This document shows, one piece after another, positions 1 to 64,000 of a DNA stretch of 64,000 nucleotides. The position numbers and the translations under genes were made by a program. Location: contig JBGPTW010000004.1 in assembly GCA_041490825.1 (NCBI GenBank), positions 31,902-95,901 on the forward strand, in the 5' to 3' direction. Position 1 is the first letter of the stretch. Each line of letters opens with the position of its first letter. This DNA is from Candidatus Methylomirabilia bacterium. Its GTDB lineage: Bacteria > Methylomirabilota > Methylomirabilia > Rokubacteriales > CSP1-6. Under the pieces are notes generated by a model. That model had not been told where the DNA came from. It ran no database searches and saw nothing but the letters and a program-made list of their open reading frames with translations.

Positions 1-2
1 GC

Positions 3-155
3 GAGCTCCAGCGCAAGATCACGGAGCAGAGCGGCCAGCAGACGACATACCAGCGCAAGCACACGAACTTGCACTTCGAGGAGTTCGGACTCACGGAAGA
101 ACGCGTGCGTGAAGACCTGGCGTTCGTCTTCGACAAATACGGATTCGCGAGATGA
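3..155 (+). CDS. 3' end of an upstream CDS running off the left edge (frame 3, ends ...FVFDKYGFAR*). Function unknown.
   Basis: An open frame runs from the window edge to the TGA at 153-155. That stop overlaps the ATG of the next gene (ATGA), implying co-transcription. Confidence 0.35.
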   Translation, partial: ELQRKITEQSGQQTTYQRKHTNLHFEEFGLTEERVREDLAFVFDKYGFAR

Positions 156-712
156 ATCGGCACGACTCCAATCCCCGGCGAACGGCGGCCGTGCCGTCTC
201 CTTTCGGATGGATTCCGCTTCCGGTCCGGATGCTGTTCTATGCGGTGGGCTTCCTCGGGCTGGTGCTGGTCGCGCTGCCATGGCTCTTCCATCAGCTCGA
301 CGTATGGGTCCCGGCCGTACACGTCGAGATGGGTTGGTTTCGTATCGTCGGCGTCGTGCTGTTTGTCGTCAGTTTTTCCTTGTACTCGGCGGCCTCGTAC
401 GTCTTGACCCGGCGCGGGAAGGGCGCCTACGTGGAGTTCGACCCGCCCACAGAGCTGGTCGTGGTCGGGCCCTACCGATATGTCCGCAATCCGATCGTCG
501 CGTTTCTCCTCGGAAGCATGCTGGGCGAGGCGCTCAGCTTGTCCTCGACCGGTGTCCTGCTCATGTTCCTGGTCTTCCTGGTCTTGTCACATCTGCAGGT
601 GACGCGTCTGGAGGAACCGCTACTGCGCAAGCGGTTCGGCCGAGCGTATGACGAGTATCGCGCTCACGTGCCACGCTGGATGCCCCGGCTAACTCCATGG
701 AAGGCGCCGTGA
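152..712 (+). CDS. Isoprenylcysteine carboxyl methyltransferase (ICMT) / phospholipid methyltransferase family membrane protein.
   Basis: 186 aa, several TM helices. The C-terminal motif VVVGPYRYVRNPIVAF...EEPLLRKRFGRAYDEY is typical of the ICMT/PEMT family. Confidence 0.7.
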   Translation: MNRHDSNPRRTAAVPSPFGWIPLPVRMLFYAVGFLGLVLVALPWLFHQLDVWVPAVHVEMGWFRIVGVVLFVVSFSLYSAASYVLTRRGKGAYVEFDPPTELVVVGPYRYVRNPIVAFLLGSMLGEALSLSSTGVLLMFLVFLVLSHLQVTRLEEPLLRKRFGRAYDEYRAHVPRWMPRLTPWKAP

Positions 713-829
713 CGCCGGCCAGGCTCAGGGGCGATCGCATGCGGCTCCTCCTCCGCCTGGCCCTGCTCGGGCTCCTGCCCTCTCTGCCATCTATGAGAAC
801 GGATTCCCCTGTCAAGGCACTTCTGTTTA

Positions 830-1456
830 TCCTCTGCTCTCCTCTCGTCGTTGACGATGACTGCTCGTGATGTGCGCGCCGCTCGGGTGCCGTCGCAAGA
901 TTCCACTATCCATCTAATCGCGCACGCAGGCTCGGTGATGTGGCAGAACATCCGGTGCTCGATCTTATTCCATTTTGCTGGTGCCGGGCGGAAGGTGGCA
1001 CACGGAAATGCGCAGCCCCGTGTCGTGGGCGAGCCGTTGCAGTACCACCTTCCAGAGTCGGGCGCGGGCGCTGTTGCTCCCGCCGGCGTCCGCGGTGATG
1101 AGCAAGTCGGTCGCCGTCGGGTACCGCCGGCGGCCCATCTTCCGCCACCACTGCTGGATGGACTGGACGGCAAACTCGGGCGTGTCGTGATCCACGCCGA
1201 CACTGACCCAGCCGGTGTTCGCCCCGAGATCGTAGACCCCGTAGGGGATCGCCTTGCCGAGGGTCGGATCGACGAAGTCATGTACGCGTACGACCTCCGG
1301 TGCCCCGGCCGGGCGCCACTCTCGCCCCCCGTTCTTGAAGTCCCCGATCAGTTCCTTCTTCTTCGTGTCCACGGAAATGACCGGCTGCCGACGCCGATCG
1401 CCGCAACAGGACGCATCCACCGACAAAGTGCTCCGCACCGGACGAAAACATGACAA
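830..1456 (-). mobile_element. C-terminal fragment of an ISAzo13-like (IS630-related DDE) transposase. It is frameshifted and 5'-truncated, so a pseudogene.
   Basis: ORF 965..1456 reads ISVDTKKKELIGDFKNGGREW...ITADAGGSNSARARLWK...CHLPPGTSK. It continues in another frame (ORF 664..1281) as WNKIEHRMFCHITE. No N-terminal half is present. Confidence 0.65.
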
Positions 1457-1465
1457 TGTTGTTTC

Positions 1466-2374
1466 TTGACGGTTCCTAACCTCCTACACGTGGAGACCCT
1501 CCGCGCCCTCCTCGTCTCGGTACGCCCGCGGCAGTGGGTCAAGAATTTCTTCGTGTTCGCGGGCGTGGTCTTCGCCCAGAAGCTCTTTACGCCCGCGTTC
1601 GGGGTCGCCTGTGCGGCGTTCACGATCTTCTGCGCCCTCTCGGGCGCCATCTATCTGCTCAACGACGTTGCCGATCGCGAGCGTGACCGGCTAGATCCGA
1701 AAAAGTGCCAGCGGCCGATGGCCGCCGGACGGCTCGGCGTGGGCACGGCGACGGGGACGGCGGTGGCCCTGATCGTCCTGAGCCTGGGCGCCGCGGTTCT
1801 GCTGTCGTGGGCTTTCCTGCTGACGGCCGTGGCGTATGCGGGCCTGCTCATCGCGTATTCCGTTTGGCTCAAGCAGGTCGTGATCGTGGACGTGCTGGTC
1901 ATCGCGGCGGGCTTCGTGCTGCGCGCGGTCGCCGGCGCGGTTGCGATCAACGTCGAGATGTCCGGGTGGCTCCTCATCTGCACCATCGAGCTGGCGCTCT
2001 TCCTGGCGCTCGGGAAGCGGCGCTACGAGTACCTGACACTGGCCGACGCCGCGGTCGCCCACCGGCCGATCCTGGCCGAGTACAACCCGGCGCTCCTCGA
2101 CCAGATGATCGCGGTCGTCACCGCCTCGACCCTGACCGCCTACGCCCTCTACACGATGTCGCCGGAGACCGTGGCGAAGTTTCACACGCGCCTGCTCCCG
2201 GCCACGCTGGTCTTCGTCCTCTACGGGATCTTCCGCTACCTGTACCTCCTCTACCGGCGCCAGCTGGGTGGCCATCCGGCCGAGCTCTTCATGAGCGACC
2301 GGACGCTCCTGGTGAACGCCGTGCTGTGGACTCTCTCGGTGCTGCTCATCATCTACGGCGCGCCGCTGGAGTGA
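1466..2374 (+). CDS. UbiA-family prenyltransferase, decaprenyl-phosphate phosphoribosyltransferase (DPPR synthase)-like.
   Basis: 302 aa polytopic protein. N-terminal RPRQWVKNFFVFAGVVFA, and the NDVADRERDR Asp-rich motif of UbiA enzymes. Confidence 0.75.
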   Translation: MTVPNLLHVETLRALLVSVRPRQWVKNFFVFAGVVFAQKLFTPAFGVACAAFTIFCALSGAIYLLNDVADRERDRLDPKKCQRPMAAGRLGVGTATGTAVALIVLSLGAAVLLSWAFLLTAVAYAGLLIAYSVWLKQVVIVDVLVIAAGFVLRAVAGAVAINVEMSGWLLICTIELALFLALGKRRYEYLTLADAAVAHRPILAEYNPALLDQMIAVVTASTLTAYALYTMSPETVAKFHTRLLPATLVFVLYGIFRYLYLLYRRQLGGHPAELFMSDRTLLVNAVLWTLSVLLIIYGAPLE

Positions 2375-2716
2375 GACGAGGCCCATGAAGAGCCAGGTTG
2401 CGGTGCTCCGGACGCGCCCCGAAACCGTCGTCGAGGACTACGGGCAGCTCATGCGGCTGGCGCGATACGATCGGGCGCCGCGCGACGAGGACCTCGTCCT
2501 CAAGGTGAACCTCTCGTGGACGCTAGGCCCCGTTCGCCTCGAACGTGTACACGATCCTCTTCTGGTACCCGACGATGGGCCGCGCCCGCATCCGGCGCTT
2601 CGCGGCGTCCGTGCGGGGCCGCCTGTTCGAGCGTTACTGAGGCTCGGCGGCACACATCCCAGCGCGTGGAGACGGGCCACGCGGAAGGGGACTCCCCGCG
2701 CCGCGTGTCGACGCCC

Positions 2717-3415
2717 CTACGCCGTTGCCGCGGTCGCCCTTCTCTCGGCGGAGATCTGCCGGATCAGCCTGGTGAGGAGCAGGACGCCGCACACCCGCAT
2801 GAGGGGCATCAGCAAGAGAATGAGGAGGGCCGGGACCGAGCTCGTGGCGGCCAGCCAGTCGGATCGCGTCACGAGATTGAAGAAGAAGGAAAGGGCGAAG
2901 ATCCTCGGAAGCAGCCCCAGGAAGCTGCCGAGGAGATAGTCGGGCAGGCTGACGGCGGTGGCGCCGACGGCATAGTCGATGGCGGGAGCGAACGGAAACA
3001 CGAGCCGGAGTCCCATCGAAGGTAGCGGTCCTCGCCGCGACGCCAGCGTCCGAAACGCCGGGAGACGCCGTTCCAGGATCCGGCTGCCCAAGTCGCGCAG
3101 CACGTATCGCCCGATGAGGAACGCAAGCGCCGCGCCGGCCGTGATCCCGGCCATCGAATACAGGGCTCCGCCCAGGCGGCCGAAGGCCAGCCACCCGATC
3201 CACACGCTGATCGACGTGGGGGCGCACGCGACGACGCCCAAGGCCGTCAGCGCCAAGAACAACGGCGGCGCCGCGGCGCCCAGACCCTGGACGAAGGAAT
3301 TGACGCGCTCGGCCTGGACCTGCCAATCGACCGTCAGATTGATCGCCACGAGCACGGAACCGCCGAGGACCAGGGACACCAGCGCCCAAACGATCGAGCG
3401 CCGCGAGACCCGCAA
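2717..3415 (-). CDS. DedA / TVP38 / TMEM64 family membrane protein.
   Basis: 232 aa with multiple TM segments and a DedA-like core (LAFGRLGGALYSMAGITAGAALAFLIGRY). Confidence 0.65.
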   Translation of the reverse strand: MRVSRRSIVWALVSLVLGGSVLVAINLTVDWQVQAERVNSFVQGLGAAAPPLFLALTALGVVACAPTSISVWIGWLAFGRLGGALYSMAGITAGAALAFLIGRYVLRDLGSRILERRLPAFRTLASRRGPLPSMGLRLVFPFAPAIDYAVGATAVSLPDYLLGSFLGLLPRIFALSFFFNLVTRSDWLAATSSVPALLILLLMPLMRVCGVLLLTRLIRQISAERRATAATA

Positions 3416-3539
3416 GAGCCGCCCATCGACATCGGGTGACCGGCTTCCTGGCGGGCTCGGCGGCCGCGGTTCGGCGTCATTCTCGAAGCCTGCCCTGATG
3501 GCGGGGCCTCCTCCTACCAGCTCACCTCGCCCATTCGCG

Positions 3540-4214
3540 CTAGGCGAGTCCCGGTTCGTAGCCGTGGTAGGTGAGCGCCGGCTGGAAGCGTCGCTGGAGC
3601 GTCGCTTCGACGCGCTTCAATTCCGGAAGAACGCCCGGTCGGCGAGGACGGATCCACGGCGCGTAGTCCACCGTGTGGAAGGGCGTTTCGCCGAGAAAGC
3701 GGAAGATCATCGCCATCTGGCCTTCGGGGTCCCGGCACAGATCCTCGTAGCGCAGTGAGATGTAGTCGCCATCGCGGAGCTCGGTGATGTGCCGGATATA
3801 GTAGCTCGCTCGTTGCGCGATCCGCCGGACCATCAGGCGCCGCCCCAGCTGCATGGGCGAGTCGGGCTTCAGCAGCCAGCGCATGAAGCCCGCAAACGCC
3901 CTGTTGCGCTGGAGCCGGACGTAGATTCGCGAGTGGAGCTGGTTGATCACGTTGTCTTCGCCCCAGTTCCGCCGCGTCATCTGCAGCATGGAATTGAGGG
4001 TGGAGAGCGGATGCCGGTGGATGAACACGAAGACACCTCGCTGGAGGAGATGATGCTCCTCCCAGGAGGTGGGCATGGGCAGACGCAAGAGAGACAGGAA
4101 GTCTCTAGCGAGCGCCGCGGCGTCGGCGAACGCTGACAACGGGCGCGAGCCGCCGTGCCTCGGACCGCAGCGTCTGGATCGAATCGTTCGCCACACCTCC
4201 TCGTGGAGGTACAA
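3540..4214 (-). pseudogene. Sulfotransferase family protein. The N-terminus including the PAPS 5'-PSB loop is missing. It is truncated where it meets an IS110 remnant.
   Basis: Sulfotransferase C-terminal signature (...ISLRYEDLCRDPEGQMAMIFRFLGE...). The frame is closed by TAA at 4263-4265 immediately upstream. The apparent start is TTG. Confidence 0.55.
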
Positions 4215-4261
4215 CGATGCGACGAGCCGGGGGTCATCAACCAGACGGGGAAACGCGAGTC

Positions 4262-4341
4262 CTTACGATCAACTGGCCCCCCTCGGCGAGGATACAGATC
4301 TGGCGTTCCTTCTTGTGGAGGTCGATGCCAACATGATCCAT
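4262..4341 (-). mobile_element. IS110-family transposase N-terminal remnant (about 27 codons).
   Basis: Reverse strand from ATG 4341 reads MDHVGIDLHKKERQICILAEGGQLIVR, the characteristic IS110 N-terminus (MxxVGIDxxK). It ends at a stop after about 39 codons. Confidence 0.5.
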
Positions 4342-4594
4342 GGCTCGCTTCTCCTCTCTGCGGCGTTGACCGCGTGTATGCTCTTGTAGGGTACCCTATG
4401 CCACCACGTCGAGCGAGAAAGGCCAGCCGCTTCATCCCATCTATCGCCCCTCGAACGGAAGCGAGCCTGCGCAACGTGATGACCGCTAGCTGGAACGAAT
4501 AACGACAAAGGGAAGGATCACGAACATACCAAGACTGCTCGCCCCCGAAGAGAAGAAGGAGATCTATCCGCGCGACATCGGCCGTACGCCCCTC

Positions 4595-5452
4595 GTGATG
4601 AAGGACCTGGCGGGCTCGTGCGTCAACGTTCCCGGCGTGTGGCCCATGTGCGAAGCGCCGTACATGCTGGAGCAAGGGCTCGCCTCACCCTCCCGCCTCG
4701 ACCTGATCGCCAGACGCTTCATCCGCATGGGTCCCTGCAAGACGCTGGACACGATCGGGGTCCCGTTGTTCACGAGCATCGGCCGGAACACCATCGACGG
4801 GTTTGCCTTCGACCTCCGCGTCCCCGAGCTGTGCCATAAGCTGATCCGAGACGGCCGCCTCGGCAGGTCCGCCAACCAGGGCGTCTATCTGTATCGTGAC
4901 GACCGGCCGGTCGACGACGCGCCGGAATACTATCTGACGCAGACGCCGCCTCCCTCTGGCGTGCGCTCGGACGACGCGAGCGTGTCCGAGCGGCTGATGT
5001 TTTCGATCTACTTCGCGATCCTGAAGATCGCGAGCATGGGGCTGTCCAGTGTCGGCGACCTCTGCCTAGGGATCACCGATCTGCTCGGCCTGAAGACGGA
5101 CCCGCTGGAAGAGCTGAGAAAGCTGGGAAGCGCCGGCCTGCGGGACGAGTTCGACCGTCTGCGGGCCGAGCCGGGGCCCCGCTATGGACTGCCGCCCGCT
5201 GGCGTCGATCATGGCCAGCCTGGACGACCGGTGACGTACCGCTTCGTGATCGCGGCCGTCCTCAACTGGATGGTGGTGGGCGCGCTGTTCGCCGTCGGGA
5301 TCCGCTATCTGGCTTCGAAGCGGGTCATGATCTACCACCTCCAGATCCTGGACGTGGCCTGGACCGACCTGACGCCGCGAACCCGGATCCTGATGCTGAC
5401 CTTGATGAAGGGAACGGCCCAGATCGCCCCACCCATGAGCGGAGACCGGTGA
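4595..5452 (+). CDS. Hypothetical protein. The N-terminal ~90 aa resemble the C-terminal domain of 3-hydroxyacyl-CoA dehydrogenase (no NAD-binding domain), followed by an uncharacterised hydrophobic C-terminal part.
   Basis: MGPCKTLDTIGVP...LIRDGRLGRSANQGVYLYRD resembles the 3HCDH C-domain (MGPFxLxDxVGLD...GxKxGxGFYxY). Its stop overlaps the next start (GTGA at 5449-5452). Confidence 0.4.
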   Translation: MMKDLAGSCVNVPGVWPMCEAPYMLEQGLASPSRLDLIARRFIRMGPCKTLDTIGVPLFTSIGRNTIDGFAFDLRVPELCHKLIRDGRLGRSANQGVYLYRDDRPVDDAPEYYLTQTPPPSGVRSDDASVSERLMFSIYFAILKIASMGLSSVGDLCLGITDLLGLKTDPLEELRKLGSAGLRDEFDRLRAEPGPRYGLPPAGVDHGQPGRPVTYRFVIAAVLNWMVVGALFAVGIRYLASKRVMIYHLQILDVAWTDLTPRTRILMLTLMKGTAQIAPPMSGDR

Positions 5453-6795
5453 GCCAGCTCTGCAGCGCCGTGGTTCGCCGGGGCTTTCGCTGGCTCAGCC
5501 GCGGTCTGCTCGCCCTGAGCCGGCTCCTGTACAAGCTGGAGATCGAAGGCGGGGAGAACCTCCCCGCGACGGGCCCGGTCATCCTCACCTGCCGGCACAA
5601 CTCGGGCTTGGACATCATCTTCTTCGCGGCGTTGGGCTTCATGACGGGTGAAGTGCCCCTTGCCGTGACGGGCGTCATCACCGTGAACCGCTTCCGGGCG
5701 TGGTTGGGCCGGAATCTTGGATTGGTTCCCTTGTTCCGGGAACAAGGCCTGTCGGCCGCTTCCCTCATGAGCCTGCACAAGAAATTGCGGCAGGGGGGTA
5801 TGGTCTTCATCGCCGACAACGAGATCCCCTGGGACGGCCGCCTCCGGACGCCCCGCTCCGGGGTCGCTTGGTGCGCCTTGCGCACTCATGCCCCGGTCGT
5901 CGTGGCGGTGCTCAATGGGGGCTACCGGATCGCTCCGCGCTGGGCCCAGCGGATTCCCCTGCGCGGAAAGCTGGCGCTGCGCATCGGGAAGCCGTTCCAT
6001 CTCTCCGACGCTCCGTGCGACCGAGTGACCAATGAGATGTTGCAGGCGGCCAACCGGCGTTTCGTCGACGAGATGCTGGCGCTTTCCGACCCCGCGCTGG
6101 TCAGCGAGGAGCACCCCAGATGCAAGGGCATCCCGAGCCTCCTGTGGCAATGCCCGATCTGTCACGAGGACGAGGCCCTCTACCACCGGACGCCCTGGTC
6201 CAAGCCCGCGGAGGTCCAGTGCCGCCACTGTGGGACCGGCTGGGTCGTGGAGCGGTTCCGGGACGATGATTATCACCTGAAGGTCGTGCAGGGAAACCCG
6301 ACGACGCTCGGCCAGGAGCGCTCGTTGGCCGCCTGGTACGACGTCATGAAGGCCGGGTTACGGCTGGTGCCGCAGGAAGACCCGGCGGTGGCTCTGGACG
6401 CCGGTGAAGAGCTCTACCTCCGCAGCCGGGAGGCGTGGCTGGAGGTAGAGGCGGACAATCCGCTTTTCCGCCACTGGGACGGCGAGGACGCTCCGCGGGA
6501 GCAGGCGAGCAACCTCGGCCCGAGCCTCATGACGCGCTGGGATCGCGGGCGGCTGTTCTTGACGAGCGAGCGGTTCATCTGGGTGGGCCGTCGCGGCCGG
6601 CTGAACTTTCCGCTCACCAAGCTGCACTCCACCCACCTCCAGACCATCCTGTTCTTCGGCTTCCTGTACGGAGTGCGCCGGTACCGCTTCAGCTTTCGAG
6701 GGGATAGCCTGCTGAGATGGCTGACGTACACCGCGCTGGTCGCGCAACGCGTCGAGCAGATCCACGGCCATCGCATCAGCACGACCAACTACTGA
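5449..6795 (+). CDS. Lysophospholipid / 1-acyl-glycerol-3-phosphate acyltransferase (PlsC/LPLAT family) with a ~250 aa C-terminal extension containing a CxxC...CxxC zinc ribbon.
   Basis: HxxxxD acyltransferase motif (CRHNSGLD), FIADNEIPWDGRL and PVVVAVLNGGYRIAP blocks. C-terminal extension has CPICHEDE...CRHCGTGW. Confidence 0.75.
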   Translation: MSQLCSAVVRRGFRWLSRGLLALSRLLYKLEIEGGENLPATGPVILTCRHNSGLDIIFFAALGFMTGEVPLAVTGVITVNRFRAWLGRNLGLVPLFREQGLSAASLMSLHKKLRQGGMVFIADNEIPWDGRLRTPRSGVAWCALRTHAPVVVAVLNGGYRIAPRWAQRIPLRGKLALRIGKPFHLSDAPCDRVTNEMLQAANRRFVDEMLALSDPALVSEEHPRCKGIPSLLWQCPICHEDEALYHRTPWSKPAEVQCRHCGTGWVVERFRDDDYHLKVVQGNPTTLGQERSLAAWYDVMKAGLRLVPQEDPAVALDAGEELYLRSREAWLEVEADNPLFRHWDGEDAPREQASNLGPSLMTRWDRGRLFLTSERFIWVGRRGRLNFPLTKLHSTHLQTILFFGFLYGVRRYRFSFRGDSLLRWLTYTALVAQRVEQIHGHRISTTNY

Positions 6796-6893
6796 ACCAG
6801 CCGCGGGCGCCCGCCCGGCGCTCCTCCGCCGCCACGCCACTGACCGCCGCGATCTGAGCCGAGGCGAACCCCGCGGCCCTCGCATCGCCGCCT

Positions 6894-8237
6894 TCAGTCT
6901 GGCGACGAACGGGTCCCCGCCAGGGCAGACGACATGGTCGACTCCGGAGGGATCTGATACCGCTCCGTGTACCAGGAGAATTTGTCGTCGATCATCTGGC
7001 GATCGAGCCCGAAGAGCTCCAAATTGTACCGGTGTTCGCCGTGCTTGTGCTGGGGATGCGCTTTCAGCCACGCCGTTGCCCGCGCTTCGAACTCGGGGGT
7101 GTAGGGGTAGCCGAAGTGCGCGTACAGGCGCTGCACCGCTCCGAGCGGATCCGCGACCAGCTCCTGGTAACGCATATCGTAGATACGGCCTGGCTCGGCG
7201 TGCGCTCGCGCCGCCTCGACGCGCCGCAGCGCCTCCGCGACCCAACTGATCACCACCGGCCCCACGGCGCCGCGCCGTGCCGGGTCTTCGGTCATCGAAT
7301 CATCCGTCATCAGATGATGGATGACACCCAGGAAGCTACACATTGATCCAATGGCACGGGACGGGTCGCGGTGAATCAGGACGATGGCCGCATCCGGGAA
7401 GACCGTCAGCAGCGCCTCGATCGCGTACGAGTGGATCGGCGCCTTCAACAACCAGTGCCCGTCGTGGGGCCGCCGCCAGTGGAGAAGTTGCAATTGCTCA
7501 CGGTACTCGCAGTAGGCTGCCTCGAAGACCTTGGCGGGCTGTCGCAGAAACCAATCGCGATATATCGGAGATACCTGCGCTGCAAGAACAAACGTGTTCA
7601 GCAGGAGCAAAACGCATTCTTCCGGCCCCTCCGGGTCAAGGTCGTGGATCTTGCGCAACCCGGGAGCCATGAACGTGAGCACTTTGGCGAAACGCTGGGC
7701 GTGTTTGATCCGCGGATCGCGGCCCCGGTCGATGTCCGCGGGACGCCGCGCTGGCATCATCGTTTCCCAGGCCAGGAGCGGACGGGCATGCGGATCCTGC
7801 GCCAGCAGCTTGTGCAGGAAGGTCGTTCCCGTGCGTGCCAAGCTGGCAATGAAGATCGGTCGTCGAATCGATACGCACAAAATCTCAGGGTGTCGCTTCA
7901 ACTCGTTCGTGATCAGGAGGCGGTTCACCAATGCGCTGAATATTTTGCGCCGTATCGTGAGACGGGCGAAGCACTTGAGCCCGCTCTCTTCGTTATGTGA
8001 TTGGATGAGCGTTCGCAGCGGGATCCGAAATCCGTCACCACCGAAATCCGAGAGACCGGTTTTCCGCTGGGCGGCACGCAGCAGGCTTTCTTCAGAAAGC
8101 CGGTCAATCGGAGCTCCGAGCGCCCGAAGCGCCCCTCCCGCGGCGTTCAGAAGCGTGACGATTCCAGAAACCAGCGCCGGCAACTGGGAACGCCCCGCTC
8201 GCTGTGGATGGCTCATGACGGTGGGTGGCGGGCACAA
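6894..8237 (-). CDS. Sulfotransferase (Sulfotransfer_3-like, PAPS-dependent).
   Basis: The 5'-PSB loop LARTGTTFLHKLLAQDP is present, and the C-terminal region is sulfotransferase-like. Confidence 0.75.
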   Translation of the reverse strand: MCPPPTVMSHPQRAGRSQLPALVSGIVTLLNAAGGALRALGAPIDRLSEESLLRAAQRKTGLSDFGGDGFRIPLRTLIQSHNEESGLKCFARLTIRRKIFSALVNRLLITNELKRHPEILCVSIRRPIFIASLARTGTTFLHKLLAQDPHARPLLAWETMMPARRPADIDRGRDPRIKHAQRFAKVLTFMAPGLRKIHDLDPEGPEECVLLLLNTFVLAAQVSPIYRDWFLRQPAKVFEAAYCEYREQLQLLHWRRPHDGHWLLKAPIHSYAIEALLTVFPDAAIVLIHRDPSRAIGSMCSFLGVIHHLMTDDSMTEDPARRGAVGPVVISWVAEALRRVEAARAHAEPGRIYDMRYQELVADPLGAVQRLYAHFGYPYTPEFEARATAWLKAHPQHKHGEHRYNLELFGLDRQMIDDKFSWYTERYQIPPESTMSSALAGTRSSPD

Positions 8238-8242
8238 ATACG

Positions 8243-9247
8243 CTACGGCAGGCTCCCTTCAGCTACTCCCCAGGTCATGGCGCTCATCGCCCACGAGTAC
8301 CCGACACCGAATCCGGCCATCACGCACCTCTGGCCAGGCCGGAAGAGTCCCCGATCCATGCCGCGACGAATCAAGAGAGGAATCGAAGCGCTCACCGTGT
8401 TGCCGACATCCTCAACATCGATGGGCAGTTTCTCATCTGGAATCTTCATCACCGCCTGCAGGCGTTGCAACAGGAAGCGATTTGCCTGGTGGAACAAGAA
8501 CAGGTCTACCTCGTCCCACCCAACTTCCAGCCGGTCCAGTAGCTGCTGGATACCAACCTTGACGGCAGACAGCGTAAAGCTGAAGACCTCCGGCCCGTTC
8601 ATGTAAAGATAGGTGTCACCTCTGGCGCTGCTTTTTGGCAACCGTGCGCCACCGGCACGGACAATGAGATTGCTTGCGCCCCTCCCATCGGTCCCGACCA
8701 CCGTTGGCCCCAGGGTGCCGATGCTCCCGGCGGGCGCTGCGCTGATGAGGGCGGCCGCCCCGGCGTCGCCAAAGATCGGCGCGGTTGTGAGGTCATCGGG
8801 ATCGCAGTATTTCGAGTACGTGTCAGCAACGATGAGCAGCACGTTGCTGACAGCGTTCGATAGTATGAGCGAACGTGACAGCCAGAGACCATACGTGAAG
8901 CCAGAGCAGCCGAGATTGTAGTCGAACGCGCCACAATGTGTGGGCAGTCCCAACCGTTCCTGGAGCAGGCAAGCCGTAGTCGGCAAGAAGAAGTCAGGGG
9001 ACTGCGTGCAGAAGATGAGGGCCCCGATCGTGTCCCGGTCGACCGAGAGCTCGTCCAGGAGTCGTTCTGCCGCGCGGTATCCCAAGTCGCCGGCGGTCTG
9101 ATCAACCGAGGCGATTCGCCGGCTACGGATACCCGTCTTCTCGTAGAACTTGGCCGGATCCCAGGTCCGATGAACGGCGGCCAAGTCCTCGTTCCTACGG
9201 ACCTGCTCGGGCAGACAATACTGAATCCCCCGTAGGTAGGCGCTCAT
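8243..9247 (-). CDS. fabH: 3-oxoacyl-ACP synthase III (FabH-like KAS III).
   Basis: 334 aa. Cys-His-Asn triad in context: GCSGFTYG, FLFHQANRF, VGNTVSASIPL. The ATGA overlap with the upstream ACP gene at 9244-9247 suggests co-transcription. Confidence 0.8.
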   Translation of the reverse strand: MSAYLRGIQYCLPEQVRRNEDLAAVHRTWDPAKFYEKTGIRSRRIASVDQTAGDLGYRAAERLLDELSVDRDTIGALIFCTQSPDFFLPTTACLLQERLGLPTHCGAFDYNLGCSGFTYGLWLSRSLILSNAVSNVLLIVADTYSKYCDPDDLTTAPIFGDAGAAALISAAPAGSIGTLGPTVVGTDGRGASNLIVRAGGARLPKSSARGDTYLYMNGPEVFSFTLSAVKVGIQQLLDRLEVGWDEVDLFLFHQANRFLLQRLQAVMKIPDEKLPIDVEDVGNTVSASIPLLIRRGMDRGLFRPGQRCVMAGFGVGYSWAMSAMTWGVAEGSLP

Positions 9248-9492
9248 GATAACTTGCCAGCGGCCGAGAGAAGATCGAGGATGCCTTGCACGGACTGCAC
9301 CTTGCTCGTTTCGCTTGGATTCAGGTGAACCTCAAACTCGGTGTTCAACCAATAGAGCACGTTCATGGTACCCATCGAGTCCCAGGCTATGAGGTCGCGG
9401 GACGTGGTATCCTTCTCAATGGCTTCCGGATCGACCGCGAGCACTTCCGCAAGCTTGCGCATGACCTCTTCTTTGGAACACATTTCAGGCAT
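9244..9492 (-). CDS. Acyl carrier protein-like (phosphopantetheine carrier), with a DSM-type attachment site.
   Basis: 82 aa, acidic. DLIAWDSMGTMNVLYWL resembles the DSL serine motif of ACPs. Confidence 0.55.
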   Translation of the reverse strand: MPEMCSKEEVMRKLAEVLAVDPEAIEKDTTSRDLIAWDSMGTMNVLYWLNTEFEVHLNPSETSKVQSVQGILDLLSAAGKLS

Positions 9493-9498
9493 GTGCCG

Positions 9499-10950
9499 TC
9501 ACGCCGGGAGAACCCGCATCAGTTCTTCGGACAACTCGGCGACAAAGGCCCTCGGCCCATATCCAAGGCTCAATGTCAGGGAGCCGTCAAACTGGCTCGC
9601 CGCCATCCCCACCATCCCCAGGGAGGCGACCCGAGCCATCCGCCGGGCTTTCGCTCCTCCGCTCATAAACGCGGCCGAGATGCCTGTCCCTCCGAAGCTG
9701 AGGCGATCGGGTTCAAGCTCACCGAGGTCTGTGAATATCACCCTACCCGTCACTTCGCGCTCGAGAATCCTTGGATTTCGGTAAAGAGCGCCCCGCGCCA
9801 CACGCTTTATGCACCAATAGAGGATGAGCCCCACCATGGGCCCGACGATCGGCAGCCCTTCAACAGCAAGGCTGCTGAGCGGTAGGCCAAAGTACTCCCC
9901 CCGCTGGGCCTGCATCTGATCTCGTACCTGCTTCACCACCCCGTCGAGCGATTCCCCCGATTGCGAATCAATAAATATGACGACGACCCCGTTGAGATTG
10001 CACAGTCCCGATGCGTGCTTCGAGGCCAGATGGCGGCGCAGGTCCACGGCAACGGTGATCGGCAAGGGCCGGTCTGAAGACTGGGGCCGCGCATGGCAGA
10101 TGGTAAGGTAGAGGGCCGCCACCAACACTTGACTCATTGTCGTCCGTTGCCGGAGCGCATATTCAAAGATGCCGCGCACCCGGACAGGGTCCAGCCTCAG
10201 GTGAACAAACTCTAGGACGGCATTCTGTGACCTCGGGAACTTCCAGGTCCCAATGGTTGGGACCAGTTTCCTCAAGACGCTCAGAGATTGCCGAGATACG
10301 CGCAGCCTTTCGCGCAAGCTGAATCGGTCGCGCAGTTGTTGCACTCCCCGGCGGCCGTCCACGTTCGGCGCCGGCGCATAGTCCGGATCGTCACTGAGTC
10401 GGTTATAGACGTCGGCCAACAGGTATACATAGTCCTTCGTGGCCCCACCGTCGCCGGCGCGATGGTCGAGCTTGACGCAAAGCAGATCGGTGTCGCCACG
10501 CAATAACAAGACCCGGAGAGGCAAGTCGGGCCGGAGTTTGACAAAATCCTCCACGTCTGCCGGGCAATTCGAGCTTTCTCGGAACTCACAGGATTCCGCG
10601 CGGTCGAGATCGTCGCGGCGGTGCCAAGAGGGGCGAAACCAGTGTTCAACCCAACGGCAGGCGAGAATTGGCTCCGCGTCCAACGTCAGCCTGACGGCTC
10701 TGACCAGGCGATCCGCATCGATGCGACCGGCGAAGGACACGAAACAATGTGTACCCGTGTAGTCAGGAGCCGCCGCGGAGATGACACGATCGAATAACTC
10801 CGACTCGAACCGCGTTGGCATTGCTGAGGCATGAGTGCGGCCCGAGGCCCGTTGTTCCCTGAATCCGGGCGGTATCGGAATGACCTTCTCCTCGGCGTTC
10901 GCCTTTGCGGTCATTTCAGGAACGACAATGTGCCCCTTCCCCGCCTGCAC
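9499..10950 (-). CDS. Condensation-domain-like acyltransferase (PapA / WS-DGAT / NRPS C-domain fold).
   Basis: 483 aa. Motif LDHRAGDGG matches HHxxxDG with the catalytic second His retained. It is first in a tight minus-strand operon with the ACP, fabH and sulfotransferase genes. Confidence 0.55.
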   Translation of the reverse strand: MQAGKGHIVVPEMTAKANAEEKVIPIPPGFREQRASGRTHASAMPTRFESELFDRVISAAAPDYTGTHCFVSFAGRIDADRLVRAVRLTLDAEPILACRWVEHWFRPSWHRRDDLDRAESCEFRESSNCPADVEDFVKLRPDLPLRVLLLRGDTDLLCVKLDHRAGDGGATKDYVYLLADVYNRLSDDPDYAPAPNVDGRRGVQQLRDRFSLRERLRVSRQSLSVLRKLVPTIGTWKFPRSQNAVLEFVHLRLDPVRVRGIFEYALRQRTTMSQVLVAALYLTICHARPQSSDRPLPITVAVDLRRHLASKHASGLCNLNGVVVIFIDSQSGESLDGVVKQVRDQMQAQRGEYFGLPLSSLAVEGLPIVGPMVGLILYWCIKRVARGALYRNPRILEREVTGRVIFTDLGELEPDRLSFGGTGISAAFMSGGAKARRMARVASLGMVGMAASQFDGSLTLSLGYGPRAFVAELSEELMRVLPA

Positions 10951-11144
10951 CGCGCTTGCTGACGCTCACCACGAATAGCTTCGATCCCGTGCTTGACACG
11001 CCCTTGGCTGGCTCGCCTTGACCACACGAGAGTGCCCCCTGGATACCCTTTCTGTCAAGGTTGCGTCTCGCGCCGCAACCGTTTCGGAAGTGGACGCTCG
11101 GAGGTCGCCGGAACGATGCGGAGATGGGCGTTTACCCGTGATCC

Positions 11145-11478
11145 GGCCGCTCGGCTATCTTCGCCAGGATCTCCGTCGCTTCTGGACCTACGCAGCATCG
11201 CGTGGGCGGGCGGGCATCTCCTGCAGTGGCTCGGGCGCGCCAGCCACAGCCGTCTGGAGCCGTTCAAGAAACTCGCCCGGCTGCTGCGCGCCCATCTCGA
11301 CGGCGTGCTGGTCTGGACGAAGCTCCGTGTCAGCAACGGCGCGCTCGAAGGCAGGAACAACAGGGTCAAGGTCATCAGCCATCGAGCGTACGGCTATCGG
11401 ACGACGTGGACGTACGTCGAACATCTACCACTGCTGCGCGGGCCTCCCACTCCCGTGACACTTTCGGGAGACGAGCCT
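11145..11478 (+). mobile_element. ISL3-family transposase 3'-terminal remnant (copy 1, two frameshifts) including the terminal inverted repeat.
   Basis: Reads LRQDLRRFWTY / LLQWLGRASHSRLEPFKKLARLLRAHLDGVLVWTKLRVSNGALEGRNNRVKVISHRAYGYRTTW / NIYHCCAGLPLP across three frames. The IS end GGCTCGTCTCCCGAAAGTGTCACGGGAG lies at 11451-11478. Copy 2 at 24902-25320 on the opposite strand is nearly identical. Confidence 0.8.
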
Positions 11479-11525
11479 GAAAAAGCAGATAGGGGAGTGA
11501 GCTTCGTCGCTCGCTTCGGCCCGCG

Positions 11526-12062
11526 TTACTTCCTGATGAAGACCATGCGAGCGTGCTCGGGGGCGTCCTGTCCGGGCACTCTCAACGTCGAATCGACTAC
11601 GAGCACGTTGCCGTCTTCGGAGAGATGCTTCACGTCTGTGCCTTCGACGGTTTCCGTCTTCCCGTTCCGCGTGTGCGTGCCCTTGTGCTCGGTGACGAGG
11701 GCCGCTCCTTCCCAATGGGACCGAGACACCACCTTGTCTCCTCGTGGCGTCAGGTTCGACACCTCGCGCCCGTCGGTATAATAGGTCGACGTGACCGTCC
11801 GATGGATCCCCATGATGTTGAACTGGCGCTCCATCTTCAGCGTCACCCCCTGATGGTCGATGACGAAAATCAGTGCAACCGAGACCGCTGAGGCGCGGGA
11901 GGGGAGGACGCTGCGACTCCTGTCCAGCTCCCACGTGCCGGAGAGGTTCGCGGGCGACTGGGCGTGCGCCGGAAGGCCGGCGAACAGAAGGACACCGAGC
12001 AAGGCAACCGTGGCATGGGTGAGGTTCATCCGGCACTCCTTCTCAGAGGGGCCTACGATCAA
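11526..12062 (-). CDS. Hypothetical secreted protein with an N-terminal signal peptide.
   Basis: 178 aa. Hydrophobic leader LLGVLLFAGLPAHAQS, no recognisable domain. Confidence 0.4.
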   Translation of the reverse strand: MIVGPSEKECRMNLTHATVALLGVLLFAGLPAHAQSPANLSGTWELDRSRSVLPSRASAVSVALIFVIDHQGVTLKMERQFNIMGIHRTVTSTYYTDGREVSNLTPRGDKVVSRSHWEGAALVTEHKGTHTRNGKTETVEGTDVKHLSEDGNVLVVDSTLRVPGQDAPEHARMVFIRK

Positions 12063-12145
12063 CTATAACAACGTGCGGGCGGCCCTGGGGTTTCCCCGGA
12101 GAGTTTCTTCGGCCGTGATGCCGCCAGACGGGCCAGCGAACGACT

Positions 12146-12910
12146 GTGCTTGTCGCTGACGACCACACGTTTGCCGCCAGGCTTGCCGAATCGGCCGGCC
12201 GGCTGCTGCTCGAGCTACGGCATGAGCCGCCGGCCGGCATCGACGTCGGCGCGGCGGGCGACCGAGCGTCACATCAGTTTCTCGTCGAGGCCATTCATCG
12301 TCGCCATCCGGTCGATGCGATCCTGTCCGAAGAGGCGGCGGACGACGTCAGCCGACTGACCGCCGACCGCGTATGGATCATCGACCCGCTCGATGGCACC
12401 CGAGAGTTCTCGGAAGACGGCCGCGAAGATTGGGCGGTTCACGTGGCATTGTGGCAACGAGGCGCGCTGGCCGCAGGGGCGGTCGCCCTGCCGGCTCGAG
12501 CCATGGTGTCCTCGACTGCCTCTTCCCTCCGCCCAGTCGTCGCGACCATCGATGAGCCGCTGCGGTTCCTCGTCAGCCGCACGCGCCCGCCAGGCATCGC
12601 TGCCCACGTTGCCCGCGCCATGGGCGCGCGACTGATCCCGATGGGCTCGGCCGGCGCCAAGACCATCGCCGTCGTCCTGGGCGAAGCCGACGCCTACATC
12701 CACGCGGGCGGGCAGTACGAGTGGGACTCTGCTGCGCCCGTAGCGGTGGCCGCCGCGGCCGGCCTGCACGCATCTCGACTCGACGGTAGCGCCCTCCGCT
12801 ACAATCAGCGAGACCCCAGTCTCCCCGATCTCCTCGTGTGTCGACCCGACTTGGCCGATGCGCTCCTGCGTGCCATCGCGTTGGCGACGGAGACGCCCGG
12901 TATCCCATGA
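12146..12910 (+). CDS. cysQ: Inositol-monophosphatase-family 3'(2'),5'-bisphosphate nucleotidase (CysQ-like PAP phosphatase).
   Basis: WIIDPLDGT and EWDSAAP motifs of the IMPase/CysQ superfamily. The start may lie a few codons upstream. Confidence 0.7.
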   Translation: MLVADDHTFAARLAESAGRLLLELRHEPPAGIDVGAAGDRASHQFLVEAIHRRHPVDAILSEEAADDVSRLTADRVWIIDPLDGTREFSEDGREDWAVHVALWQRGALAAGAVALPARAMVSSTASSLRPVVATIDEPLRFLVSRTRPPGIAAHVARAMGARLIPMGSAGAKTIAVVLGEADAYIHAGGQYEWDSAAPVAVAAAAGLHASRLDGSALRYNQRDPSLPDLLVCRPDLADALLRAIALATETPGIP

Positions 12911-13077
12911 CTTTGCGACCAGGCAACTTCTCGCCGATGGGCGGTGCTAACGACCGGCCACACAGCCTCCACCGCCTGAATTTCGACCGCCTCAATAAGG
13001 AAGAGCGGCCACCACCGCCTTCACCCTGGTCGCCCGGGACGTGGCTCGGCATCGACCGAAGGTGATCGCGGCTCGCC

Positions 13078-13332
13078 TCAGGCGTTGGCCTCTTTGTTCG
13101 CGATTGCCGTCTTCAGAAAGTCGACGGCATCCTGGACGGTCCTGATCTTCTGGGCTTCCTCTTCCGAGATATTCACGTCAAAGGTATTCTGGAGCGCCGT
13201 GATGATCTCCACGAGATCGATGGATGTGGCGTTGAGGTCGTCGATGAACATCGCTGTCGGGACGACGTCCTCGGGCTTCACGTCCAGGATCTCCAGCACG
13301 ATCTCTTTCACCTTCTCTTCCGCAGTCGCCAC
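13078..13332 (-). CDS. acpP: Acyl carrier protein.
   Basis: A GTG start at 13332 is preceded by the strong SD AAGGAGGA. DLNATSIDLVEIITAL is ACP helix II with the Ser attachment site. Confidence 0.7.
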   Translation of the reverse strand: MATAEEKVKEIVLEILDVKPEDVVPTAMFIDDLNATSIDLVEIITALQNTFDVNISEEEAQKIRTVQDAVDFLKTAIANKEANA

Positions 13333-13366
13333 GAAGTCCTCCTTGTTCGAGCAGCGTTGATGTCGT

Positions 13367-14593
13367 TCAGGGTTTGCTGAAGATGAGGCAGGCGTTGGTC
13401 CCGCCGAGTCCAGCATTGAAGGTCATCGCCGTTTCCAGTGGGACCTTCATGATCGATTGCACGTGGGGGACGCCCTCGCAGTCGGGCGCGATCCGCTCCA
13501 GATTGACCGTCGGCGCGACGAAGCCGTGGCGCAACATCAGCAGGGTGAAGATCGCCTCGTGGGCCCCGGTCGCGCCGAAGGAGTGCCCGGCCAGAGCCTT
13601 GGTGGAGCTGACGAGCGGAGAAGTGGTGCCGAACATCTCTCTGATGACCCGCACCTCGAGCGCGTCGTGAACCATGGTCCCGGTCCCGTGTGAATTGATG
13701 TAGTCGATGCGCTGCACCCCGTGCTCCTCGGCGGCCGCCATGGCTTGCCGCAGGGACTCCTTGAGCCCGTCACCGGAGGGGTGGAACATATCGAAGCCGT
13801 CGTTGCTGGAACCATAGCCGACGACCTCGGCATAGGGAGCGGCGCCCCGCTGTAGGGCGTGGTCCCGAGCTTCCAGCACGAGAATGCCCGCTCCCTCTGA
13901 GAGGACCGTCCCCTCCCGGTCTTGGTCGTAGGGGCGGCAGGCCCGTTCAGGATAGGCGTTCCACGACTTGGGCATTCCCCCCCAGTTGTCCAGGCAGCCC
14001 CAAACCTGACGCAAGGAGCTTTCTTCAGTCGCCCCGCAGAGAGACACATCCGCCATCCCGCGGCCGATGAGCTCATAGGCATGACCGATGGCGTCCGTGC
14101 CCGTACAGAACGAGGAGCATAGGCCGTAAGTTCTCCCCTGCACCCCGAGCCAGGCGGCAAGGTTGCCCGCTGCTGTCGAGTGCATGGCCTTGAGGAGCCC
14201 CGCCGCGCCGACACGGAGGGGGTTTTTGTGCTGTTGAAGCATGCGCTCGCCGTTGAAGATCTGGTTGATCCCGCCGAAGCTCGTCCCGACCACAACGGTA
14301 GCCCGGTCGGTCTTGAGCGCTTCCGGAGGAAGCTTGGCGTCGTCGATAGCCTCCGAGGCCGCGACGGCGGCAAATCTGGCCACGTTCGACATTGTCAGCA
14401 GCGTCCGCTTGCCGATCCAGGCCGTGTTCAATCCCTTGACGCGTCCACCCACGTGGCAGTGGAACCCCAGCTCTTTCATTTCAGGAATGAATTCGATTCC
14501 CGAGCGGCTCTCCCGGAGAGAGCTCAGCACCGCCTCCTTGTTGTTCCCGATGCAAGAGACGACGCCGAGCCCGGTAACGAGGACCCGCCTCAT
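13367..14593 (-). CDS. Beta-ketoacyl-ACP synthase I/II (FabF/FabB-like), copy 3.
   Basis: MRRVLVTGLGVVS start overlaps the upstream KAS stop (ATGA). Active-site Cys in SSFCTG, plus SHGTGT and GHSFGATG His motifs. Confidence 0.8.
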   Translation of the reverse strand: MRRVLVTGLGVVSCIGNNKEAVLSSLRESRSGIEFIPEMKELGFHCHVGGRVKGLNTAWIGKRTLLTMSNVARFAAVAASEAIDDAKLPPEALKTDRATVVVGTSFGGINQIFNGERMLQQHKNPLRVGAAGLLKAMHSTAAGNLAAWLGVQGRTYGLCSSFCTGTDAIGHAYELIGRGMADVSLCGATEESSLRQVWGCLDNWGGMPKSWNAYPERACRPYDQDREGTVLSEGAGILVLEARDHALQRGAAPYAEVVGYGSSNDGFDMFHPSGDGLKESLRQAMAAAEEHGVQRIDYINSHGTGTMVHDALEVRVIREMFGTTSPLVSSTKALAGHSFGATGAHEAIFTLLMLRHGFVAPTVNLERIAPDCEGVPHVQSIMKVPLETAMTFNAGLGGTNACLIFSKP

Positions 14594-15804
14594 GCGGCAT
14601 CCTTCCGCAGCACGAGGCACGTGTTGACGCCGCCGAAGCCGAACGCGTTGCTCGCGGCCACGTCGATCCTGGCCTCGATAGCTCGGTTTGCGACCAGGTT
14701 GATGCCTCCACACCGCGGATCGAGCTCGTCCAGGTTGATATTGGGGGCCACGAACTGGTTTCGCATCATGAGGAGGGTATAGATCACTTCGCTGCTGCCG
14801 CAGGTCGCCAGCTCGTGGCCCGTCATGGATTTGGTCGAGCTGACGTACGGCTGCTTCCCAAATACCTCGGCAATGGCCCGGGCCTCGGAAACGTCGCCGA
14901 CCGGCGTCGACGTCGCGTGAGCGTTGACGTAATCGATCTCGTCCGGTCTGACGCCCGCATCTTGAAGTGTCTGCCGCAGGCAGCGGACGCTTCCCTCCCC
15001 CGAAGGGATGGTCATGTCGTTTCCGTCGCTGGTGAAGGCGTAGCCGATCAGCTCGGCGTATATTTTGGCACCCCGGCGGCGCGCCTCCTCCAGCTCTTCG
15101 AGGATGAGGAGCCCGCTGCCCGCCGACGGGACGAGCCCGTCCCGGTGCTTGTCAAAGGGTCTGGACGCCTTCGTCGGGTCGTCTTCCCGAACGGAGAACG
15201 CCTTCAAGGCATCGAAATGGCAAAAGGCCTCCCACGTGTCCTCCTGGACCCCTCCCGCGATCGCCCGGTCCTGGAGTCCTCCCCGGATCAGCTGAAAGGC
15301 CTGTCCGATCGCTGCGGCGCCCGTCGCACAGGCGGCCGAGACGGTGAGGGTATAGCCGCGAGTCCCCAGAAGGACGGAGAGATTGGCGGAGGTCGTGTCT
15401 GCCATCACTCTTTGCAGCGCCGTTCCTCCAAGCTTGAGTCCCTCGTCCCGAAACATGTGGCACTGCCGGTACGTATCCTGAGCGTTCCCCGCGTTGCCGA
15501 TGATGACGGCCGTTCGGTCGCTCTGGATCCGCGCCGGCTCCCACGCAGCGTCCTCGATCGCCTGCCGGACCGCGTGCACGCCGAAGCATGTGCCGGGCCC
15601 CATCTGGCGCAGATTCCGCTTGGGAACGTCGGGAGGTTCCACGCCCGGGATCACCCCCGCGAGGCTGCTGCGGAAACCGAGGGCCTTCCTCTCCGGAATG
15701 AGCCCGATGCCCGAGCGGCCTGCCTGAAGGGCCGCGAGAACATCCCGCTGATTGTTTCCAAGACAGCTGATGATACCCATTCCGGTGATTACCACGCGGC
15801 GCAT
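14590..15804 (-). CDS. Beta-ketoacyl-ACP synthase II (FabF-like), copy 2.
   Basis: MRRVVITGMGIIS start. Motifs SAACATG, NAHATSTPVGD, GHELATCG. Confidence 0.8.
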   Translation of the reverse strand: MRRVVITGMGIISCLGNNQRDVLAALQAGRSGIGLIPERKALGFRSSLAGVIPGVEPPDVPKRNLRQMGPGTCFGVHAVRQAIEDAAWEPARIQSDRTAVIIGNAGNAQDTYRQCHMFRDEGLKLGGTALQRVMADTTSANLSVLLGTRGYTLTVSAACATGAAAIGQAFQLIRGGLQDRAIAGGVQEDTWEAFCHFDALKAFSVREDDPTKASRPFDKHRDGLVPSAGSGLLILEELEEARRRGAKIYAELIGYAFTSDGNDMTIPSGEGSVRCLRQTLQDAGVRPDEIDYVNAHATSTPVGDVSEARAIAEVFGKQPYVSSTKSMTGHELATCGSSEVIYTLLMMRNQFVAPNINLDELDPRCGGINLVANRAIEARIDVAASNAFGFGGVNTCLVLRKDAA

Positions 15805-15947
15805 CTATCACCTCAGTGTGCTGCGGGCGATCCGGCGTCACTAGGGTCAGGTCCTGCGCTCTCGACAGGCCGGGGATTATGCTGCAGCGTACTGCCCTTT
15901 GCACCTCGAAACGTCCTGTACCGACGGTCGGTGGCCATGGTTTGCCG

Positions 15948-16709
15948 TCACATGTACATACCGCCATCGACCCTGATCACCTGCCCGGTGATGTATGCGG
16001 ATCGATCGGACGCCAGGAACGCGACGGCCGCCGCGACCTCGCTGGGCTGCCCGACTCGCCCGAGCGGGATCATGGGCAGATACGACTCGTGGGAGATCGA
16101 AGCGGTGGCGTCCGTGACGATGAAGCCCGGCGAGACCACGGTCACCGTGATATTCCTCGAAGCGAGTCTCACGGCCAGAGACCTGGTGAACCCGATCAGG
16201 CCGAACTTGGTGGCCGAGTGGTCCACGAAGGTGTTACCGAGATCTCCGCCGACGCTCCCGATACTGATAATTCGTCCCCGGGGAAGCTCGCGCTCGATCA
16301 TGAACTTGACGACCGGTTTCGTGCAGTTGTACACGCCGGTCAGGTTTGTCGCGACGGCCTGATCCCAGTCCTCGTCGGCCACGCTCCCGGTCGGGTGAAG
16401 CGGCTCCGCGGAGTTCTGCGCGGGAAGTGCCCTCGCGACCGCCGCGTTGTTCACGAGAACGCTGACGGGCCCCGCCTCGGCCGTGAGCTCGTCGACCGCC
16501 TGGGCGACCTGGGCCCGCTGCGAGACGTCGAAGCGTTTGATCAGGCACGACCCGCCGCGCGCCTCGATGACGCCCCGGACCTCTTCGGCCGCCGCCTTGT
16601 TCTTCAGATAGTTGACGACCACGCGATAGCCATCGGCGGCCAGTCGAACAGCGATCGCCCTCCCGATCCCCCGGGAGGCGCCGGTGACCAGCGCGACAGG
16701 CGTGCTCAC
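15948..16709 (-). CDS. 3-oxoacyl-ACP reductase (FabG-like SDR), paralog 2, with His in place of the catalytic Tyr of YxxxK.
   Basis: [16 protein letters not shown] Rossmann motif. The GTG start at 16709 overlaps the dehydratase stop (GTGA). The active-site region reads DHSATK where NYAAAK is expected. Confidence 0.75.
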
Positions 16710-17194
16710 GGTGTCGTGCCCTGAGCCGGCAGGCCGGCCGTCGGACCGCCACGACGGCCCACGAGCCCCTTGAGCGTGAAGGTGGCCAGCAGCTCGTTGC
16801 GCTGGTTCTTGATTTCTCCCCTGACGACGATCAGCCCCCGCGTCTGATCGAGCTCCGTCAGTCTGATCACTTCGCCCTCCGTGTGAATCGTGTCCCCGAT
16901 CTTTGCAGGCGCCACGAATCGGACCTTTTCGACCCCGTAGAGGGCGATCGTCGACTTGGGCAGCAGCGTGAACTGTGCCCGTAGGAGGAGGGCGCTTCCG
17001 ACCGTCAGCACCAAGAGCCCGTGCGCGATCCGCTCGCCAAAGGGCGACTGTTTGGCGTACTCGGCGTCGGTATGGACCGCGAGCCAGTCGCCGGTGAAGG
17101 CCGCGAAGAGGACGATGTCCGTCTCGGTCAGGGTCCGACCCGGGCTCAGCGCCTTCTCGCCTACGCGGCAATCCTCGAAGAACTCTCTGTCCAT
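16706..17194 (-). CDS. MaoC-like (R)-specific enoyl-ACP/CoA hydratase or dehydratase (hot-dog fold), copy 2.
   Basis: [14 protein letters not shown]...RIAHGLLVL is a MaoC dehydratase signature. Its ATG lies 1 nt after the upstream KAS stop. Confidence 0.7.
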
Positions 17195-17195
17195 G

Positions 17196-18425
17196 TCAGA
17201 GCTTCCTGAAAATGAGGCAGGCGTTAGCGCCACCCAAGCCGGCGTTAAACGACATGACCGTCCTCAGCGGCTGGACCAGCGGCGAGCGAACATGACGTAC
17301 ACCTTCGCAGTCCGGGGCCACGTGTTCCAGGTTCGCGGTTGGAATCACGAAACCGTGCTGCAGCATCAACAGGGTGAAGATCGCCTCGTGGGCGCCGGCC
17401 GCCCCCTGGGAATGGCCATTCAGCGGCTTGGTTGAGCTGACGAGGGGGGATGGGTCGCCGAAGACTTCTCGGATGACCTGGATCTCCACGGCATCGCCGC
17501 TTTTGGTGCCGGCCCCGTGCGGGTTGATGTAGTCGATTTCGACCGGCCCGTGCGTTTCTGCGGCGACACTCAGCGCCTGCCTGATCGCCCGGGTCAATCC
17601 GCCCACCTTCGGCTCGTACATGGAATCGCCGTTGTTGGCTGACCCGTACCCGATCATCTCGGCCACAATGGGCGCCCCGCGCCGCTCGGCCCCCTCGAGC
17701 GATTCGAGGAGGAGAATCCCGGCGCCGTCGGAGGCGACCATTCCTTGTCGGTCACGGTCATACGGGCGGCATGCCCGTTCCGGATGGGCGTCCACATTGG
17801 GCGGCATGACGCCGGAGGCCCCGTGAGTCGCCCAGGCGTTTCCCACACCGGGCGCCTCGGTCCCTCCACAGATGCACAAGTCGACGACCCCGTGGCGGAC
17901 CAGCTCGAACCCATGCCCGATACTGTCGGTCCCGGTGGTGCACGCCGTGGACACCGAGTAGCAGCGTCCCTTCACGCCGAGCCACGCGGCGAGGTTCAGC
18001 GTGGCGGTCGAATTCATCATGCGCACAATCGGTGCCGTCCCGATGCGCACCGGGCTCTTGTGGGCAAGAAGCGTGCGCTCGGCGGCCGCGGCCTCGTTGG
18101 GATCGCCTCCACCAGATCCCACGACGACGCCGGCTCTCGTGCTCCGCAACATCTCGAGCGGCAAACGCGCGTCCTGCAGGGCCTCGAGAGCTGCGACTGC
18201 CGCATACCTGGCGGTCGCGGACATCGTCTGAAGTTGCTTCTTGCCGATCCCGTTGGTGACCAGCCCCGCGACCAGGCCGGCCACGGGATGCTTGTAGCCC
18301 AGCTCCTGCATCTCGGGCACGACCCGCACCCCCGAGATCCCTTCCTGCAAACATCGCCACACCTCGGCCTTGTTGTTGCCCAGGCACGAAACGATCCCCA
18401 TCCCCGTCACGGCGACGCGTCTCAC
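17196..18425 (-). CDS. Beta-ketoacyl-ACP synthase I/II, copy 1.
   Basis: MRRVAVTGMGIVS start. Motifs VSTACTTG, NPHGAGT, GHSQGAAG. Confidence 0.8.
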   Translation of the reverse strand: MRRVAVTGMGIVSCLGNNKAEVWRCLQEGISGVRVVPEMQELGYKHPVAGLVAGLVTNGIGKKQLQTMSATARYAAVAALEALQDARLPLEMLRSTRAGVVVGSGGGDPNEAAAAERTLLAHKSPVRIGTAPIVRMMNSTATLNLAAWLGVKGRCYSVSTACTTGTDSIGHGFELVRHGVVDLCICGGTEAPGVGNAWATHGASGVMPPNVDAHPERACRPYDRDRQGMVASDGAGILLLESLEGAERRGAPIVAEMIGYGSANNGDSMYEPKVGGLTRAIRQALSVAAETHGPVEIDYINPHGAGTKSGDAVEIQVIREVFGDPSPLVSSTKPLNGHSQGAAGAHEAIFTLLMLQHGFVIPTANLEHVAPDCEGVRHVRSPLVQPLRTVMSFNAGLGGANACLIFRKL

Positions 18426-18435
18426 CTCGAGTTCC

Positions 18436-19170
18436 TCACATTAAGAGCCCGCCGTTGACGCGAATCACCTGCCCGGTGATGTAGGCTGCGTCGTCTGAGG
18501 CGAGAAAAGAAACCACTTGGGCGACCTCCTCAGGCCGGCCGACCCGCCCCATCGGGATTCTCTTCTCCAGCTCCGCCACAGGGAGGCTTCGGATCGCCTC
18601 GGTATCGATGAACCCCGGAGAGACCGCGTTGACGGTCAGCCCCGTGGAAGCCAGCTCGCGAGCGGCCGCCTTGGTAAAGCCGACAACGCCGGCCTTCGCC
18701 GCGGCATAGTTCGTCTGTCCGAGATTTCCCGTCTCTCCGACGAGGCTCGTGATGTTGATGATCCGCCGTCCCGGCCGTCGCCGACCCGCCATCGACATTA
18801 CTACCGCCTTCGTGCAGTAATACACACCGTTCAAGTCCGTGTCGATGACCGCGCGCCAAGCGTCGTGAGGCATCCGCATGAGAAGGTGATCGCGAATCGT
18901 GGCGGCGTTGTTGACGAGGACCTGGACGGGGCCCTCCGTGCGTGCGATGTTTTTCACCGCCGCCTCGACTTCCTCGGACTTCGAGACGTCGAAGCCGAGC
19001 AACACGGCTTGGCCGTTCTCGCCGACGATCAGGTTGCGCGTCTCTTCCGCCTCCTCCACACGCGTATGGTAATGGACCACGACCGCGAAGCCATCGCGCG
19101 CGAGCTGGAGCGCCACGGCTCTCCCGATCCCACGCGAGGCGCCGGTGACGATAGCGACCGGCTTATCCAT
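18436..19170 (-). CDS. fabG: 3-oxoacyl-ACP reductase FabG (canonical N-S-Y-K).
   Basis: [20 protein letters not shown] and NYAAAKAG motifs. Confidence 0.85.
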   Translation of the reverse strand: MDKPVAIVTGASRGIGRAVALQLARDGFAVVVHYHTRVEEAEETRNLIVGENGQAVLLGFDVSKSEEVEAAVKNIARTEGPVQVLVNNAATIRDHLLMRMPHDAWRAVIDTDLNGVYYCTKAVVMSMAGRRRPGRRIINITSLVGETGNLGQTNYAAAKAGVVGFTKAAARELASTGLTVNAVSPGFIDTEAIRSLPVAELEKRIPMGRVGRPEEVAQVVSFLASDDAAYITGQVIRVNGGLLM

Positions 19171-19585
19171 GGCTCACCTCGCCGTCAGCGAGACGGCGCC
19201 CGGCGAGGATCTTGCTCGTGTACGTCAAGATCTCCTCGTCCCGCTGGTTTTTCATGGAATGCGTCATCGCGATGAGACCGCGGCTCCGATCGACCTGGGT
19301 CGTCTGGGCCACCTCCGCTTCCACGTGGACCGTATCGCCGACCTTCGCACGAGACGCGAATCGCACCCGCTCGAGGCCCCAGAGGGCGATGGTGGATCGA
19401 GGGATCCCCCGATCGCCCGCAAGGAACATCAGGCCGCCGCTGATGACCAGGGGGCAGAGGTCGTGGGCGAGCGAGTGCCCGGCCAGCGCCTCGAACACCA
19501 CGAGGTCGGTTTCCGTGATCGTTCGTGCCGGGGTGAGCACACGGTCGCCGACGTGGAAATCCTCGAAGTAAGCCTGTTCGCTCAT
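19163..19585 (-). CDS. MaoC-like dehydratase (hot-dog fold), copy 1.
   Basis: 140 aa. YFEDFHVGDRV...TETDLV is MaoC-like. It overlaps the fabG start by 8 bp. Confidence 0.7.
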   Translation of the reverse strand: MSEQAYFEDFHVGDRVLTPARTITETDLVVFEALAGHSLAHDLCPLVISGGLMFLAGDRGIPRSTIALWGLERVRFASRAKVGDTVHVEAEVAQTTQVDRSRGLIAMTHSMKNQRDEEILTYTSKILAGRRLADGEVSHG

Positions 19586-19601
19586 TCGCGGGTGTTCGCG
19601 C

Positions 19602-20633
19602 TCATTCCGGAACTAGTACCAACTTCCCGAACGCCTCGCGCTGCTCCAGCAGCTGATGGGCGCGTCGGGCCTCCTTCAACGGCAGGACCCGGTCCAACAC
19701 AGGCTTCAGCTTCCCGTCGTTGACCATCTGGCTGATCGGAAACATCCAGGCCTTGCTTCCCGTCGTCGCGCCCAGGATCTTGAGATTCCGGAAGAAGACG
19801 TGGCGCAGGTCCGTCTTCGGAAGATACCCGGACGTGGCCCCGCACGTGACGAGCCGCCCGCCCACCGTCAGGCAGAGCAGGCTCCGCTCCCACACGTCCT
19901 CGCCGATGTGCTCGACCACCACGTCCACGCCCCGCTTCTTCGTGATCCGGCGCACCTCGTGCAGGAAATCGTGGGTTTTGTAGTTGATCCCGTAGTGCGC
20001 CCCCAAGGCCTTGGCCTTCTCGACTTTCTCGTCGCTCCCCGCCGTCGTGATGATGTTCGCGCCCACCATCCGGGCCAGCTGGATCGCTGCGCTGCCGACG
20101 CCGCTTCCCCCCGCGTGGATCAACACCCACTCCCCCGGCTCGAGCTTGGCCTTCGCGAAGATCATGTTCCAGGCGGTCCCAAAGGCCGCCGGAAGACAGG
20201 CGGCGATCTCGAAGGGCGTCTCGTCGCGAAGGGCAACCATGTTCTGAGCGGGCACCCTCACGAACTGCGCGTAGCCTCCGGGCAGGTGCTCCCCGATCAG
20301 CTGATAGCCGGGGCAGAGGTTGTCCCACCCCGACAGGCAGCGCTCGCACCGACCGCAGCTCACTCCGGGAGCGACGACCACCCGAGTCCCGGGGGCTAGC
20401 GCCTTGGTATTGGGACCGATGGCGGCTACCTCGCCGGCGATATCCACCCCGGGGATGAACGGGAAGTGAACCTTGAGGAACGGAAGGCCCTTGCGCATCC
20501 ACAGGTCCACTTGGTTGACCCCGCACGCCCGGACTCGGACAAGGACTTCGCCCTCGGCCGGCGCGGGATCCGGCAGGTCGCCGTAGGTCAGGACGTCGAT
20601 TCCGCCATGCTCGTTCAGGTAGACGGCCTTCAT
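19602..20633 (-). CDS. Zn-dependent medium-chain dehydrogenase/reductase (quinone oxidoreductase / enoyl reductase-like), tandem paralog A.
   Basis: 343 aa MDR fold: structural-zinc motif GCGRCERC and GGSGVGSAAIQLA NAD(P)-binding loop. Confidence 0.8.
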   Translation of the reverse strand: MKAVYLNEHGGIDVLTYGDLPDPAPAEGEVLVRVRACGVNQVDLWMRKGLPFLKVHFPFIPGVDIAGEVAAIGPNTKALAPGTRVVVAPGVSCGRCERCLSGWDNLCPGYQLIGEHLPGGYAQFVRVPAQNMVALRDETPFEIAACLPAAFGTAWNMIFAKAKLEPGEWVLIHAGGSGVGSAAIQLARMVGANIITTAGSDEKVEKAKALGAHYGINYKTHDFLHEVRRITKKRGVDVVVEHIGEDVWERSLLCLTVGGRLVTCGATSGYLPKTDLRHVFFRNLKILGATTGSKAWMFPISQMVNDGKLKPVLDRVLPLKEARRAHQLLEQREAFGKLVLVPE

Positions 20634-21664
20634 GCACTCCCCTCAGGGACCAGAACGAGCTTCCCGAACTGCTGACGTCCTTCCAGGAGTCGGTGGGCCT
20701 CCCGAGCTTCCCGCAGCGGCAACACCCGATCTAATACCGGGTGCAGCTTTCCCTCCTGCACGAGGCGAACAATCCGAAACAGGATTGACCGGCTCCCGGT
20801 CGTCACGCCCATGACCTGGAGATTCCGGAAGAACACGTGGCGAAGGTTGATCTTCGGCAGATAACCGGAACTGGCCCCGCACGTGACGAGGCGTCCGCCC
20901 GTGGCCAGACAGAGCAGACTGCGCTCCCACACGTCCTCGCCGATGTGCTCGATGACCACGTCCACGCCGCGCTTCTTCGTGATGCGGCGGACCTCGTGGA
21001 GGAAATCGTGAGTCTTGTAGTTGATGCCGTGGTGGGCTCCGAGAGCCTTGGCTTTTTCCACTTTCTCGTCGGTGCCGGCGGTAGTGATGACGTTGGCGCC
21101 GACCATTCGCGCGAGCTGGATGGCGGCGCTCCCGACACCGCTTCCCCCCGCGTGGACCAGGACCCACTCGCCCGACTCGAGTTTCGCTTTCTCGAAGACC
21201 ATGTTCCATGTCGTAATGAACACCGCCGGGAGGCAGGCTGCGGTGACGAAGGGAAGATCGGGCGGAAGCGGGACGACGTTCTGAACCGGGACTTTCACGT
21301 ACTGAGCGTAGCCGCCCGGAATGTTCTTGCCGATCAACCGATAGCTGGCACAGAGGTTATCCCGGCCAGAGAGGCAGTGTCGGCACCGACTGCAGCCGAG
21401 GCCGGGGTTGATGACCACCCGCGTGCCGGCCGCCGGCGCGTCCGCCGAGCCGGCAGCGACCACATCACCGGCGATGTCCTGACCGAGCGTGAACGGAAAG
21501 GGAACCCGCAGCATCGGCAACCCCTCGCGGACCCACCGATCAGCGTGGTTCAGACCGCACGCGGCAACCCGAACCACGACCTCGCCTGGTCCGGGCGTGG
21601 GATCCGGTAACTCACCATAGGTGAGCTTGTCGATACCACCGTGCTCTGTGAAGTAGACCGCCTT
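20630..21664 (-). CDS. Zn-dependent MDR oxidoreductase, tandem paralog B.
   Basis: Starts MKAVYFTEHGG. Its C-terminal half is about 90% identical at nucleotide level to paralog A. The 4-bp overlap with paralog A suggests co-transcription. Confidence 0.8.
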   Translation of the reverse strand, partial: KAVYFTEHGGIDKLTYGELPDPTPGPGEVVVRVAACGLNHADRWVREGLPMLRVPFPFTLGQDIAGDVVAAGSADAPAAGTRVVINPGLGCSRCRHCLSGRDNLCASYRLIGKNIPGGYAQYVKVPVQNVVPLPPDLPFVTAACLPAVFITTWNMVFEKAKLESGEWVLVHAGGSGVGSAAIQLARMVGANVITTAGTDEKVEKAKALGAHHGINYKTHDFLHEVRRITKKRGVDVVIEHIGEDVWERSLLCLATGGRLVTCGASSGYLPKINLRHVFFRNLQVMGVTTGSRSILFRIVRLVQEGKLHPVLDRVLPLREAREAHRLLEGRQQFGKLVLVPEGSA

Positions 21665-21803
21665 CATGCGGCGGTGGACAGGCGCGCCAAGCGTCGCACC
21701 CGATGATTGTACTCGCCCTGCACGATCTTTGCTGAGGATCCGCTCCCCGCGACCGACGCTCTTCGTCGCAATACCGGGACCCAAACAACCCTTGATGGAA
21801 CTG

Positions 21804-22220
21804 CTACACGCCCGGCGTCCCGGCGGGCTTGCCGAAGACGCGCCGGCCGCCGATTACGAGGGCGGCCAGGAAAACCGCGATGAGCAGTGCGCCGACGATC
21901 GTCTTTCCGCCGAGCAGCGCCTCGCCCGGATCGCGGGTCGCGATCGCCTCGGCGAAGAACACGGTCGCGGCGATTCCGGGGATGACGCCGAGCGCGGTGC
22001 CCGCGACGTAGTGGTGGACGCGCACCCCGGTGGCACCGATCGCCCAGTTGAGCGGCGGAGCAAGAAAGAGGACGAAGCGGAGGATGAGCATAGTCAGAAA
22101 GCCGTGGCGATCGAGCCGTTCGTCGAGTGCGCGCAGGCCAGCGAACCGGGTGGTCAGCGCGCGCTGGAACGCGTCGCGCAAGACCCAGCGTGCGAGGAGG
22201 AACGTCGACGTGGTGCCCAC
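21804..22220 (-). CDS. DedA/TVP38-family membrane protein, probably a C-terminal fragment or N-terminally frameshifted.
   Basis: 138 aa with the family's conserved region (GTALGVIPGIAATVFFAEAIA). Too short for a full DedA (~200+ aa), and an IS fragment lies upstream. Confidence 0.4.
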   Translation of the reverse strand: MGTTSTFLLARWVLRDAFQRALTTRFAGLRALDERLDRHGFLTMLILRFVLFLAPPLNWAIGATGVRVHHYVAGTALGVIPGIAATVFFAEAIATRDPGEALLGGKTIVGALLIAVFLAALVIGGRRVFGKPAGTPGV

Positions 22221-22491
22221 GACCGAAGCGATCCAGCCGTAGGCGAAGGCGTGCGGCCAGTCGAAGAGCAGGCCACCGAGGGCGATGAGTACGATCCCGG
22301 GAAGATGGAGGAAGATGCCCGCGATGCAGACACTGATGAAGACGAGCGGGCCGTAGGGAGCTTGCGCGTCGACCAGCGCGCGAATTCCCTCGAGCGTCAG
22401 GTGGCTCTCTGAGTCGAAGCGCTGGTGGGCCCAGACGCCGGCGGCGACCAGCGGAGCCTGTCAATAGGAATGAGACAGTCGGTTATCGAGT

Positions 22492-22947
22492 TTAGTGAGC
22501 GAGCGCCATCTCCTCGAGCGCGCGGGGCTTGGGGGGATTGATCCAGACCTCGGTGGGCACCGCGGCCGGCATCGGACGGCCCGCCGGGAACCGCTCCGGA
22601 TGCGCCGCGTACGCCGTGGTGAGCACTGCGGCGCGCTCGGCCACGCGCTGCGCGGCCAAGCCGACATGCACGTCGTGGGGCGTGAGCAGCCCGAGGCCGC
22701 TGTGGTGATGTGCGGTGTTGTACTTATGCGGGTGATCCGAGATCACCACGCATAAGCCACTGATCATGCGGGTGATAGGATCACCCGCATATCGGGACCA
22801 GGGGAAGAAGACCTGCCCGTGGGCCCGAGCGTCTTGGATCGAGCCGAACCGTTCCGGGAACGCCGGCCGGTACTTCAGCGTCTTGAACTGCGTCTCCGAG
22901 AACGGGTTGTCGTTGGACACGTGGGGCCGCGAATGCGTCTTGATCAC
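22492..22947 (-). mobile_element. DDE integrase core-domain C-terminal fragment (IS3/IS481-like transposase remnant) interrupted by a ~75-bp palindromic insertion.
   Basis: RPHVSNDNPFSETQFKTLKYRPAFPERF...HHSGLGLLTPHDVHVG...HPERF is an rve-domain C-terminus. No N-terminal part is present. Confidence 0.65.
22730..22795. repeat. Two tandem hairpins sharing the stem ATGCGGGTGATC (MITE/REP-like palindromic insertion).
   Basis: ttatgcgggtgatc-cga-gatcaccacgcataa, followed by atgcgggtgat-agg-atcacccgcat. Adds about 25 codons (RYAGDPITRMISGLCVVISDHPHKYNTA) to the integrase frame. Confidence 0.45.
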
Positions 22948-23030
22948 GCCGAGATCGGCCAGTAGGAGCCGATGCCGCTGATCAGAACGGAGCCCTTCTC
23001 GCTGCCGCTCATGGGACCTCCTTGGCGACT

Positions 23031-24809
23031 CTAGGGGGCGAACGCTCGGACCGGTTTTGCGGCTTCATAGTGTGCGGTCTCGCCAATCGGTGGTGGCGAG
23101 GTCTTGCGAAGACGTCCGTCTTCCCAGAGCAGAAAATGGTAGGACGGATCGTCGAGGTCATGGGGCAGTTCCAGGCGAACCCGACGGATGCCCTCCGCGT
23201 CGATCTCCAGCACCGTGGCCTTGAGGGCGGCCGTCTCGAAGACCGTTCCCACCGCGGGCGGAGTCACCGTGCTCCGGAACAGGCGCTCATACCGGTGCGC
23301 GAGCAACGCCGGGGGTCCGTAGCTCATGACCACCGTGCGTTCGCCGTCCCGGCGCCACCCCCACGGGCGCCGCGCCATCTGCAGGGAGTAGAACGACACT
23401 CCGGGGTCGTCGTGAAGAACCGTCCACGTGGGCAGGATGGTGAGCGCCAGGACGGTAGAAGGGGGATTGAGCAAGAAGACGTGCCGCGCACCGTGTTTTT
23501 CACGGGGGATTTCCGCCCGGGCAATGACGTCTCTGTCCGTCGCCGCCATATCATAAAACCAGTTGCCCCGGATCCACGTCATCGGGAGCGACATCACCGG
23601 ACCGCAGCAGAGCAACAAACCAACCAGTGCGTATCGCCCGACGCGGTACGGGCCTGGAATGTCGGAGCCCGACCGCAAACTCGCGATCAGCAAACCCAGC
23701 AGAAGAGCCGATCCCAGGGTCGCGTCCATGAGCAGACGATCGGAGGTGGTCACCCCGGCCGCCGGAGCCAGCGCGATTAGCATCCAGCCGGCGGCGTATC
23801 CCGCCAACCGTTGCGTACGCAACCGTCGCCAGGTGAACCAGGCGAGAAGGCCCAGCAACGGGAACATGGCCCACGCCAGGGGGCTCGCCCAGGACGGTTT
23901 CATGAACACGAGATCGGTCGAGACGCCGAAGAAGAGGCTCGCCCCAGCGAGGGGGACGAAGGTGGCGAGGCGGCTCACGAATGCACCCCACGAGTGCCAC
24001 GGGGTCGAGTAGAGCGCCGAGTTCGTCCCGTGACCGGTGAGGACGTAGCCGGCCACGTACAACGCCGTCGCCGCGACGAACACCCACATGACTCCGAAGC
24101 CGAGCACCCGCCGGAAGGACCGGATGAGGGTCTCGTTCCCGGGGAGCCGGTCTAGCAGCCATACGTACAACCCCACGAGGCCGACCGTGATGAGGGCTGT
24201 TTCCTTCGCGCCGCAGGCCAAGAGAAAGGAGGCGACCGCTCCGGCCAGGGCCCACCGGCTTCGTGTGCGGCAGTGCCAATCGACGCTCAACAAGGTGGCG
24301 ACGATGAACAGGTTGGCGAGCACCGTGTTGCGATTGGCGATCCACCCGACGGGCACGACGTGGATGTCGTCCAGCGCCAGAAAAGCCAGCGCCCAGAGCG
24401 CCGCCGCCGGTGAGGCGCCGAGCCGTCGGTACAACAGATAACTCAGCGAGAGCAGGACGCCGAACAAGAGGATGTTGGTGAGGTGATAGCCCGGCGCCCA
24501 GCCACGGTACATCAGATAGTCCGAGAGGAGGCTCAGGCTCGCCACCGGCCGGAAGAAGCGCACGCGAAAGTCCTCGGACGTCCACCAGGGATAGAGACCC
24601 AGCTTTCCGAGCGCCGCGCCGGGCTGGGGTCGGACGCCGTAGTCGTACAGATTCAGCGGCGAGACCTCCGGGATGGCGTCTCCGTAGCGAAACACCGCCT
24701 GGTGGATGAAGTCGTCCCACAGGAAGCCCCAGCCGAGGCTCGGGAGGTGCAACAGCATCCCGCACCCAACCAGCACACTCGCCCACAACCAGGACCTGGT
24801 TCGGCTCAT
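23031..24809 (-). CDS. Large polytopic membrane protein, GT-C-like glycosyltransferase (ArnT/PMT-like) with a C-terminal soluble domain.
   Basis: About 592 aa from MSRTRSWLW (ATG at 24809). It has 10+ predicted TM helices and then a ~170 aa hydrophilic C-terminus. The assignment rests on architecture only. Confidence 0.4.
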   Translation of the reverse strand: MSRTRSWLWASVLVGCGMLLHLPSLGWGFLWDDFIHQAVFRYGDAIPEVSPLNLYDYGVRPQPGAALGKLGLYPWWTSEDFRVRFFRPVASLSLLSDYLMYRGWAPGYHLTNILLFGVLLSLSYLLYRRLGASPAAALWALAFLALDDIHVVPVGWIANRNTVLANLFIVATLLSVDWHCRTRSRWALAGAVASFLLACGAKETALITVGLVGLYVWLLDRLPGNETLIRSFRRVLGFGVMWVFVAATALYVAGYVLTGHGTNSALYSTPWHSWGAFVSRLATFVPLAGASLFFGVSTDLVFMKPSWASPLAWAMFPLLGLLAWFTWRRLRTQRLAGYAAGWMLIALAPAAGVTTSDRLLMDATLGSALLLGLLIASLRSGSDIPGPYRVGRYALVGLLLCCGPVMSLPMTWIRGNWFYDMAATDRDVIARAEIPREKHGARHVFLLNPPSTVLALTILPTWTVLHDDPGVSFYSLQMARRPWGWRRDGERTVVMSYGPPALLAHRYERLFRSTVTPPAVGTVFETAALKATVLEIDAEGIRRVRLELPHDLDDPSYHFLLWEDGRLRKTSPPPIGETAHYEAAKPVRAFAP

Positions 24810-24901
24810 CGCTTTTCCGGTTTTGGACACACCTGCGTCGCGCCGCGCGACCTGAATCGACCTCAGATGGCTGATCGTTCTCGATTCGAGGTAACACATA
24901 A

Positions 24902-25320
24902 TAGGCTCGTCTCCCGAAAGTGTCACGGGAGTGGGAGGCCCGCGCAGCAGTGGTAGATGTTCGCGATGTACGTCCACGTCGTCCGATAGCCGTACGCCCG
25001 ATGGCTGATGACCTTGACCTTGTTGTTCCTGCCTTCGAGCGCGCCGTTGCTGACACGGAGCTTCGTCCAGACCAACACGCCGTCGAGATGGGCGCGCAGC
25101 AGCCGGGCGAGTTTCTTGAACGGCTCCAGACGGCTGTGGCTGGCGCGCCAGACCCACTGCAGGAGACGCCCGCCCGGCCACGCGATGCTGCGGTAGGTCC
25201 AGAAGCGGCGGAGATCTTCTTTGAGGACGTACGCCTTGACGATCGCGCTGCTGAGGCGCAGCAGGGCCGACAACCGGATGTGCTCGTCCTGAGCGAGATT
25301 CTCCGGATTCTTCAACCATC
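24902..25320 (-). mobile_element. ISL3-family transposase 3'-terminal remnant (copy 2, frame intact over about 130 codons) with terminal inverted repeat.
   Basis: ORF 24923..25315 reads ...LKEDLRRFWTY...VSNGALEGRNNKVKVISHRAYGYRTTWTYIANIYHCCAGLPLP. The IS end at 24902-24929 is the reverse complement of 11451-11478. Confidence 0.8.
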
Positions 25321-25700
25321 TTGACTATCTCGACGAGGTCGTCGGCACCGTGAGTGCTCAGATCGACGAGGTCATCGTGCCGTTCGCTGAGGCGGTGGAG
25401 CGCCTGGACACCATCCCTGGCGTGAATAAGCGAACCGCCCAAGCGGTGATCGCAGAGATTGGCGTGTACATGAGCGTGTTTCCCAGCGACCGTCATCTGG
25501 CGAGCTGGGCCGGTCTGTAACAGCCGAGCAGCAGATCATTGTCGACTACGCGGTGTACGCCAAGCGCCCCCGCGCTGTCGGCCACGGGCTCACCGGCCAG
25601 ACCTGCGAAGAGCGCAAGCAGATCGGTCATGACGGGGAAAGGTCGATTTGCTCCTGTGGGCGATCACGATGATCCCGGCTGCTGGAGCCTGGTGGTATCC
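25321..25700 (+). mobile_element. IS110-family transposase C-terminal remnant (Transposase_20 region), frameshifted.
   Basis: Reads DEVVGTVSAQIDEVIVPFAEAVERLDTIPGVNKRTAQAVIAEIGVYMSVFPSDRHLASWAGL then a stop. Weak continuation in another frame. Confidence 0.55.
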
Positions 25701-26263
25701 GGCGGACCAAGGAGATGGCGGAGTTTCTCTCGCAACAGCCGTTTCGCAACGTTGATACGCGATTTCACCGTCCCCAGGGGCACGCCGAGTAGCGCCGCAA
25801 TCTCCTGATACGGTAGTCCCTCGACGCTGTTCAGGACCACGACGATCCGGTAGTGCGGGGGGAGGGCATCGACGGCGTGTCGGACCAGCACTCGGCGCTG
25901 CTCGGCCTCGACACGCGCGGCCGGGTCCGTGCCTTGAGACGCGGCCAGGGCCGCAGAGACGTCGGGCGAGACGACGCGTCGGGTCCGATGACGTAGATGG
26001 GTGAGACAGAGGTTGAGCGTGATCCGGTAGAGCCACGAGTGGAAGGATGCATCGCCGCGGAACCGGGACAATCCCCGGTATACCCGCACGAACGTCTCCT
26101 GGGCGATCTCTTCGGCCACCATCCCGTCGCCGAGGATGCGCAACGCGAGACGGTCGATCCGCTCGTAGTGCTTGTCCACGAGGGCCTCGAAAGCCTTTTC
26201 GTCTCCACCGAGGAACCCTTCGATCAGCGCGCGGTCGTCACCATCCTCGTCAGCGCTTCGCAT
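25664..26263 (-). CDS. ECF (sigma-70 family) RNA polymerase sigma factor.
   Basis: Region 2 (FEALVDKHYERIDRLALRIL, ETFVRVYRGLSRFRG) and region 4 (LPPHYRIVVVLNSVEGLPYQEIAALLGVPLGTVKSRI). Confidence 0.85.
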   Translation of the reverse strand: MRSADEDGDDRALIEGFLGGDEKAFEALVDKHYERIDRLALRILGDGMVAEEIAQETFVRVYRGLSRFRGDASFHSWLYRITLNLCLTHLRHRTRRVVSPDVSAALAASQGTDPAARVEAEQRRVLVRHAVDALPPHYRIVVVLNSVEGLPYQEIAALLGVPLGTVKSRINVAKRLLREKLRHLLGPPDTTRLQQPGSS

Positions 26264-27365
26264 CCACGGGTTCCACGCGTCGGCCAGTCTTGAGCTTTGC
26301 CCGGCCCTGGTCGATCACCAGGTCTTGCGGGTTCAGGCCCGACACCACCTCCACCATGTCGTCGCCCTGGAGCCCTGTCTTGATGGTCTTCATGACGGCC
26401 CTACCGTCCTGCACGACGTACACGACCTCCTCGTTCCCGTGCTGGAGAATCACCGAGACCGGCAGCGCCAGGACACCGCGCTTCCGCGCGCTGACAAATT
26501 TAGCGCTTCCTGTCATACCGACCTTGAGGATCTCTTCGGCCGAGCTCACTCTCAGCTTCACCGAGTACCGCACACGCCCGGTGGGGTCCGGCGTGGACGC
26601 CACGGCGATCTCGCGCGTCGTGGCCTGGAGAACGCGCTGCGGCAGGGCGTCCATCTGCAGCGTCGCAGGTTGGCCGACGCGGACCTTCACGATGTCGGCT
26701 TGGTCGACGTCCGCATGAAACTCCGTCGATCCCAGTTCGGTCAGTTCGGCGACGGCTGTGGTTTGTGGCGTCTGGCCGGGAGCGCGCGCGTCGCTGTCGG
26801 GGACGATGCCTCCGACCTCGACGAATTTCTTCGTGACGATCCCGCTGATCGGCGCGACGATGGACGTCCGCGCCAGTCTCGCCTCGACCTGGGCGATGGC
26901 GGCCTTCCGATCCACGATCTGAGATCGATAGAGGTCCATCTGCCGCTCCGTGCTCTCGACCTCCTGCCGCGCCGCGAAGCCTTTCTCGTACAGGCGGCGC
27001 GTGCGCTGGAGATTGATCTCGGCGTTCGCCAGGTTGCTCTCCGCCAGCGTCAGATTCGCATGGATCTGGTCGACCTGCGCTCGAAGCTCGGACTGGTCGA
27101 GCTTGGCCAGGAGCTGGTCCTTCCGGACGTAGTCGTGCTCCCGGAAGTAGATTGCTGCGAACCGCGCTCCGGGCTCGGTCGTCACACGGACCGTCCGCAA
27201 GGCTTCCACGGCGCCGGTGGCCGTGAACGCTTCCTCGATCGTCGCCCGTGACGGTGTGATGACGGTGACCTTCTCGGGCTCCTCGCGGTAGAAGTACTGA
27301 TAGCCGCCCAAGCCGGCGGCAAGCAGGGCCACGACGATCAGCAAACTCTTGGTCAGACGTTTCAT
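26250..27365 (-). CDS. macA: Efflux transporter periplasmic adaptor (MacA/HlyD family).
   Basis: Signal-anchor, coiled-coil region, and a C-terminal beta-domain. Confidence 0.8.
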   Translation of the reverse strand: MKRLTKSLLIVVALLAAGLGGYQYFYREEPEKVTVITPSRATIEEAFTATGAVEALRTVRVTTEPGARFAAIYFREHDYVRKDQLLAKLDQSELRAQVDQIHANLTLAESNLANAEINLQRTRRLYEKGFAARQEVESTERQMDLYRSQIVDRKAAIAQVEARLARTSIVAPISGIVTKKFVEVGGIVPDSDARAPGQTPQTTAVAELTELGSTEFHADVDQADIVKVRVGQPATLQMDALPQRVLQATTREIAVASTPDPTGRVRYSVKLRVSSAEEILKVGMTGSAKFVSARKRGVLALPVSVILQHGNEEVVYVVQDGRAVMKTIKTGLQGDDMVEVVSGLNPQDLVIDQGRAKLKTGRRVEPVDAKR

Positions 27366-27375
27366 GAGGTGTACG

Positions 27376-28575
27376 TCACTCGTGTCGGAGCGCTTCGATC
27401 GGATCCAGCTTGGCTGCGCGATGCGCCGGGTACACCCCGAAGAACGTCCCCACGGCGATCGAGAAGATGAGTGCCAGACCAGAAGCGAGGGGCGACACGC
27501 TTACCACGAACATGGGATACGCCCTCGCGGCCACGAGCGCGCCCAGGTACGAGAGGCCCAGGCCGAAACAGCCCCCCATGAAGGACAGTAAAATCGCCTC
27601 GCTGAGAAACTGGGCGAGGATGTCAGGCTCGCGGGCTCCCAGAGCTTTCCGAAGGCCGATCTCTCGAGTCCGTTCCGTGACCGACACGATCATGATGTTC
27701 ATGATCCCGATCCCGCCGACCAGAAGCGACACGCCGGCGATACTCCCGAGCATGGCGGTGAAGATCACGCTGATGGACTGCACCGTCTCCAGCGTTTCTC
27801 CCTGGCTCTTCACGGAGAACTGGTCCGCGAGCAGCGTCTGCCCCAAGATGCGGCGCGCTTCGATCATGGCGCCGGGGATGTCGTCCGGCTTGGGCACGCC
27901 GACGAAGATGAACGACAGCGCGGTCGTCCCGAACATCCGCTGCGCTGTTGCGAGCGGGATGAAGACCTGGTTGTCCATGTCGATGTCGAAGAGCTGGCCC
28001 TTCGGCTCCATCACACCGACGACGCGGAATTTCTCTCCCGCGATCACGACCTCCCTGCCGACGACGTCGCCGCCGCTGAAGAGAGCCACTGCGACGGTCT
28101 TCCCGAGCGCCACGACCCGCCGGCCCAGGTCCGCGTCGCTCTTCTTGAGGAACGTCCCCTGGACCGGACGCCAGTTCCGCGCTTCCTGGAAGTTCGGCAG
28201 CGTCCCGCTCACCACCACGCCGGACTTCGCCTCGCGCCCATAGCCGACCGTGGACACGTTGTTCAGCACTGGCGAGACGACGACGTGGAAGGTCGTCGCT
28301 TTCTGAAGCCGTTCCGCGTGCGATACCTGAAGACGGCTGACCTGGGACGTCCCCATGATGACGCCGCCTTTTTGCCGACCGGGCGTGACCATGTAGAGGT
28401 TCGACCCGAGGCCCTCCACCAGCCGTGTCACCTCTCGGCTCGCACCCTCCGAGATCGAGATGAGGAGGATGATCGCGGTCGTCCCGATGGTCACGCCCAG
28501 GGTCGTCAGTGTAGAACGGAGCTTGTTGGCCGTGATGGCCTCGAGGGAAACCCGAAGGTACTCGAACAGCATCAT
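27376..28575 (-). CDS. macB: ABC transporter permease (MacB/FtsX family).
   Basis: MacB_PCD-like N-terminal domain plus an FtsX 4-TM C-terminus (ERTREIGLRKALGA). Confidence 0.85.
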   Translation of the reverse strand: MMLFEYLRVSLEAITANKLRSTLTTLGVTIGTTAIILLISISEGASREVTRLVEGLGSNLYMVTPGRQKGGVIMGTSQVSRLQVSHAERLQKATTFHVVVSPVLNNVSTVGYGREAKSGVVVSGTLPNFQEARNWRPVQGTFLKKSDADLGRRVVALGKTVAVALFSGGDVVGREVVIAGEKFRVVGVMEPKGQLFDIDMDNQVFIPLATAQRMFGTTALSFIFVGVPKPDDIPGAMIEARRILGQTLLADQFSVKSQGETLETVQSISVIFTAMLGSIAGVSLLVGGIGIMNIMIVSVTERTREIGLRKALGAREPDILAQFLSEAILLSFMGGCFGLGLSYLGALVAARAYPMFVVSVSPLASGLALIFSIAVGTFFGVYPAHRAAKLDPIEALRHE

Positions 28576-29318
28576 GGTTGCGCCTCGCCGACGTGCGCAG
28601 TTGCCGACCGGCGCTCGACGACCGCCTCGTCGCGAATCACCACGCCGTCCAGGAGGTGGACGATCCGCTCGGCGTGCTCGGCGAGCTCGCGGCTGTGCGT
28701 CACCATGATGATCGTCTTGCCCTCGCGGTTCAGGCGCTCGATCAACGCCATGACTTCGAGTCCCGAGCGGGAATCGAGGTTACCGGTGGGCTCGTCGGCA
28801 AGGAGGATCTCCGGATCGTTCGCCAGCGCCCGGGCAATGGCGACGCGCTGCTGCTGGCCGCCCGACAGCTGGTTCGGCCGGTGGCGCATCCTGTCCTGTA
28901 ATCCCACGTACCGCAGCAGCTCCGCCGCGCGCTCCCTCCGGCGGTTCCTGGGGAAGCGGCTATAGACGAACGGGAGCATCACGTTGGCCAGCGCCGTCGC
29001 GCGGGGGAGCAAATGGAATGTCTGAAAGACGAAGCCGATCTTGTGGGCGCGCAAAGCCGCCAGGTCAGTGGAGGTCATTCGCGAGGTGTCGATACCCCCG
29101 ATCTCGAGCGTGCCGCTGGAGGGCCGGTCAAGACAGCCGAGAAGGTTGAGCAGGGTCGACTTGCCGCACCCGGACGGGCCCATGAGCGCGATGAACATCC
29201 CGGGATCAACCGTGAGCGACATGCCACGGAGCGCCGGGACTTCGAGCCCGTCGAGCTGGTACGTCTTGACGAGATCCTTCGTCTTTACCATCGGCCCCTG
29301 CCCAGCACGAATCCCCAC
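28572..29318 (-). CDS. ABC transporter ATP-binding protein (MacB/LolD type).
   Basis: Walker A GPSGCGKST, signature LSGGQQQRVAIARAL, Walker B ILLADEPTGNLD. Confidence 0.9.
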   Translation of the reverse strand: MGIRAGQGPMVKTKDLVKTYQLDGLEVPALRGMSLTVDPGMFIALMGPSGCGKSTLLNLLGCLDRPSSGTLEIGGIDTSRMTSTDLAALRAHKIGFVFQTFHLLPRATALANVMLPFVYSRFPRNRRRERAAELLRYVGLQDRMRHRPNQLSGGQQQRVAIARALANDPEILLADEPTGNLDSRSGLEVMALIERLNREGKTIIMVTHSRELAEHAERIVHLLDGVVIRDEAVVERRSATAHVGEAQP

Positions 29319-30352
29319 TTCGTCTGCCCGAGCTCCGTGAGTCGGCCGCGGACCCTGTTGCTGCGGACGAGCCCGCCGTCGTACTCCTCGGGACGCACGT
29401 CTCGGTTGTCACCGAGGATGAAATAGTGGTCGCGTTCAACCGTCGTCGCTGGAACGGTCCAGTTCCCGCCGCCCACCCGGTACGGCTCGTCCAAGGCTCG
29501 TGTGTTCAGCAGCACGTCGCCGTGCCGCACCTGCACCAGGTCGCCAGGCACGCCGAGGATCCTCCCGACGAATCTCACGCGGGTCCGGACGATCGACGAC
29601 CAGAAGCCATCGTCCTGGCCTGCGCGGACGAAGGAGACGATGTCCCCGCGGCGGGGTGGCCGGACGAGATACGTGAGCCTGTCGAACGGCAGAGCCACCA
29701 CGTCCGGTCGTGCGACGAAGGGTGCCACCGTCGGCTCCATCGCCCGCAGGGCGCCGCCTGGCACGAGTCCTCGCTCGACCAGCGCGACGTGCTCACCCCA
29801 GGCGAGACCGCCGTACAGCAGCACGACCGCGAAGACCATCCTGGCCAGCGGCCACCCGGACCGCCCGCTCCACACTCTCACGGCGTGGAGCTTGAGGCGT
29901 AGCCCCCACAGCCAGAGCGTGAATAGAACGGCGATTTCCAGGAGGAGCCAATTGACGTCCAGATCCCGCCGCCAGTCCGTGGGGACGAGCAAGACGGCAG
30001 CAAAGGTCAAGAGCGCCCCGATGATGGCCGGGACCTCGGTATACCCCCAGAGCACGAACAGCTCGGACCACTCCGCGATGGGGTGACCGGTCAATCGCGC
30101 GCCGGAGTACACGAGACCGACGAGCAACGCTGTCCACCCGAGGGCGACGAAGCAGTTCCCGATCAGGCAGGCCGGGGTGCCAGCGAGAGGAGCGAACACG
30201 AGTTCGCTGATGAGAAGGGTCCTGACATAGTAGCCCGTCGCGCCAAGGAGCGCGGACACCGCCAGCGCGCGCCGCACCAGCATCGCCTCGAGGGTGTCTC
30301 GGGGCTCCATCATCAGTCCTCTGACGTCGACCCATGCTGCGATCACCGGCAA
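29285..30352 (-). CDS. Polytopic membrane domain fused to an S26 signal-peptidase-I-like domain whose Ser/Lys catalytic dyad is substituted (putative pseudopeptidase).
   Basis: Box C RRGDIVSF and box E YFILGDNRD are conserved. Box B reads RAMEPTV (Ala at the nucleophile Ser). Box D reads FVGRILGVPGD (Gly at the general-base Lys). Confidence 0.5.
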   Translation of the reverse strand: MPVIAAWVDVRGLMMEPRDTLEAMLVRRALAVSALLGATGYYVRTLLISELVFAPLAGTPACLIGNCFVALGWTALLVGLVYSGARLTGHPIAEWSELFVLWGYTEVPAIIGALLTFAAVLLVPTDWRRDLDVNWLLLEIAVLFTLWLWGLRLKLHAVRVWSGRSGWPLARMVFAVVLLYGGLAWGEHVALVERGLVPGGALRAMEPTVAPFVARPDVVALPFDRLTYLVRPPRRGDIVSFVRAGQDDGFWSSIVRTRVRFVGRILGVPGDLVQVRHGDVLLNTRALDEPYRVGGGNWTVPATTVERDHYFILGDNRDVRPEEYDGGLVRSNRVRGRLTELGQTKWGFVLGRGRW

Positions 30353-30362
30353 CCTCGTGCGA

Positions 30363-30743
30363 TCAGATGATCCCGAGGAAGAGCGCTACTGCCACGACCT
30401 CCTCCTTCAATTCGCCGAACGTGACCGCCTCGGCCAGCGCGAGGAGGACGAGGACTGCCGCGCCGAGCACCGGCAGTCCACTCGCCGGAAAATCCCACCG
30501 GGACCGTCGCGGGCGATGGATCGCGATAACCCGTTCCTTGACCCGAGAACGCGCGTCCAAGATCCTCTCCGGGGTCCTCGCCGGGATTGCCGCAGCATCG
30601 GCGATCACCGTCGCGAGTCGGAACAGCTCTTCCACTTCGGTCCGGCAGCGGCTGCAGACAGTGATGTGCTGCTCGACTCGTGCCCGGGTGCCAGCATCGA
30701 CGAGCCCATCCGTGTAGAGGGTCAGCGACGCCGGATCCATCGC
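30363..30743 (-). CDS. Anti-sigma factor (zf-HC2 type) with a C-terminal TM helix.
   Basis: HITVCSRC = Hx3Cx2C motif. TM segment GLPVLGAAVLVLLALA. Confidence 0.55.
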   Translation of the reverse strand, partial: AMDPASLTLYTDGLVDAGTRARVEQHITVCSRCRTEVEELFRLATVIADAAAIPARTPERILDARSRVKERVIAIHRPRRSRWDFPASGLPVLGAAVLVLLALAEAVTFGELKEEVVAVALFLGII

Positions 30744-30777
30744 GCACTCGAACCCCGGCCGCCGAAATCCGAAGAAC

Positions 30778-32406
30778 CTAGAGATCGACACGATACCTCT
30801 CCAGCAGGGTGCCCGTGGCCCGATCGAACTGGACGAGGATCTTGTTGTAGTCGATGATGACCTTCCACTCTTCCTGCTCGGCCGTGACCAGATCCCGCTG
30901 CGCCTCGATCACCTCGCTCAAGGACGCGAGCCCCTGCTGGAACTTCTCTCGTGTCACGTCCACCCGCAGCTTCGACTGCTCGCGGAACGCCCGAGAGACC
31001 GCGATCACGCTGAACGTCGACTGCATCTGGAGCCCCAGGCGCTCGACCTCGAGCGCGATCGCGTTCTCGACGTTCTTGACGGTGATCTCCGCCCTCTGCT
31101 TTTCCAGCTCAGCCGTCTCGAGCTGGCTCTTGGCGGCGACGTTTCCGAGAGTGAACGTCAGGTTCATACCGACCTTCCATGCGGGGAACTCACCCGAGAA
31201 AAGATTGTCCAGCGAGGTTCCGTAGCCGCCGACAGCGACGCTACTGGCTCCCGGGAAGCTGAGCGTGATCGGCCTGGTGACGGACACCGAGCTGGTGATG
31301 GGCACGGTGACCGTCGTGGTCAGTTGGCCAGGGGCCGCCTCGCCCGCGAGCCCGGTCCACCCGTAGCTTCCGAACAGATTCAGCTGCGGCAGGACCTGGT
31401 TCTTCGCGAAACCAACCGTGAGGTCTTTGTTCCTGAGATCGAGCCGGGCCTGAGGCAGCTCAGGGCGCTGTGCCAGCGCGTTCTTCACGGCCTCTGCGAT
31501 GTCCACGGTCTTCGGCTCGGCGAGGGGCTGATCGAGGGGCACGATCAGCGGATCGCCTCCTACCGCGAAGTTGAGCAGGTCTCGCAGCCGGCGCATCGCG
31601 TCCCGCTGCGTGTTACGGGCGACCAGAAGATCTCCTTCGCGCTGGAGGACCGAAGTCTTCGCCTGGAGCCGCGCGGTCTCCGGCATGAACCCTTCGGTCA
31701 CGAGCTCCTCGGTCCGCTTCGCCAGGTCCCGGGTGAGCTCGAGCGCACGCTCCCTGATCTCGATGTCTTTGAACGCCTTTGCGAGGTCCCAGTAGGTGCT
31801 CTCGGTTTCCGCCAAAATCCCGGCGACCCTGGTCCGGAGCTGGTAGCGTGAGATTCCCACGTTGTTCTCGGCAACCTTGATGCGCCACAAGTTCGCGTCT
31901 GGTCCGAAGCCCTTCAGCAGCGGCTGGGTCAGCGTCAGCGCCAGGCTGGACTGGTACTGCGGGTTGAGGGTCAGGAACTGAGAGTTGCTCTCCAGCTTGC
32001 TGTTCACGAAATCGAGCGACGCCACCGCACCACTGATGAGCCGCGCTCTGATTCCCGTGCTCCACGCGGTCGTGTCGACCTCGGGTGTCGGAGATCCTGC
32101 CAGACCCGATCCCGACAGGCTAATGCTCTGGCTGCGGCTGCCCTCCATCGAGACGGCCGGATGGAACGCTGCGCGCTCGCTCCGGACATCCTGCTCCACG
32201 ATTCTCGAATTGAACCGCTCGACCTTGAGGTCGCGGCTATTCATGAGGGCGAGGTAGGCGACATCATCCCGGGTGAGAGGCAGCGCCTCCCCGGCGTTCG
32301 TGAGTAGCGCCTGGGCGCCGGCCGAAGGCACCCCACTGGACATGAGGATGACCCAGGCTACTGAGGCAAGCCGGAGGCGGGACGTATGAAACGCGCGTGC
32401 CGTCAT
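30778..32406 (-). CDS. TolC-family outer membrane efflux protein.
   Basis: Signal peptide, duplicated OEP repeats, many Leu/Gln/Arg coiled-coil segments. Confidence 0.75.
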   Translation of the reverse strand: MTARAFHTSRLRLASVAWVILMSSGVPSAGAQALLTNAGEALPLTRDDVAYLALMNSRDLKVERFNSRIVEQDVRSERAAFHPAVSMEGSRSQSISLSGSGLAGSPTPEVDTTAWSTGIRARLISGAVASLDFVNSKLESNSQFLTLNPQYQSSLALTLTQPLLKGFGPDANLWRIKVAENNVGISRYQLRTRVAGILAETESTYWDLAKAFKDIEIRERALELTRDLAKRTEELVTEGFMPETARLQAKTSVLQREGDLLVARNTQRDAMRRLRDLLNFAVGGDPLIVPLDQPLAEPKTVDIAEAVKNALAQRPELPQARLDLRNKDLTVGFAKNQVLPQLNLFGSYGWTGLAGEAAPGQLTTTVTVPITSSVSVTRPITLSFPGASSVAVGGYGTSLDNLFSGEFPAWKVGMNLTFTLGNVAAKSQLETAELEKQRAEITVKNVENAIALEVERLGLQMQSTFSVIAVSRAFREQSKLRVDVTREKFQQGLASLSEVIEAQRDLVTAEQEEWKVIIDYNKILVQFDRATGTLLERYRVDL

Positions 32407-32768
32407 GAACGCTCCTCCAATCAAGTCAGTCCTCCGATCACGCCGATTAGACTTCGGACGGGCCGCTAAGGTTTGAATGTCCCTGATGCACCCGCCCCAG
32501 AATGCGGTGGGGCTCGAGGGGCGGTCCCGGCCCGGCCCGCGAGCGGCGCCGGTGTGCGAGGCGAGCGCCCGGCCAACTGAGCTAATTGCCGGTAGCAACG
32601 TTAACGGGTTGCGAGGGGCGCGTCAACCCTGCGGGCGGGCGAGCGGGCGAGCGGCACGAGCGACGCTATCGCCGGGACTGCGACGCCGCGGTCGGCTTCC
32701 GGGTGGGTCTGTTCACGTCTGCGGCGCCGAGACTTGCGCCCCGGCGCCGCAGATCCAAATGCTACGCC

Positions 32769-33023
32769 CTACTTCACTCCGAGCATCGCGTTGGCCTCGT
32801 TGGCGGTCTTCACGGAGTCGGCATGCTTGCCGTCCTTGTGAAGCTGCTCCGCCTCGTCCAGCTTGGCCACCGCCGCCTTCACCTTCGCGTCGTTGGCGTC
32901 CATCTTCGCCGCCGCCTCCCGCCCTTGCTTGATCAGCTTGGGGCAGGTGTTGGCGAACGCCATTCCGCCGCTCAGACTCAGGCTGAGCACTACAGCCATC
33001 AGAGCCATGACGAGCTTCTTCAT
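32769..33023 (-). CDS. Small secreted hypothetical protein with a signal peptide.
   Basis: MKKLVMALMAVVLSLSLSGGMAFA leader, then a Lys/Ala-rich helix. Confidence 0.4.
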   Translation of the reverse strand: MKKLVMALMAVVLSLSLSGGMAFANTCPKLIKQGREAAAKMDANDAKVKAAVAKLDEAEQLHKDGKHADSVKTANEANAMLGVK

Positions 33024-33049
33024 CCGATCACCTCCCTTGCGTGAAATAG

Positions 33050-34954
33050 CTACTCAGCGTCTAAACGCTCGGCTGGGCTTGGTGGTTCCGAGCGGCTCGC
33101 TGCCAGGGGGGGCTGGGTCTCCTCGCCGGTCGGCCCGCGGCCCGCCGCGGCCCCGGGGGCCGGATGGAAGTATTCGAAAATGCGCTGCGCGAGCTTTGGT
33201 GTCACCTTCGGTACGGCCGCGAGCTCGGCGACGGACGACTCGCGCACACGCCGCGCCGAGCCGAGCGTCTTCAGCAGGCTGGTGCGAATGGTCGGCCCCA
33301 CGCCGGGAATCGTGTCGAGCACGGACTGAATGGTGCGCCGCGTCCGCAGCTTCTTGTGGTACGTGATCGCGAACCGATGGGCCTCGTCGCGCACCTTCTG
33401 CAGCGTGTGGAGTCCAGGCGACGTCGGATCGAGAACCAGCGGCTCCAGGCTGTCGGGCCGGTAGATCTCTTCCTGCTGCTTCGCCAGGGACACGACCGGA
33501 ATCCAGTCGAGGCCGAGATCCTGGAGCACCGTGACACCGACGTTCAGCTGGCCGCGCCCGCCATCGATCAGCACGAGATCCGGCAGTGCCGTTCCCTGCT
33601 CGAGCGCCCGGCCGAACCGCCGCCGCAGCATCTCGGCGAGCGACGCGAAATCGTCCGCGCCCGCGACGGTCTTGATGCGGAATCGCTTGTAGTCGTCCTT
33701 CTTCGGCGCGCCGTTCTCCCAGACCACCATCGAGCCGACTTGCTCACTGCCCTGGATCGCCGAAATGTCGTAGCCCTCGATGCGGTTCGGCAGGCCGGGG
33801 AGATCGAGCGCGGCCCGCAGTTCCTCTTGAATCGCTTGCTGCCGGTTCCCGCGAGCGAGCAGTCGATTCTGGAGCGCGATGGCCGCGTTGGCCTCGGCCA
33901 TGGCCACGAAGTCGCGCTTGGTGCCACGCTGCGGGGCATGGAGCTGCACGCGGCGGCTGACAAGTCCACTGAGCCACTCGGTGACGAGCTCCGCTTCCGG
34001 CACGTCCTCCGACACGAGCACTTCGGGCGCGGGCCTGACGTTCGAGCCGTAGAACTGCTCGAGGAACGCTGACAGCACCTCACCATCCGTCCAGCCGGCG
34101 ACCCGGTCGAAGAAGAAGGCCTCCTGGCCCATGAGCCGGCCACGGCGCACGAAGAAGAGCTGGACGCACGCGTCCGCGCCCTGGCGTACGACGCCGAGCA
34201 CGTCCTGGTCGACCTCCTCGGTCGAGATGATCTTCTGCCGCTCGCGCACCTTGTTGAGCGACTGGATCTGGTCCCGCAACACGGCGGAGCGCTCGAACTT
34301 CAAATCGGCCGCGGCGGTCTCCATCTCCTGCGTGAGGGCCAGCGCGAGATCCTCGTCCTTGCCCTCGAGGAAGCGCTGCGCGTCGCGCACGGTCCTGGCG
34401 TAACCCTCCCGCGTCTCCCATCCGGTGCACGGCGCGTTGCACCGCCCGATCGAGTACTGAATGCACGGCCGCGGGAGCCGGCCGTCGATCGTGATCGAGC
34501 ACGTGCGCAGCGGAAAGAGCTGGCGCGTCAACCGCAGCGTCTCGCGCATCGCGGTCGCCGGGTAGAACGGTCCGTAGTAGGTCGCGCCGTCGTTCTTCAC
34601 CCGACGCGCGACGACCAGTCGCGGGAACTCCTCGTCGGTCGTCAATTTCAAGAATGGATAGTGCTTGTCGTCGCGCAGGATGATGTTGTAGCGTGGTCGA
34701 TGCTTGCGGACGAGGTTCGCCTCGAGCATCAGGGCCTCGAGCTCGTTGTCGGTCACCACGTACTCGAGGTCGCGCACCTGTCGGACGAGCGCGTCGGTCT
34801 TGGCGTCGCGCGGGCGCGAGTCGAGGAAGTACGAGCGGACGCGGCTCTTGAGCGAGGCCGCCTTGCCGACGTAGATCACCTGCGCCTTGGCGTCCTTGTA
34901 GAGGTAGACGCCGGGCCGGTCGGGCAACCGGGCGAGCTTCTCCTCGAGCGTCAT
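33050..34954 (-). CDS. uvrC: Excinuclease ABC subunit C.
   Basis: GIY-YIG N-terminus (GVYLYKDAKAQVIYVGKAASLKSR), UvrBC-interacting region, RNase H-like domain and C-terminal HhH. Confidence 0.95.
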   Translation of the reverse strand: MTLEEKLARLPDRPGVYLYKDAKAQVIYVGKAASLKSRVRSYFLDSRPRDAKTDALVRQVRDLEYVVTDNELEALMLEANLVRKHRPRYNIILRDDKHYPFLKLTTDEEFPRLVVARRVKNDGATYYGPFYPATAMRETLRLTRQLFPLRTCSITIDGRLPRPCIQYSIGRCNAPCTGWETREGYARTVRDAQRFLEGKDEDLALALTQEMETAAADLKFERSAVLRDQIQSLNKVRERQKIISTEEVDQDVLGVVRQGADACVQLFFVRRGRLMGQEAFFFDRVAGWTDGEVLSAFLEQFYGSNVRPAPEVLVSEDVPEAELVTEWLSGLVSRRVQLHAPQRGTKRDFVAMAEANAAIALQNRLLARGNRQQAIQEELRAALDLPGLPNRIEGYDISAIQGSEQVGSMVVWENGAPKKDDYKRFRIKTVAGADDFASLAEMLRRRFGRALEQGTALPDLVLIDGGRGQLNVGVTVLQDLGLDWIPVVSLAKQQEEIYRPDSLEPLVLDPTSPGLHTLQKVRDEAHRFAITYHKKLRTRRTIQSVLDTIPGVGPTIRTSLLKTLGSARRVRESSVAELAAVPKVTPKLAQRIFEYFHPAPGAAAGRGPTGEETQPPLAASRSEPPSPAERLDAE

Positions 34955-35050
34955 GCGGATATTGTACCGGGCGCGGGTCGAGGCGGGCGCCGGCTTCGCC
35001 GGCGACCGACGAGCGTTGGGGGGTCTGGGGGGGCGCCCGGAGCCCCCCAG

Positions 35051-37033
35051 CTAAACCAATCCCCGCTTGCGCAACGCCTTCACCCGATCCCGCAGCTCGG
35101 CGGCCTGCTCGAAGTCCAGCCGTCGGGCGGCCTCCTTCATGCGGGCCTCGAGCTCCTCGATCCGCCGCTTCAGCGCGGCCGGCGACTCGAACTGCTCCAC
35201 CGGCGTTTCCTCCACCTCGACGGTATAGTAATCACGCTCGTACACGGTCTGCAGCAGCTCGCGGATCGATGAGCGAATGGATTCCGGCGTGATCCCGCGC
35301 TCGGTGTTGTAGGCCGCCTGGAGCTCGCGCCGCCGGTCCGTCTCGCGGATGGTCCCGGCCATCGACTCGGTGACGTGATCGGCGTACATGACGACTTCGC
35401 CGTTCACGTTGCGAGCGGCCCGTCCGGCCGTCTGGATCAGCGACGTCGCGGACCGGAGATAGCCCTCCTTGTCCGCGTCGAGAATGGCCACCAGCGAGAC
35501 TTCGGGAATGTCGAGGCCCTCGCGGAGCAGGTTGATTCCGATGAGCGCGTCGAACTTCCCGAGCCGCAGGTCGCGCACGATCGCCACCCGATCGAGCGTG
35601 TCGATGTCCGAGTGGAGATAGCGGACGCGGAGGCCCGCCTGCTGATAGTACTCCGTCAGGTCTTCCGCCATTCGCTTGGTGAGCGTGGTCACCAGCACCC
35701 GCTCGTCCCGCTCGGCACGCGTCCGGATCTCGTGCAGCAGGTCGTCGACCTGGTCCGACGCGGGGCGCACCGTGATCTTCGGATCCATCAGACCGGTTGG
35801 ACGGATCACTTGCTCGGCAATGGCGTCGCCGGCCAGCTGGATCTCGTGCTGCGCGGGCGTCGCGGACACGTACACCGTCTGACCGGTCAGGCGCGTGAAC
35901 TCGTCGAACGTGAGTGGCCGGTTGTCGAAGGCCGACGGCATCCGGAAGCCATACTCGACGAGCGCTTCCTTGCGCGAGCGGTCGCTGTAGTACATGCCGC
36001 GGATCTGCGGAACAGCGACGTGACTCTCGTCGATGACCACGAGCGCATCCTTCGGCAGATAATCGATGAGGGTCGGCGGCGGCTCGCCCGGCCGGCGGCC
36101 CGTCAGGTGGCGTGAATAATTCTCGATACCGTGGCAGTACCCCAGCTCGCGCAACATCTCCAGATCGAACAGCGTGCGCTGTTCGAGCCGTTGCGCCTCG
36201 AGCAGCCGATTGCGCTGGCGCAAGAAGCTCAGACGCTCACCGAGCTCCTCCGTGATGGTTTCCATCGCCCGCTCGAGCTGCGCCGCCTCGGTGACGTAGT
36301 GGCTGGCGGGATAGACGTGGGCACGATCGAAGCGCTCGAGCAGCGCGCCCTTCAACGGGTCGATGCGATGGAGCGCCTCGACGACGTCGCCGAAGAGCTC
36401 GATGCGGAGCGCGTGACTGTCCTCGTTGGCGGGAAACACCTCCACGACGTCGCCTCGCACCCGGAACGTCCCGCGATGGAAATCGTAGTCGTTCCGCTCG
36501 TACTGCACGGCGACGAGCCGGCGGATGATCTCGTCGCGGTCGATGCGCTCGCCCTCGGCCAGCGCCAGGTGCAGGCTCTCGTACGTGTCCGGCGCTCCGA
36601 TGCCGTAGATACAGGAGACGGAGGCCACGACGATCACGTCGCGCCGCTCGAGCAGCGACTTCGTGGCGGAGTGCCGCATGCGATCGATCTCGTCGTTCAC
36701 CAGCGCGTCCTTCTCGATGTACGTGTCCGACTGGGCAATGTAGGCCTCGGGCTGGTAGTAGTCGTAGTAGGACACGAAGTACTCGACCGCGTTCGTGGGG
36801 AAGAACGCCTTGAACTCGCTGAAGAGCTGAGCGGCGAGCGTCTTGTTCGGCGAGATCACCAGGGTCGTCCGGTCGACGTTGGCAATCACGTTGGCGATCG
36901 AGTACGTCTTCCCGGATCCGGTGACCCCGCGCAGGACCGCGTGGCGCTCGCCAGACCGGACGAAGCCGGTAAGAGCGCTGATGGCTTGGGGCTGGTCGCC
37001 CCGCGGCGAGTACTCCGAAGTCAGGCGGAACAC
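35051..37033 (-). CDS. uvrB: Excinuclease ABC subunit B.
   Basis: Helicase motifs [12 protein letters not shown], beta-hairpin region, and the C-terminal UvrB/UvrC interaction motif. Confidence 0.95.
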
Positions 37034-37043
37034 GGCGGGTCGC

Positions 37044-37574
37044 TTACGACGGAATCGGGACCGCGACGAGATACTTGCGCCACGAGTCCAGCAGCGAATG
37101 CGCGTGCGGGTGCCTCAGCATGTGGGTCGAGAACAGGAATTTCGGGTGGAACGGCTCACGCAGCAGCCGCATGCTGACCTCGGCGGGTAGCCGATTCCCC
37201 TTCCGGAGATTGCAGCGGAGACAGGCCGCCACGACGTTGGTCCACGTGGTCTCCCCGCCCCGTGATCGCGGCACGATGTGGTCCACGGTCAGGCGCTCGC
37301 CGCGGCGGTTGCAATACTGACAGGCATAGCCATCCCGGCGGAGGATGTTCTTTTTGTTGAACGCGACCCGATCGAGGAACGGCTTCCGGATGTAGACCGC
37401 CAGCCGAATCACCGCCGGCAGCGCAAACACGATCGACGGCGAGCGGACGACCCGTGGCGACGCTTCGACGGCTTCGGCTTTTCCGGCGAGGAGCAACGTG
37501 ACCGCACGGCGGGCGTTGGTGAAATGCAGCGGCTCAAATGAGTAATTGAGCACCAGTACTGCGATCTCATCCAT
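37044..37574 (-). CDS. HNH endonuclease.
   Basis: [23 protein letters not shown]...CLRCN is an HNH motif. It lies 10 bp upstream of uvrB on the same strand. Confidence 0.75.
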
Positions 37575-37749
37575 CTTGTTTGCTTAGCATAATCGTGGGT
37601 CCGCGCGTGTGTCAAATCACCGCGCCGGCCTGTTCCTCTCGCCTTCGGCAACTTTCCGGCCCGTTTCAGAGTAGCAGGCGAATGGGGAGGCATGCTCGGG
37701 GGCAGTTCTATCAGTCGAGGACGGGAATCAGCGGCGAGTCGGCCGGGCC

Positions 37750-38694
37750 TCAGTTGATCACGAGAGGGAATAGATCCTCGATCGCCTCATCGACCATCCC
37801 TTCGCGCAATCCCCAGTCGCTGACGATCAGACTTCTCGCGCCGAATTGCTGCATCGTCGCTTCGACGATGGCAACGCCCGGGATGATCAGATCGGCGCGT
37901 CCGGGTTCGAGGCACGGGAGCTCCGCCCGCTCGCTCAGGGTGAGCGCTGCCAGCCGAGCGAACTGGCGCGCCACCGCGGCGCGATGGAGACGGTGGCCCT
38001 GGACACGCGTGACATCGTAGCGGCTCAGGCCGAGATCGAGCGCCGCCAGCGTGGTGACCGTCCCCGCGGTGCCGACGAGGTGATCCGGGCGAGGTTCGAT
38101 CAGGCTGCGCGGAAGCTCACGCTCGAGCTGTGCCGCGACCTCGTCTGCCAGCGCACGGAAGCGCGCCGGATCCACCATGTCGGGAAACGGAAAACGCTCG
38201 GCCAGCGCGACGACGCCGAGGCGCAAGCTCACCGTCGTCATGGCGACTCCATCGCGCGCGAGCGTGTACTCGGTGCTGCCACCGCCGACATCGAACGTGA
38301 CCATCGCTCCGGGCAACCGTCCGAGTCCACGCAGGACACCCCGGACCGTCAACCGCGCCTCGTCTGCGCCCGAGATGACCTGAATGCGCTCGCCGCTCAC
38401 CGCTTCCACCGTCGCCACGAACGCCGGACCATTCGTGGCTTCACGGACCGCGCTCGTCGCCACGATCCGAACGACGCCCGCTCCGAGGCTCCGCGCGCGG
38501 CGCGCGTACTCGGCAACGACCGCGGCCGTGCGCTGCATCGGGATCTCGCCGAGCAGTCCCGAGCGTGACAGCCCTTCCCCCAGACGGGTCACCTGCTGGT
38601 CGGCGTGCACCGAGCGCCAGACGCGATCCGGATCCACATCCGTCACGAGGAGGCGGACGGTGTTGGTCCCGAGGTCGATGGTGGCCAGCCTCAT
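37750..38694 (-). CDS. Ppx/GppA-family phosphatase (exopolyphosphatase / pppGpp phosphohydrolase).
   Basis: ATIDLGTNTVRLLV and FDVGGGSTE, the actin-like ATPase motifs of Ppx/GppA. Confidence 0.85.
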   Translation of the reverse strand: MRLATIDLGTNTVRLLVTDVDPDRVWRSVHADQQVTRLGEGLSRSGLLGEIPMQRTAAVVAEYARRARSLGAGVVRIVATSAVREATNGPAFVATVEAVSGERIQVISGADEARLTVRGVLRGLGRLPGAMVTFDVGGGSTEYTLARDGVAMTTVSLRLGVVALAERFPFPDMVDPARFRALADEVAAQLERELPRSLIEPRPDHLVGTAGTVTTLAALDLGLSRYDVTRVQGHRLHRAAVARQFARLAALTLSERAELPCLEPGRADLIIPGVAIVEATMQQFGARSLIVSDWGLREGMVDEAIEDLFPLVIN

Positions 38695-38755
38695 GGAACG
38701 ATGCGAACGCCCCGCCGACTGATCGGCGAGGCGTCGCAGAGCGAGCCGGCGAACG

Positions 38756-39232
38756 CTACTTCTTGAAGGTGCGGAGGTAGTTCACGATATTCCAGCGCTC
38801 GTTCTCAGGAAGACTTTTCCACGGCGGCATCGCGCCCCGTCCGTTCGTGATCTTCCAGAAGAGTGTGCCATCGGTTTCCTTCTGCACCAGATCCGAGGTC
38901 CAGTCGGCCGGCTTCGGGTTGAGCGCCACCGCCGCCGGACCGTCACCCTTCCCGCTCGGTCCGTGGCACGGCGTGCAGTTCGTCTGCACGTCCGCCTTGG
39001 CCTTGTCGCTCACACCCTTCACGGGATTCTTCTTCGCCGCGTCGGCCGCGGGTGCCTTCCACTCGCCCTGTGCCCACACCATCGTCCCCGTTCCTGCCAG
39101 CGCCAGCATGCCGCCGGCGACGACCACCGCTACCGATCTTCGCAACGCTAGCATCGCGCCTCCTTCTCCCATCGATGACGGATTCACGACAAAAACGCGG
39201 CCATTAGACACTGGTGAGACGCAGGAGGTCAA
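38756..39232 (-). CDS. c-type cytochrome (mono-haem).
   Basis: Signal peptide, CTPCHG haem-binding motif, and a Met (MPPW) as candidate sixth ligand. Confidence 0.7.
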   Translation of the reverse strand: MTSCVSPVSNGRVFVVNPSSMGEGGAMLALRRSVAVVVAGGMLALAGTGTMVWAQGEWKAPAADAAKKNPVKGVSDKAKADVQTNCTPCHGPSGKGDGPAAVALNPKPADWTSDLVQKETDGTLFWKITNGRGAMPPWKSLPENERWNIVNYLRTFKK

Positions 39233-39253
39233 GCGCCTATTCGCCTGACGACC

Positions 39254-40678
39254 CTACTCGCGGCCGCGACCAAGCGCCCCGAGCATCTCGTCGACGCGCG
39301 TGAACTTCATCCGCGGCCGTCCCGCCCCGCGGCCTCGCGCCACCTCCAGCTCGTTCAACGTGAACCAGTCGGCGTACGAGACGTAAAGCGGATTCCGCTG
39401 GCGAATCATTCGCTCGGCGGCGGCGGCGTCCGGCGCTTCGGGCTGCAGCGTCCGGCCTTGCGCCAGGTCCTCCACCATGCACTCCACCGTTTCGAGCGCA
39501 TCCGGCTTGTTCGTGCCGATCACGCCGCTCGGCCCGCGCTTGATCCAGCCGCCGGTGTACTCACCGAGGCGCGGCTGGCGCGTGTCGGGATCGAGCACGC
39601 GTCCCTTTTCGTTCAGGATGACACCCCAGCTCTCGTTGAACGGCACGCCCGGGAGCGGCACACCGCGGTAGCCCACGGACCGGAAGACGAGCCCGATCGA
39701 CAATTCCTCGAACCGATCGGTCGGTTTCGGTTGAAGCGCGCCGGTCGGCGTCGCGTAGAGCTGGTTGCGCACGAGACGCATCCCCACGACCTTGCCGGCC
39801 TCGTCACCGAGCAGCTCTACAGGAGAAACCAGGAACCTCACCGTCAGGATCCGCGGCTTGCCCGTCGGCTGTCGGCGCGCATACGACTGGAGGATCTCGA
39901 CTTTCTTCATCGACGCCCGATCCTGCGTGCGCTCCAGCGCGGCCCGGCTCAGCTCGTCGAGCTCGGCCTCCTTGGGCGAGACCACGACGTCGGCTCCCGC
40001 CATTTCGCCGATCTCCTTGATCTCAGGATTCGTGAACGCCGCCTGCGCGGGGCCACGACGTCCGAGCAGGTACACCAGGCGAATACGACTCTTCGAGAGC
40101 GCCTCCAGCGCGTAGTCGGCGATGTCGGTGCCCGCAAGCTCCTCCGGCGTTCGGCACAGGATGCGCGCGACGTCGATCGCCACGTTGCCGACGCCGACCA
40201 CCGCGGCGCGCTCGACCGAGAGATCGAACTGGCAGTCGCGATAGTCGGGGTGGCCGTTGTACCACGCCACGAATTCGGTCGCCGGATGGCTGCCCCGCAG
40301 GTCTTCGCCGGGAATGCCCATGCGGCGGTCCGTCTGGGCGCCGGTCGCGTAGAAGATCTGATGGTAGTGCGCGCGCAAGTCGTCGACCGTCACGTCCTTC
40401 CCGAGCTCCACGTAGCCGAAGAACCGAAACCGGGGATTGGCGGCAATCTTGTCGAACGCCGCCGTCACAGCCTTGATCTTCTGATGATCGGGCGCGACCC
40501 CGCCGCGCACGAGGCCGTACGGAGTCGGCAGGCGATCGAACATGTCGATCTCCACCGTCAGCCCCGGACGGCGGAAGAGATGCTCGGCGGCGTAATAGCC
40601 CGTGGGCCCGGCGCCCACGATCGCCACCCGAAGTGGCCGGAGCGCCGAGCCCAGCGAGGCGTCTGCCGTGGCCATCAA
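39254..40678 (-). CDS. fprA: NADPH:adrenodoxin/ferredoxin oxidoreductase (FprA-type FAD-dependent reductase).
   Basis: VAIVGAGPTGYYAA FAD motif and GVGNVAIDVARIL NADP motif. Overall FprA-like. Confidence 0.8.
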   Translation of the reverse strand: MMATADASLGSALRPLRVAIVGAGPTGYYAAEHLFRRPGLTVEIDMFDRLPTPYGLVRGGVAPDHQKIKAVTAAFDKIAANPRFRFFGYVELGKDVTVDDLRAHYHQIFYATGAQTDRRMGIPGEDLRGSHPATEFVAWYNGHPDYRDCQFDLSVERAAVVGVGNVAIDVARILCRTPEELAGTDIADYALEALSKSRIRLVYLLGRRGPAQAAFTNPEIKEIGEMAGADVVVSPKEAELDELSRAALERTQDRASMKKVEILQSYARRQPTGKPRILTVRFLVSPVELLGDEAGKVVGMRLVRNQLYATPTGALQPKPTDRFEELSIGLVFRSVGYRGVPLPGVPFNESWGVILNEKGRVLDPDTRQPRLGEYTGGWIKRGPSGVIGTNKPDALETVECMVEDLAQGRTLQPEAPDAAAAERMIRQRNPLYVSYADWFTLNELEVARGRGAGRPRMKFTRVDEMLGALGRGRE

Positions 40679-41124
40679 AGCGTGGCGGTGCTGCCGGGCT
40701 CTTCGAGGAGCTGGATCTGCAGCGTGTCGACTTCGCCCTGATACTGATCGCGCTGCGCCTTCACGACGTCGCCGATGGACACAATGCCGACGAGCTTGCC
40801 GGCGTCGACGACCGGCAAGTGGCGGATGCGCTTCTCGGTCATCGTGATGCCGACGGAGATGAGATCGTCCTGCGGCCCGGCGACGATCATGTCGCGCGTC
40901 ATGATGCCGGTCACGGTCGCGGCAAAGAACCGCTCGTTGCGCGCCGCCTCGCGGACGATGTCGCGCTCGGACAGGATGCCAATCGGTCGGCCGGACTGGT
41001 CCACGACGACCAGGGCACCCACATTGTGCCGCGCGAGCGAGGCGAGCGCGTCGCGCAAACTCTGTTCAGGACGCGCCGTGAAGACGTCCATACCCTTCCT
41101 GGCGAGAATGGTCGCGATGTTCAT
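40675..41124 (-). CDS. CBS-domain pair protein.
   Basis: Two CBS motifs (GALVVVD, HLPVVD). Confidence 0.8.
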   Translation of the reverse strand: MNIATILARKGMDVFTARPEQSLRDALASLARHNVGALVVVDQSGRPIGILSERDIVREAARNERFFAATVTGIMTRDMIVAGPQDDLISVGITMTEKRIRHLPVVDAGKLVGIVSIGDVVKAQRDQYQGEVDTLQIQLLEEPGSTATL

Positions 41125-41190
41125 GTCGCTCCTCCTGGAATGACGCCCTTCTGACCGGACCTTCCTGGCGAACGAAGGCTTCCGACGATC

Positions 41191-42825
41191 TTAGCGCGAC
41201 TCGGCCTCCACGTCAGGCGCCACGGCACGCGAGGACAGACCGAGGCAGAGCGCCGCCAGAATGCCGTAGGCGCCGGCCAGGCGCGCCGACACCAGTGACG
41301 GCAGCGTCCACGGCCAGAACAGCGCGCCGCTCTCGAGCGGCGAGTGCACGAGACCGAACAACGTCGCCGCGCTCGCAATGGCAAACACCACCGCGGCGGC
41401 CGCCAGGCGGCGGTCGACGATCGCGGCCAGCGCGGATCCCCACAACACCGCGGTGAGGACGAAGCCGTTGCCGAGCACCCGAAGCGCCCCGACGATCGCG
41501 GCCGCCTCGCCAGTCAGCGCGCCCGCCGACGTGCCGGCTGCGGTCAGCACACTACCTACCTCGAGCAGGACCATGGCCGCGGCGACGGGAACGAACGTGA
41601 TCGCGACGGCGGCGCCGTGGCGTTGCGGCGACGCGAGGAACGCCTGCGCCGTGATCTCGAGCCCGATGAAGACCAGGATCGGCGCAACGGCCGCCTCCGG
41701 CAAGATGCGGACGAGCGCCGGCAGCACACCTGCCATAGCGCCGAGGCCGATCACGAGACCGGTCGCGAGCGTGTAACCCGAGCGGGCTCCCATCGCCTTG
41801 TAGGCGGGATGCCCGATGTACGGCGTGTTCTGGATGACGCCGCCGCAGAGTCCGGCCAGGATCGTGGCCCCCGCCTCGGTCAGCAGCACGTCGCGCGTTC
41901 GGTAGTGGTCGCCCGCCGCGCTCGCGCTCTCGGTGTTGTCGATGCCGCCGACGACCGTGACGAGCGCGAACGGGAGCGCGATCGACAGGTAACCGAGCGC
42001 GTGCGGTATCGCGTCCATCCAGACGAGCGTCGGCCACGGAATGGCGAACTGGACATGGCCCGCACCGGCAGCCACGGCCTCGCCGCCCCCGACCAGCCAC
42101 GCACGGCCCCAGAACACCGCGGTCCCGGCCAGGACGGCGGCGAAGGCTCCTGGAATGCCGAGTGGCATGCGGACCCGTCCGAAGAGCGCGAGAAAGAGCA
42201 CGCCGAGCGCGACGAGCCCGGTCATCGGATCGGCGAAGAGCTTCAGCGACGGCAGGAAGGCAATCAGGAAGATCGCCACACCACCGATCGAGCCGAGTAA
42301 CGCGGCGCGGGGCACGACGCGACGAACCCAGTCCCCGGCGAAGGCGAGCGCGGTCTTCACGACGCCGATCGCGATGGTGACCGCCATGGCAACCTTCCAG
42401 GCCAGAATCGGATCCCCGGTGGCCAGCATGACGGGGCCGAGCACACCGAAGACCATTGCGAACAGCGTCGGCGTGTCGATCCCGAATGGCATCGCGGTGA
42501 CGTCCGACCGGCCAGTGGCTCGCATCAGCCGGAGCGCGAGCCAGGTGTAGACGAGATCCCCGGCCAGGACGCCGATGGCCGTCCCCGGCAGCATCCGAAA
42601 GAGGACGAGGTCCGGCGGGAACTTGAAGACGCCGATCAGCAAACCGGAGAGGATGACGAGCTGGGTGGTGTTGTCGAGGGCGAGCCCGAGAAACCCGTTC
42701 AGGTCCCCCTGACTGATCCAGGACGGCGCTCGACGGCCCGAGCCTATCGTGCGGTCGCGCTCGGAGCGGCCAGAAGGTGTTCGCGCGCCGACTCCCGCGT
42801 CCGCTGCGCGAGCGCCATGCACCAC
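41191..42825 (-). CDS. NCS2-family (xanthine/uracil/AzgA-like) nucleobase permease. The start is uncertain and probably internal to the ORF.
   Basis: About 13 TM helices with Gly-rich helix pairs. The first ~40 codons of the ORF are Arg/Gly-rich and probably untranslated. Confidence 0.55.
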   Translation of the reverse strand: MVHGARAADAGVGARTPSGRSERDRTIGSGRRAPSWISQGDLNGFLGLALDNTTQLVILSGLLIGVFKFPPDLVLFRMLPGTAIGVLAGDLVYTWLALRLMRATGRSDVTAMPFGIDTPTLFAMVFGVLGPVMLATGDPILAWKVAMAVTIAIGVVKTALAFAGDWVRRVVPRAALLGSIGGVAIFLIAFLPSLKLFADPMTGLVALGVLFLALFGRVRMPLGIPGAFAAVLAGTAVFWGRAWLVGGGEAVAAGAGHVQFAIPWPTLVWMDAIPHALGYLSIALPFALVTVVGGIDNTESASAAGDHYRTRDVLLTEAGATILAGLCGGVIQNTPYIGHPAYKAMGARSGYTLATGLVIGLGAMAGVLPALVRILPEAAVAPILVFIGLEITAQAFLASPQRHGAAVAITFVPVAAAMVLLEVGSVLTAAGTSAGALTGEAAAIVGALRVLGNGFVLTAVLWGSALAAIVDRRLAAAAVVFAIASAATLFGLVHSPLESGALFWPWTLPSLVSARLAGAYGILAALCLGLSSRAVAPDVEAESR

Positions 42826-43043
42826 GCGTAATTCCCTCGGTTCGTGGCGACGTCCTGGAAGTCGAGCTCGATCAACGGGCTGAGATGCTCGCCGAGCTTC
42901 AGCCGCCCGCCAAACGACGTCCCGGCACGCTCGTCACTCGTGTCGAGCAGCACTTCGATCCGCGGATCTTCGCGCTTGGCGTGAGAGATCAGAAAGTTCT
43001 TGAGCCAGCGCGCGACGTCATCATAGCTGCCGCCGGAGAACAT
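42744..43043 (-). CDS. Small hypothetical protein. It overlaps the 5' region of the permease ORF and may be its true upstream neighbour.
   Basis: 99 aa, no recognisable motif. Plausible composition. Confidence 0.3.
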   Translation of the reverse strand: MFSGGSYDDVARWLKNFLISHAKREDPRIEVLLDTSDERAGTSFGGRLKLGEHLSPLIELDFQDVATNRGNYAWCMALAQRTRESAREHLLAAPSATAR

Positions 43044-43144
43044 CCCGGGATTCTAGCAGACCCGGCTACTCGCGACATCCGAGCGAGGGCTCGAGGGCTT
43101 CAGAGGAGGGAAACGGGGGGAGCGTCGCGCTCCCCCCGTTCTCT

Positions 43145-45433
43145 TTAACACTCGTTGAAGCCGCACGAGAGGCACTTCTTGCAGCCTTCCTCGTAAACGA
43201 ACGTCGCCTGGCCACACTCCTTGCAGAGATCGCCGATGCGCTTCGAAGCTGGTGCCGCCACCACGGCCAGCGGCTCGGTCGGCTTCACCTGGCCGATGTG
43301 CTCGGCCAACGTGCGTGCGATCGCATCCGGGAGAGACAGAATCTTCGATGGCCCGAAGCCCGTCGGCTGGCCACCGCCGATGCGGTTCAACTGACTGATG
43401 ACCTCTTCGAGCCGCCGCTGAGCCGACAGCGGCGAAGGTAGCCTGAGCGTGAGCGAAATCAGCCGGCCGAGCGCTTCGGCGACCGCCATGGTGTCCGATC
43501 CACCCTTGCCGACCTGGACGAACACCTCGAAGGGCTCGCCGTCCGTGGTCCGGTTCACGGTGATGAACGCGGTGCCGATCGGCGTCTCCATCCGGTACGT
43601 CGAGCCGGTGAGGCTGTGCGGCCGGGGCTTGATGATTGCCGGGCCCAGCGCGGGCACTGCTGCCGCCGGCTTCTCCTTGGCAATTCCGATGTTCAGGACT
43701 TGCTCGCCCTTGCACCCGTCACGGAACACGGTGATGCCGAGGCAGCCGAGCTCCCAGGCCAGACGATAGGCGTGGGCGACGTCTTCTTCGGTGGCGTCGT
43801 TCGGCAGATTGATCGTCTTCGACACGCCGTTGTCCGTGTAGCGCTGGAACGCCGCCTGGTGCCGCACGTGCCATTCGAACCCGATCTCGTGGGAGGTCTT
43901 GAAGACCTCGGCCGCGTTCTCGGGAACGCCGGGAATCCCGTGCAGCGCCCCTCGACGCGCGATCTCCTGCATGAGCGCATCGGAGAAAAAGCCCTTCTCC
44001 TTCGCGATCGCCTCGAACGTCTCGTTGACGAACGTCAGCACGCGCTCGCCGTCCGGCTGCTTCACACGGTGCTGGAAGGCCAGCGCGAAGATCGGCTCGA
44101 CACCGGACGAACACCCGGCGATCATCGAGATCGTCCCGGTCGGCGCGATCGTCGTCACCGTGGAGTTCCGCATCGGTCGGCCGTCTTTGTAGATCGAGTG
44201 GCTCCAGTTCGGGAACGGCCCGCGCTCCTCCGCCAGCTTGCCGCACTGGTCGTGCGACATCTCCTTGACGAAGGCCATGAGCTGCGAGGCGAGGTCGATG
44301 GCCTGCTGGCTGTCGTACGGAATGCCCATGATGAACAGCAGATCGGCCCACCCCATGATGCCCAGACCGATCCGCCGGTTCGCCTTCACAGTCTCGTTGA
44401 TCACCGGCAGCGGGTACGGGTTCATCTCGATGACGTCGTCGAGAAACCGGACGGCCAGCCGCACGACGCGCTCCATTTCGTCCCAATCGATCGACCACTC
44501 GCCGGCGGAGCCCCGCCGCGCAAACTTCGAAACGTTCAGGGAGCCGAGGTTGCACGCTTCGTTCGGCAGCAGCGGCTGCTCGCCGCAGGGATTGGTCGCC
44601 TCGATGACTCCGATCTCCGGCGTCGGATTGGCGGGGCTGGCGTTGATGCGATCGAGGAATACCATGCCGGGGTCGCCCGTCCGCCAGGCCGCCCGCACCA
44701 TGCGATCGAACACCTCCTGCGCTGACAGCCGCTTCACCACCGCCCCCGTATGGGGATTGATCAGGTCGTACTCCTCGCCCTTGGCCAGCGCGTCCATGAA
44801 CGCGTCCGTCGCGGCGACGGAGATGTTGAAGTTGGTGATGCCGCCGTCGAGCTTGCAGTCGATGAACTCGAGGATGTCGGGATGATCGACGCGCAGGATG
44901 CCCATGTTGGCGCCCCGGCGCGTCCCGCCCTGCTTCACGGCCTCGGTCGCGCTGTTGAACACCCTCAGGAACGACACCGGTCCGGAGGCGCGACCGCCGG
45001 TGGACGCGACGATGTCGTCCTTAGGCCGCAACCGCGAAAACGCGAAGCCCGTGCCGCCACCCGACTTGTGGATGATCGCGGCCGCCTTCACCGAGTCGAA
45101 GATCTCCTCCATGGAGTCGCCGACCGGCAGCACGTAGCACGCCGAGTACTGGAGCCCGTTTCCCTTGCCGGCGTTCATCAACGTCGGCGAGTTCGGGATG
45201 AAATAGCCGTCGACCATCATCTCGTAGAACGCGGTGGCGACTTCTCGAACCGCGGCGGGGCTGCGCCCGTAACGCGCCTCCGCTTCGGCGATGGATCCGG
45301 CGACACGCCAGCACATTTCCTCCGGCGTCTCGATCACTTCACCTCCCTGCCGCGCGAGGTAGCGCTCCCGGAGCACGCGCAGTGCCGGCTCGGTCCACTT
45401 GCCGACTTTCGATGGGCGGGTTTCAGACAGCAT
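43145..45433 (-). CDS. nrdJ: Class II (adenosylcobalamin-dependent) ribonucleotide reductase.
   Basis: Proposed start MLSETRPSK, preceded by the SD GGAAGGAGAAG. Active-site blocks and a C-terminal CxxC...CxxC zinc ribbon (CKECGQATFVYEEGCKKCLSCG). Confidence 0.9.
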   Translation of the reverse strand: MLSETRPSKVGKWTEPALRVLRERYLARQGGEVIETPEEMCWRVAGSIAEAEARYGRSPAAVREVATAFYEMMVDGYFIPNSPTLMNAGKGNGLQYSACYVLPVGDSMEEIFDSVKAAAIIHKSGGGTGFAFSRLRPKDDIVASTGGRASGPVSFLRVFNSATEAVKQGGTRRGANMGILRVDHPDILEFIDCKLDGGITNFNISVAATDAFMDALAKGEEYDLINPHTGAVVKRLSAQEVFDRMVRAAWRTGDPGMVFLDRINASPANPTPEIGVIEATNPCGEQPLLPNEACNLGSLNVSKFARRGSAGEWSIDWDEMERVVRLAVRFLDDVIEMNPYPLPVINETVKANRRIGLGIMGWADLLFIMGIPYDSQQAIDLASQLMAFVKEMSHDQCGKLAEERGPFPNWSHSIYKDGRPMRNSTVTTIAPTGTISMIAGCSSGVEPIFALAFQHRVKQPDGERVLTFVNETFEAIAKEKGFFSDALMQEIARRGALHGIPGVPENAAEVFKTSHEIGFEWHVRHQAAFQRYTDNGVSKTINLPNDATEEDVAHAYRLAWELGCLGITVFRDGCKGEQVLNIGIAKEKPAAAVPALGPAIIKPRPHSLTGSTYRMETPIGTAFITVNRTTDGEPFEVFVQVGKGGSDTMAVAEALGRLISLTLRLPSPLSAQRRLEEVISQLNRIGGGQPTGFGPSKILSLPDAIARTLAEHIGQVKPTEPLAVVAAPASKRIGDLCKECGQATFVYEEGCKKCLSCGFNEC

Positions 45434-45777
45434 CCCAGCTTCTCCTTCCCGACCGACCTTCTGAGCGAGGGGGGCCGGCATCCGCTATATCTTGTGGTAG
45501 CGGGGAGCCTACCACTCATGATCTAGCGTGTGTCAAGAAAAAACCAGTCCACGGTCCTCCACAGCGGTATCCACCGCCCATCCCCGATCGGGCTCGCGGC
45601 TCAGCCCCTTGAATGTCGCGGGGTTCCCTGTAAATTCCGGCGTGATCCACCGCGTCACACCTTGCACGTACTCGCCTCGGCCTGCATTTCGTCAACGAAT
45701 GATCGTGCTATCTTTCGACTGTCGTTGCCGCGTCCGGCCGCGACTGGCACGGGCATCCCTCGCACAAGGAGATCTTC

Positions 45778-47085
45778 ATGAGGACGGCTCTCGTCGCGCT
45801 GCTCCTGACCGTCGGTGCAGCAGTGCCCGCGGTGGCCCAGGCGCCCGCCGCGCCGCCATCGCCCACGGGGCACCCGCTGACGCTTCAGGAAGCCGTCGCC
45901 ATCGCGCTCGAGCGACAACCCAACATTCTCGCGGTGCTGAATGACTATGCGGCGGCCCGCTTTGTCGTCGATCAGGCGCTGGCGCCGCTCCTGCCGCAGT
46001 TCACCGGATCGATCAGCACGACGAGGAGCTCGCAAGCGGTCCTGCCGCAGTCATTGACCGCCACCGCACCCATCACGATTCAGCGCGACTTCAACCAGAC
46101 GCTCCTCGGGCAGGTCTCGGTCTCGCAGCTTCTCTTCGACTTCGGCCAGAACAAGGCGGCAACCGACGTCGCCCGGAAGAACGCGGCGGTGTCGCTGGAA
46201 AACGTGGAGCTCCAGCGCCAGCTCATCACATTCACCGTCAAGCAGGCCTTCACCCAGCTCAACTTCGCCAAACGGCTGTTCCAGGTGAACCAGCAGGCCC
46301 TGGAGCGGGCGGAGCTCAACCTGCGCTCGGCGCGTGGGTTCTTCGAAGTTGGCACCCAGCCGAAATCCGCGGTCACCCGCGCCGAAGTCGACGTCGCCAA
46401 CGCCGGGGTCGCCATCATCCAGGCGCGCAATGCGGAGCGCGTGGCGCGGGTCGCGTTGAACACCGCCATGGGCCTCACCGCTGACACGCCGACCGAGGTC
46501 ACCGACAACCTCGTCTACACGCCGGTGCAGTTCGATCCCGTGCAGCTCCAGGCCGACGCGCTTCGCCAGCGTCCCGAATACCTCCAGACGAAGCTACGCG
46601 CCGAAGCGGCCGAGGCGTTCGAGCGGCAAGCCTCCCGGAATTTCTTCCCGACGATCACGGGCTCGGCGACGTACGGCGGATTCCAGACCGATCTCCTGCC
46701 GGGCTGGAGCGCAAACCTCAACTTGACGTGGCCGTTCTTCGACGGCGGCGGGCGCCTCGCCGTCTACCGGCAGGCCAAGGCAAGTCTCGAAGCGGCGCGG
46801 GCGCGCGTGAGGGCGTCGGAGCTGGACATCTCACGTGACGTCGAACAATCGCGGCTCAACGTCACGGAAGCGAACGAGCGGATCCAGGCCAGCCTGAAAG
46901 CCGTCGAGTCAGCCCAGGAAAACTTCCGGCTCGCCCAGGGCCGGTTCGACGCCGGGGTGGGAACGATCCTGGAGCTCACCGATGCGCAGCTCGCCCTGAT
47001 CCAGTCGCAGAACACGGAAGCGCAGGCGCTCCAGGACTTCCAGATCGCGCTGGCTCAGCTCGACCGGGCCGTGGGCCGGCGGTAA
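45778..47085 (+). CDS. TolC-family outer membrane protein.
   Basis: Signal peptide MRTALVALLLTVGAAVPAVAQA. Two OEP repeats. Confidence 0.85.
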   Translation: MRTALVALLLTVGAAVPAVAQAPAAPPSPTGHPLTLQEAVAIALERQPNILAVLNDYAAARFVVDQALAPLLPQFTGSISTTRSSQAVLPQSLTATAPITIQRDFNQTLLGQVSVSQLLFDFGQNKAATDVARKNAAVSLENVELQRQLITFTVKQAFTQLNFAKRLFQVNQQALERAELNLRSARGFFEVGTQPKSAVTRAEVDVANAGVAIIQARNAERVARVALNTAMGLTADTPTEVTDNLVYTPVQFDPVQLQADALRQRPEYLQTKLRAEAAEAFERQASRNFFPTITGSATYGGFQTDLLPGWSANLNLTWPFFDGGGRLAVYRQAKASLEAARARVRASELDISRDVEQSRLNVTEANERIQASLKAVESAQENFRLAQGRFDAGVGTILELTDAQLALIQSQNTEAQALQDFQIALAQLDRAVGRR

Positions 47086-47169
47086 CCGAGGGGTCGCCGA
47101 CCCGCGGTGTCGGTACGTCGCGATAAATACTCCGGCAGTGACCGGCGTCAAAGGAGTATCCGAAGCACC

Positions 47170-48894
47170 ATGAAGCGCGCATTGTCAGTGATCGGAATCG
47201 TCCTCGCCGTCGCCGCCGGCGTCTGGGGCTATTTCTACACGCAAAGTCTCGGCAGCGCTCCGAAATACCGGCTGGCCCGGGTCGAGCGTGGCCCCCTCAC
47301 GGCAGCCGTCTCCGCGAGCGGCAACTTGAATGGCGTCATCATGGTCCTCGTCGGCAGTCAGGTGTCGGGTCAGGTCAAAGAGCTCTTCGTCGACTTCAAT
47401 TCCGTCGTGAAGAAAGGCCAGGTCATCGCGCGGATCGATCCGCAGATCTTCGAGGCCCAGGTCAACCAGGCAAAAGCCGACCTCGAAGCGGCGAAGGCGG
47501 CGGTGCAAAACCAGACCGCGACGGTGGAGAAGGCCAAGGCCGACGTCGAGAATGCGCGGGCGGCGCTGGCGCAGGCCAAGGCGCAGACCGCGAAGGCCGA
47601 CGTCATGATGGCCGATGCCAAGCGCACGTACGGCCGCAGCGCGGAGCTCTTCCGCCGGGACCTCATCGCGCAGGCCGACCGCGATACTGCCCAGGCGAAC
47701 TACGATGCTTCGGTCGCGCAGCTCGACGCCGCGCGCGCCAACGAGCAATCGCTGGCGGCCGCCATCCAGTCCGCGCAGGCGCAGCTCCGCGTGCAGGAGG
47801 CTCAGCTCAAGTCGGCGCAGGCCCAGGTCCACCAGAAGGAAGCGGCGCTCAAGCAGTCCCAGATCAATCTCGATTACACGACGATCCTCGCTCCCGTCGA
47901 CGGCATCGTGGTCTCCCGCGCGGTCGACGTGGGTCAAACCGTGGCGGCCAACCTCCAGGCGCCCACGCTCTTCACCATCGCGAAGGACCTCACACGGATG
48001 CAGGTCGAGACCAGCGTGGACGAGGCCGACATCGGTCGCATCAAGGTCGACGGACCTGCCACGTTCACGGTCGACGCCTTCCCGGGCGAAGTCTTCACCG
48101 GCCGGGTCACGCAGATCCGGAAAGCGGCACAGATCATCCAGAACGTCGTCACGTACACCGTGATCGTCGAGGTGCCGAATCCCACCGGCAAGCTCCTTCC
48201 CGGAATGACGGCCAACGTCAAGGTGGTCGTCGCCGAAAAACCGAACGTGGTGAAGGTCTCCAATGCCGCGCTGCGATTCCGTCCCGCGGGAGTCGACGCG
48301 GGACCGACGCCGGGGTCTTCGGGACGTGGCGGCCAACCAGGCCCGGCGAGTAGTGGCGGTCGGGCCGGTGGCGGCGCAGGTAGCGCCGGTGGCGGTGCCC
48401 CAAGCGCCGGTAGTGGCTTTGGAGCCGGAGGAGGCGGCCGCCAATCGCCCGAGGCGATGCGTGAGCGACTCGTGAAGGGTCTCGGCTTGAGCGACGAGCA
48501 ACAGAAGAAACTGGAGCCAATCCTTCAAGATAGTCGCGAACAGGTGATGGCACTTCGAGGCGAGCAGCTTGCCGACCAGGAACGCCAGGCGCGCATCCAG
48601 AAGGTCCGCGAGGGAACGCGCGCGCGCATCCGGGCGATCCTGACGCCGGCGCAGCAGGCGCGCTACGACGACGTGTCTGCATCCGAAGGGCGCGGCGGCA
48701 CCACCGGCCGAGTCTGGGTCGCCGGCCGCGACGGCAAACCCGAAGCCGTCTCGGTCACATTGGGACTGACGGATGGCACGGCCACCGAGGTGTTGCAAGG
48801 CCTGAAGGAAGGTCAGGAGGTCATCGTCGGCACCGCGAACAAGGCCACTGGACCCGGCGGCTCCCAGGGCGGCGCTCCCCGGCTGAGACTCTGA
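47170..48894 (+). CDS. macA: MacA-type periplasmic adaptor with a Gly-rich / LTxxQ-containing insertion (~150 aa) before the C-terminal membrane-proximal strand.
   Basis: Adaptor coiled-coil and lipoyl/beta-barrel domains. Then GGQPGPASSGGRAGGGAGSAGGGAPSAGSGFGAGGGG...ILTPAQQARY, then the MP domain (EVLQGLKEGQEVIVG). Confidence 0.75.
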   Translation: MKRALSVIGIVLAVAAGVWGYFYTQSLGSAPKYRLARVERGPLTAAVSASGNLNGVIMVLVGSQVSGQVKELFVDFNSVVKKGQVIARIDPQIFEAQVNQAKADLEAAKAAVQNQTATVEKAKADVENARAALAQAKAQTAKADVMMADAKRTYGRSAELFRRDLIAQADRDTAQANYDASVAQLDAARANEQSLAAAIQSAQAQLRVQEAQLKSAQAQVHQKEAALKQSQINLDYTTILAPVDGIVVSRAVDVGQTVAANLQAPTLFTIAKDLTRMQVETSVDEADIGRIKVDGPATFTVDAFPGEVFTGRVTQIRKAAQIIQNVVTYTVIVEVPNPTGKLLPGMTANVKVVVAEKPNVVKVSNAALRFRPAGVDAGPTPGSSGRGGQPGPASSGGRAGGGAGSAGGGAPSAGSGFGAGGGGRQSPEAMRERLVKGLGLSDEQQKKLEPILQDSREQVMALRGEQLADQERQARIQKVREGTRARIRAILTPAQQARYDDVSASEGRGGTTGRVWVAGRDGKPEAVSVTLGLTDGTATEVLQGLKEGQEVIVGTANKATGPGGSQGGAPRLRL

Positions 48895-49661
48895 TGCCGC
48901 TCATCGCAGTCGAGGCCCTCACCAAGGACTACATCCTCGGTCCCCACGCGGTTCATGCCCTTCGCGGTATCTCGATGCAGATCGACGAAGGTGAGTTCGT
49001 CGCGGTCATGGGACCGTCGGGCTCTGGGAAGTCGACGTTCATGAATGTGCTCGGGTGCCTCGACACGCCGACAACCGGCCGCTATCTACTCGATGGCGAG
49101 GACGTGGCGGGCCTGTCGCGCGATGCGCTGGCCCGCATCCGCAATCAGAAGATCGGCTTCGTCTTCCAGCAGTTCAATCTCCTGCCCCGCGTCAGCGCCC
49201 TCGAGAACGCCGAGCTCCCGCTGCTCTACTCCGGGCTTCCAACCCGCGATCGGCGCGCGCGCGCGCGCGAACGACTGGCCGCGGTCGGCCTCTCCGATCG
49301 CGCCACCCATAATCCGAGCCAGCTCTCCGGCGGACAGCAGCAGCGAGTCGCCATCGCGCGCGCCCTCGTCAACGACCCCGCGGTCGTCCTTGCCGACGAG
49401 CCCACCGGCAACCTCGACACGCGCACGAGCATCGAGATCCTTGCGCTCCTGCAGCGCCTGAACCGCGAAGGGTTGACGATCATCGTCGTGACCCATGAGC
49501 CTGACATCGCGGCCCACGCCGGACGCATTCTCACGTTCCGCGACGGCCATGTGCTCGGCGACGAGCGCGTGCCCGCGCCCGCCGATGCCGCCGCCGAGCT
49601 GGCCGGAATGAGAATCGAGGACGAGGAAGAGGAAGAGGAAGAGGAAGAGGTCGTCGCGTGA
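48894..49661 (+). CDS. ABC transporter ATP-binding protein (MacB type) with a C-terminal poly-Glu tail.
   Basis: GPSGSGKST, LSGGQQQRVAIARAL, VLADEPTGNLD. Ends EDEEEEEEEEEVVA. Confidence 0.9.
   Translation: MPLIAVEALTKDYILGPHAVHALRGISMQIDEGEFVAVMGPSGSGKSTFMNVLGCLDTPTTGRYLLDGEDVAGLSRDALARIRNQKIGFVFQQFNLLPRVSALENAELPLLYSGLPTRDRRARARERLAAVGLSDRATHNPSQLSGGQQQRVAIARALVNDPAVVLADEPTGNLDTRTSIEILALLQRLNREGLTIIVVTHEPDIAAHAGRILTFRDGHVLGDERVPAPADAAAELAGMRIEDEEEEEEEEEVVA
49612..49650 (+). repeat. (GAGGAA)n hexanucleotide simple-sequence repeat encoding the poly-Glu tail.
   Basis: gaggacgaggaagaggaagaggaagaggaagaggtc. Confidence 0.8.
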
Positions 49662-50890
49662 CGCTGTGGCATAGCGCCAGGATCGCGGTCGGAGCGCTCC
49701 GGGTGAACAAGCTCCGGAGCGCCCTCACGATGCTGGGCATCATCATCGGCGTCGGCGCGGTCATCGCCATGGTCGCCGTCGGCGCGGGCGCGCAGGCGCG
49801 CGTCGCGGAACAAATTCAGAGCCTCGGCTCGAACCTCATGATCATCCTGTCGGGCAGCGTCACCTCAAGTGGTATTCGGCTTGGCCAAGGGAGCCAGCTC
49901 ACCATCACCGAGGACGATGCGAGCGCGATCCAGCGCGAGGTGCCGACCGTGCAGGTCGCGGCGCCCTCGAACCGCGGTACCGCGCAGGTCGTCTACGGCA
50001 ACCTGAACTGGGCCACCGTGCTCCAGGGCATCACGCCCGAGTACCTGGAAGCGCGCGACTGGCTGGTGGAGACGGGACGCGGCATCGCGCAGGACGAAGT
50101 CGATGGCGCGGTCAAGGTCGCGCTCATCGGTCAGACGACGTCGCTCAACCTCTTCGGCGATGGCGACCCGCTCGGTCAGATCATCCGTATCAAGAAGGTG
50201 CCGTTCACGATCGTCGGGACGTTGTCGCGAAAGGGCCAGAACTCCTATGGCCAGGACCAGGACGACCTCATCCTGATCCCGCTGTCGACGGCGAAGAAGA
50301 AGGTCCTCGGCGTGGCGCAGTCGAACCCTCGGTCGGTGAGCGTGATCACGGTCAAGGTGCGCGCCGGTGAAGACATGAGCGATGCCGAAAACCAGATCCG
50401 CGGGCTCCTGCGCCAGCGCCACAAGCTCCAGCCCTACCAGGACGACGACTTCTGGGTCCGCAACCTGTCGGAGATACTGCAGACCCAGGAAGAATCGTCA
50501 CGCGTGATGACCTATCTGCTGGCCGCGATCGCCTCGATCTCGCTCCTCGTCGGCGGCATCGGGATCATGAACATCATGCTGGTGTCGGTGACGGAGCGCA
50601 CGCGCGAGATCGGACTCCGGATGGCCGTCGGCGCGCGCGGGCGCGACATCCTCGCGCAGTTCCTCGTCGAAGCCATCACGCTGTCGGCCATCGGCGGCGT
50701 CATCGGCATCGCGCTCGGCCTCGGAGGCTCCGAGGCGCTCAGCTATTACTTCCAGTGGCGGACCCTGGTCGCTCCGGAGGCGATCCTGATCGCCTTCGGC
50801 TTCGCTGCGACCATCGGGGTCTTCTTCGGGTTTTACCCGGCGAGAAAGGCCGCGCGCCTCGATCCGATCGAAGCGCTTCGCTACGAGTAG
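49658..50890 (+). CDS. macB: ABC transporter permease (MacB/FtsX).
   Basis: Start MTLWHSARIAVGALRVNKLRSALTMLGIIIG overlaps the ATPase stop (GTGA). FtsX C-terminus. Confidence 0.85.
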   Translation: MTLWHSARIAVGALRVNKLRSALTMLGIIIGVGAVIAMVAVGAGAQARVAEQIQSLGSNLMIILSGSVTSSGIRLGQGSQLTITEDDASAIQREVPTVQVAAPSNRGTAQVVYGNLNWATVLQGITPEYLEARDWLVETGRGIAQDEVDGAVKVALIGQTTSLNLFGDGDPLGQIIRIKKVPFTIVGTLSRKGQNSYGQDQDDLILIPLSTAKKKVLGVAQSNPRSVSVITVKVRAGEDMSDAENQIRGLLRQRHKLQPYQDDDFWVRNLSEILQTQEESSRVMTYLLAAIASISLLVGGIGIMNIMLVSVTERTREIGLRMAVGARGRDILAQFLVEAITLSAIGGVIGIALGLGGSEALSYYFQWRTLVAPEAILIAFGFAATIGVFFGFYPARKAARLDPIEALRYE

Positions 50891-50919
50891 CCTTCCCCAC
50901 CGGGTGCGGCTTCAACTCG

Positions 50920-51774
50920 TTACGGGAACTGATGCTCGTTCTCGAACTGCCTCACGCCAGCGCCGGGGGACGCCGGGCTCGCGGCCGGAGAGCTTCCTCC
51001 CGTTGCGTACACCACGACCTGGCTACCCGGCTGGAGGCTGGACACCGCCACGGGCTGGTCGCCGACGTAGACGACCTGGTCGCTCGTCGTCTGAATCGTG
51101 CGCCCATCGCTCAGCACGATCGCGGCGGGAGGATCGATCCGCACGACGGTGCCGCTCGCGACTTCCTGCATCATGGCGCGGCCGTCGCGCGCGGCGATTG
51201 GGCGGCTCGAGCGCACGACGACCGGTGTGCCGCCTCGCAGCGTGCTGAGCTGGACCTCTTGTCCGTTGGCCAACACTTGCGTGTCCCTGTCGAGCCACAC
51301 GTGACGTCCATCATCGAAGACGATCACGTGGTCGGTCGGATCCGCACGGAGCACGGTGCCAGCCACCTCGTAGGTCCCGGACTGCGACCTGGCGATCGGC
51401 GCGAGTGGCACGGAGGAGCTCGGCGGCGCCGCGGGCGGAGGCGGCGTCAGGGTCAGGGCCGACGGCGCCGTGACTCCGGTGGGCGCGCCCTCCGTGATCG
51501 CCACGTACCGGCCCTCCTCGAACATGACCGGTTGACCTGACTGGATGACGACGGCAGTCCCCGGCGTCAACGTGTCGAACGGCATGGACTGATTGTTGGA
51601 AAGAATGACCGTGTTGGGCACGATCTGCAGCATCTGGCCGTTATCGAGAACCACGACGTTCGCCGCGGGATCGATACGCGTGACCGTGCCGGTGACGGCT
51701 TGCTGTGCCGAGGCACTCGCGACCGACAGCATCGCGACGGCGGCGACCAGGACTCCGAAGCGTCGGATCATCAT
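50920..51774 (-). CDS. Secreted protein composed of three tandem ~55-aa repeat domains.
   Basis: Signal peptide MMIRRFGVLVAAVAMLSVASASA. Repeats begin GTVTRIDPAANVVVLDNGQ..., GTVLRADPTDHVIVFDDGR..., GTVVRIDPPAAIVLSDGR... Confidence 0.5.
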   Translation of the reverse strand: MMIRRFGVLVAAVAMLSVASASAQQAVTGTVTRIDPAANVVVLDNGQMLQIVPNTVILSNNQSMPFDTLTPGTAVVIQSGQPVMFEEGRYVAITEGAPTGVTAPSALTLTPPPPAAPPSSSVPLAPIARSQSGTYEVAGTVLRADPTDHVIVFDDGRHVWLDRDTQVLANGQEVQLSTLRGGTPVVVRSSRPIAARDGRAMMQEVASGTVVRIDPPAAIVLSDGRTIQTTSDQVVYVGDQPVAVSSLQPGSQVVVYATGGSSPAASPASPGAGVRQFENEHQFP

Positions 51775-51855
51775 GTTTCCCCCTGTTTGTAAAGCTGACG
51801 CGGGGCACGTCATGCCCCGCGCGAGCCGCGTGATGCCCCTCGAGGCTCGCGACCC

Positions 51856-52422
51856 TTGCGGCGAGGGTGCAACCGGGTTGCCACCGACGCCGGCAACTCG
51901 CCGGGTGGTGCGCAATCTCTGCTATCGTCATCGGCGATGCCTGATCGATCGAAGCGGTCGACCACCCGTGCCCGCGCGAAGCCACGTCTGCCACGCGCCA
52001 CTGCCGAGCACGCCCCCGATACGGCTCTCCTGCGACTGGCCCGGACGATCGCCGATGTCCGAGCCGCTGACGGGCCGGGGCGGCTTCAAGCCGCGCTCGA
52101 GCAGCTGGCCGCCGCCTACGGACACGACACGGAGGTGCCCGCGCTGCTCTTCGAGACGTGGCTCGAGCGCCGGCGCCACGGCCGTCTCGACAAGACGCGC
52201 GCACTCGCGGTCGCGTGGGCTCGCGAGCAAGTGCGTCTCGCGCTTCAGGAACTGCTGGAAGAGGAGTCGGCGCGTGGACGCATCCGCGCGGACGTCACGG
52301 CCGAATCGCTCGCGTGGATGCTCCTCGTGGGATGTGAGGCACTGGCCCACGAGCCGCCCGGCTCGGCGCCCGACAAGGTTCGGCTCTTGCTTGCGCTCGT
52401 CGATGGTGGCCAACGTTGCTGA
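51856..52422 (+). CDS. Hypothetical protein. The C-terminal region faintly resembles a TetR ligand-binding domain, and no HTH was seen.
   Basis: 188 aa. Helical, Ala/Leu-rich. Confidence 0.3.
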   Translation: MRRGCNRVATDAGNSPGGAQSLLSSSAMPDRSKRSTTRARAKPRLPRATAEHAPDTALLRLARTIADVRAADGPGRLQAALEQLAAAYGHDTEVPALLFETWLERRRHGRLDKTRALAVAWAREQVRLALQELLEEESARGRIRADVTAESLAWMLLVGCEALAHEPPGSAPDKVRLLLALVDGGQRC

Positions 52423-53201
52423 CGATGCCGGCCCGTCGCGGCCTCGTCCCTCTAGTGCGCGCGACGCTGACTGTTGCGCTCGCGCCGCTGCTCGTCGTCA
52501 CGCTGCAGCCGCACGTCACGGGCGCGGAGACGCCGAGCGACGCCGCGCTCGGGCTCATCATCCGATATCACGAAGACCCGACGCGCATCGACCGCGCGCG
52601 CGACCTCCTCGAGGCCGCGCTCGAGCGCGAGCGTCGCGTCGACACCCTGATCACCCTCGCCCGCGTCTATCTGCTCGTCGGCGACGTCCGCGCCACGACG
52701 ACCGACGAGAAGCTGGCCGCGTACGATCGAGGGCGGGAGCTCGGACGGCGCGCCGTCGAGCTGGCGCCGAAGAGCGAGGAGGCTCACCTCTGGTACGTCG
52801 CGAACACCGGCCGCTGGGGCCAGACGAAGGGCGTGATGCGCTCGCTCTTTCTCCTGCCGACCGTGCGTCGCGAGCTCGATGCGATCTTCGAGTTGAACCC
52901 GGCCTCGCCACGCGGCCACGACATCGCCGGCAAGGTGATGCTCGAGCTCCCGACGATCATCGGCGGTGACCGCGGCAAGGCCGAGGAACATTTCAAGAAG
53001 GCGCTCGCCGCCGATCCTCACTACACGCTGGCGAGGATCGATCTCGCGGGCCTCCATATCACGACAAGCCGCTACCGCGAGGCGCGCCAGGAGCTGCAGC
53101 GCGTCCTCAAGGAGCCGTCGCCCACGTACCCCGCGGACTGGAACGTCAAGGATCTCCCACGAGCCCGACAGCTCCTCGAGTCCATTCGCGACCGCCGGTA
53201 G
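52416..53201 (+). CDS. Secreted TPR-like repeat protein.
   Basis: Signal peptide, then helical repeats with Ala/Leu/Arg periodicity (HYTLARIDLAGLHITTSRYREARQELQRVL). Confidence 0.5.
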   Translation: MLTMPARRGLVPLVRATLTVALAPLLVVTLQPHVTGAETPSDAALGLIIRYHEDPTRIDRARDLLEAALERERRVDTLITLARVYLLVGDVRATTTDEKLAAYDRGRELGRRAVELAPKSEEAHLWYVANTGRWGQTKGVMRSLFLLPTVRRELDAIFELNPASPRGHDIAGKVMLELPTIIGGDRGKAEEHFKKALAADPHYTLARIDLAGLHITTSRYREARQELQRVLKEPSPTYPADWNVKDLPRARQLLESIRDRR

Positions 53202-53305
53202 CGATCGACGAGATCGTCCGGCGACTCCGGCGAACGTCCCGCCGCTGGAATCCCACCGCGCTTGCCCTCGTCGCGCGGGAGCGGCCAGACCCGTTCCGGG
53301 TACTC

Positions 53306-53845
53306 GTGGCATGCCTCCTGTCGCTCCGGACCCAGGACACGACCACGGGCCCAGCGGCGGCTCGCCTCTTCGCGCTCGCCGACACGCCGGCCGCGATGCT
53401 GCGGCTGACGGCCGGCCAGATCGAGCGCGCGATCTATCCGGTTGGGTTCTACAAGACGAAGGCGCGCATCCTGCTCGGACTCGGCCGGGCTCTGCTCACG
53501 CGCTTCGAAGGGCGGGTGCCCGACGATCTCGATGCGCTGCTTACGTTGAACGGTGTCGGACGCAAGACGGCCAACCTCGTCGTCACGGTGGCCTTCGGCA
53601 AGCCCGGCATCTGCGTCGACACCCACGTGCATCGGATCTCGAACCGCTTCGGCTACGTCAAGACGCGCACTCCCGAGCAGACCGAGATGGCGTTGCGGGC
53701 GAAGCTGCCGCGCCGTCACTGGATCGGCTACAACGATCTCCTCGTCGGCTTCGGCCAGAACGTGTGTACGCCGCTCTCACCGAAGTGCTCGATCTGTCCG
53801 GTGCGGGCGCTGTGTCGCCGCGTCGGCGTGACGGTCTCGCGGTAG
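53306..53845 (+). CDS. nth: Endonuclease III (Nth, HhH-GPD with a 4Fe-4S cluster). Homology extends upstream to about 53200 with no canonical in-frame start seen.
   Basis: LNGVGRKTANLVV (HhH), catalytic region, C-x6-C-x2-C-x5-C (CTPLSPKCSICPVRALC). The upstream in-frame RRWNPTALALVARERPDPFRVLVACLLSLRTQD matches the Nth N-terminus. Confidence 0.8.
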   Translation: MACLLSLRTQDTTTGPAAARLFALADTPAAMLRLTAGQIERAIYPVGFYKTKARILLGLGRALLTRFEGRVPDDLDALLTLNGVGRKTANLVVTVAFGKPGICVDTHVHRISNRFGYVKTRTPEQTEMALRAKLPRRHWIGYNDLLVGFGQNVCTPLSPKCSICPVRALCRRVGVTVSR

Positions 53846-54712
53846 ACGCAACGCGCGGAGCGTTTTCAGATTTTTGAGGTCCGCTGCCGGCTCGGGCTCC
53901 TTCGGTGTCTCGAGCACCTTGGGCACCCGCCGGAACCGTGGATCGTTCAGCAGAAACCGGAACGCCGGCCGTCCGAGAAATCCTTCGCCGATGTTGGCGT
54001 GACGATCCAGACCGGAGCCGAGCGGCGCTCTGGCGTCGTTCAGGTGGAACGCCAGCACTCGATCGAACCCGATGTGTCGCTGGCATTCGTTCATCACGGA
54101 CGTGTAGCCGGCCGCCGTGCGGATGTCATACCCGGCCGCGAACAGATGACACGTGTCGAGGCAGACGCCGAGCCGCTCGGGGCGCGCAGCGCGCTGGAGG
54201 AGGGCCCCGAGGTCGATCAGGCGATTGCCGATGCAATGGCCGGCGCCGGCGGTGTTCTCGAGCGCGACCTTCACCCGGTACCCCGCCGTTCGCGTCACGA
54301 CTTCGTCCAGCGCCCGCACGACGCGCGCGATGCCGGCACCCGCGCCGTCACCCATGTGCGAGCCGGGATGGATGACGACCCAGCCGAGCTCGAGCGCTTC
54401 GGCGCGCTCCAGCTCATCGGTGAAGAAATCCACCGCCTGACGCCACGGCGCGTCCGTCGGGTTCGCCAGATTCACGAGATAGCTGGCGTGGGCGAACACC
54501 ATGCGAATCCCGGTCCGGCGACGCGCTGCCCGAAACGCGCGCACTTGCTCGGCGTCGAGCGGCTTCGAGGCCCACTGACGATGACTCTTGAGGAAGATCT
54601 GCACGGCGCCACAGCCGAGCTCGGCGCCGCGCTCGAGCGCGCGATGGAGCCCGCCGGCAATCGACATGTGAGCGCCGATCTCGTCGCGGGGACGCGGCAG
54701 GCGGGCGGCCAC
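53777..54712 (-). CDS. nfo: Endonuclease IV (Nfo, AP endonuclease family 2).
   Basis: IGAHMSIAGG start region, TIM-barrel metal-binding His/Asp/Glu positions, ~40-aa C-terminal tail. It overlaps the 3' end of nth convergently by about 70 bp. Confidence 0.8.
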   Translation of the reverse strand: MAARLPRPRDEIGAHMSIAGGLHRALERGAELGCGAVQIFLKSHRQWASKPLDAEQVRAFRAARRRTGIRMVFAHASYLVNLANPTDAPWRQAVDFFTDELERAEALELGWVVIHPGSHMGDGAGAGIARVVRALDEVVTRTAGYRVKVALENTAGAGHCIGNRLIDLGALLQRAARPERLGVCLDTCHLFAAGYDIRTAAGYTSVMNECQRHIGFDRVLAFHLNDARAPLGSGLDRHANIGEGFLGRPAFRFLLNDPRFRRVPKVLETPKEPEPAADLKNLKTLRALRLPRDRHADAATQRPHRTDRALR

Positions 54713-54772
54713 GGCGCCCAGGCTACCACGCGGTCGCGGCCGACCGGCGCCGGTAGTGCGTCAGTTTGCTAG

Positions 54773-55245
54773 CCCGGATTATTCATGAACGAACGACGCG
54801 CGCGCCGGCCGGTGATCCGGCGGGAGACGGGCAGCCGGGGTCCTCTGACCACAGACGTCTTCGCCCCGATCATCGCCGAGCCGTTCCCACTCGTCACGGC
54901 TGCGTCGTCGCCTCGCGAGGCGGGAATGGCTCCCCCGGACCCCGGCGCCCCATCTCCCGCCGGGTCACCGGCCGACCCTGGTTATAGACGTTCATGAATC
55001 ACGCGCGCGGGACTGTTCGATGAACGACGCAGCCCGGGGACAGCGTGTTACCGCGGGCTGGCCGGGTCGGTGGGGGGCCGGTTGACCCGTTCCCGGAGCG
55101 TGCGATCGAGGGCAACCCGGTCGTGAGTGGGAACGGCTCGCGGGTCATCGGTCAAAGGGCCTCGTGGTCAGAGGCCCCTCACCGACCCGGCCGGCCCGCG
55201 ACGCCACGCGCTCGATTGCCGGCAAGCGTTCATGAATAATCCGGG
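54773..55245. repeat. About 470-bp intergenic element bounded by 19-bp perfect inverted repeats (CCCGGATTATTCATGAACG) containing three TTCATGAA palindromes and a strong hairpin. MITE-like or an operator cluster.
   Basis: 54773-54791 is the reverse complement of 55227-55245. TTCATGAA occurs at 54781, 54992 and 55231. Hairpin gggcctc-gtggtca-gaggccc at 55157-55177. Confidence 0.5.
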
Positions 55246-55357
55246 CAGGGAAAATTGATGCACTACCCCGGCGCCGCAGACCTTGTGAGCAGGACGGGCA
55301 GATGCTACAAGTAGGGCAGGCACCGCAGCATTCCATCCTCAACAACCCGGAGACGTC

Positions 55358-56329
55358 ATGACTGCATGGACCGTCGACTCATCGCTGACTACGACGTTCG
55401 AGCTCGAGTATGGCGCCTCCGAAGCCGACCTCCGGCGGCTCTACGAGAACGCCAAGCGTGACCAGTGGAACGCCTCGCGTGACATCGACTGGTCGGCGCC
55501 CGCCTCGCCGGATGGTCGGATCATCGCGGACGAGCTCATCGACATGTACGGCAGTCCGCTCTGGGAGCGCCTGCCGGAAGCGGAACGCGTTGCGCTGAAC
55601 CGGCGGATCGCAGCCTGGCGGCTGTCGGTGCTCATGTACGGCGAGCAGGGCGCGCTGCTCGCCTGCAGCCAGCTCGTCGACCTGGTCGCCGGCACCGATC
55701 TGAAGTTCTTCCAGGCGACCCAGGTGGTCGACGAGGCCCGGCACAACGAGGTGCTCGCACGGTATCTCAGCGAGCGGCTGGGCGGCCTCACGTATCCCAT
55801 GCCCGTGAACGAGCGCGATCTCTTCACGTCCATCCTGGGCGAGTCGAAATGGTATCTGAAAACGATCGCGCTCCAGCTCGTGGCCGAGACGTTCGCGGTG
55901 TCGCTCTTCCGCATGATGGCCGAGAGCGCGCGCGATCCGGTGCTCGGCGAGATCTGCAAGCGCATCCTGCTCGACGAGTCCCGGCACATGGGCTTCGGCA
56001 TGCTGTCCCTGCCGACAGTCGTGCGCGAGTCATCCGAGGCCGAGCGGCGCGAGCTCGAAGACTACACGGTGTTCGCGCTCGAGAAGACGCTGACCGGGTT
56101 CTTCCCGCTGGAGGCGTATCAGGACATGGGCTGGAGCAAAAGCGAGATCGACGAGGTCCAGCGGTACCGGCGCGCGACGGCCGCCCACAACGACTACGCG
56201 CCGTTCCGCAAACACTTCAAGCGCGACATGCACGGCTCGATGGTCCAGAATCTCTCTCGCATCGGACTCCTCACCGAGCGCGTGCGCCCGCGCCTCGAAA
56301 CGTTCGGGATCACGCTGCCGGCCGCGTGA
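55358..56329 (+). CDS. Ferritin-like diiron-carboxylate oxygenase (AurF / diiron-oxygenase family).
   Basis: Two ExxH-type diiron motifs (VVDEARHNE and LLDESRHMG) in a helical ~320 aa protein. Confidence 0.55.
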   Translation: MTAWTVDSSLTTTFELEYGASEADLRRLYENAKRDQWNASRDIDWSAPASPDGRIIADELIDMYGSPLWERLPEAERVALNRRIAAWRLSVLMYGEQGALLACSQLVDLVAGTDLKFFQATQVVDEARHNEVLARYLSERLGGLTYPMPVNERDLFTSILGESKWYLKTIALQLVAETFAVSLFRMMAESARDPVLGEICKRILLDESRHMGFGMLSLPTVVRESSEAERRELEDYTVFALEKTLTGFFPLEAYQDMGWSKSEIDEVQRYRRATAAHNDYAPFRKHFKRDMHGSMVQNLSRIGLLTERVRPRLETFGITLPAA

Positions 56330-56780
56330 CGGGCCCGAGCAGCTCGCCGAGGCGGAGAACGCGGTAGTCCCACACCGCCTCGAGCTTGCGCCGCGCGAAG
56401 AGTGCGTGCGCCAGGTCTCCCACAGGCCCGAACGGCAGCTCGTAGGTGACCCGGTCCTCGATGCGCGTTCCGCCGTCAACCTCCATGAACATGTGACGAT
56501 GCTCCCAGCGCGCCAGCGGTCCGCGGACCTGCACGTCGACGAAGCGATGCGGCGGATCGAACTCACGGACGAGCGCGCGCCAGCGCGCGCGGATGCCACG
56601 CCACGAGATCTGAAAGTCGAGGACGGTGCCGGCGACCATGCCGGCACCGGGCGCGTCTAACGTCAACGTGAGCTCCGGCGGTGTCAGCAGGGCGAGATTG
56701 CTCGGGTCGGCGAAGAAGGCGAAGACCTCGACACGCGGCCGGGGCAACCACAACCGCGCCTCGAAGACGTAACCGCTCAT
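56310..56780 (-). CDS. SRPBCC (polyketide cyclase/dehydrase-like, START/Bet v1 fold) protein.
   Basis: 156 aa with the typical SRPBCC pattern (FFADPSNLALLTP...WEHRHMF). Confidence 0.55.
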   Translation of the reverse strand: MSGYVFEARLWLPRPRVEVFAFFADPSNLALLTPPELTLTLDAPGAGMVAGTVLDFQISWRGIRARWRALVREFDPPHRFVDVQVRGPLARWEHRHMFMEVDGGTRIEDRVTYELPFGPVGDLAHALFARRKLEAVWDYRVLRLGELLGPVTRPAA

Positions 56781-56803
56781 GACGCGAGCGCTATCATAGG
56801 CGG

Positions 56804-57733
56804 GTGCCCTCGCTCGGTCAAACCCGCGCCTACGTGGCGCTGGTGCTCATCGTCGTCCTCTGGGCCAGCTATCCCGCCATGGCGAAGCTCGCGCTTCGTG
56901 ATTTCCCTCCGTTCTTCCTCGCCGTCACCCGCTGTGTGATCGCGTCGACATTCCTGGTCGCCGTGCTCGCTCGCGCGCCGACGCGACCACTGCAGAGCCT
57001 GTCTCCATCCGCGCTTCCCGCGTTCTTCGTGCTCGGCCTCGCCGGCATCTGGATCTCGATGCAGTTCACCTATGTGGCGATCTATTACACGACGGCGGGC
57101 AATGCCGTAATTCTCCAGGCGGCGACCCCGGTGACGGTGGCGCTCGGTGCACGGCTGTATCTGGGTGAGCGGCTTCAGCGGGCGCAGTGGTTTGGCGTCG
57201 GTGTCTCGGCCTTCGGCGTGCTGCTGGTGATCACGAAGGGACATCTGGCGCTCCTCCGCCCGGAAGAGGTACATGTCGGCGATCTGATCACGCTCGTCTC
57301 GTTGATAGGCTGGACCGCGTACACCGTATACGGGACGCGACTCCTCGCCGTCCACTCGCCGGAGCTCGCCACGACCGCCGCCTACGTGCTGGGCACGCTG
57401 CTGCTGATCCCGACGGCGGCGCTGACCGCGCCGCTCTACCCTGCCCCACGGCTCGGCTCGCTCGTCGCGTGGACCGTCGTGCTCTATCAGGCCATCTTCG
57501 GCGCCGTCGCGCACCTGTGGTGGTATCGAGCGGTCCGCGTCATCGGGCCGAGCCGTTCCGCGATGTTCATGAACTTGCAGCCGGTGGTCGGCCTGCTGCT
57601 CGCGCACGCGGTGCTCGGGGAGGTGATCGGCTTCTGGCAGGTTGCCGGCGCCGCGTTCGTGCTCGGCGGCGTGGCCCTGACGACGCGCGCGCGGGGCCGA
57701 GCGGCCAGCCCCGCGCGCGACTCCGTCAGCTGA
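56804..57733 (+). CDS. DMT-superfamily (EamA) transporter.
   Basis: 10 TM helices, two EamA repeats. Confidence 0.8.
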   Translation: MPSLGQTRAYVALVLIVVLWASYPAMAKLALRDFPPFFLAVTRCVIASTFLVAVLARAPTRPLQSLSPSALPAFFVLGLAGIWISMQFTYVAIYYTTAGNAVILQAATPVTVALGARLYLGERLQRAQWFGVGVSAFGVLLVITKGHLALLRPEEVHVGDLITLVSLIGWTAYTVYGTRLLAVHSPELATTAAYVLGTLLLIPTAALTAPLYPAPRLGSLVAWTVVLYQAIFGAVAHLWWYRAVRVIGPSRSAMFMNLQPVVGLLLAHAVLGEVIGFWQVAGAAFVLGGVALTTRARGRAASPARDSVS

Positions 57734-58202
57734 GCTTCTTGACCTCGGCGAGGATCTTGTCGGGGTCCGGCAATTCACCCTTGCCGTACCGCTCGACGAA
57801 GGCGACCTTGCCGTTCTTGTCGATGATGAACGTGGCGCGGCTGTTGGCGTTCCAGTCCTGCCAGTACACGCCGTAATCCCGGGCCACGCTCCGGTGCACG
57901 TCGGACAGCAGGGGATAGTTGCTGATGCCGACCGACTTCGCCCAGTTCTCGTGACTGAACGGACTGTCCGTGCTGATACCCAGCACCTGGGTATTGGCCG
58001 CCTCGAAATCGCGCACGCGCTTATCGAAGGCGGGCATGCACTTGCTTCAGCCCGGTGTCCAGTCCAGCGGGTAGAACAGCACGACGACGTTCTTCCCGCG
58101 ATAATCCCGCAGGCCGACCTCTTTGAGCCCGATCGACTTCAGCGTGAAGTCGGGAGCCGGATCGCCCGCGTTGAGGGTCTTTCCGTCCGCGACAGTGCTC
58201 AC
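57726..58202 (-). CDS. bcp: Bcp/PrxQ-type peroxiredoxin with an in-frame TGA (58047-58049) at the peroxidatic Cys position. Candidate selenocysteine-containing Prx, or alternatively a TGC->TGA nonsense pseudogene.
   Basis: GTG start at 58202 (SD GGGGA; overlaps the MBL stop as GTGA). The translation reads ...GKNVVVLFYPLDWTPG-[TGA]-SKCMPAFDKRVRDFEAANTQVLGISTDSPFSHENWAK..., which lines up with the E. coli Bcp consensus (YFYPKxxTPGCTxxAC...VxGISxDxP), with TGA in the Cp position. Confidence 0.6.
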
Positions 58203-59125
58203 TCGAAGTGTCCCCCTTTCGCTGATTTGGGAGGTGTGCGCGTCATGATAGCACGCGATGTTCCGGCCCTCGCGGGTGGCTTGCGGGTGGCGCCCGACAG
58301 CGATGGCCGGCGGCTCTCCAGCGGCGCCTCGGGGAGCCCGAGAAAGCCGGCGGCAGTGGTCACACGCCCCGTGTCCCAGAGCCGGGCGAAGCGTTCCGCC
58401 GCCCGCACGTCACGAAGCGCGTGGTGATCCATGACGACGCGGCACCCGGTGCTGTCGATGATCTTCATGAGGTTGTCGATGCCGCGATCGATCAGGGCGG
58501 TGCCGACCTCGTGCTCGATGTACGACGGCGGCCCGGACAGATAGAGGAGCGTCGGACGCTCCTGGATGAGATACGCCGTCGCCACGGCCGAGAGCGGGCC
58601 CTGCACGTCGGAGGCGAACACGAACCGCTCGCGCTCCAGCGTGTCCGCGATCGTCAGCGCCACCACGTACCCCAGTGCCGTGCCTTCGACGCCATGCGCG
58701 AGCGGCGCCGAGACTCGTAGCTCGAGCGGCGGCTCGCGATGGCTCATGCCGTCGGCGCTGTCCAGTCGTGCCTGCCCGGACAGCGTCCTGCGCAGCGCCG
58801 CGGCCCGCTTCGCCTGGAGCCCGTTCACCATACGCTGCGGATCCTTCGCGAGCACTCGCCGGCCGGCGTAGGTCGCCGGGTCGGAACGAAAATGGTCCTC
58901 GTGGTAGTGGCTGACGAAGATGAACTGCGCGCGCTCGGCGTAGGCCGAGATGCGATCATTGGCGCGGCGAAACGCTTCCCACTCCTGATCGCTCGGTGGC
59001 AAGCCGAACCGGGACGGCGCGAGCGTCGCGCCGGGATCGATCAAGATCCCGGTTCCGGCGACCTCCACGTACGTGGCCATGGAGCGCACGCCGAGCGAAT
59101 CGGCGGCGAGCGGAACGATGTTCAT
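58199..59125 (-). CDS. MBL-fold metallo-hydrolase.
   Basis: VSHYHEDH (HxHxDH) zinc-binding motif. Confidence 0.7.
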   Translation of the reverse strand: MNIVPLAADSLGVRSMATYVEVAGTGILIDPGATLAPSRFGLPPSDQEWEAFRRANDRISAYAERAQFIFVSHYHEDHFRSDPATYAGRRVLAKDPQRMVNGLQAKRAAALRRTLSGQARLDSADGMSHREPPLELRVSAPLAHGVEGTALGYVVALTIADTLERERFVFASDVQGPLSAVATAYLIQERPTLLYLSGPPSYIEHEVGTALIDRGIDNLMKIIDSTGCRVVMDHHALRDVRAAERFARLWDTGRVTTAAGFLGLPEAPLESRRPSLSGATRKPPARAGTSRAIMTRTPPKSAKGGHFE

Positions 59126-59261
59126 GCGGTCTCGCCCGCGAACCGCGCCGCACGAACCTGGCGGTGAGGTCCGGGGGCGGTCGCCTCGGGTCTGTGCGCG
59201 AGGACGCGGGGGCCGCGTCCGGCGGCGGTCGAACCGTCTTCGACGACCGCGACCCTATCTC

Positions 59262-60023
59262 TCAGATGCATCGGCCGCCGTCGACTTCGATGCACGTGCC
59301 GGTGATCATCGCCGCGTCGTCGGACGCGAGGAAGACGGCGGCCCGCGCGAGATCTTCGGGCTGGTTCAGGCGCCCCAGCGGAATCGTCGCGATGTAGCGG
59401 GCGCGGCTCTCCGCATCCACTTCCTTCCGGTTCATGAACGTGGGAAGCATCGGCGTCTCGGTCGCCACCGGCGCGATGGCGACGACCCGGACGCCGTACG
59501 GCGCCGCTTCGAGGGCCAGCGCTTTCGTCAACGTCACCACGGCGCCCTTGGACGCGGCGTACGTCTGGCCGCCAGGCCGTGGCCGGATGGCCGACGTCGA
59601 TGCCGTGACGAGAAAAACGCCGCGCTTCTGGCGCTTCATGACCGGCAGCGCGTGCTTGGCGCCAAGCCAGACGCCTTTCACGTTGACGGCCATGATCCGG
59701 TCGAACACCGCCTCGTCGACCTCCTCGATGTCCGTCTTCCACTGCGGCACGCCGGCGTTCGCGAAGAAGACGTCCAGCCGTCCCCACAGCGCCAGTGCGC
59801 GTTCCACGGCAGCCTGATTGTCTGCGCCGCGAGTGACGTCGGCGTGCACCGCCACCGCCTGGCCGCCCCCGTGCTCGATCCGCTCGACGATGGCCTTCGC
59901 GTTCGCGTCATTCACATCCGCGACGACCACGCGAGCGCCTTCTGCTGCCATCGCCAGCGCGGACGCCGCTCCGATGCCCGATCCCGCGCCCGTGATCAGC
60001 GCGACCCGATCTCTCAGCCTCAT
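59262..60023 (-). CDS. SDR-family oxidoreductase.
   Basis: ALITGAGSGIGAASA, NAGV, and YAASKGAV (YxxxK). Confidence 0.85.
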   Translation of the reverse strand: MRLRDRVALITGAGSGIGAASALAMAAEGARVVVADVNDANAKAIVERIEHGGGQAVAVHADVTRGADNQAAVERALALWGRLDVFFANAGVPQWKTDIEEVDEAVFDRIMAVNVKGVWLGAKHALPVMKRQKRGVFLVTASTSAIRPRPGGQTYAASKGAVVTLTKALALEAAPYGVRVVAIAPVATETPMLPTFMNRKEVDAESRARYIATIPLGRLNQPEDLARAAVFLASDDAAMITGTCIEVDGGRCI

Positions 60024-60129
60024 GCGTGCCTCCTAGGAGCCTGTCGGAGTATCGAGGCGGGCGCCGGGTTTCCCGGCGACCGGCGAGCGTATGGGGGTCT
60101 GGTGGCCTTCGAGGCCCCCAGCTCACTGG

Positions 60130-61152
60130 TCACAGGATCAGCTCCGCCACCGCACGGAGCCCATTCACATCGCCGGACAGCATCATCGTCGTCACGCCTG
60201 ACGCCGTCCACTCGGCGAGACGCTCGCGGATGCGCTCGCGTGGCCCGCAGAGGGCGACCTCGTCGACCAGATCGTCCGGCACCGCCGCGGCAGCCTCGTC
60301 CTTCTTCCCCGAGAGATAGAAGTCCTGCACGCTCCGCGCGGCCGCTTCGTATCCGTAGCGCTGCGCGAGCTCGTTGTAGAAATTCTTGCCGCGCGCCCCC
60401 ATGCCGCCCACGTACAGGGCCAGCCGGCTCTTGACCGCCGCTCGGCACGCATTGACGTCGTCGCCGACGACGACTGCCACGCTCGGCATGACGTCGAAGC
60501 GCTCTCGGCGACGCGGCCCCGCCGCGCGGAACCCGTCGTCCAGCCAGCCCTGAAACATCTTCATGCGGCGCGGGGAGAAGAAGATCGGGATCCAGCCGTC
60601 CGCGATCTCCGCCGCGAGCGCCACGTTCTTCGGCCCGATGGCCGCCAGATAGACCGGCAGGTCGGCCCGTCCGTGGAGAATCGACTTCAGCGGCTTGCCG
60701 AGCCCCGTGGCCGCCGGACCGGCGTACGGGATCTGATAGTACTCGCCGTGGTACTCGAGCGGCTTGTCCCGCTTCAAGATCGCGCGGACGATCTCGACGT
60801 ACTCGCGCGTCTTCGCAAGGGGCTTGCCGAATGGCTGACCGTGCCAGCCCTCGGCCACTTGCGGTCCGGACACGCCAAGCCCGAGCCGGAACCGCCCGCC
60901 CGACAGCGCGTCGAGCGTCATCGCGGTCATCGCTGTCATCGCGGGCGTGCGCGCCGGAATTTGCATGATCGCGGTACCGACGTGGAGCCGTGACGTGCTC
61001 GCCGCGATCCAGGCGGCCGGCGAGACGGCGTCGGACCCGTAGGCTTCAGCCGTCCAGATCGAATCGAAACCAAGGCGCTCGACCTCTCGGACCTTGTCGA
61101 GATCGAGGCGGATGCTTGCGCCCGAGTAGGTCAGATGCAGGGCCAGTCTCAT
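60130..61152 (-). CDS. LLM-class (luciferase-like) flavin/F420-dependent oxidoreductase.
   Basis: [11 protein letters not shown] start with SD GGGAGG. TIM-barrel LLM motifs. Contains a 3x 9-bp tandem repeat ([10 protein letters not shown]). Confidence 0.8.
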
Positions 61153-61480
61153 GGGCTGCCTCCCTTCCGTCCCAGCGATGGCGTCGCAGGGGGACGCGTC
61201 CGTTCCGTAATCGGATGCCTTCGCGCTCCAGCAAGAGACGCTGTGTCAGCATGCCGCTCGCCCGGGCGCGCCGGCTGATACGTCCTGCGGCATTCACGAC
61301 GCGATGCCACGGCACGCCGACGGGGCACCGTCGCATCGCACCACCGACGGCGCGCGCCGCGCGCGGGTGATCGAGCAGCACGGCAAGCTGGCCGTACGTC
61401 GCCACCTCTCCCTTCGGAATCAGCCGCACCAGGCTCCACACGCGCTCGGCGAAGCTGACGGCGCGCGTCGCCTCGCGCCA
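61046..61480 (-). CDS. atl: Alkyltransferase-like protein (ATL; MGMT fold with Trp replacing the acceptor Cys).
   Basis: ...[24 protein letters not shown]...[13 protein letters not shown]...LRRHRWDG, with PWHRV instead of PCHRV. The start is uncertain. The frame runs about 40 codons past the conserved end and overlaps the LLM start. Confidence 0.5.
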
Positions 61481-61481
61481 C

Positions 61482-63338
61482 TCAGCTCTTGCTGCCACCG
61501 ACCTGCAGCTCGTGAAACCGCGCGTACACCCCGCCCGCGGCCAGAAGCTCCGCATGCGTGCCCTGTTCGTGGATCCGTCCACCGTGCAGCACCAGGATGC
61601 GGTCGGCCGCCTGGATGGTCGAGAGCCGATGGGCGATGGTCACGGTCGTGCGCTCCATCAAGAGCCGCCGCATCGCCTCCTGGATCAGTGACTCCGATTC
61701 GGGATCGACGCTGGACGTCGCTTCGTCGAGGACGAGGATTGCGGGATTGTACACAAGGGCGCGCGCGATGGCCAGGAGCTGGCGCTGTCCGTGCGAGATG
61801 TTCGCGGCGCGCTCGCTCAGCTCCTCGCCGAGGCCGCGCGGCAAGCGTCCGATGAACGTGTCCGCGTTGGCCAGCCGTACGGCACGCTCGAGATCGGCGA
61901 CCCCCACGTCGCCGTCGACGCCGAGCCGCAGATTCGATGCGACGCTGCCCGTGAAGAGCACCGTGTCCTGGAACACGATGCCCACCCGGCGACGCAGCCG
62001 GCCGAGATCCCATTCGCGGACGTCGACGCCGTCGATCATCACGCGACCGCGCGTCACGTCGTAGAAGCGGCCGAGCAGGCGCGCGCAGGTGCTCTTGCCT
62101 TCACCGGTCACGCCCACGATCGCGACGTGCTCACCGGCCGCCACCGTGAACGAGCAATCGCGCAACACCCACTGCTCGTCGTCGTAGGCGAACCAGACGG
62201 ACGTGAATGCGATCGCCGGAGCGCCCGGCTCTGGCGCCGGCTGTCGCGCCGGCGATGGTGACGCGATCGCTGGCGCTTCCTCGAGGAGGCCGAAGATCCG
62301 CTCGGCCGAGGCCATCGCCGCCTGCATCACCGTGTACTTCGCGCCCAGATCGCGGATCGGCAAGAAGAAGCGGTTGGTGTACTGGATGAACGCCACGAGC
62401 GCGCCGAAGGACAGCGCGCCGGCCGCGATCTCGTGCCCGCCGTACCAGAGCAGGCCGGCGAGCGCGATGGAGCCGAGGGCTTCCACGGACGCATAGAGCG
62501 ACGCCTCGTAGATCGTCGAGCCGAAGAGCGCGCGACGGTAGGCGTGCGTGAGCCGGGCGAATGCCTGGCGCTCGTGACGCTCGCGCGCGAAGAGCTGGAT
62601 GACCGCCATGCCCTGGAGCGACTCCTGCAGGAATCCGTTCAGCATCGCGAGGTGGCGGCGGACGTCCCGGTACGCGTCGCGCGCACGCACGCGGAAGAAG
62701 GCCGCGGCGACCGTCAACACCGGAACGATCGCGAACGTCACCAGCGCGAGGCGCCAGTCCATCCACAGCATGATGGCGACGACGCCCGCCAGCGTGACGA
62801 CGTCGGCCACCATGGCGAAGAGCCCGCTCGTCACGGCGTCGTTCACGGTGTCGACGTCGTTCAGGACTCTCGTCATCAGTCGCCCGACGGGGGTTCGATC
62901 GAAGAAGCGCGCTTCCAGCCGAAGCAGATGACCGAAGAGCGCCGCGCGGAGATCGTGCACCAGCCGCTGCCCCGTCAGGTTCATCAGGTACGCCTCCACG
63001 GCGCGGAGACCGTAGAGCGCGGCCAGGACGACCACGTAGACGCCGGCGACCGCGGAGAGGCCCGCCCAGTCGCCGACGAGGATATGACGGTCGATCGCAA
63101 CCTTCAGGAGGTACGGCTGCGACAGCTCGAGCGCCGAGATCACCGGGAACAGCAGGGTCGAGTAGACGATCAGCCGGCGATGTGGGCCCGCGGCGTCCCA
63201 CAGTCGCGCGATCAGACGGCGATCGAACGCGCGGCCAAGGACCTCGTCGTGGGTCTCAGGAGGCACGCGCAATCTCCTCCTCGAGCTGCTGGATCCGCCA
63301 CAAGCGGGCGTAGAGTCCGCCCTGCGCGAGCAGCGCAT
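61482..63338 (-). CDS. ABC exporter, fused TMD-NBD (MsbA/type I exporter half-transporter).
   Basis: 6-TM domain, Walker A GVTGEGKST, signature ISHGQRQLLAIARAL, Walker B LVLDEATSSVD. Confidence 0.85.
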   Translation of the reverse strand: MRCSRRADSTPACGGSSSSRRRLRVPPETHDEVLGRAFDRRLIARLWDAAGPHRRLIVYSTLLFPVISALELSQPYLLKVAIDRHILVGDWAGLSAVAGVYVVVLAALYGLRAVEAYLMNLTGQRLVHDLRAALFGHLLRLEARFFDRTPVGRLMTRVLNDVDTVNDAVTSGLFAMVADVVTLAGVVAIMLWMDWRLALVTFAIVPVLTVAAAFFRVRARDAYRDVRRHLAMLNGFLQESLQGMAVIQLFARERHERQAFARLTHAYRRALFGSTIYEASLYASVEALGSIALAGLLWYGGHEIAAGALSFGALVAFIQYTNRFFLPIRDLGAKYTVMQAAMASAERIFGLLEEAPAIASPSPARQPAPEPGAPAIAFTSVWFAYDDEQWVLRDCSFTVAAGEHVAIVGVTGEGKSTCARLLGRFYDVTRGRVMIDGVDVREWDLGRLRRRVGIVFQDTVLFTGSVASNLRLGVDGDVGVADLERAVRLANADTFIGRLPRGLGEELSERAANISHGQRQLLAIARALVYNPAILVLDEATSSVDPESESLIQEAMRRLLMERTTVTIAHRLSTIQAADRILVLHGGRIHEQGTHAELLAAGGVYARFHELQVGGSKS

Positions 63339-64000
63339 CGTGGGTGCCGGTCTCCACCACGTGCCCTTCCGCGAGCACCACCACCCGGTCCGCTGCGCGC
63401 GCCGCGCGCAGGCGATGCGTCATGAGCAGCACGGTCCGGGACGCCGTCGCCTCGCGCACGCCGCGGAGGATCTCCTCTTCCGTGGCGCTGTCGACGTTGG
63501 CGAAGAGGTCGTCGAGGATCAGGATGGGCGGCGCACCGGCGAGCGCGCGCGCGAGCGCCACGCGCTGGCGCTGGCCACCGGACAGCGTGAGGCCGCGCTC
63601 GCCCACGACCGTGTCGAGCCCATGCGGCCACGCGTCGATCTCGGACGTGACCGCAGCCGTCGCGAGCGCGCCCCGCGCGTCGTCGCGTCCGATGCCGTCA
63701 CGGACGAGCGTGACGTTGTCGGCGATCGATCGCGAGAAGAGGAACGCTTCCTGGGGGACGTAGCCGAGCGCCGCGCGCAGCGTCGAAGGGTCGACCGTGG
63801 TCACGTCGTGTCCGCCCACGAATACCGTACCCGGTGGCGGATCCCACAACCTGGCCACGAGCAGACCGAGCGTGGTCTTGCCGCTTCCCGTCGGCCCGAC
63901 GACCGCGACGGTCTCGCGCTCGGCCACCGCGAAGCTCACATCGCGCAGCACCGGAATTCCATCGTACGCGAACGTCAGATGCTCGAAGCGGATCGCGGAG
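63256..64000 (-). CDS. ABC exporter NBD (C-terminal part of a second fused TMD-NBD half-transporter). The N-terminus lies beyond the window edge.
   Basis: Walker A GPTGSGKTT, signature LSGGQRQRVALARAL, Walker B LILDDLFANVD. The ORF is open to position 64000. Confidence 0.8.
   Translation of the reverse strand, partial: SAIRFEHLTFAYDGIPVLRDVSFAVAERETVAVVGPTGSGKTTLGLLVARLWDPPPGTVFVGGHDVTTVDPSTLRAALGYVPQEAFLFSRSIADNVTLVRDGIGRDDARGALATAAVTSEIDAWPHGLDTVVGERGLTLSGGQRQRVALARALAGAPPILILDDLFANVDSATEEEILRGVREATASRTVLLMTHRLRAARAADRVVVLAEGHVVETGTHDALLAQGGLYARLWRIQQLEEEIARAS

Follow-up and report, generated by a model that had tools for sequence, protein, structure and literature searches.

A signal peptidase-like domain without its catalytic dyad in a MacAB-type export operon with ECF sigma and anti-sigma genes

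MacB-type pumps are described as acting on periplasmic peptide or protein cargo, with little known of how that cargo is recognized (PMC5985334). The pump YknWXYZ is of this type and includes a fourth component, YknW, whose role has been called enigmatic (PMC5985334). The published accounts present YknW as a Yip1-family membrane protein of Bacillus that is co-transcribed with the MacA and MacB homologues YknXYZ and influences their assembly, and they place the yknWXYZ operon in the core sigma-W regulon (PMC4887032; PMC4338810; PMC5985334; PMC3498285). According to one of them, conventional Gram-negative tripartite systems have no YknW-like protein (PMC5985334). A different precedent comes from SipA of S. 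pyogenes, whose solved structure is reported to have the S26 fold of signal peptidases with the catalytic Ser replaced by Asp and the catalytic Lys by Gly, and which is proposed to act by binding a partner in its retained peptide cleft (PMC4049620). Titles and abstracts of a mainly open-access literature contained no description of a Yip1 and S26 fusion, or of a pseudo-peptidase within a MacAB operon.

The gene described here (the target) occupies positions 29285 to 30352 on the minus strand of the window, by which we mean the whole 64-kb stretch of DNA that was analyzed. Its open reading frame is real and encodes 355 amino acids from a TTG codon, and a GTG at 30346, five bases 3′ of a GAGG sequence, is the likelier true start, giving a 353-residue product equal in length to the public cluster representative. 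On the same strand, the genes run in the order anti-sigma factor, target, ABC ATPase, MacB permease, MacA adaptor and ECF sigma factor. The anti-sigma gene (30363 to 30791; Pfam zf-HC2, 5.8e-07) is preceded by a gene for a TolC-like outer membrane factor (OEP; 30778 to 32406; Pfam OEP, 1.6e-40; TIGR01844 TolC family), whose 542-residue product is counted from Met65 of a 606-residue open reading frame, orthologue alignments opening at residue 65 or 77. Beyond the target lies a MacB-type ABC ATPase gene (28572 to 29318; Pfam ABC_tran, 4.3e-35), whose best NCBIfam match is the N-terminal half of MacB and whose likely ATG (29289 to 29291) overlaps the end of the target gene (ATGgTAA). The target is thus encoded between an anti-sigma factor and a MacB ATPase, as the initial annotation had it. 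A MacB-type permease gene with MacB_PCD and FtsX domains (27376 to 28575) and a gene with profile matches to MacA/HlyD-type periplasmic adaptors (26250 to 27365) come next, and the last gene (25664 to 26263; Sigma70_r2 and r4_2) encodes an ECF sigma factor that scores 103.8 bits against a TIGR02937 cut-off of 42.9. The genes overlap or abut one another, and from these overlaps we infer that the target is co-transcribed with the MacA-type adaptor and the MacB-type ABC transporter. The sequencing runs listed were all of DNA, from sediment metagenomes, and included no RNA. Sortase and pilin genes are absent from the operon, where the neighbors are the anti-sigma, ABC, permease, adaptor and sigma genes.

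The operon also appears, from its sequence, to be under the control of its own ECF sigma factor. The predicted sigma protein contains regions 2 and 4, and it is accompanied by a zf-HC2 anti-sigma factor and an ECF-type promoter motif. The motif, CAAACC-N17-GTCTAA (32447 to 32475, minus strand), precedes the OEP start codon by about 40 nt, and its putative promoter function follows from the motif match. It is the sole match in the 64-kb window, on either strand, to [CG][AG]AAC[CT]-N16-18-GTC[CT]AA, and it recurs in the equivalent place in five related loci (L003, L004, L007, L008 and L009). Across the genome the scan returned 13 matches, three of them RpoE-like and two of these three at or beside a second ECF sigma gene, on contig C48; motifs of this class are not specific enough to mark out a regulon or a cargo gene. 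Farther upstream, an 84-residue secreted protein (32769 to 33023) was considered as a cargo candidate and excluded from the system because a hairpin follows it and it has no counterpart in 24 related loci.

The C-terminal part of the target (29285 to 29794, residues 187-355 plus the stop codon) matches Pfam Peptidase_S26 (PF10502) at 45.8 bits against a cut-off of 22.9. Because the match spans only residues 224-319 (profile positions 46-144 of 168), box B falls outside it, and the catalytic positions were read from a global profile-profile alignment between the C-terminal domain of the target family and 63 canonical signal peptidases. In this alignment the box B remnant RAMEPTV (29726 to 29746, residues 203-209) places Ala204 (29741 to 29743) opposite the nucleophile Ser, with Met205 and Thr208 opposite the canonical Met and Thr, a pairing that needs a three-residue insert (ALR) ahead of Ala204. 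A register from MAFFT alone was three residues off and was replaced by this one; both registers put Ala at the Ser position of the window protein. In box D, FVGRILGVPGD (29540 to 29572, residues 261-271), Gly263 (29564 to 29566) pairs with the general-base Lys, and here the canonical profile, SpsB and the genome's own LepB all agree. Box E, YFILGDNRD (29399 to 29425, residues 310-318), continues as GDNRDVRPEEY against a canonical G-D-N-R-x-x-S-x-D-S-R; the aligned segments, 'GDNRDVRPEEYDGG' and 'GDNRDNSQDSRYWG', differ by replacement of Ser with Arg, Asp with Glu and Arg with Tyr324.

Structural comparison agrees with this assignment of fold. Searches with an AlphaFold2 model (Foldseek, VIA-align) recovered SpsB, LepB and SipA, with a Foldseek E-value of 2.6e-06 for SpsB. 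In VIA-align the model's C-terminal domain matched SipA best (4n31_B; Z 12.3, rmsd 2.6 over 126 residues), tied with SpsB (Z 12.0). Since model confidence is low just past box B (pLDDT <50 at residues 208-215), the box B assignment is taken from the sequence profiles and not from the model. The genome's own LepB, encoded elsewhere with its dyad intact (199 bits, profile positions 2-168), aligns with the target domain in hhalign at a probability of 99. Profile and structure together confirm the S26 fold of the target domain, and the profiles show it to be without the Ser/Lys dyad, much as initially annotated: box C (RGDIVSF) can be recognized along with boxes D and E, the Ser of box B and the Lys of box D have given way to Ala and Gly, and the second Ser of box E is missing. 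The alignment error that the initial annotation feared was not borne out, and with Ser and Lys both gone the target almost certainly cannot cleave.

The N-terminal part (29795 to 30352, residues 1-186) is a membrane domain. Hydropathy analysis places five hydrophobic segments at residues 29-49, 60-84, 97-123, 134-155 and 167-186, the AlphaFold2 model has helices here, and the positive-inside pattern puts the N-terminus in and the C-terminus out, which predicts a periplasmic location for the S26-like domain. The five segments were already recognized in the initial annotation, as a polytopic region of about 200 residues, and what it overlooked is their probable identity. The Yip1 profile (PF04893) is matched by 13 of 18 members of the target family (best E 2.3e-10; one orthologue at 30.4 bits against a cut-off of 28.6), and the window protein itself has no match at E up to 1. 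By way of its relatives' shared Pfam family, therefore, this half of the target is probably a Yip1-family domain, as in YknW. This putative identity leads to a more specific reading than the one first offered, namely an accessory pump subunit, and by analogy the kinship would leave the finding less isolated than had been assumed.

Loss of the dyad is, on the alignments, a family-wide trait. Among 18 family sequences reaching down to 37% identity, position 204 is Ala in 15 (Val, Met and Thr occur once each) and position 263 is Gly in 17 and Ala in the other. The alignment has 31 invariant columns, including Met205, R264 and G270 of box D, G314, D315 and Y324. Lys is likewise missing from all 44 hand-picked full-length proteins that join a Yip1 domain to an S26-like domain, where its position holds Gly in 31, Ala in 7, Val in 5 and Leu in 1; in the remaining 123 proteins of the same search, Lys is found in 94 of 122 box D motifs. 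Full-length fusions without Lys fill dozens of 50%-identity clusters; the more distant clusters of Yip1 and S26-like proteins, whose members are roughly 400 residues long, include some from Acidobacteriota and Pseudomonadota. A protein search of a plasmid collection returned no full-length relative, its 10 matching records all being ordinary lepB genes at 26-55% query coverage. The dead domain is under purifying selection: its dN/dS is about 0.13-0.28 in five pairs with whole-gene dS of 0.3-0.45, the ratio is far under 1 for both domains, and none of the 15 genes examined (the window's and those of 14 related loci) has a disrupted reading frame. The initial description of a catalytically dead LepB homologue is therefore well founded, and can be extended from one protein to its family.

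These observations bear on how such genes are named. Public sources label the relatives 'signal peptidase I', and the NCBIfam signal peptidase I equivalog is matched at 48.5 bits against a cut-off of 47, a margin of 1.5 bits. This annotation is probably wrong, as the name implies an activity that, judged by the replaced residues, is almost certainly absent from the target and its relatives. The misannotation would extend to dozens of related clusters in other phyla.

To determine how consistently the fusion keeps this company, 24 related loci were compared, not all of them independent (L003, L007 and L009 are 97-99% identical, and L015, L016 and L019 are 95-97% identical). An ABC ATPase gene lies directly 3′ of the target in all 19 loci with downstream DNA, an anti-sigma gene directly 5′ of it in 21 of the 22 with upstream DNA, and the ECF sigma gene ends the operon in each of the 10 loci that reach that far. 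The position of the target within the operon is kept in two phyla. Placement in an ECF-sigma/MacAB-type operon is thus conserved beyond the window. The wider co-occurrence with MacAB-TolC that the initial annotation proposed to survey holds for the ABC gene and fails for the TolC-like gene, which only the closer group (6 loci and the window) has in its operon.

A non-proteolytic binding role is a sensible reading of a protein whose dyad is lost throughout its family, which is under purifying selection, and which is encoded in a conserved ECF-sigma/MacAB-type operon. Because both catalytic residues are gone and the gene stays within a stress-regulated MacAB-type operon, we favor a non-cutting helper of the pump. 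We hypothesize, with what we consider an even chance of being right, that the target is a pseudo-enzyme serving as a non-catalytic fourth subunit in a MacAB-TolC-type export pump under ECF sigma control, with a cleft that binds a peptide. Its Yip1-like five-helix domain would sit in the inner membrane and, after the example of Bacillus YknW, may dock on the MacB permease, the MacA adaptor or both. The S26-like domain would then be held at the membrane surface, in the place occupied by the active site of a real signal peptidase. A peptide-binding cleft retained without cutting could grip an extended stretch of a peptide, either pump cargo or a peptide that attacks membranes, and then deliver it to the pump's periplasmic entrance or retain it there. 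The module's own ECF sigma factor would turn on the whole set. The cleft-forming strands do include invariant columns (Met205 of box B, R264 and G270 of box D); the cleft itself is only assumed to be intact, because model confidence is low just past box B.

Gene order cannot separate this pump-subunit reading from one in which the target partners the anti-sigma factor, because the anti-sigma gene is linked to it as tightly as the pump genes are. Instead of a pump subunit, the target could be a sensor for the ECF sigma/anti-sigma pair, or a co-regulator of it, its dead domain binding the extracytoplasmic tail or the signal-anchor-like helix of the anti-sigma factor and so controlling the regulated proteolysis of that factor. 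Besides the linkage in 21 of 22 loci, the architecture of the anti-sigma factor is suggestive. It carries an HxxxCxxC motif, with H42, C46 and C49 unchanged across 21 sequences, and a single membrane helix, and it stops about 20-25 residues beyond that helix in a conserved tail (TFLGLE.EAF.FF.SYLLP..L); alignment and profile inspection found no sensor domain in it. The last residues of this helix in the closer group, Ala-Leu-Ala, look like a signal peptidase site, and there is precedent, by analogy, for a peptidase-fold protein that recognizes an anti-sigma factor. However, the Ala-x-Ala-like end is lost in the more distant group, where it reads Ala-Leu-Phe, and the only characterized bacterial relative of the Yip1 domain is described as acting on its pump and not on a sigma factor. 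A predicted complex of the target with the anti-sigma factor scored 0.02 against a mark of 0.32 in a control-free prediction, a result that weighs on neither side as to binding. On balance we think a co-regulator unlikely, and note that it would be compatible with a pump subunit in the form of transporter-coupled signaling.

One such combination, which is more speculative and which we regard as a long shot, would make the target a decoy signal peptidase linking the load on the pump to gene expression. In the resting state, the dead cleft would hold the helix end and tail of the anti-sigma factor, keeping the real signal peptidase from making its site-1 cut. Cargo or attacking peptides filling the cleft, or the MacB permease pulling on the Yip1 domain, would free the anti-sigma factor, which would then be cleaved and destroyed, allowing the ECF sigma factor to raise expression of its own pump operon. 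If true, this would be a new route of ECF sigma activation and would give a pump accessory protein of the Yip1 type its first defined role.

Two further explanations address the domain itself. It is very improbable that the target is a protease or other hydrolase with unconventional catalytic residues, processing, for example, the peptide cargo of the pump. The S26 fold and the cleft strands are kept, the acidic residues E187, D224, E237, E289 and D315 are invariant or nearly so, and in two distant family members (P0017 and P0018) a Ser is found three residues ahead of the position of the canonical Ser. Yet no Ser, Thr, Cys, His or Lys is invariant across the periplasmic domain in the 18-sequence alignment, a small or apolar residue takes the place of Lys in 44 of 44 relatives, and the same acidic residues are conserved in canonical enzymes too, in the GDN and EPY motifs, where, as in E. 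coli LepB, they are structural. The residues that replace the dyad in SipA are likewise reported to have no part in activity (PMC4049620). Scarcely credible is a decaying lepB duplicate fused by chance to a membrane protein and without function, as the lost catalytic and box E support residues and the rarity of the family (4 of 251 genomes of the phylum, the window's own included) might suggest, because the frames are intact and dN/dS is low, and against it stand also the 31 columns invariant down to 37% identity, the operon position kept in two phyla and the dozens of clusters of Lys-less full-length fusions.

With the non-catalytic pump subunit as the preferred reading, the gene touches three questions: how MacB-type pumps recognize cargo, what YknW-type Yip1 proteins do, and how ECF anti-sigma factors that lack a sensor are switched. 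The natural fusion of a recognizable, putatively peptide-binding module to a YknW-like anchor suggests what that anchor may be for, and offers a direct experimental handle on it.

Among described proteins, SipA is the nearest to the periplasmic domain. Both are S26 folds without the dyad and share the change of Lys to Gly, SipA is the best structural match to the target model, and the family profile finds it by sequence (E 8.8e-07). SipA has a single membrane anchor. It differs from the target in carrying Asp instead of Ala at the nucleophile position, in belonging to a Gram-positive sortase-pilus cluster instead of a pump and sigma operon, and in having neither a Yip1 domain nor any link to an ABC pump or sigma factor. 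The active enzymes LepB and SpsB (MEROPS S26) resemble the target in overall fold and in boxes C, D and E, and in each case (for the target, by topology prediction) the domain comes straight after a membrane helix and lies on the outer side of the inner membrane. Unlike them, the target has other residues in place of the dyad (Ser and Lys) and of the box E Ser and Arg, is anchored by five Yip1-like helices instead of one or two, and has an extra conserved C-terminal helix ending in GKGRW.

For the membrane domain and the operon, the closest counterpart is YknW, described as a polytopic Yip1-family protein whose operon is controlled by an ECF sigma factor, sigma-W, and, like the operon in the window, encodes a MacA-like adaptor as well as a MacB-type transporter divided into separate ATPase and permease. 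This likeness runs through the Pfam family shared by the target's relatives and not through sequence comparison with YknW, which lacks a periplasmic peptidase-like domain and whose Bacillus operon encodes neither an outer membrane factor nor a sigma or anti-sigma factor. The pump itself resembles E. coli MacAB-TolC in its MacB-type ATPase and permease with a periplasmic core domain, its MacA-type adaptor and its TolC-family channel. In contrast to that system, the operon in the window encodes the ATPase and permease as separate genes and adds built-in sigma and anti-sigma genes together with a pseudo-peptidase, the proposed fourth subunit of the pump.

The minus-strand gene at 29285–30352, which joins a Yip1-like five-helix domain to a periplasmic S26-like domain, stands third in a compactly arranged operon on that strand. 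The ORF encodes 355 aa from a TTG codon; a GTG at 30346 is the likelier start because it lies 5 bases 3′ of a GAGG and gives a product of 353 aa, equal to the public cluster representative. Upstream lie genes for a TolC-like OEP (30778–32406, counted from Met65 of a long ORF, where orthologue alignments begin) and a zf-HC2 anti-sigma factor (30363–30791). Downstream, also on the minus strand, follow genes for a MacB-type ABC ATPase (28572–29318), whose start codon overlaps the 3′ end of the target gene (ATGgTAA), a MacB_PCD/FtsX permease (27376–28575), a MacA/HlyD adaptor (26250–27365), and an ECF sigma factor (25664–26263). Just upstream of the operon lies a minus-strand ORF of 84 aa (32769–33023), whose N-terminus clearly resembles a signal peptide; a perfect GC-rich hairpin (about 32715–32750) follows it. 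Neither Pfam nor NCBIfam gave a match for this ORF, none of the 24 related loci has a counterpart of it, and one paralogue, 37% identical, is encoded on contig C165 of the same genome.

The association with MacAB-type genes, pointed out in the initial annotation, held when surveyed across these 24 loci (four species-representative genomes and 20 metagenomes, several of the loci near-identical to each other). The ABC ATPase gene lies directly downstream of the target in all 19 loci with downstream DNA, the contig ending inside the target gene in the other five. The permease gene comes next in the 14 loci that reach so far, followed by the adaptor gene in the 13 that reach it, and the ECF sigma gene ends the operon in 10 of 10 loci extending to it. 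The zf-HC2 anti-sigma gene is directly upstream in 21 of 22 loci with upstream DNA. The sole exception, the metagenome contig L013, has no anti-sigma gene upstream; there a protein-kinase (Pkinase) ORF (38–844) abuts a target match (837–1616) starting at residue 95, with the ABC gene still following. Rearrangement, a new fusion event, or chimerism of the contig could each account for this. A TolC-like gene is found inside the operon only in a closer group of loci (L003, L004, and L007–L010), and its gain or loss apparently took place within that group, because at locus L011 (1706–1934) an ECF-type promoter motif lies 229 nt ahead of the anti-sigma gene without an OEP gene between. The family itself is patchy: within the window's phylum 4 of 251 genomes carry it (the window's own included), and in a second phylum 1 of 17 does.

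An ECF-promoter-type motif, CAAACC-N17-GTCTAA, has a single match in the window, some 40 nt ahead of the OEP start, and recurs in the corresponding position at five orthologous loci. Nine loci of a distant group carry the related CGAACyT...GTGTCTTT immediately ahead of the anti-sigma gene. The motif class is generic: it matches 13 times genome-wide, and two of these matches lie at, or adjacent to, a further ECF sigma gene (contig C48). Three of the matches are GGAACTTC-N-GGTCTAA sites of RpoE type, on C48 at about 33420, directly before that further ECF sigma gene, and at about 35255, before a 467-aa secreted-looking protein, and on contig C53 at about 20571; this arrangement looks like a second, autoregulated ECF system.

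The fixed neighborhood raises the possibility, which we consider unlikely although the most serious of the alternatives, that the target serves the anti-sigma factor. Past its single membrane helix the anti-sigma factor has only a short conserved tail, a hydrophobic-acidic TFLGLE.EAF.FF.SYLLP..L in the family alignment, and would therefore need an outside sensor. The helix ends in Ala-Leu-Ala in the closer group, resembling a signal peptidase site, and in Ala-Leu-Phe in the distant group. For the anti-sigma factor RsiV, the site-1 protease is reported to be a real signal peptidase (PMC4183432, PMC6066255).

The Pfam Peptidase_S26 match (residues 224–319, 45.8 bits) covers profile positions 46–144 only, so box B needed a separate check. 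At box D, "rfvGRilGvPGD" of the target pairs with "dyvKRViGvPGD" of SpsB (phmmer and family profile against PDB) and with "dfiKRiiGtPGD" of the genome's own canonical LepB (hhalign). For box B, a global profile–profile alignment of the family C-terminal domain to 63 canonical enzymes (the genome's own LepB and 62 profile-search proteins with both motifs) set "LVPGG-ALR-AMEPTV" opposite "tIPSG---SMmdTL"; Ala204 occupies the Ser position, Met205 and Thr208 match the canonical box, and three residues are inserted. MAFFT alone placed the register three residues off, and there too Ala fell at the Ser position. In box E the target has GDNRDVRPEEY where the canonical profile has GDNRDNSQDSR. The initial annotation was thus correct in proposing that the nucleophilic Ser is replaced by Ala, the general-base Lys by Gly, and that the second Ser of box E is absent. 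A normal LepB (GSMMDT and FIKRIIG) is encoded on another contig of the same genome.

An AlphaFold2 model built from an 18-row alignment (mean pLDDT 78.6, with low confidence at residues 208–215 and 248–252) predicts nine helices, which span the five putative membrane segments, and C-terminal to them a domain rich in beta structure. Foldseek matched the model to SpsB (E 2.6e-06), and VIA-align gave its top rank to SipA, a non-catalytic protein (4n31_B; Z 12.3; 126 residues at rmsd 2.6), level with SpsB at Z 12.0 and above E. coli LepB (Z 10–11). The target shares the fold of signal peptidase I but lacks the catalytic features that define this enzyme family, and so is not a member of it.

A near-length search returned 18 proteins (286–353 aa, 37–100% identity), topped by the window's own cluster and including one from a Candidatus Rokubacteria record. 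In the family alignment (the window protein and 17 others), position 204 is Ala in 15 of 18 sequences (Val, Met, and Thr once each) and position 263 is Gly in all but one, which has Ala; Met205, Arg264, Gly270, Gly314, Asp315, and Tyr324 are invariant. That the domain is an unconventional protease is highly improbable, since across these 18 sequences its periplasmic part holds no invariant Ser, Thr, Cys, His, or Lys. An exhaustive profile search gave 27,745 matches at E up to 0.001, the whole S26 superfamily. Among 44 full-length two-domain proteins (those picked by eye from the search table and sequences, the alignment members, and the window protein), none has the box D Lys (Gly 31, Ala 7, Val 5, Leu 1); among the other 123 proteins of the search, Lys is present in 94 of the 122 box D motifs, and in 12 proteins the motif was not matched. 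ESM Atlas clusters of the same two-family make-up hold 189, 100, and 87 members, Acidobacteriota or Pseudomonadota being the commonest phylum. Dyad loss is a family trait and the target gene is not decaying: a relic is scarcely credible given dN/dS of 0.13–0.28 for the S26-like domain and 0.14–0.28 for the membrane domain (Nei-Gojobori; five related, non-independent pairs, whole-gene dS 0.3–0.45).

Some of the 18 proteins carry the name "signal peptidase I" in their sources. The target scores 48.5 against a cut-off of 47 for the NCBIfam equivalog TIGR02227, a margin of 1.5 bits. For dyad-less relatives, public entries P0002, P0005, P0011, and P0016–P0018 among them, this name is likely an over-annotation. 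A separate signal peptidase group (P0065, P0091, P0102, P0109, P0139, P0142, and P0153; 340–430 aa) has an intact SM.PT box B, the box D Lys in five of seven (Phe in P0065, Gly in P0142), and a different multi-helix N-terminal domain with a repeated "KEPWLAV" motif.

Family-wide, the loops around the five hydrophobic segments of the target contain in turn 3.5, 0.1, 3.0, 1.1, and 1.4 Lys+Arg, an alternation from which an N-in/C-out topology is predicted. The peptidase-like domain would thus sit at the periplasmic face directly after helix 5, the same placement, right after a helix, as in real signal peptidases. Pfam Yip1 (PF04893) matches 13 of the 18 family members (best E 2.3e-10), and the window protein itself gave no Yip1 match at E up to 1. 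Bacillus YknW, a membrane protein assigned to the Yip1 family, is reported to be co-transcribed with YknX (MacA-like), YknY (ATPase), and YknZ (MacB-like permease), and to modulate assembly of a complex that protects against the SDP peptide toxin (PMC4887032, PMC4338810); its operon is described as core sigma-W regulon (PMC3498285).

We favor, at about even odds, the reading that the target is a subunit of the MacB-type pump whose dead peptidase domain captures peptide. By analogy with YknW, the Yip1-like domain would dock on the MacB permease and/or the MacA adaptor and keep the dead domain at the membrane surface, where its retained cleft may capture an extended peptide segment, to be presented to the periplasmic entrance of the pump or retained there. 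A MacB review describes pumps of this type as taking peptides and small proteins, among other cargo, from the periplasm (PMC5985334), and a SipA study shows that a dyad-less S26 fold can act by binding alone (PMC4049620). The observed fold, dyad loss, selection, and gene linkage, with the predicted topology, form the basis of this reading; from them we infer docking, peptide binding, and a ligand. The pump-subunit role can also be combined with service to the anti-sigma factor in a coupled model.

In the titles and abstracts searched, whose coverage leaves most subscription journals outside, no Yip1–S26 fusion or pseudo-peptidase in a MacAB operon was described. The MacB review calls the role of YknW enigmatic and states that conventional Gram-negative tripartite systems lack a protein of this type (PMC5985334). 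What appears new is, first, the fusion of a SipA-like S26 fold with a YknW-like Yip1 domain, second, its occurrence alongside a TolC-like gene in an operon of diderm type, and finally, its constant placement beside an anti-sigma factor that has no sensor domain. In mode of action the target would be most like SipA, a non-cutting S26 fold; in placement it resembles YknW, as a Yip1 protein encoded in a MacB-type operon under ECF control, the link being the Pfam family of the target's relatives.

Follow-up and report, generated by a model that had tools for sequence, protein, structure and literature searches.

Peroxiredoxins with Sec in place of the peroxidatic Cys (Cp) are an established family, the 'Prx, pfam00578, TxxU' selenoproteins of Zhang & Gladyshev, which include PrxU of Eubacterium acidaminophilum (NCBIfam NF040737; PMC2398784; PMC13188914). 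The first-pass annotation of the locus described here had noted such proteins as known in bacteria, and the family is indeed catalogued (PMC2398784). Another described group, 'Prx-like 1' or Prx-like thiol:disulfide oxidoreductase, combines pfam00578 with a UxxC motif (Kryukov & Gladyshev 2004, as summarised in PMC13188914 and PMC2398784). The closest solved structures of similar length are both Cys enzymes, namely the 1-Cys peroxiredoxin AhpE of Mycobacterium tuberculosis (PDB 1xvw/4x1u) and Bcp4 of Sulfolobus solfataricus (PDB 3hjp). The published model of the bacterial SECIS asks for a loop of 3-9 nt with a G in its first two positions and an upper stem of at least 4 bp, at 16-37 nt from the UGA and with a minimum free energy (MFE) of at most -7.5 kcal/mol (PMC13188914).

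The gene studied here lies within a 64-kb stretch of DNA (the window, which was analysed as a whole), and public gene calls split it into ORFs of 51 and 103 aa, treating it as broken. Judging from comparative sequence evidence, we conclude that this peroxiredoxin gene only looks 'broken': almost certainly it is intact and encodes a selenoprotein, with an in-frame UGA that specifies Sec at the catalytic site. Translation of 58202..57726 (minus strand) gives a single AhpC/TSA peroxiredoxin frame of 158 codons (VSTVADGK...FYPLDWTPG*SKCMPAFDKR...KKLS*), interrupted only by the TGA at 58049..58047, as had been proposed; the coupling to the upstream gene proposed at the same time is seen in the GTGA overlap of start and stop. 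A start at this GTG gives a product of 158 aa, similar in length to the Cys orthologues (155-158 aa). The upstream gene had been called 'MBL'; a metallo-beta-lactamase fold signal is present in this 308-codon ORF, but it is weak, with matches below threshold both to the Lactamase_B Pfam families (E 0.004-0.02) and to the PRK04286-like NCBIfam. Gene order around the peroxiredoxin gene is identical in Sec and Cys orthologues (Table 1).

Table 1. Features of the peroxiredoxin locus, in positions of the window
Feature	Position	Strand	Basis or remark
Peroxiredoxin (AhpC/TSA) gene, complete, predicted selenoprotein	57726..58202	-	Frame; Pfam E=1.6e-41; alignment with solved peroxiredoxins; TGA in 78/80 genomes
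Terminal stop TGA of the gene	57728..57726	-	Frame
GTG start, first start codon in frame	58200..58202	-	Overlaps upstream TGA stop (58201..58199) as GTGA
Shine-Dalgarno-like GGGGGA run	58216..58211	-	Ends 8 nt upstream of GTG
In-frame UGA, proposed Sec codon, at Cp position of PxxxTxxU motif	58047..58049	-	Peroxiredoxin alignment; TGA conservation
Candidate resolving Cys, with its codon at +3 (UxxC)	58038..58040	-	TGC in 63/63 aligned Sec forms
Hairpin H1	57998..58033	-	Outer stem CCGCCU/AGGCGG plus CGA/UCG round a variable tip; base starts 13 nt after UGA
Hairpin H2, AUACCCAG-GUG-CUGGGUAU	57976..57994	-	8-bp stem, GUN loop
H2 loop	57986..57984	-	Begins 60 nt after UGA
Upstream 308-aa gene, PRK04286-like, translationally coupled, conserved operon partner	58199..59125	-	NF003290 E=7e-58, under cut-off
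Short-chain dehydrogenase (SDR), opens conserved SDR / PRK04286-like / peroxiredoxin arrangement	59262..60023	-	ORF; adh_short in the orthologous gene of L081-L085

With the stop read as Cys, the protein matches Pfam AhpC-TSA (PF00578) with E=1.6e-41 and scores 141.6 bits, where the cut-off is 26. The first-pass annotation had placed the TGA exactly at the codon of the catalytic Cys, and phmmer agrees: the stop falls on the peroxidatic Cys of human Prx2 structures (FYPLDFTFVC vs FYPLDWTPG*), and P45, T49, U52 and R121 align with the active-site residues of Prx2, so that both the peroxiredoxin domain and its active site are present. An AF2 model of a Cys orthologue, of moderate quality because built from a shallow alignment and used for fold neighbours and the Cp position only, has Cp at the beginning of helix 49-58 (mean pLDDT 69). 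Foldseek matches this model to AhpE and Bcp4 with E values of ~3e-15 to 1e-14, TM scores of 0.80-0.82 and 33-35% identity, and phmmer aligns the protein to AhpE over residues 9-146 with 82 bits.

Within the peroxiredoxins, the protein is intermediate between the AhpE, Bcp and Prx1 types, and no subfamily is singled out, because human Prx1/2 score equally well; Prx1/2, AhpE and Bcp4 are roughly equidistant neighbours in sequence and fold. All NCBIfam equivalog cut-offs are missed (Tpx, 83 vs 123 bits; Bcp, NF006960, 76 vs 140; PrxQ, NF053650, 59 vs 260; PrxU, NF040737, 75.4 vs 270). The two-Cys members of the Bcp group typically have a CxxxxC (Cp-x4-Cr) spacing, whereas the window protein has U-x2-C. 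The earlier assignment to Bcp/PrxQ was thus not specific, Bcp4 being one of several equal neighbours. Having PF00578 and a T-P-G-U motif, which all Sec homologues share, the protein does belong by motif to the Prx (TxxU) family, which we compared by its description: shared with it and with PrxU are the AhpC/TSA fold, the PxxxTxxU motif with Sec for the peroxidatic Cys, the existence of Sec/Cys pairs, and a putative UGA-recoding structure inside the coding region. It differs from PrxU also in being short (158 aa), and its clade differs from the family in having a Cys at +3 and in a best-conserved hairpin that lies 60 nt from the UGA and not 16-37 nt.

This +3 Cys completes the UxxC motif that had been noticed at the outset, and gives the protein a likeness to 'Prx-like 1' (reference protein WP_010940744.1, compared by description only), with which it shares the PF00578 domain. 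In the window protein, however, U doubles as the peroxidatic residue in a full peroxidase site made of PxxxTxxU and Arg. The +3 Cys is limited to this Rokubacteria clade, and divergent Sec clades read U-T-K-E, U-T-A-Q and similar; because the UxxC Cys is clade-specific and missing in sister Sec clades, assignment as a peroxidase fits better than Prx-like 1.

Species-representative genomes of Rokubacteria/Methylomirabilota have TGA at the Cp codon in 78 of 80 cases, with TGC in one and TGT in one. The TGC/TGT orthologues stand in identical synteny, and thus form Sec/Cys pairs with the TGA genes; in a neighbour-joining (NJ) tree of 429 nt, which carries no support values, Cys orthologues are nested at four places at least within the TGA clade. 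Codon positions 1/2/3 have entropies of 0.35/0.27/0.90 before the TGA and 0.34/0.26/0.82 after it, and this coding-type pattern on both sides indicates that each half is translated in this frame. Distant relatives (~50-80% identity, other genomic contexts) keep the TGA as well, at 8/8 loci from protein searches (L092-L099), as do 78 of 79 readable metagenome loci; the latter were retrieved by the peptide pattern [TA]QV[LV]GIS[VT]D, which enriches for the peptide underlying one of the hairpins (H2) but leaves the covarying synonymous sites free. Since the homologues differ at many synonymous sites, they are not copies of one contaminant sequence. Two of the features by which bacterial selenoprotein genes are recognised are present, namely a Sec/Cys pair at the catalytic redox Cys, and a UGA that different species share and that is flanked on either side by sequence under purifying selection.

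These data bear on two ways in which the gene might really be interrupted. A recent TGC->TGA nonsense mutation in a decaying pseudogene, or a sequencing or assembly error, was the alternative named in the first-pass annotation; TGA is one base from TGC, and gene callers do see a broken gene, but 78/80 independent species-level genomes share this TGA, as do distant clades that were assembled independently, and the frame has no other stops or frameshifts and is under purifying selection in both halves. Close relatives with TGC next to a decaying copy here would have been the expected picture, and this fails because the TGC/TGT forms are the rare state, nested inside the TGA clade. We therefore consider this explanation close to excluded. 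Hardly more credible is a truly split or shortened protein, in the form of the 103-residue C-terminal ORF alone (from ATG 58037) or of two associating polypeptides. The ATG is conserved four codons after the UGA, and the databases hold hundreds of entries of 101-107 aa (our protein search retrieved ~100 further 'truncated' relatives of this length). The Met it encodes, however, belongs to a conserved CMPAFD/EMPS motif that is found equally in full-length Cys forms, no ribosome-binding site precedes ATG 58037, the 103-aa piece lacks the entire active site (Pro, Thr and Cp), and the 51 upstream codons are under purifying selection equal to that on the rest. We reject a genome-wide reassignment of UGA, since no other stop is used as often in the window: TGA terminates 33 of its 55 genes, this one among them. 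A window-wide scan for TGA codons with coding-like composition on both sides returned a single match, the peroxiredoxin gene; the same scan in ~90 related loci gave two matches, both false positives from adjacent same-frame genes.

A hairpin downstream of the UGA had been proposed as a SECIS in the first-pass annotation. The CUUCGA...UCGAGG hairpin around GCGCGUGCGCG is present in the sequence and in its MFE fold. The range suggested for folding, 58046-57980, cuts off a second hairpin, which follows the first after 3 nt and is much better conserved. We refer to the two hairpins as H1 and H2. For the 78 nt after the UGA, single-sequence folding gave z = -1.29, which is not significant, and comparative tests were used instead. 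As the register of H1 shifts by 1-2 nt between clades, the tests of H1 relied on per-sequence folding and on resampling of codons for the same peptide, without a covariance model, and the SECIS criteria were applied by scripts that approximate bSECISearch.

The outer stem of H1 is real and conserved. As many as 78/78 close and 67/76 divergent sequences contain it in their MFE folds, its pair 18-51 is CG in 64, UA in 4, GC in 3 and UG in 3 sequences, and H1 is more stable than codon resamples of the same peptide (z -1.8 and -2.8). The GC-rich tip and its G/U loop, on the other hand, are restricted to the window and a few relatives. In the window the tip has the loop GUGC at 30 nt from the UGA, a loose fit to the published model, while loops among the relatives read GUGA, AUCC, AUCG, ACCC, CCGA or AAAG, and several variants have no loop. 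Judged by the published bSECIS criteria, the apical loop passes in only 3-24 of 78 close sequences, apparently including the window, and in 20 of 76 divergent ones.

In both alignments, RNAalifold gives H2 as the consensus helix, either the principal or the sole one. Its pair 58-72 is GC in 45, AU in 30 and GU in 2 sequences with 0 mismatches, and compensatory changes occur at three of its pairs; covariation counts in the Rokubacteria clade are small because sequence diversity there is low (91% mean column identity). Third-position entropy drops to 0.22 in H2 vs 0.82-0.90 elsewhere, a ~4-fold reduction of synonymous variation, and the rare, non-preferred codons AAT and GGT are fixed in it. Compared to same-peptide codon resamples, H2 reaches z -3.4 and -2.4, while the next 21 nt are no more stable than such resamples. 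The G-U at the start of the loop is invariant. H2 fits the loop, stem, G and energy criteria, as approximated by our scripts, in 152/154 Sec sequences vs 2/6 Cys lineages (Fisher p=8e-6), falling outside the model in its spacing only (59-60 nt vs 16-37 nt). In 4/6 Cys lineages H2 is lost or its loop is mutated, with CUA for GUG as a variant that occurs naturally in a Cys form; the Cys form L166, for example, keeps the AQVLGI peptide but with codons unable to form H2. Across 828 kb, 161 of 162 matches to the H2 motif lie exactly 55 nt after a peroxiredoxin Cp codon. Each of the three Sec forms without H2 (L092, L093 and L096) carries a proximal hairpin of the canonical type, whose GGA loop follows the UGA at 20 nt. 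We also considered a lower stem GUGC/GCAC (columns 9-12 with 77-80 of alignment A1), which would make a three-way junction in the window fold, and a hairpin enclosing the UGA (CGGGC/GCCCG); both were rejected, since their columns vary without compensation.

Based on this, we regard H2 as the strongest candidate for the part of the SECIS that SelB binds. It resembles the E. coli fdhF SECIS, also an in-frame hairpin (GCA-GGUC-UGC in fdhF vs CCCAG-GUG-CUGGG in H2), and in both genes folded RNA starts 11-13 nt past the UGA; but fdhF has a single hairpin with its loop 18 nt from the UGA, while the H2 loop is 60 nt away, with a separate 36-nt hairpin between. In E. coli, the spacing between SECIS and UGA is critical, which counts against H2. 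Should H1 instead be the SelB-binding element, at the canonical position, H2 would be accessory (ribosome slowing, stacking on H1 or shielding of the mRNA), and the gene would still encode a selenoprotein. The base of H1, 13 nt after the UGA, is at the site of the minimal E. coli SECIS hairpin, its tip, at 25-30 nt, falls within the range of the model, its outer stem covaries and is more stable than chance codon choice would make it, and the Sec forms without H2 carry their hairpin at the position of H1. Against this, the tip of H1 has no conserved sequence, and its outer stem is retained in Cys forms that lack H2, which ties H1 less tightly to the UGA than H2. We thus find this arrangement possible, though rather doubtful.

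Neither selA, selB and selD nor tRNA-Sec was found within the 64-kb window (Pfam on ~55 ORFs, ARAGORN and Rfam), and Rfam at gathering thresholds and ARAGORN gave no matches in it at all. Our literature search for this gene or for Sec use in Rokubacteria returned phylum-level statements only: one Methylomirabilota MAG is credited with 63 predicted selenoprotein genes, and Sec-type hydrogenases are present in the phylum (PMC13188914, PMC13582414). The inserted residue is deduced here from sequence, and tRNAs of the tRNA-ReC/SelC* type, which act with downstream SECIS elements, have been reported in several phyla (PMC13582414); SECIS-dependent recoding of the UGA to Cys or another amino acid, by such a tRNA via SelB or by near-cognate read-through, is thus conceivable. 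We nevertheless think it improbable. Were Cys the product, a plain TGC or TGT would suffice, yet the UGA and ~60 nt of constrained RNA have been maintained long-term across hundreds of lineages and gave way to TGC/TGT only sporadically, which argues that the product differs from Cys; moreover, Sec-containing peroxiredoxins have precedent as a family (PMC2398784).

We therefore favour, with a probability of roughly 0.9, the reading that 58202..57726 is an intact gene for a 158-residue cytoplasmic peroxiredoxin with a peroxidatic Sec, made by a recoding route and working by a chemistry that we propose as follows. Ribosomes would initiate at the GTG start, which is coupled to the gene upstream. 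At the in-frame UGA, SelB.GTP.Sec-tRNA(Sec), tethered to the structured mRNA just downstream, would outcompete release factor 2 and Sec would be inserted, while the second UGA of the same mRNA, at the end of the gene and without such a structure, would terminate. The recoding signal would be the tandem of H1 and H2, 3 nt apart. With the UGA in the A site, H1 would be located at the mRNA entry site, where its stem is conserved and its tip free to vary; H2 would be bound by SelB, its invariant G-U loop start resembling the SelB-binding tip of the fdhF SECIS. We propose that H1, once folded, serves as a compact spacer and holds H2 near the ribosome despite the 60 nt along the chain. In the finished enzyme, the selenolate in the PxxxTxxU/Arg site would attack the peroxide to give a selenenic acid, which the +3 Cys may resolve to a selenenylsulfide, and a thioredoxin-type reductant would then reduce the latter.

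The kind of enzyme is thus already known, and this gene is, as far as its sequence can tell, almost certainly a real selenoprotein gene of that kind; the recoding signal, on the other hand, looks unusual, and its SECIS layout is possibly new. We hold it to be an evenly balanced question whether the family includes a large, multi-phylum Sec-peroxiredoxin subfamily with a bipartite SECIS outside the current model, in which a spacer hairpin free of sequence constraint is followed by a near-invariant 8-bp GUN-loop hairpin, fixed at exactly 60 nt from the UGA, as the SelB site, with sister clades using a proximal GGA loop at 20 nt. If this bipartite reading is true, SelB can act well beyond 16-37 nt when the intervening RNA is folded, and tools built on the 16-37 nt rule would misplace or miss such elements. 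In any case, the family offers a natural experiment with three states, namely a canonical proximal SECIS, a tandem with its hairpin at 60 nt, and Cys revertants that progressively lose H2, which makes the spacing rule for bacterial Sec insertion directly testable.

For annotation, the consequence is that the window gene and hundreds of its relatives are stored as fragments of 51 and 103 aa, or as a 103-aa 'peroxiredoxin' without an active site. Rokubacteria are abundant in soil and groundwater. A Sec-peroxidase conserved across nearly the whole group would add to the evidence that the phylum makes heavy use of selenium, and bears on how these bacteria handle peroxide.

Translation bore out the reading of the peroxiredoxin gene in the first-pass annotation as one frame (58202..57726) that is uninterrupted save for a TGA (58049..58047). 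The GTG at 58202 is the earliest start codon in this frame; it lies 8 nt downstream of a GGGGGA run and overlaps, as GTGA, the stop of an upstream 308-codon ORF. The earlier designation of that upstream gene as a metallo-beta-lactamase holds less well: matches to this family exist, but all are sub-threshold, and the gene is PRK04286-like. With Cys substituted for the internal stop, the translation matches Pfam AhpC-TSA with E=1.6e-41, and in a phmmer search of all PDB chains the stop falls, as had been proposed, on the peroxidatic Cys (Cp) of human Prx2 (FYPLDFTFVC vs FYPLDWTPG*); Pro, Thr and Arg of the active site are all present. A scan of the 64 kb returned this TGA as the sole case with coding-like composition on both sides.

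The protein is a short AhpC/TSA peroxiredoxin. Its previous assignment to Bcp/PrxQ is too specific, since no NCBIfam equivalog cut-off is reached (score/cut-off: Tpx 83/123, Bcp 76/140, PrxU 75/270 bits) and the PDB sequence neighbours are spread over Prx1/2 (89 bits), AhpE (82) and archaeal Bcp (79). For a Cys orthologue, an AF2 model of moderate quality (pLDDT 69) has Bcp4 and AhpE as its closest folds, with TM about 0.8.

Features of the peroxiredoxin locus and of the rest of the window
Feature	Position	Strand	Remarks
Peroxiredoxin gene	58202..57726	minus	single 158-codon frame, one internal stop
Internal TGA, proposed Sec codon	58049..58047	minus	sole in-frame internal stop
Hairpin H1	58033..57998	minus	outer-stem covariation; hairpin of the first-pass annotation
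Hairpin H2, AUACCCAG-GUG-CUGGGUAU	57994..57976	minus	begins 3 nt beyond H1
Lipid/polyketide-like cluster	1466-21784		
Transposase/integrase gene fragments	965-1456, 22492-22947	minus	DDE_Tnp_ISAZ013 (profile positions 86-226 of 308); rve_3
Two paralogous MacB-type efflux sets	26250-32598; 45778-50890	minus; plus	

Relatives were checked for TGC or TGA in a scan that took a single genome from each species and gave 80 loci, nearly all labelled Rokubacteria or Methylomirabilota. TGA occupies the identical codon in 78/80, with TGC in one locus (L004) and TGT in another (L078). In the Sec forms, codon position 1/2/3 entropies are similar over the 40 codons preceding the TGA (0.35/0.27/0.90) and from codon +25 onward (0.34/0.26/0.82), so both halves evolve as one translated frame. 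Together, these results rule out a TGC->TGA mutation, and the selenoprotein reading is favoured over it as TGA is kept in so many species. Reassignment of UGA is likewise ruled out, because TGA is the ordinary stop of 33/55 window genes, including the peroxiredoxin gene itself. Further Cys forms from the protein database share the gene order SDR, PRK04286-like gene, Prx, convergent EamA, SRPBCC and AurF; in a neighbour-joining tree without support values, Cys forms are nested at no fewer than four separate places within the TGA clade, a pattern that fits repeated Sec-to-Cys reversion.

Two relatives, P0021 and P0024, are probably non-functional variants: one has Arg at Cp (TPGRSTC, consistent with TGA->CGA), and the other a deletion that takes out the active-site helix. 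At L012, L020, L028, L045, L063, L069, L075 and L078, the gene (77-82% identity) lies on contigs binned as Binatia, Verrucomicrobiia, Nitrosotalea (an archaeon), Actinomycetota or Dormibacterota; these are most likely mis-binned Rokubacteria, synteny being confirmed for L078 alone (same contig as L084).

The family extends well beyond the window's clade. In a representative-level protein search, all close relatives are "truncated", starting at the Met that follows the TGA, and full-length Cys families reach no more than 48% identity; a second search, with one distant truncated form as query, gave ~100 further truncated forms. In all eight divergent loci that were fetched (five sequence groups, plus L092 and L095 as ungrouped singletons), an in-frame TGA stands at Cp and follows TPG, SPG or TPV; the genomic contexts are unrelated, with 57-73% GC. 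Metagenomes scanned with a profile built from such forms yielded 80 loci, one cut at a contig end, with TGA in 78 of the 79 readable loci and TGC in one. The UxxC motif described earlier stands for the window's own clade, to which Cys at +3 is restricted, but not for other Sec clades, which have U-T-K-E, U-T-A-Q and similar. Both Prx with Sec in a TxxU motif and Prx-like proteins with UxxC have long been recognised as selenoprotein families (PMC2398784, PMC13188914).

One metagenomic Sec form (L169:989-1084) has an extra in-frame TAG eight codons past the UGA (PSY*EQ), the result of either decay of this copy or a sequencing error. Near a divergent relative (L097:9340-10905), a GTP cyclohydrolase I gene adjoining an F420 biosynthesis cluster is interrupted by an intein, with weak to faint Pfam matches to Intein_splicing and LAGLIDADG_3.

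Across all clades, the 96 nt that directly follow the TGA can be aligned gap-free, both among close, Rokubacteria-clade sequences (A1) and among divergent ones (A4). Of the two hairpins in this stretch, H1 had been put forward as a candidate bacterial SECIS. Covariation is seen in its outer stem, where pair 18-51 is CG in 64 sequences, UA in 4, GC in 3 and UG in 3, the three GC cases coming from different parts of the tree, and in the divergent set the arms co-vary, for example as CCCUUCG/CGAAGGG, CCCGUC/GACGGG, CCCACG/CGUGGG and AUCCCA/UGGGAU. This stem is part of the minimum-free-energy fold in 78/78 close and 67/76 divergent sequences. H1 has z = -1.8 and -2.8 relative to resamples in which each peptide was kept and codons were redrawn from the clade's own usage. 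The hairpin stands in its outer stem, but its tip is unconserved, and on a strict count only 3/78 close sequences fit the published bacterial SECIS criteria (24/78 close and 20/76 divergent when bulges are tolerated).

H2 is the main RNAalifold consensus helix in A1 and the sole one in A4. Pair 58-72 is GC in 45, AU in 30 and GU in 2 of 77 sequences, with 0 mismatches, and double changes are also found at pairs 57-73 and 63-67. Third-position entropy falls to 0.22 here, and codons that the rest of the gene seldom uses are fixed (AAT 61/61, GGT 60/63). Against the same kind of resamples, H2 has z = -3.4 and -2.4, and the 21 nt following it -0.2 and +0.4. The motif has 162 matches in 828 kb of collected sequence, 161 of them exactly 55 nt after a Prx Cp codon and the remaining one at a contig end.

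Comparison with Cys forms indicates that H2 is tied to the UGA: it is kept in 152/154 Sec sequences vs 2/6 independent Cys lineages (Fisher p = 8e-6, a value that ignores relatedness among sequences). One Cys lineage (L004, the most recent) has it intact, in another the loop is widened, a third retains the stem with the loop changed from GUG to CUA, and the other three have lost it, including L166, where the same AQVLGI peptide is encoded by codons unable to pair as H2. In each of the three Sec forms without H2 (L092, L093, L096), a classic proximal hairpin places a GGA loop 20 nt from the UGA, so that every Sec form examined has one or the other. The identical GGA triloop on a canonical proximal hairpin is located at L092:1863, L093:5989 and L096:9989; because these three divergent clades swap H2 for it, one protein family seems to use two SECIS layouts.

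In the published bacterial model, a small loop that carries G within its first two positions lies 16-37 nt from the UGA, and some SECIS elements do not fit it (PMC13188914). H2, at 60 nt from the UGA, lies outside this range; like the E. coli fdhF tip (GCA-GGUC-UGC), it has a conserved G-U loop, on a CAG/CUG stem. As to which hairpin SelB binds, we prefer a reading in which SelB would bind H2 and folded H1 would be a compact spacer; since its two ends would be adjacent in space, H2 would sit just outside the mRNA entrance while the UGA occupies the A site. That H1 is itself the SECIS and H2 an accessory element we consider rather unlikely: H1 is at the correct distance from the UGA, but lacks a conserved tip.

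Elsewhere in the window, the lipid/polyketide-like cluster comprises a UbiA prenyltransferase, two sulfotransferases, an acyltransferase, KAS III, ACP, two ketosynthases, a MaoC dehydratase, a ketoreductase and two Zn-dependent dehydrogenases. The transposase/integrase fragments are likely IS remnants. Each MacB-type set has an outer-membrane factor, an HlyD-like adaptor, an ABC ATPase and an FtsX permease; an ECF sigma factor (25664-26263) adjoins the first set, and a zf-HC2 putative zinc-finger protein (30363-30791) lies inside it. Large coding-like minus-strand ORFs at 23031-25496, 41191-42825 and 9499-10950 (821, 544 and 483 aa) gave no Pfam hit with E<=1e-5.

No selA, selB, selD or tRNA-Sec was found within the 64-kb window; for the phylum, 63 selenoproteins have been predicted in one Methylomirabilota MAG, and Sec-type [NiFeSe] hydrogenases have been described (PMC13188914, PMC13582414). 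A minor alternative is SECIS-dependent insertion of Cys at the UGA by tRNA-ReC (PMC13582414). On the comparative sequence evidence, the gene almost certainly encodes a genuine selenoprotein, is intact, and belongs to a known kind, the Sec-peroxiredoxins. Public gene calls (records L089, L090) split it into ORFs of 51 and 103 aa, and the same artefact accounts for hundreds of protein-database entries of 101-107 aa named "peroxiredoxin"; public records mis-annotate the Sec-peroxiredoxin gene systematically. Of most interest among the side results is the conserved recoding signal with its two hairpins, of which the better conserved, H2, lies well outside the accepted distance range.
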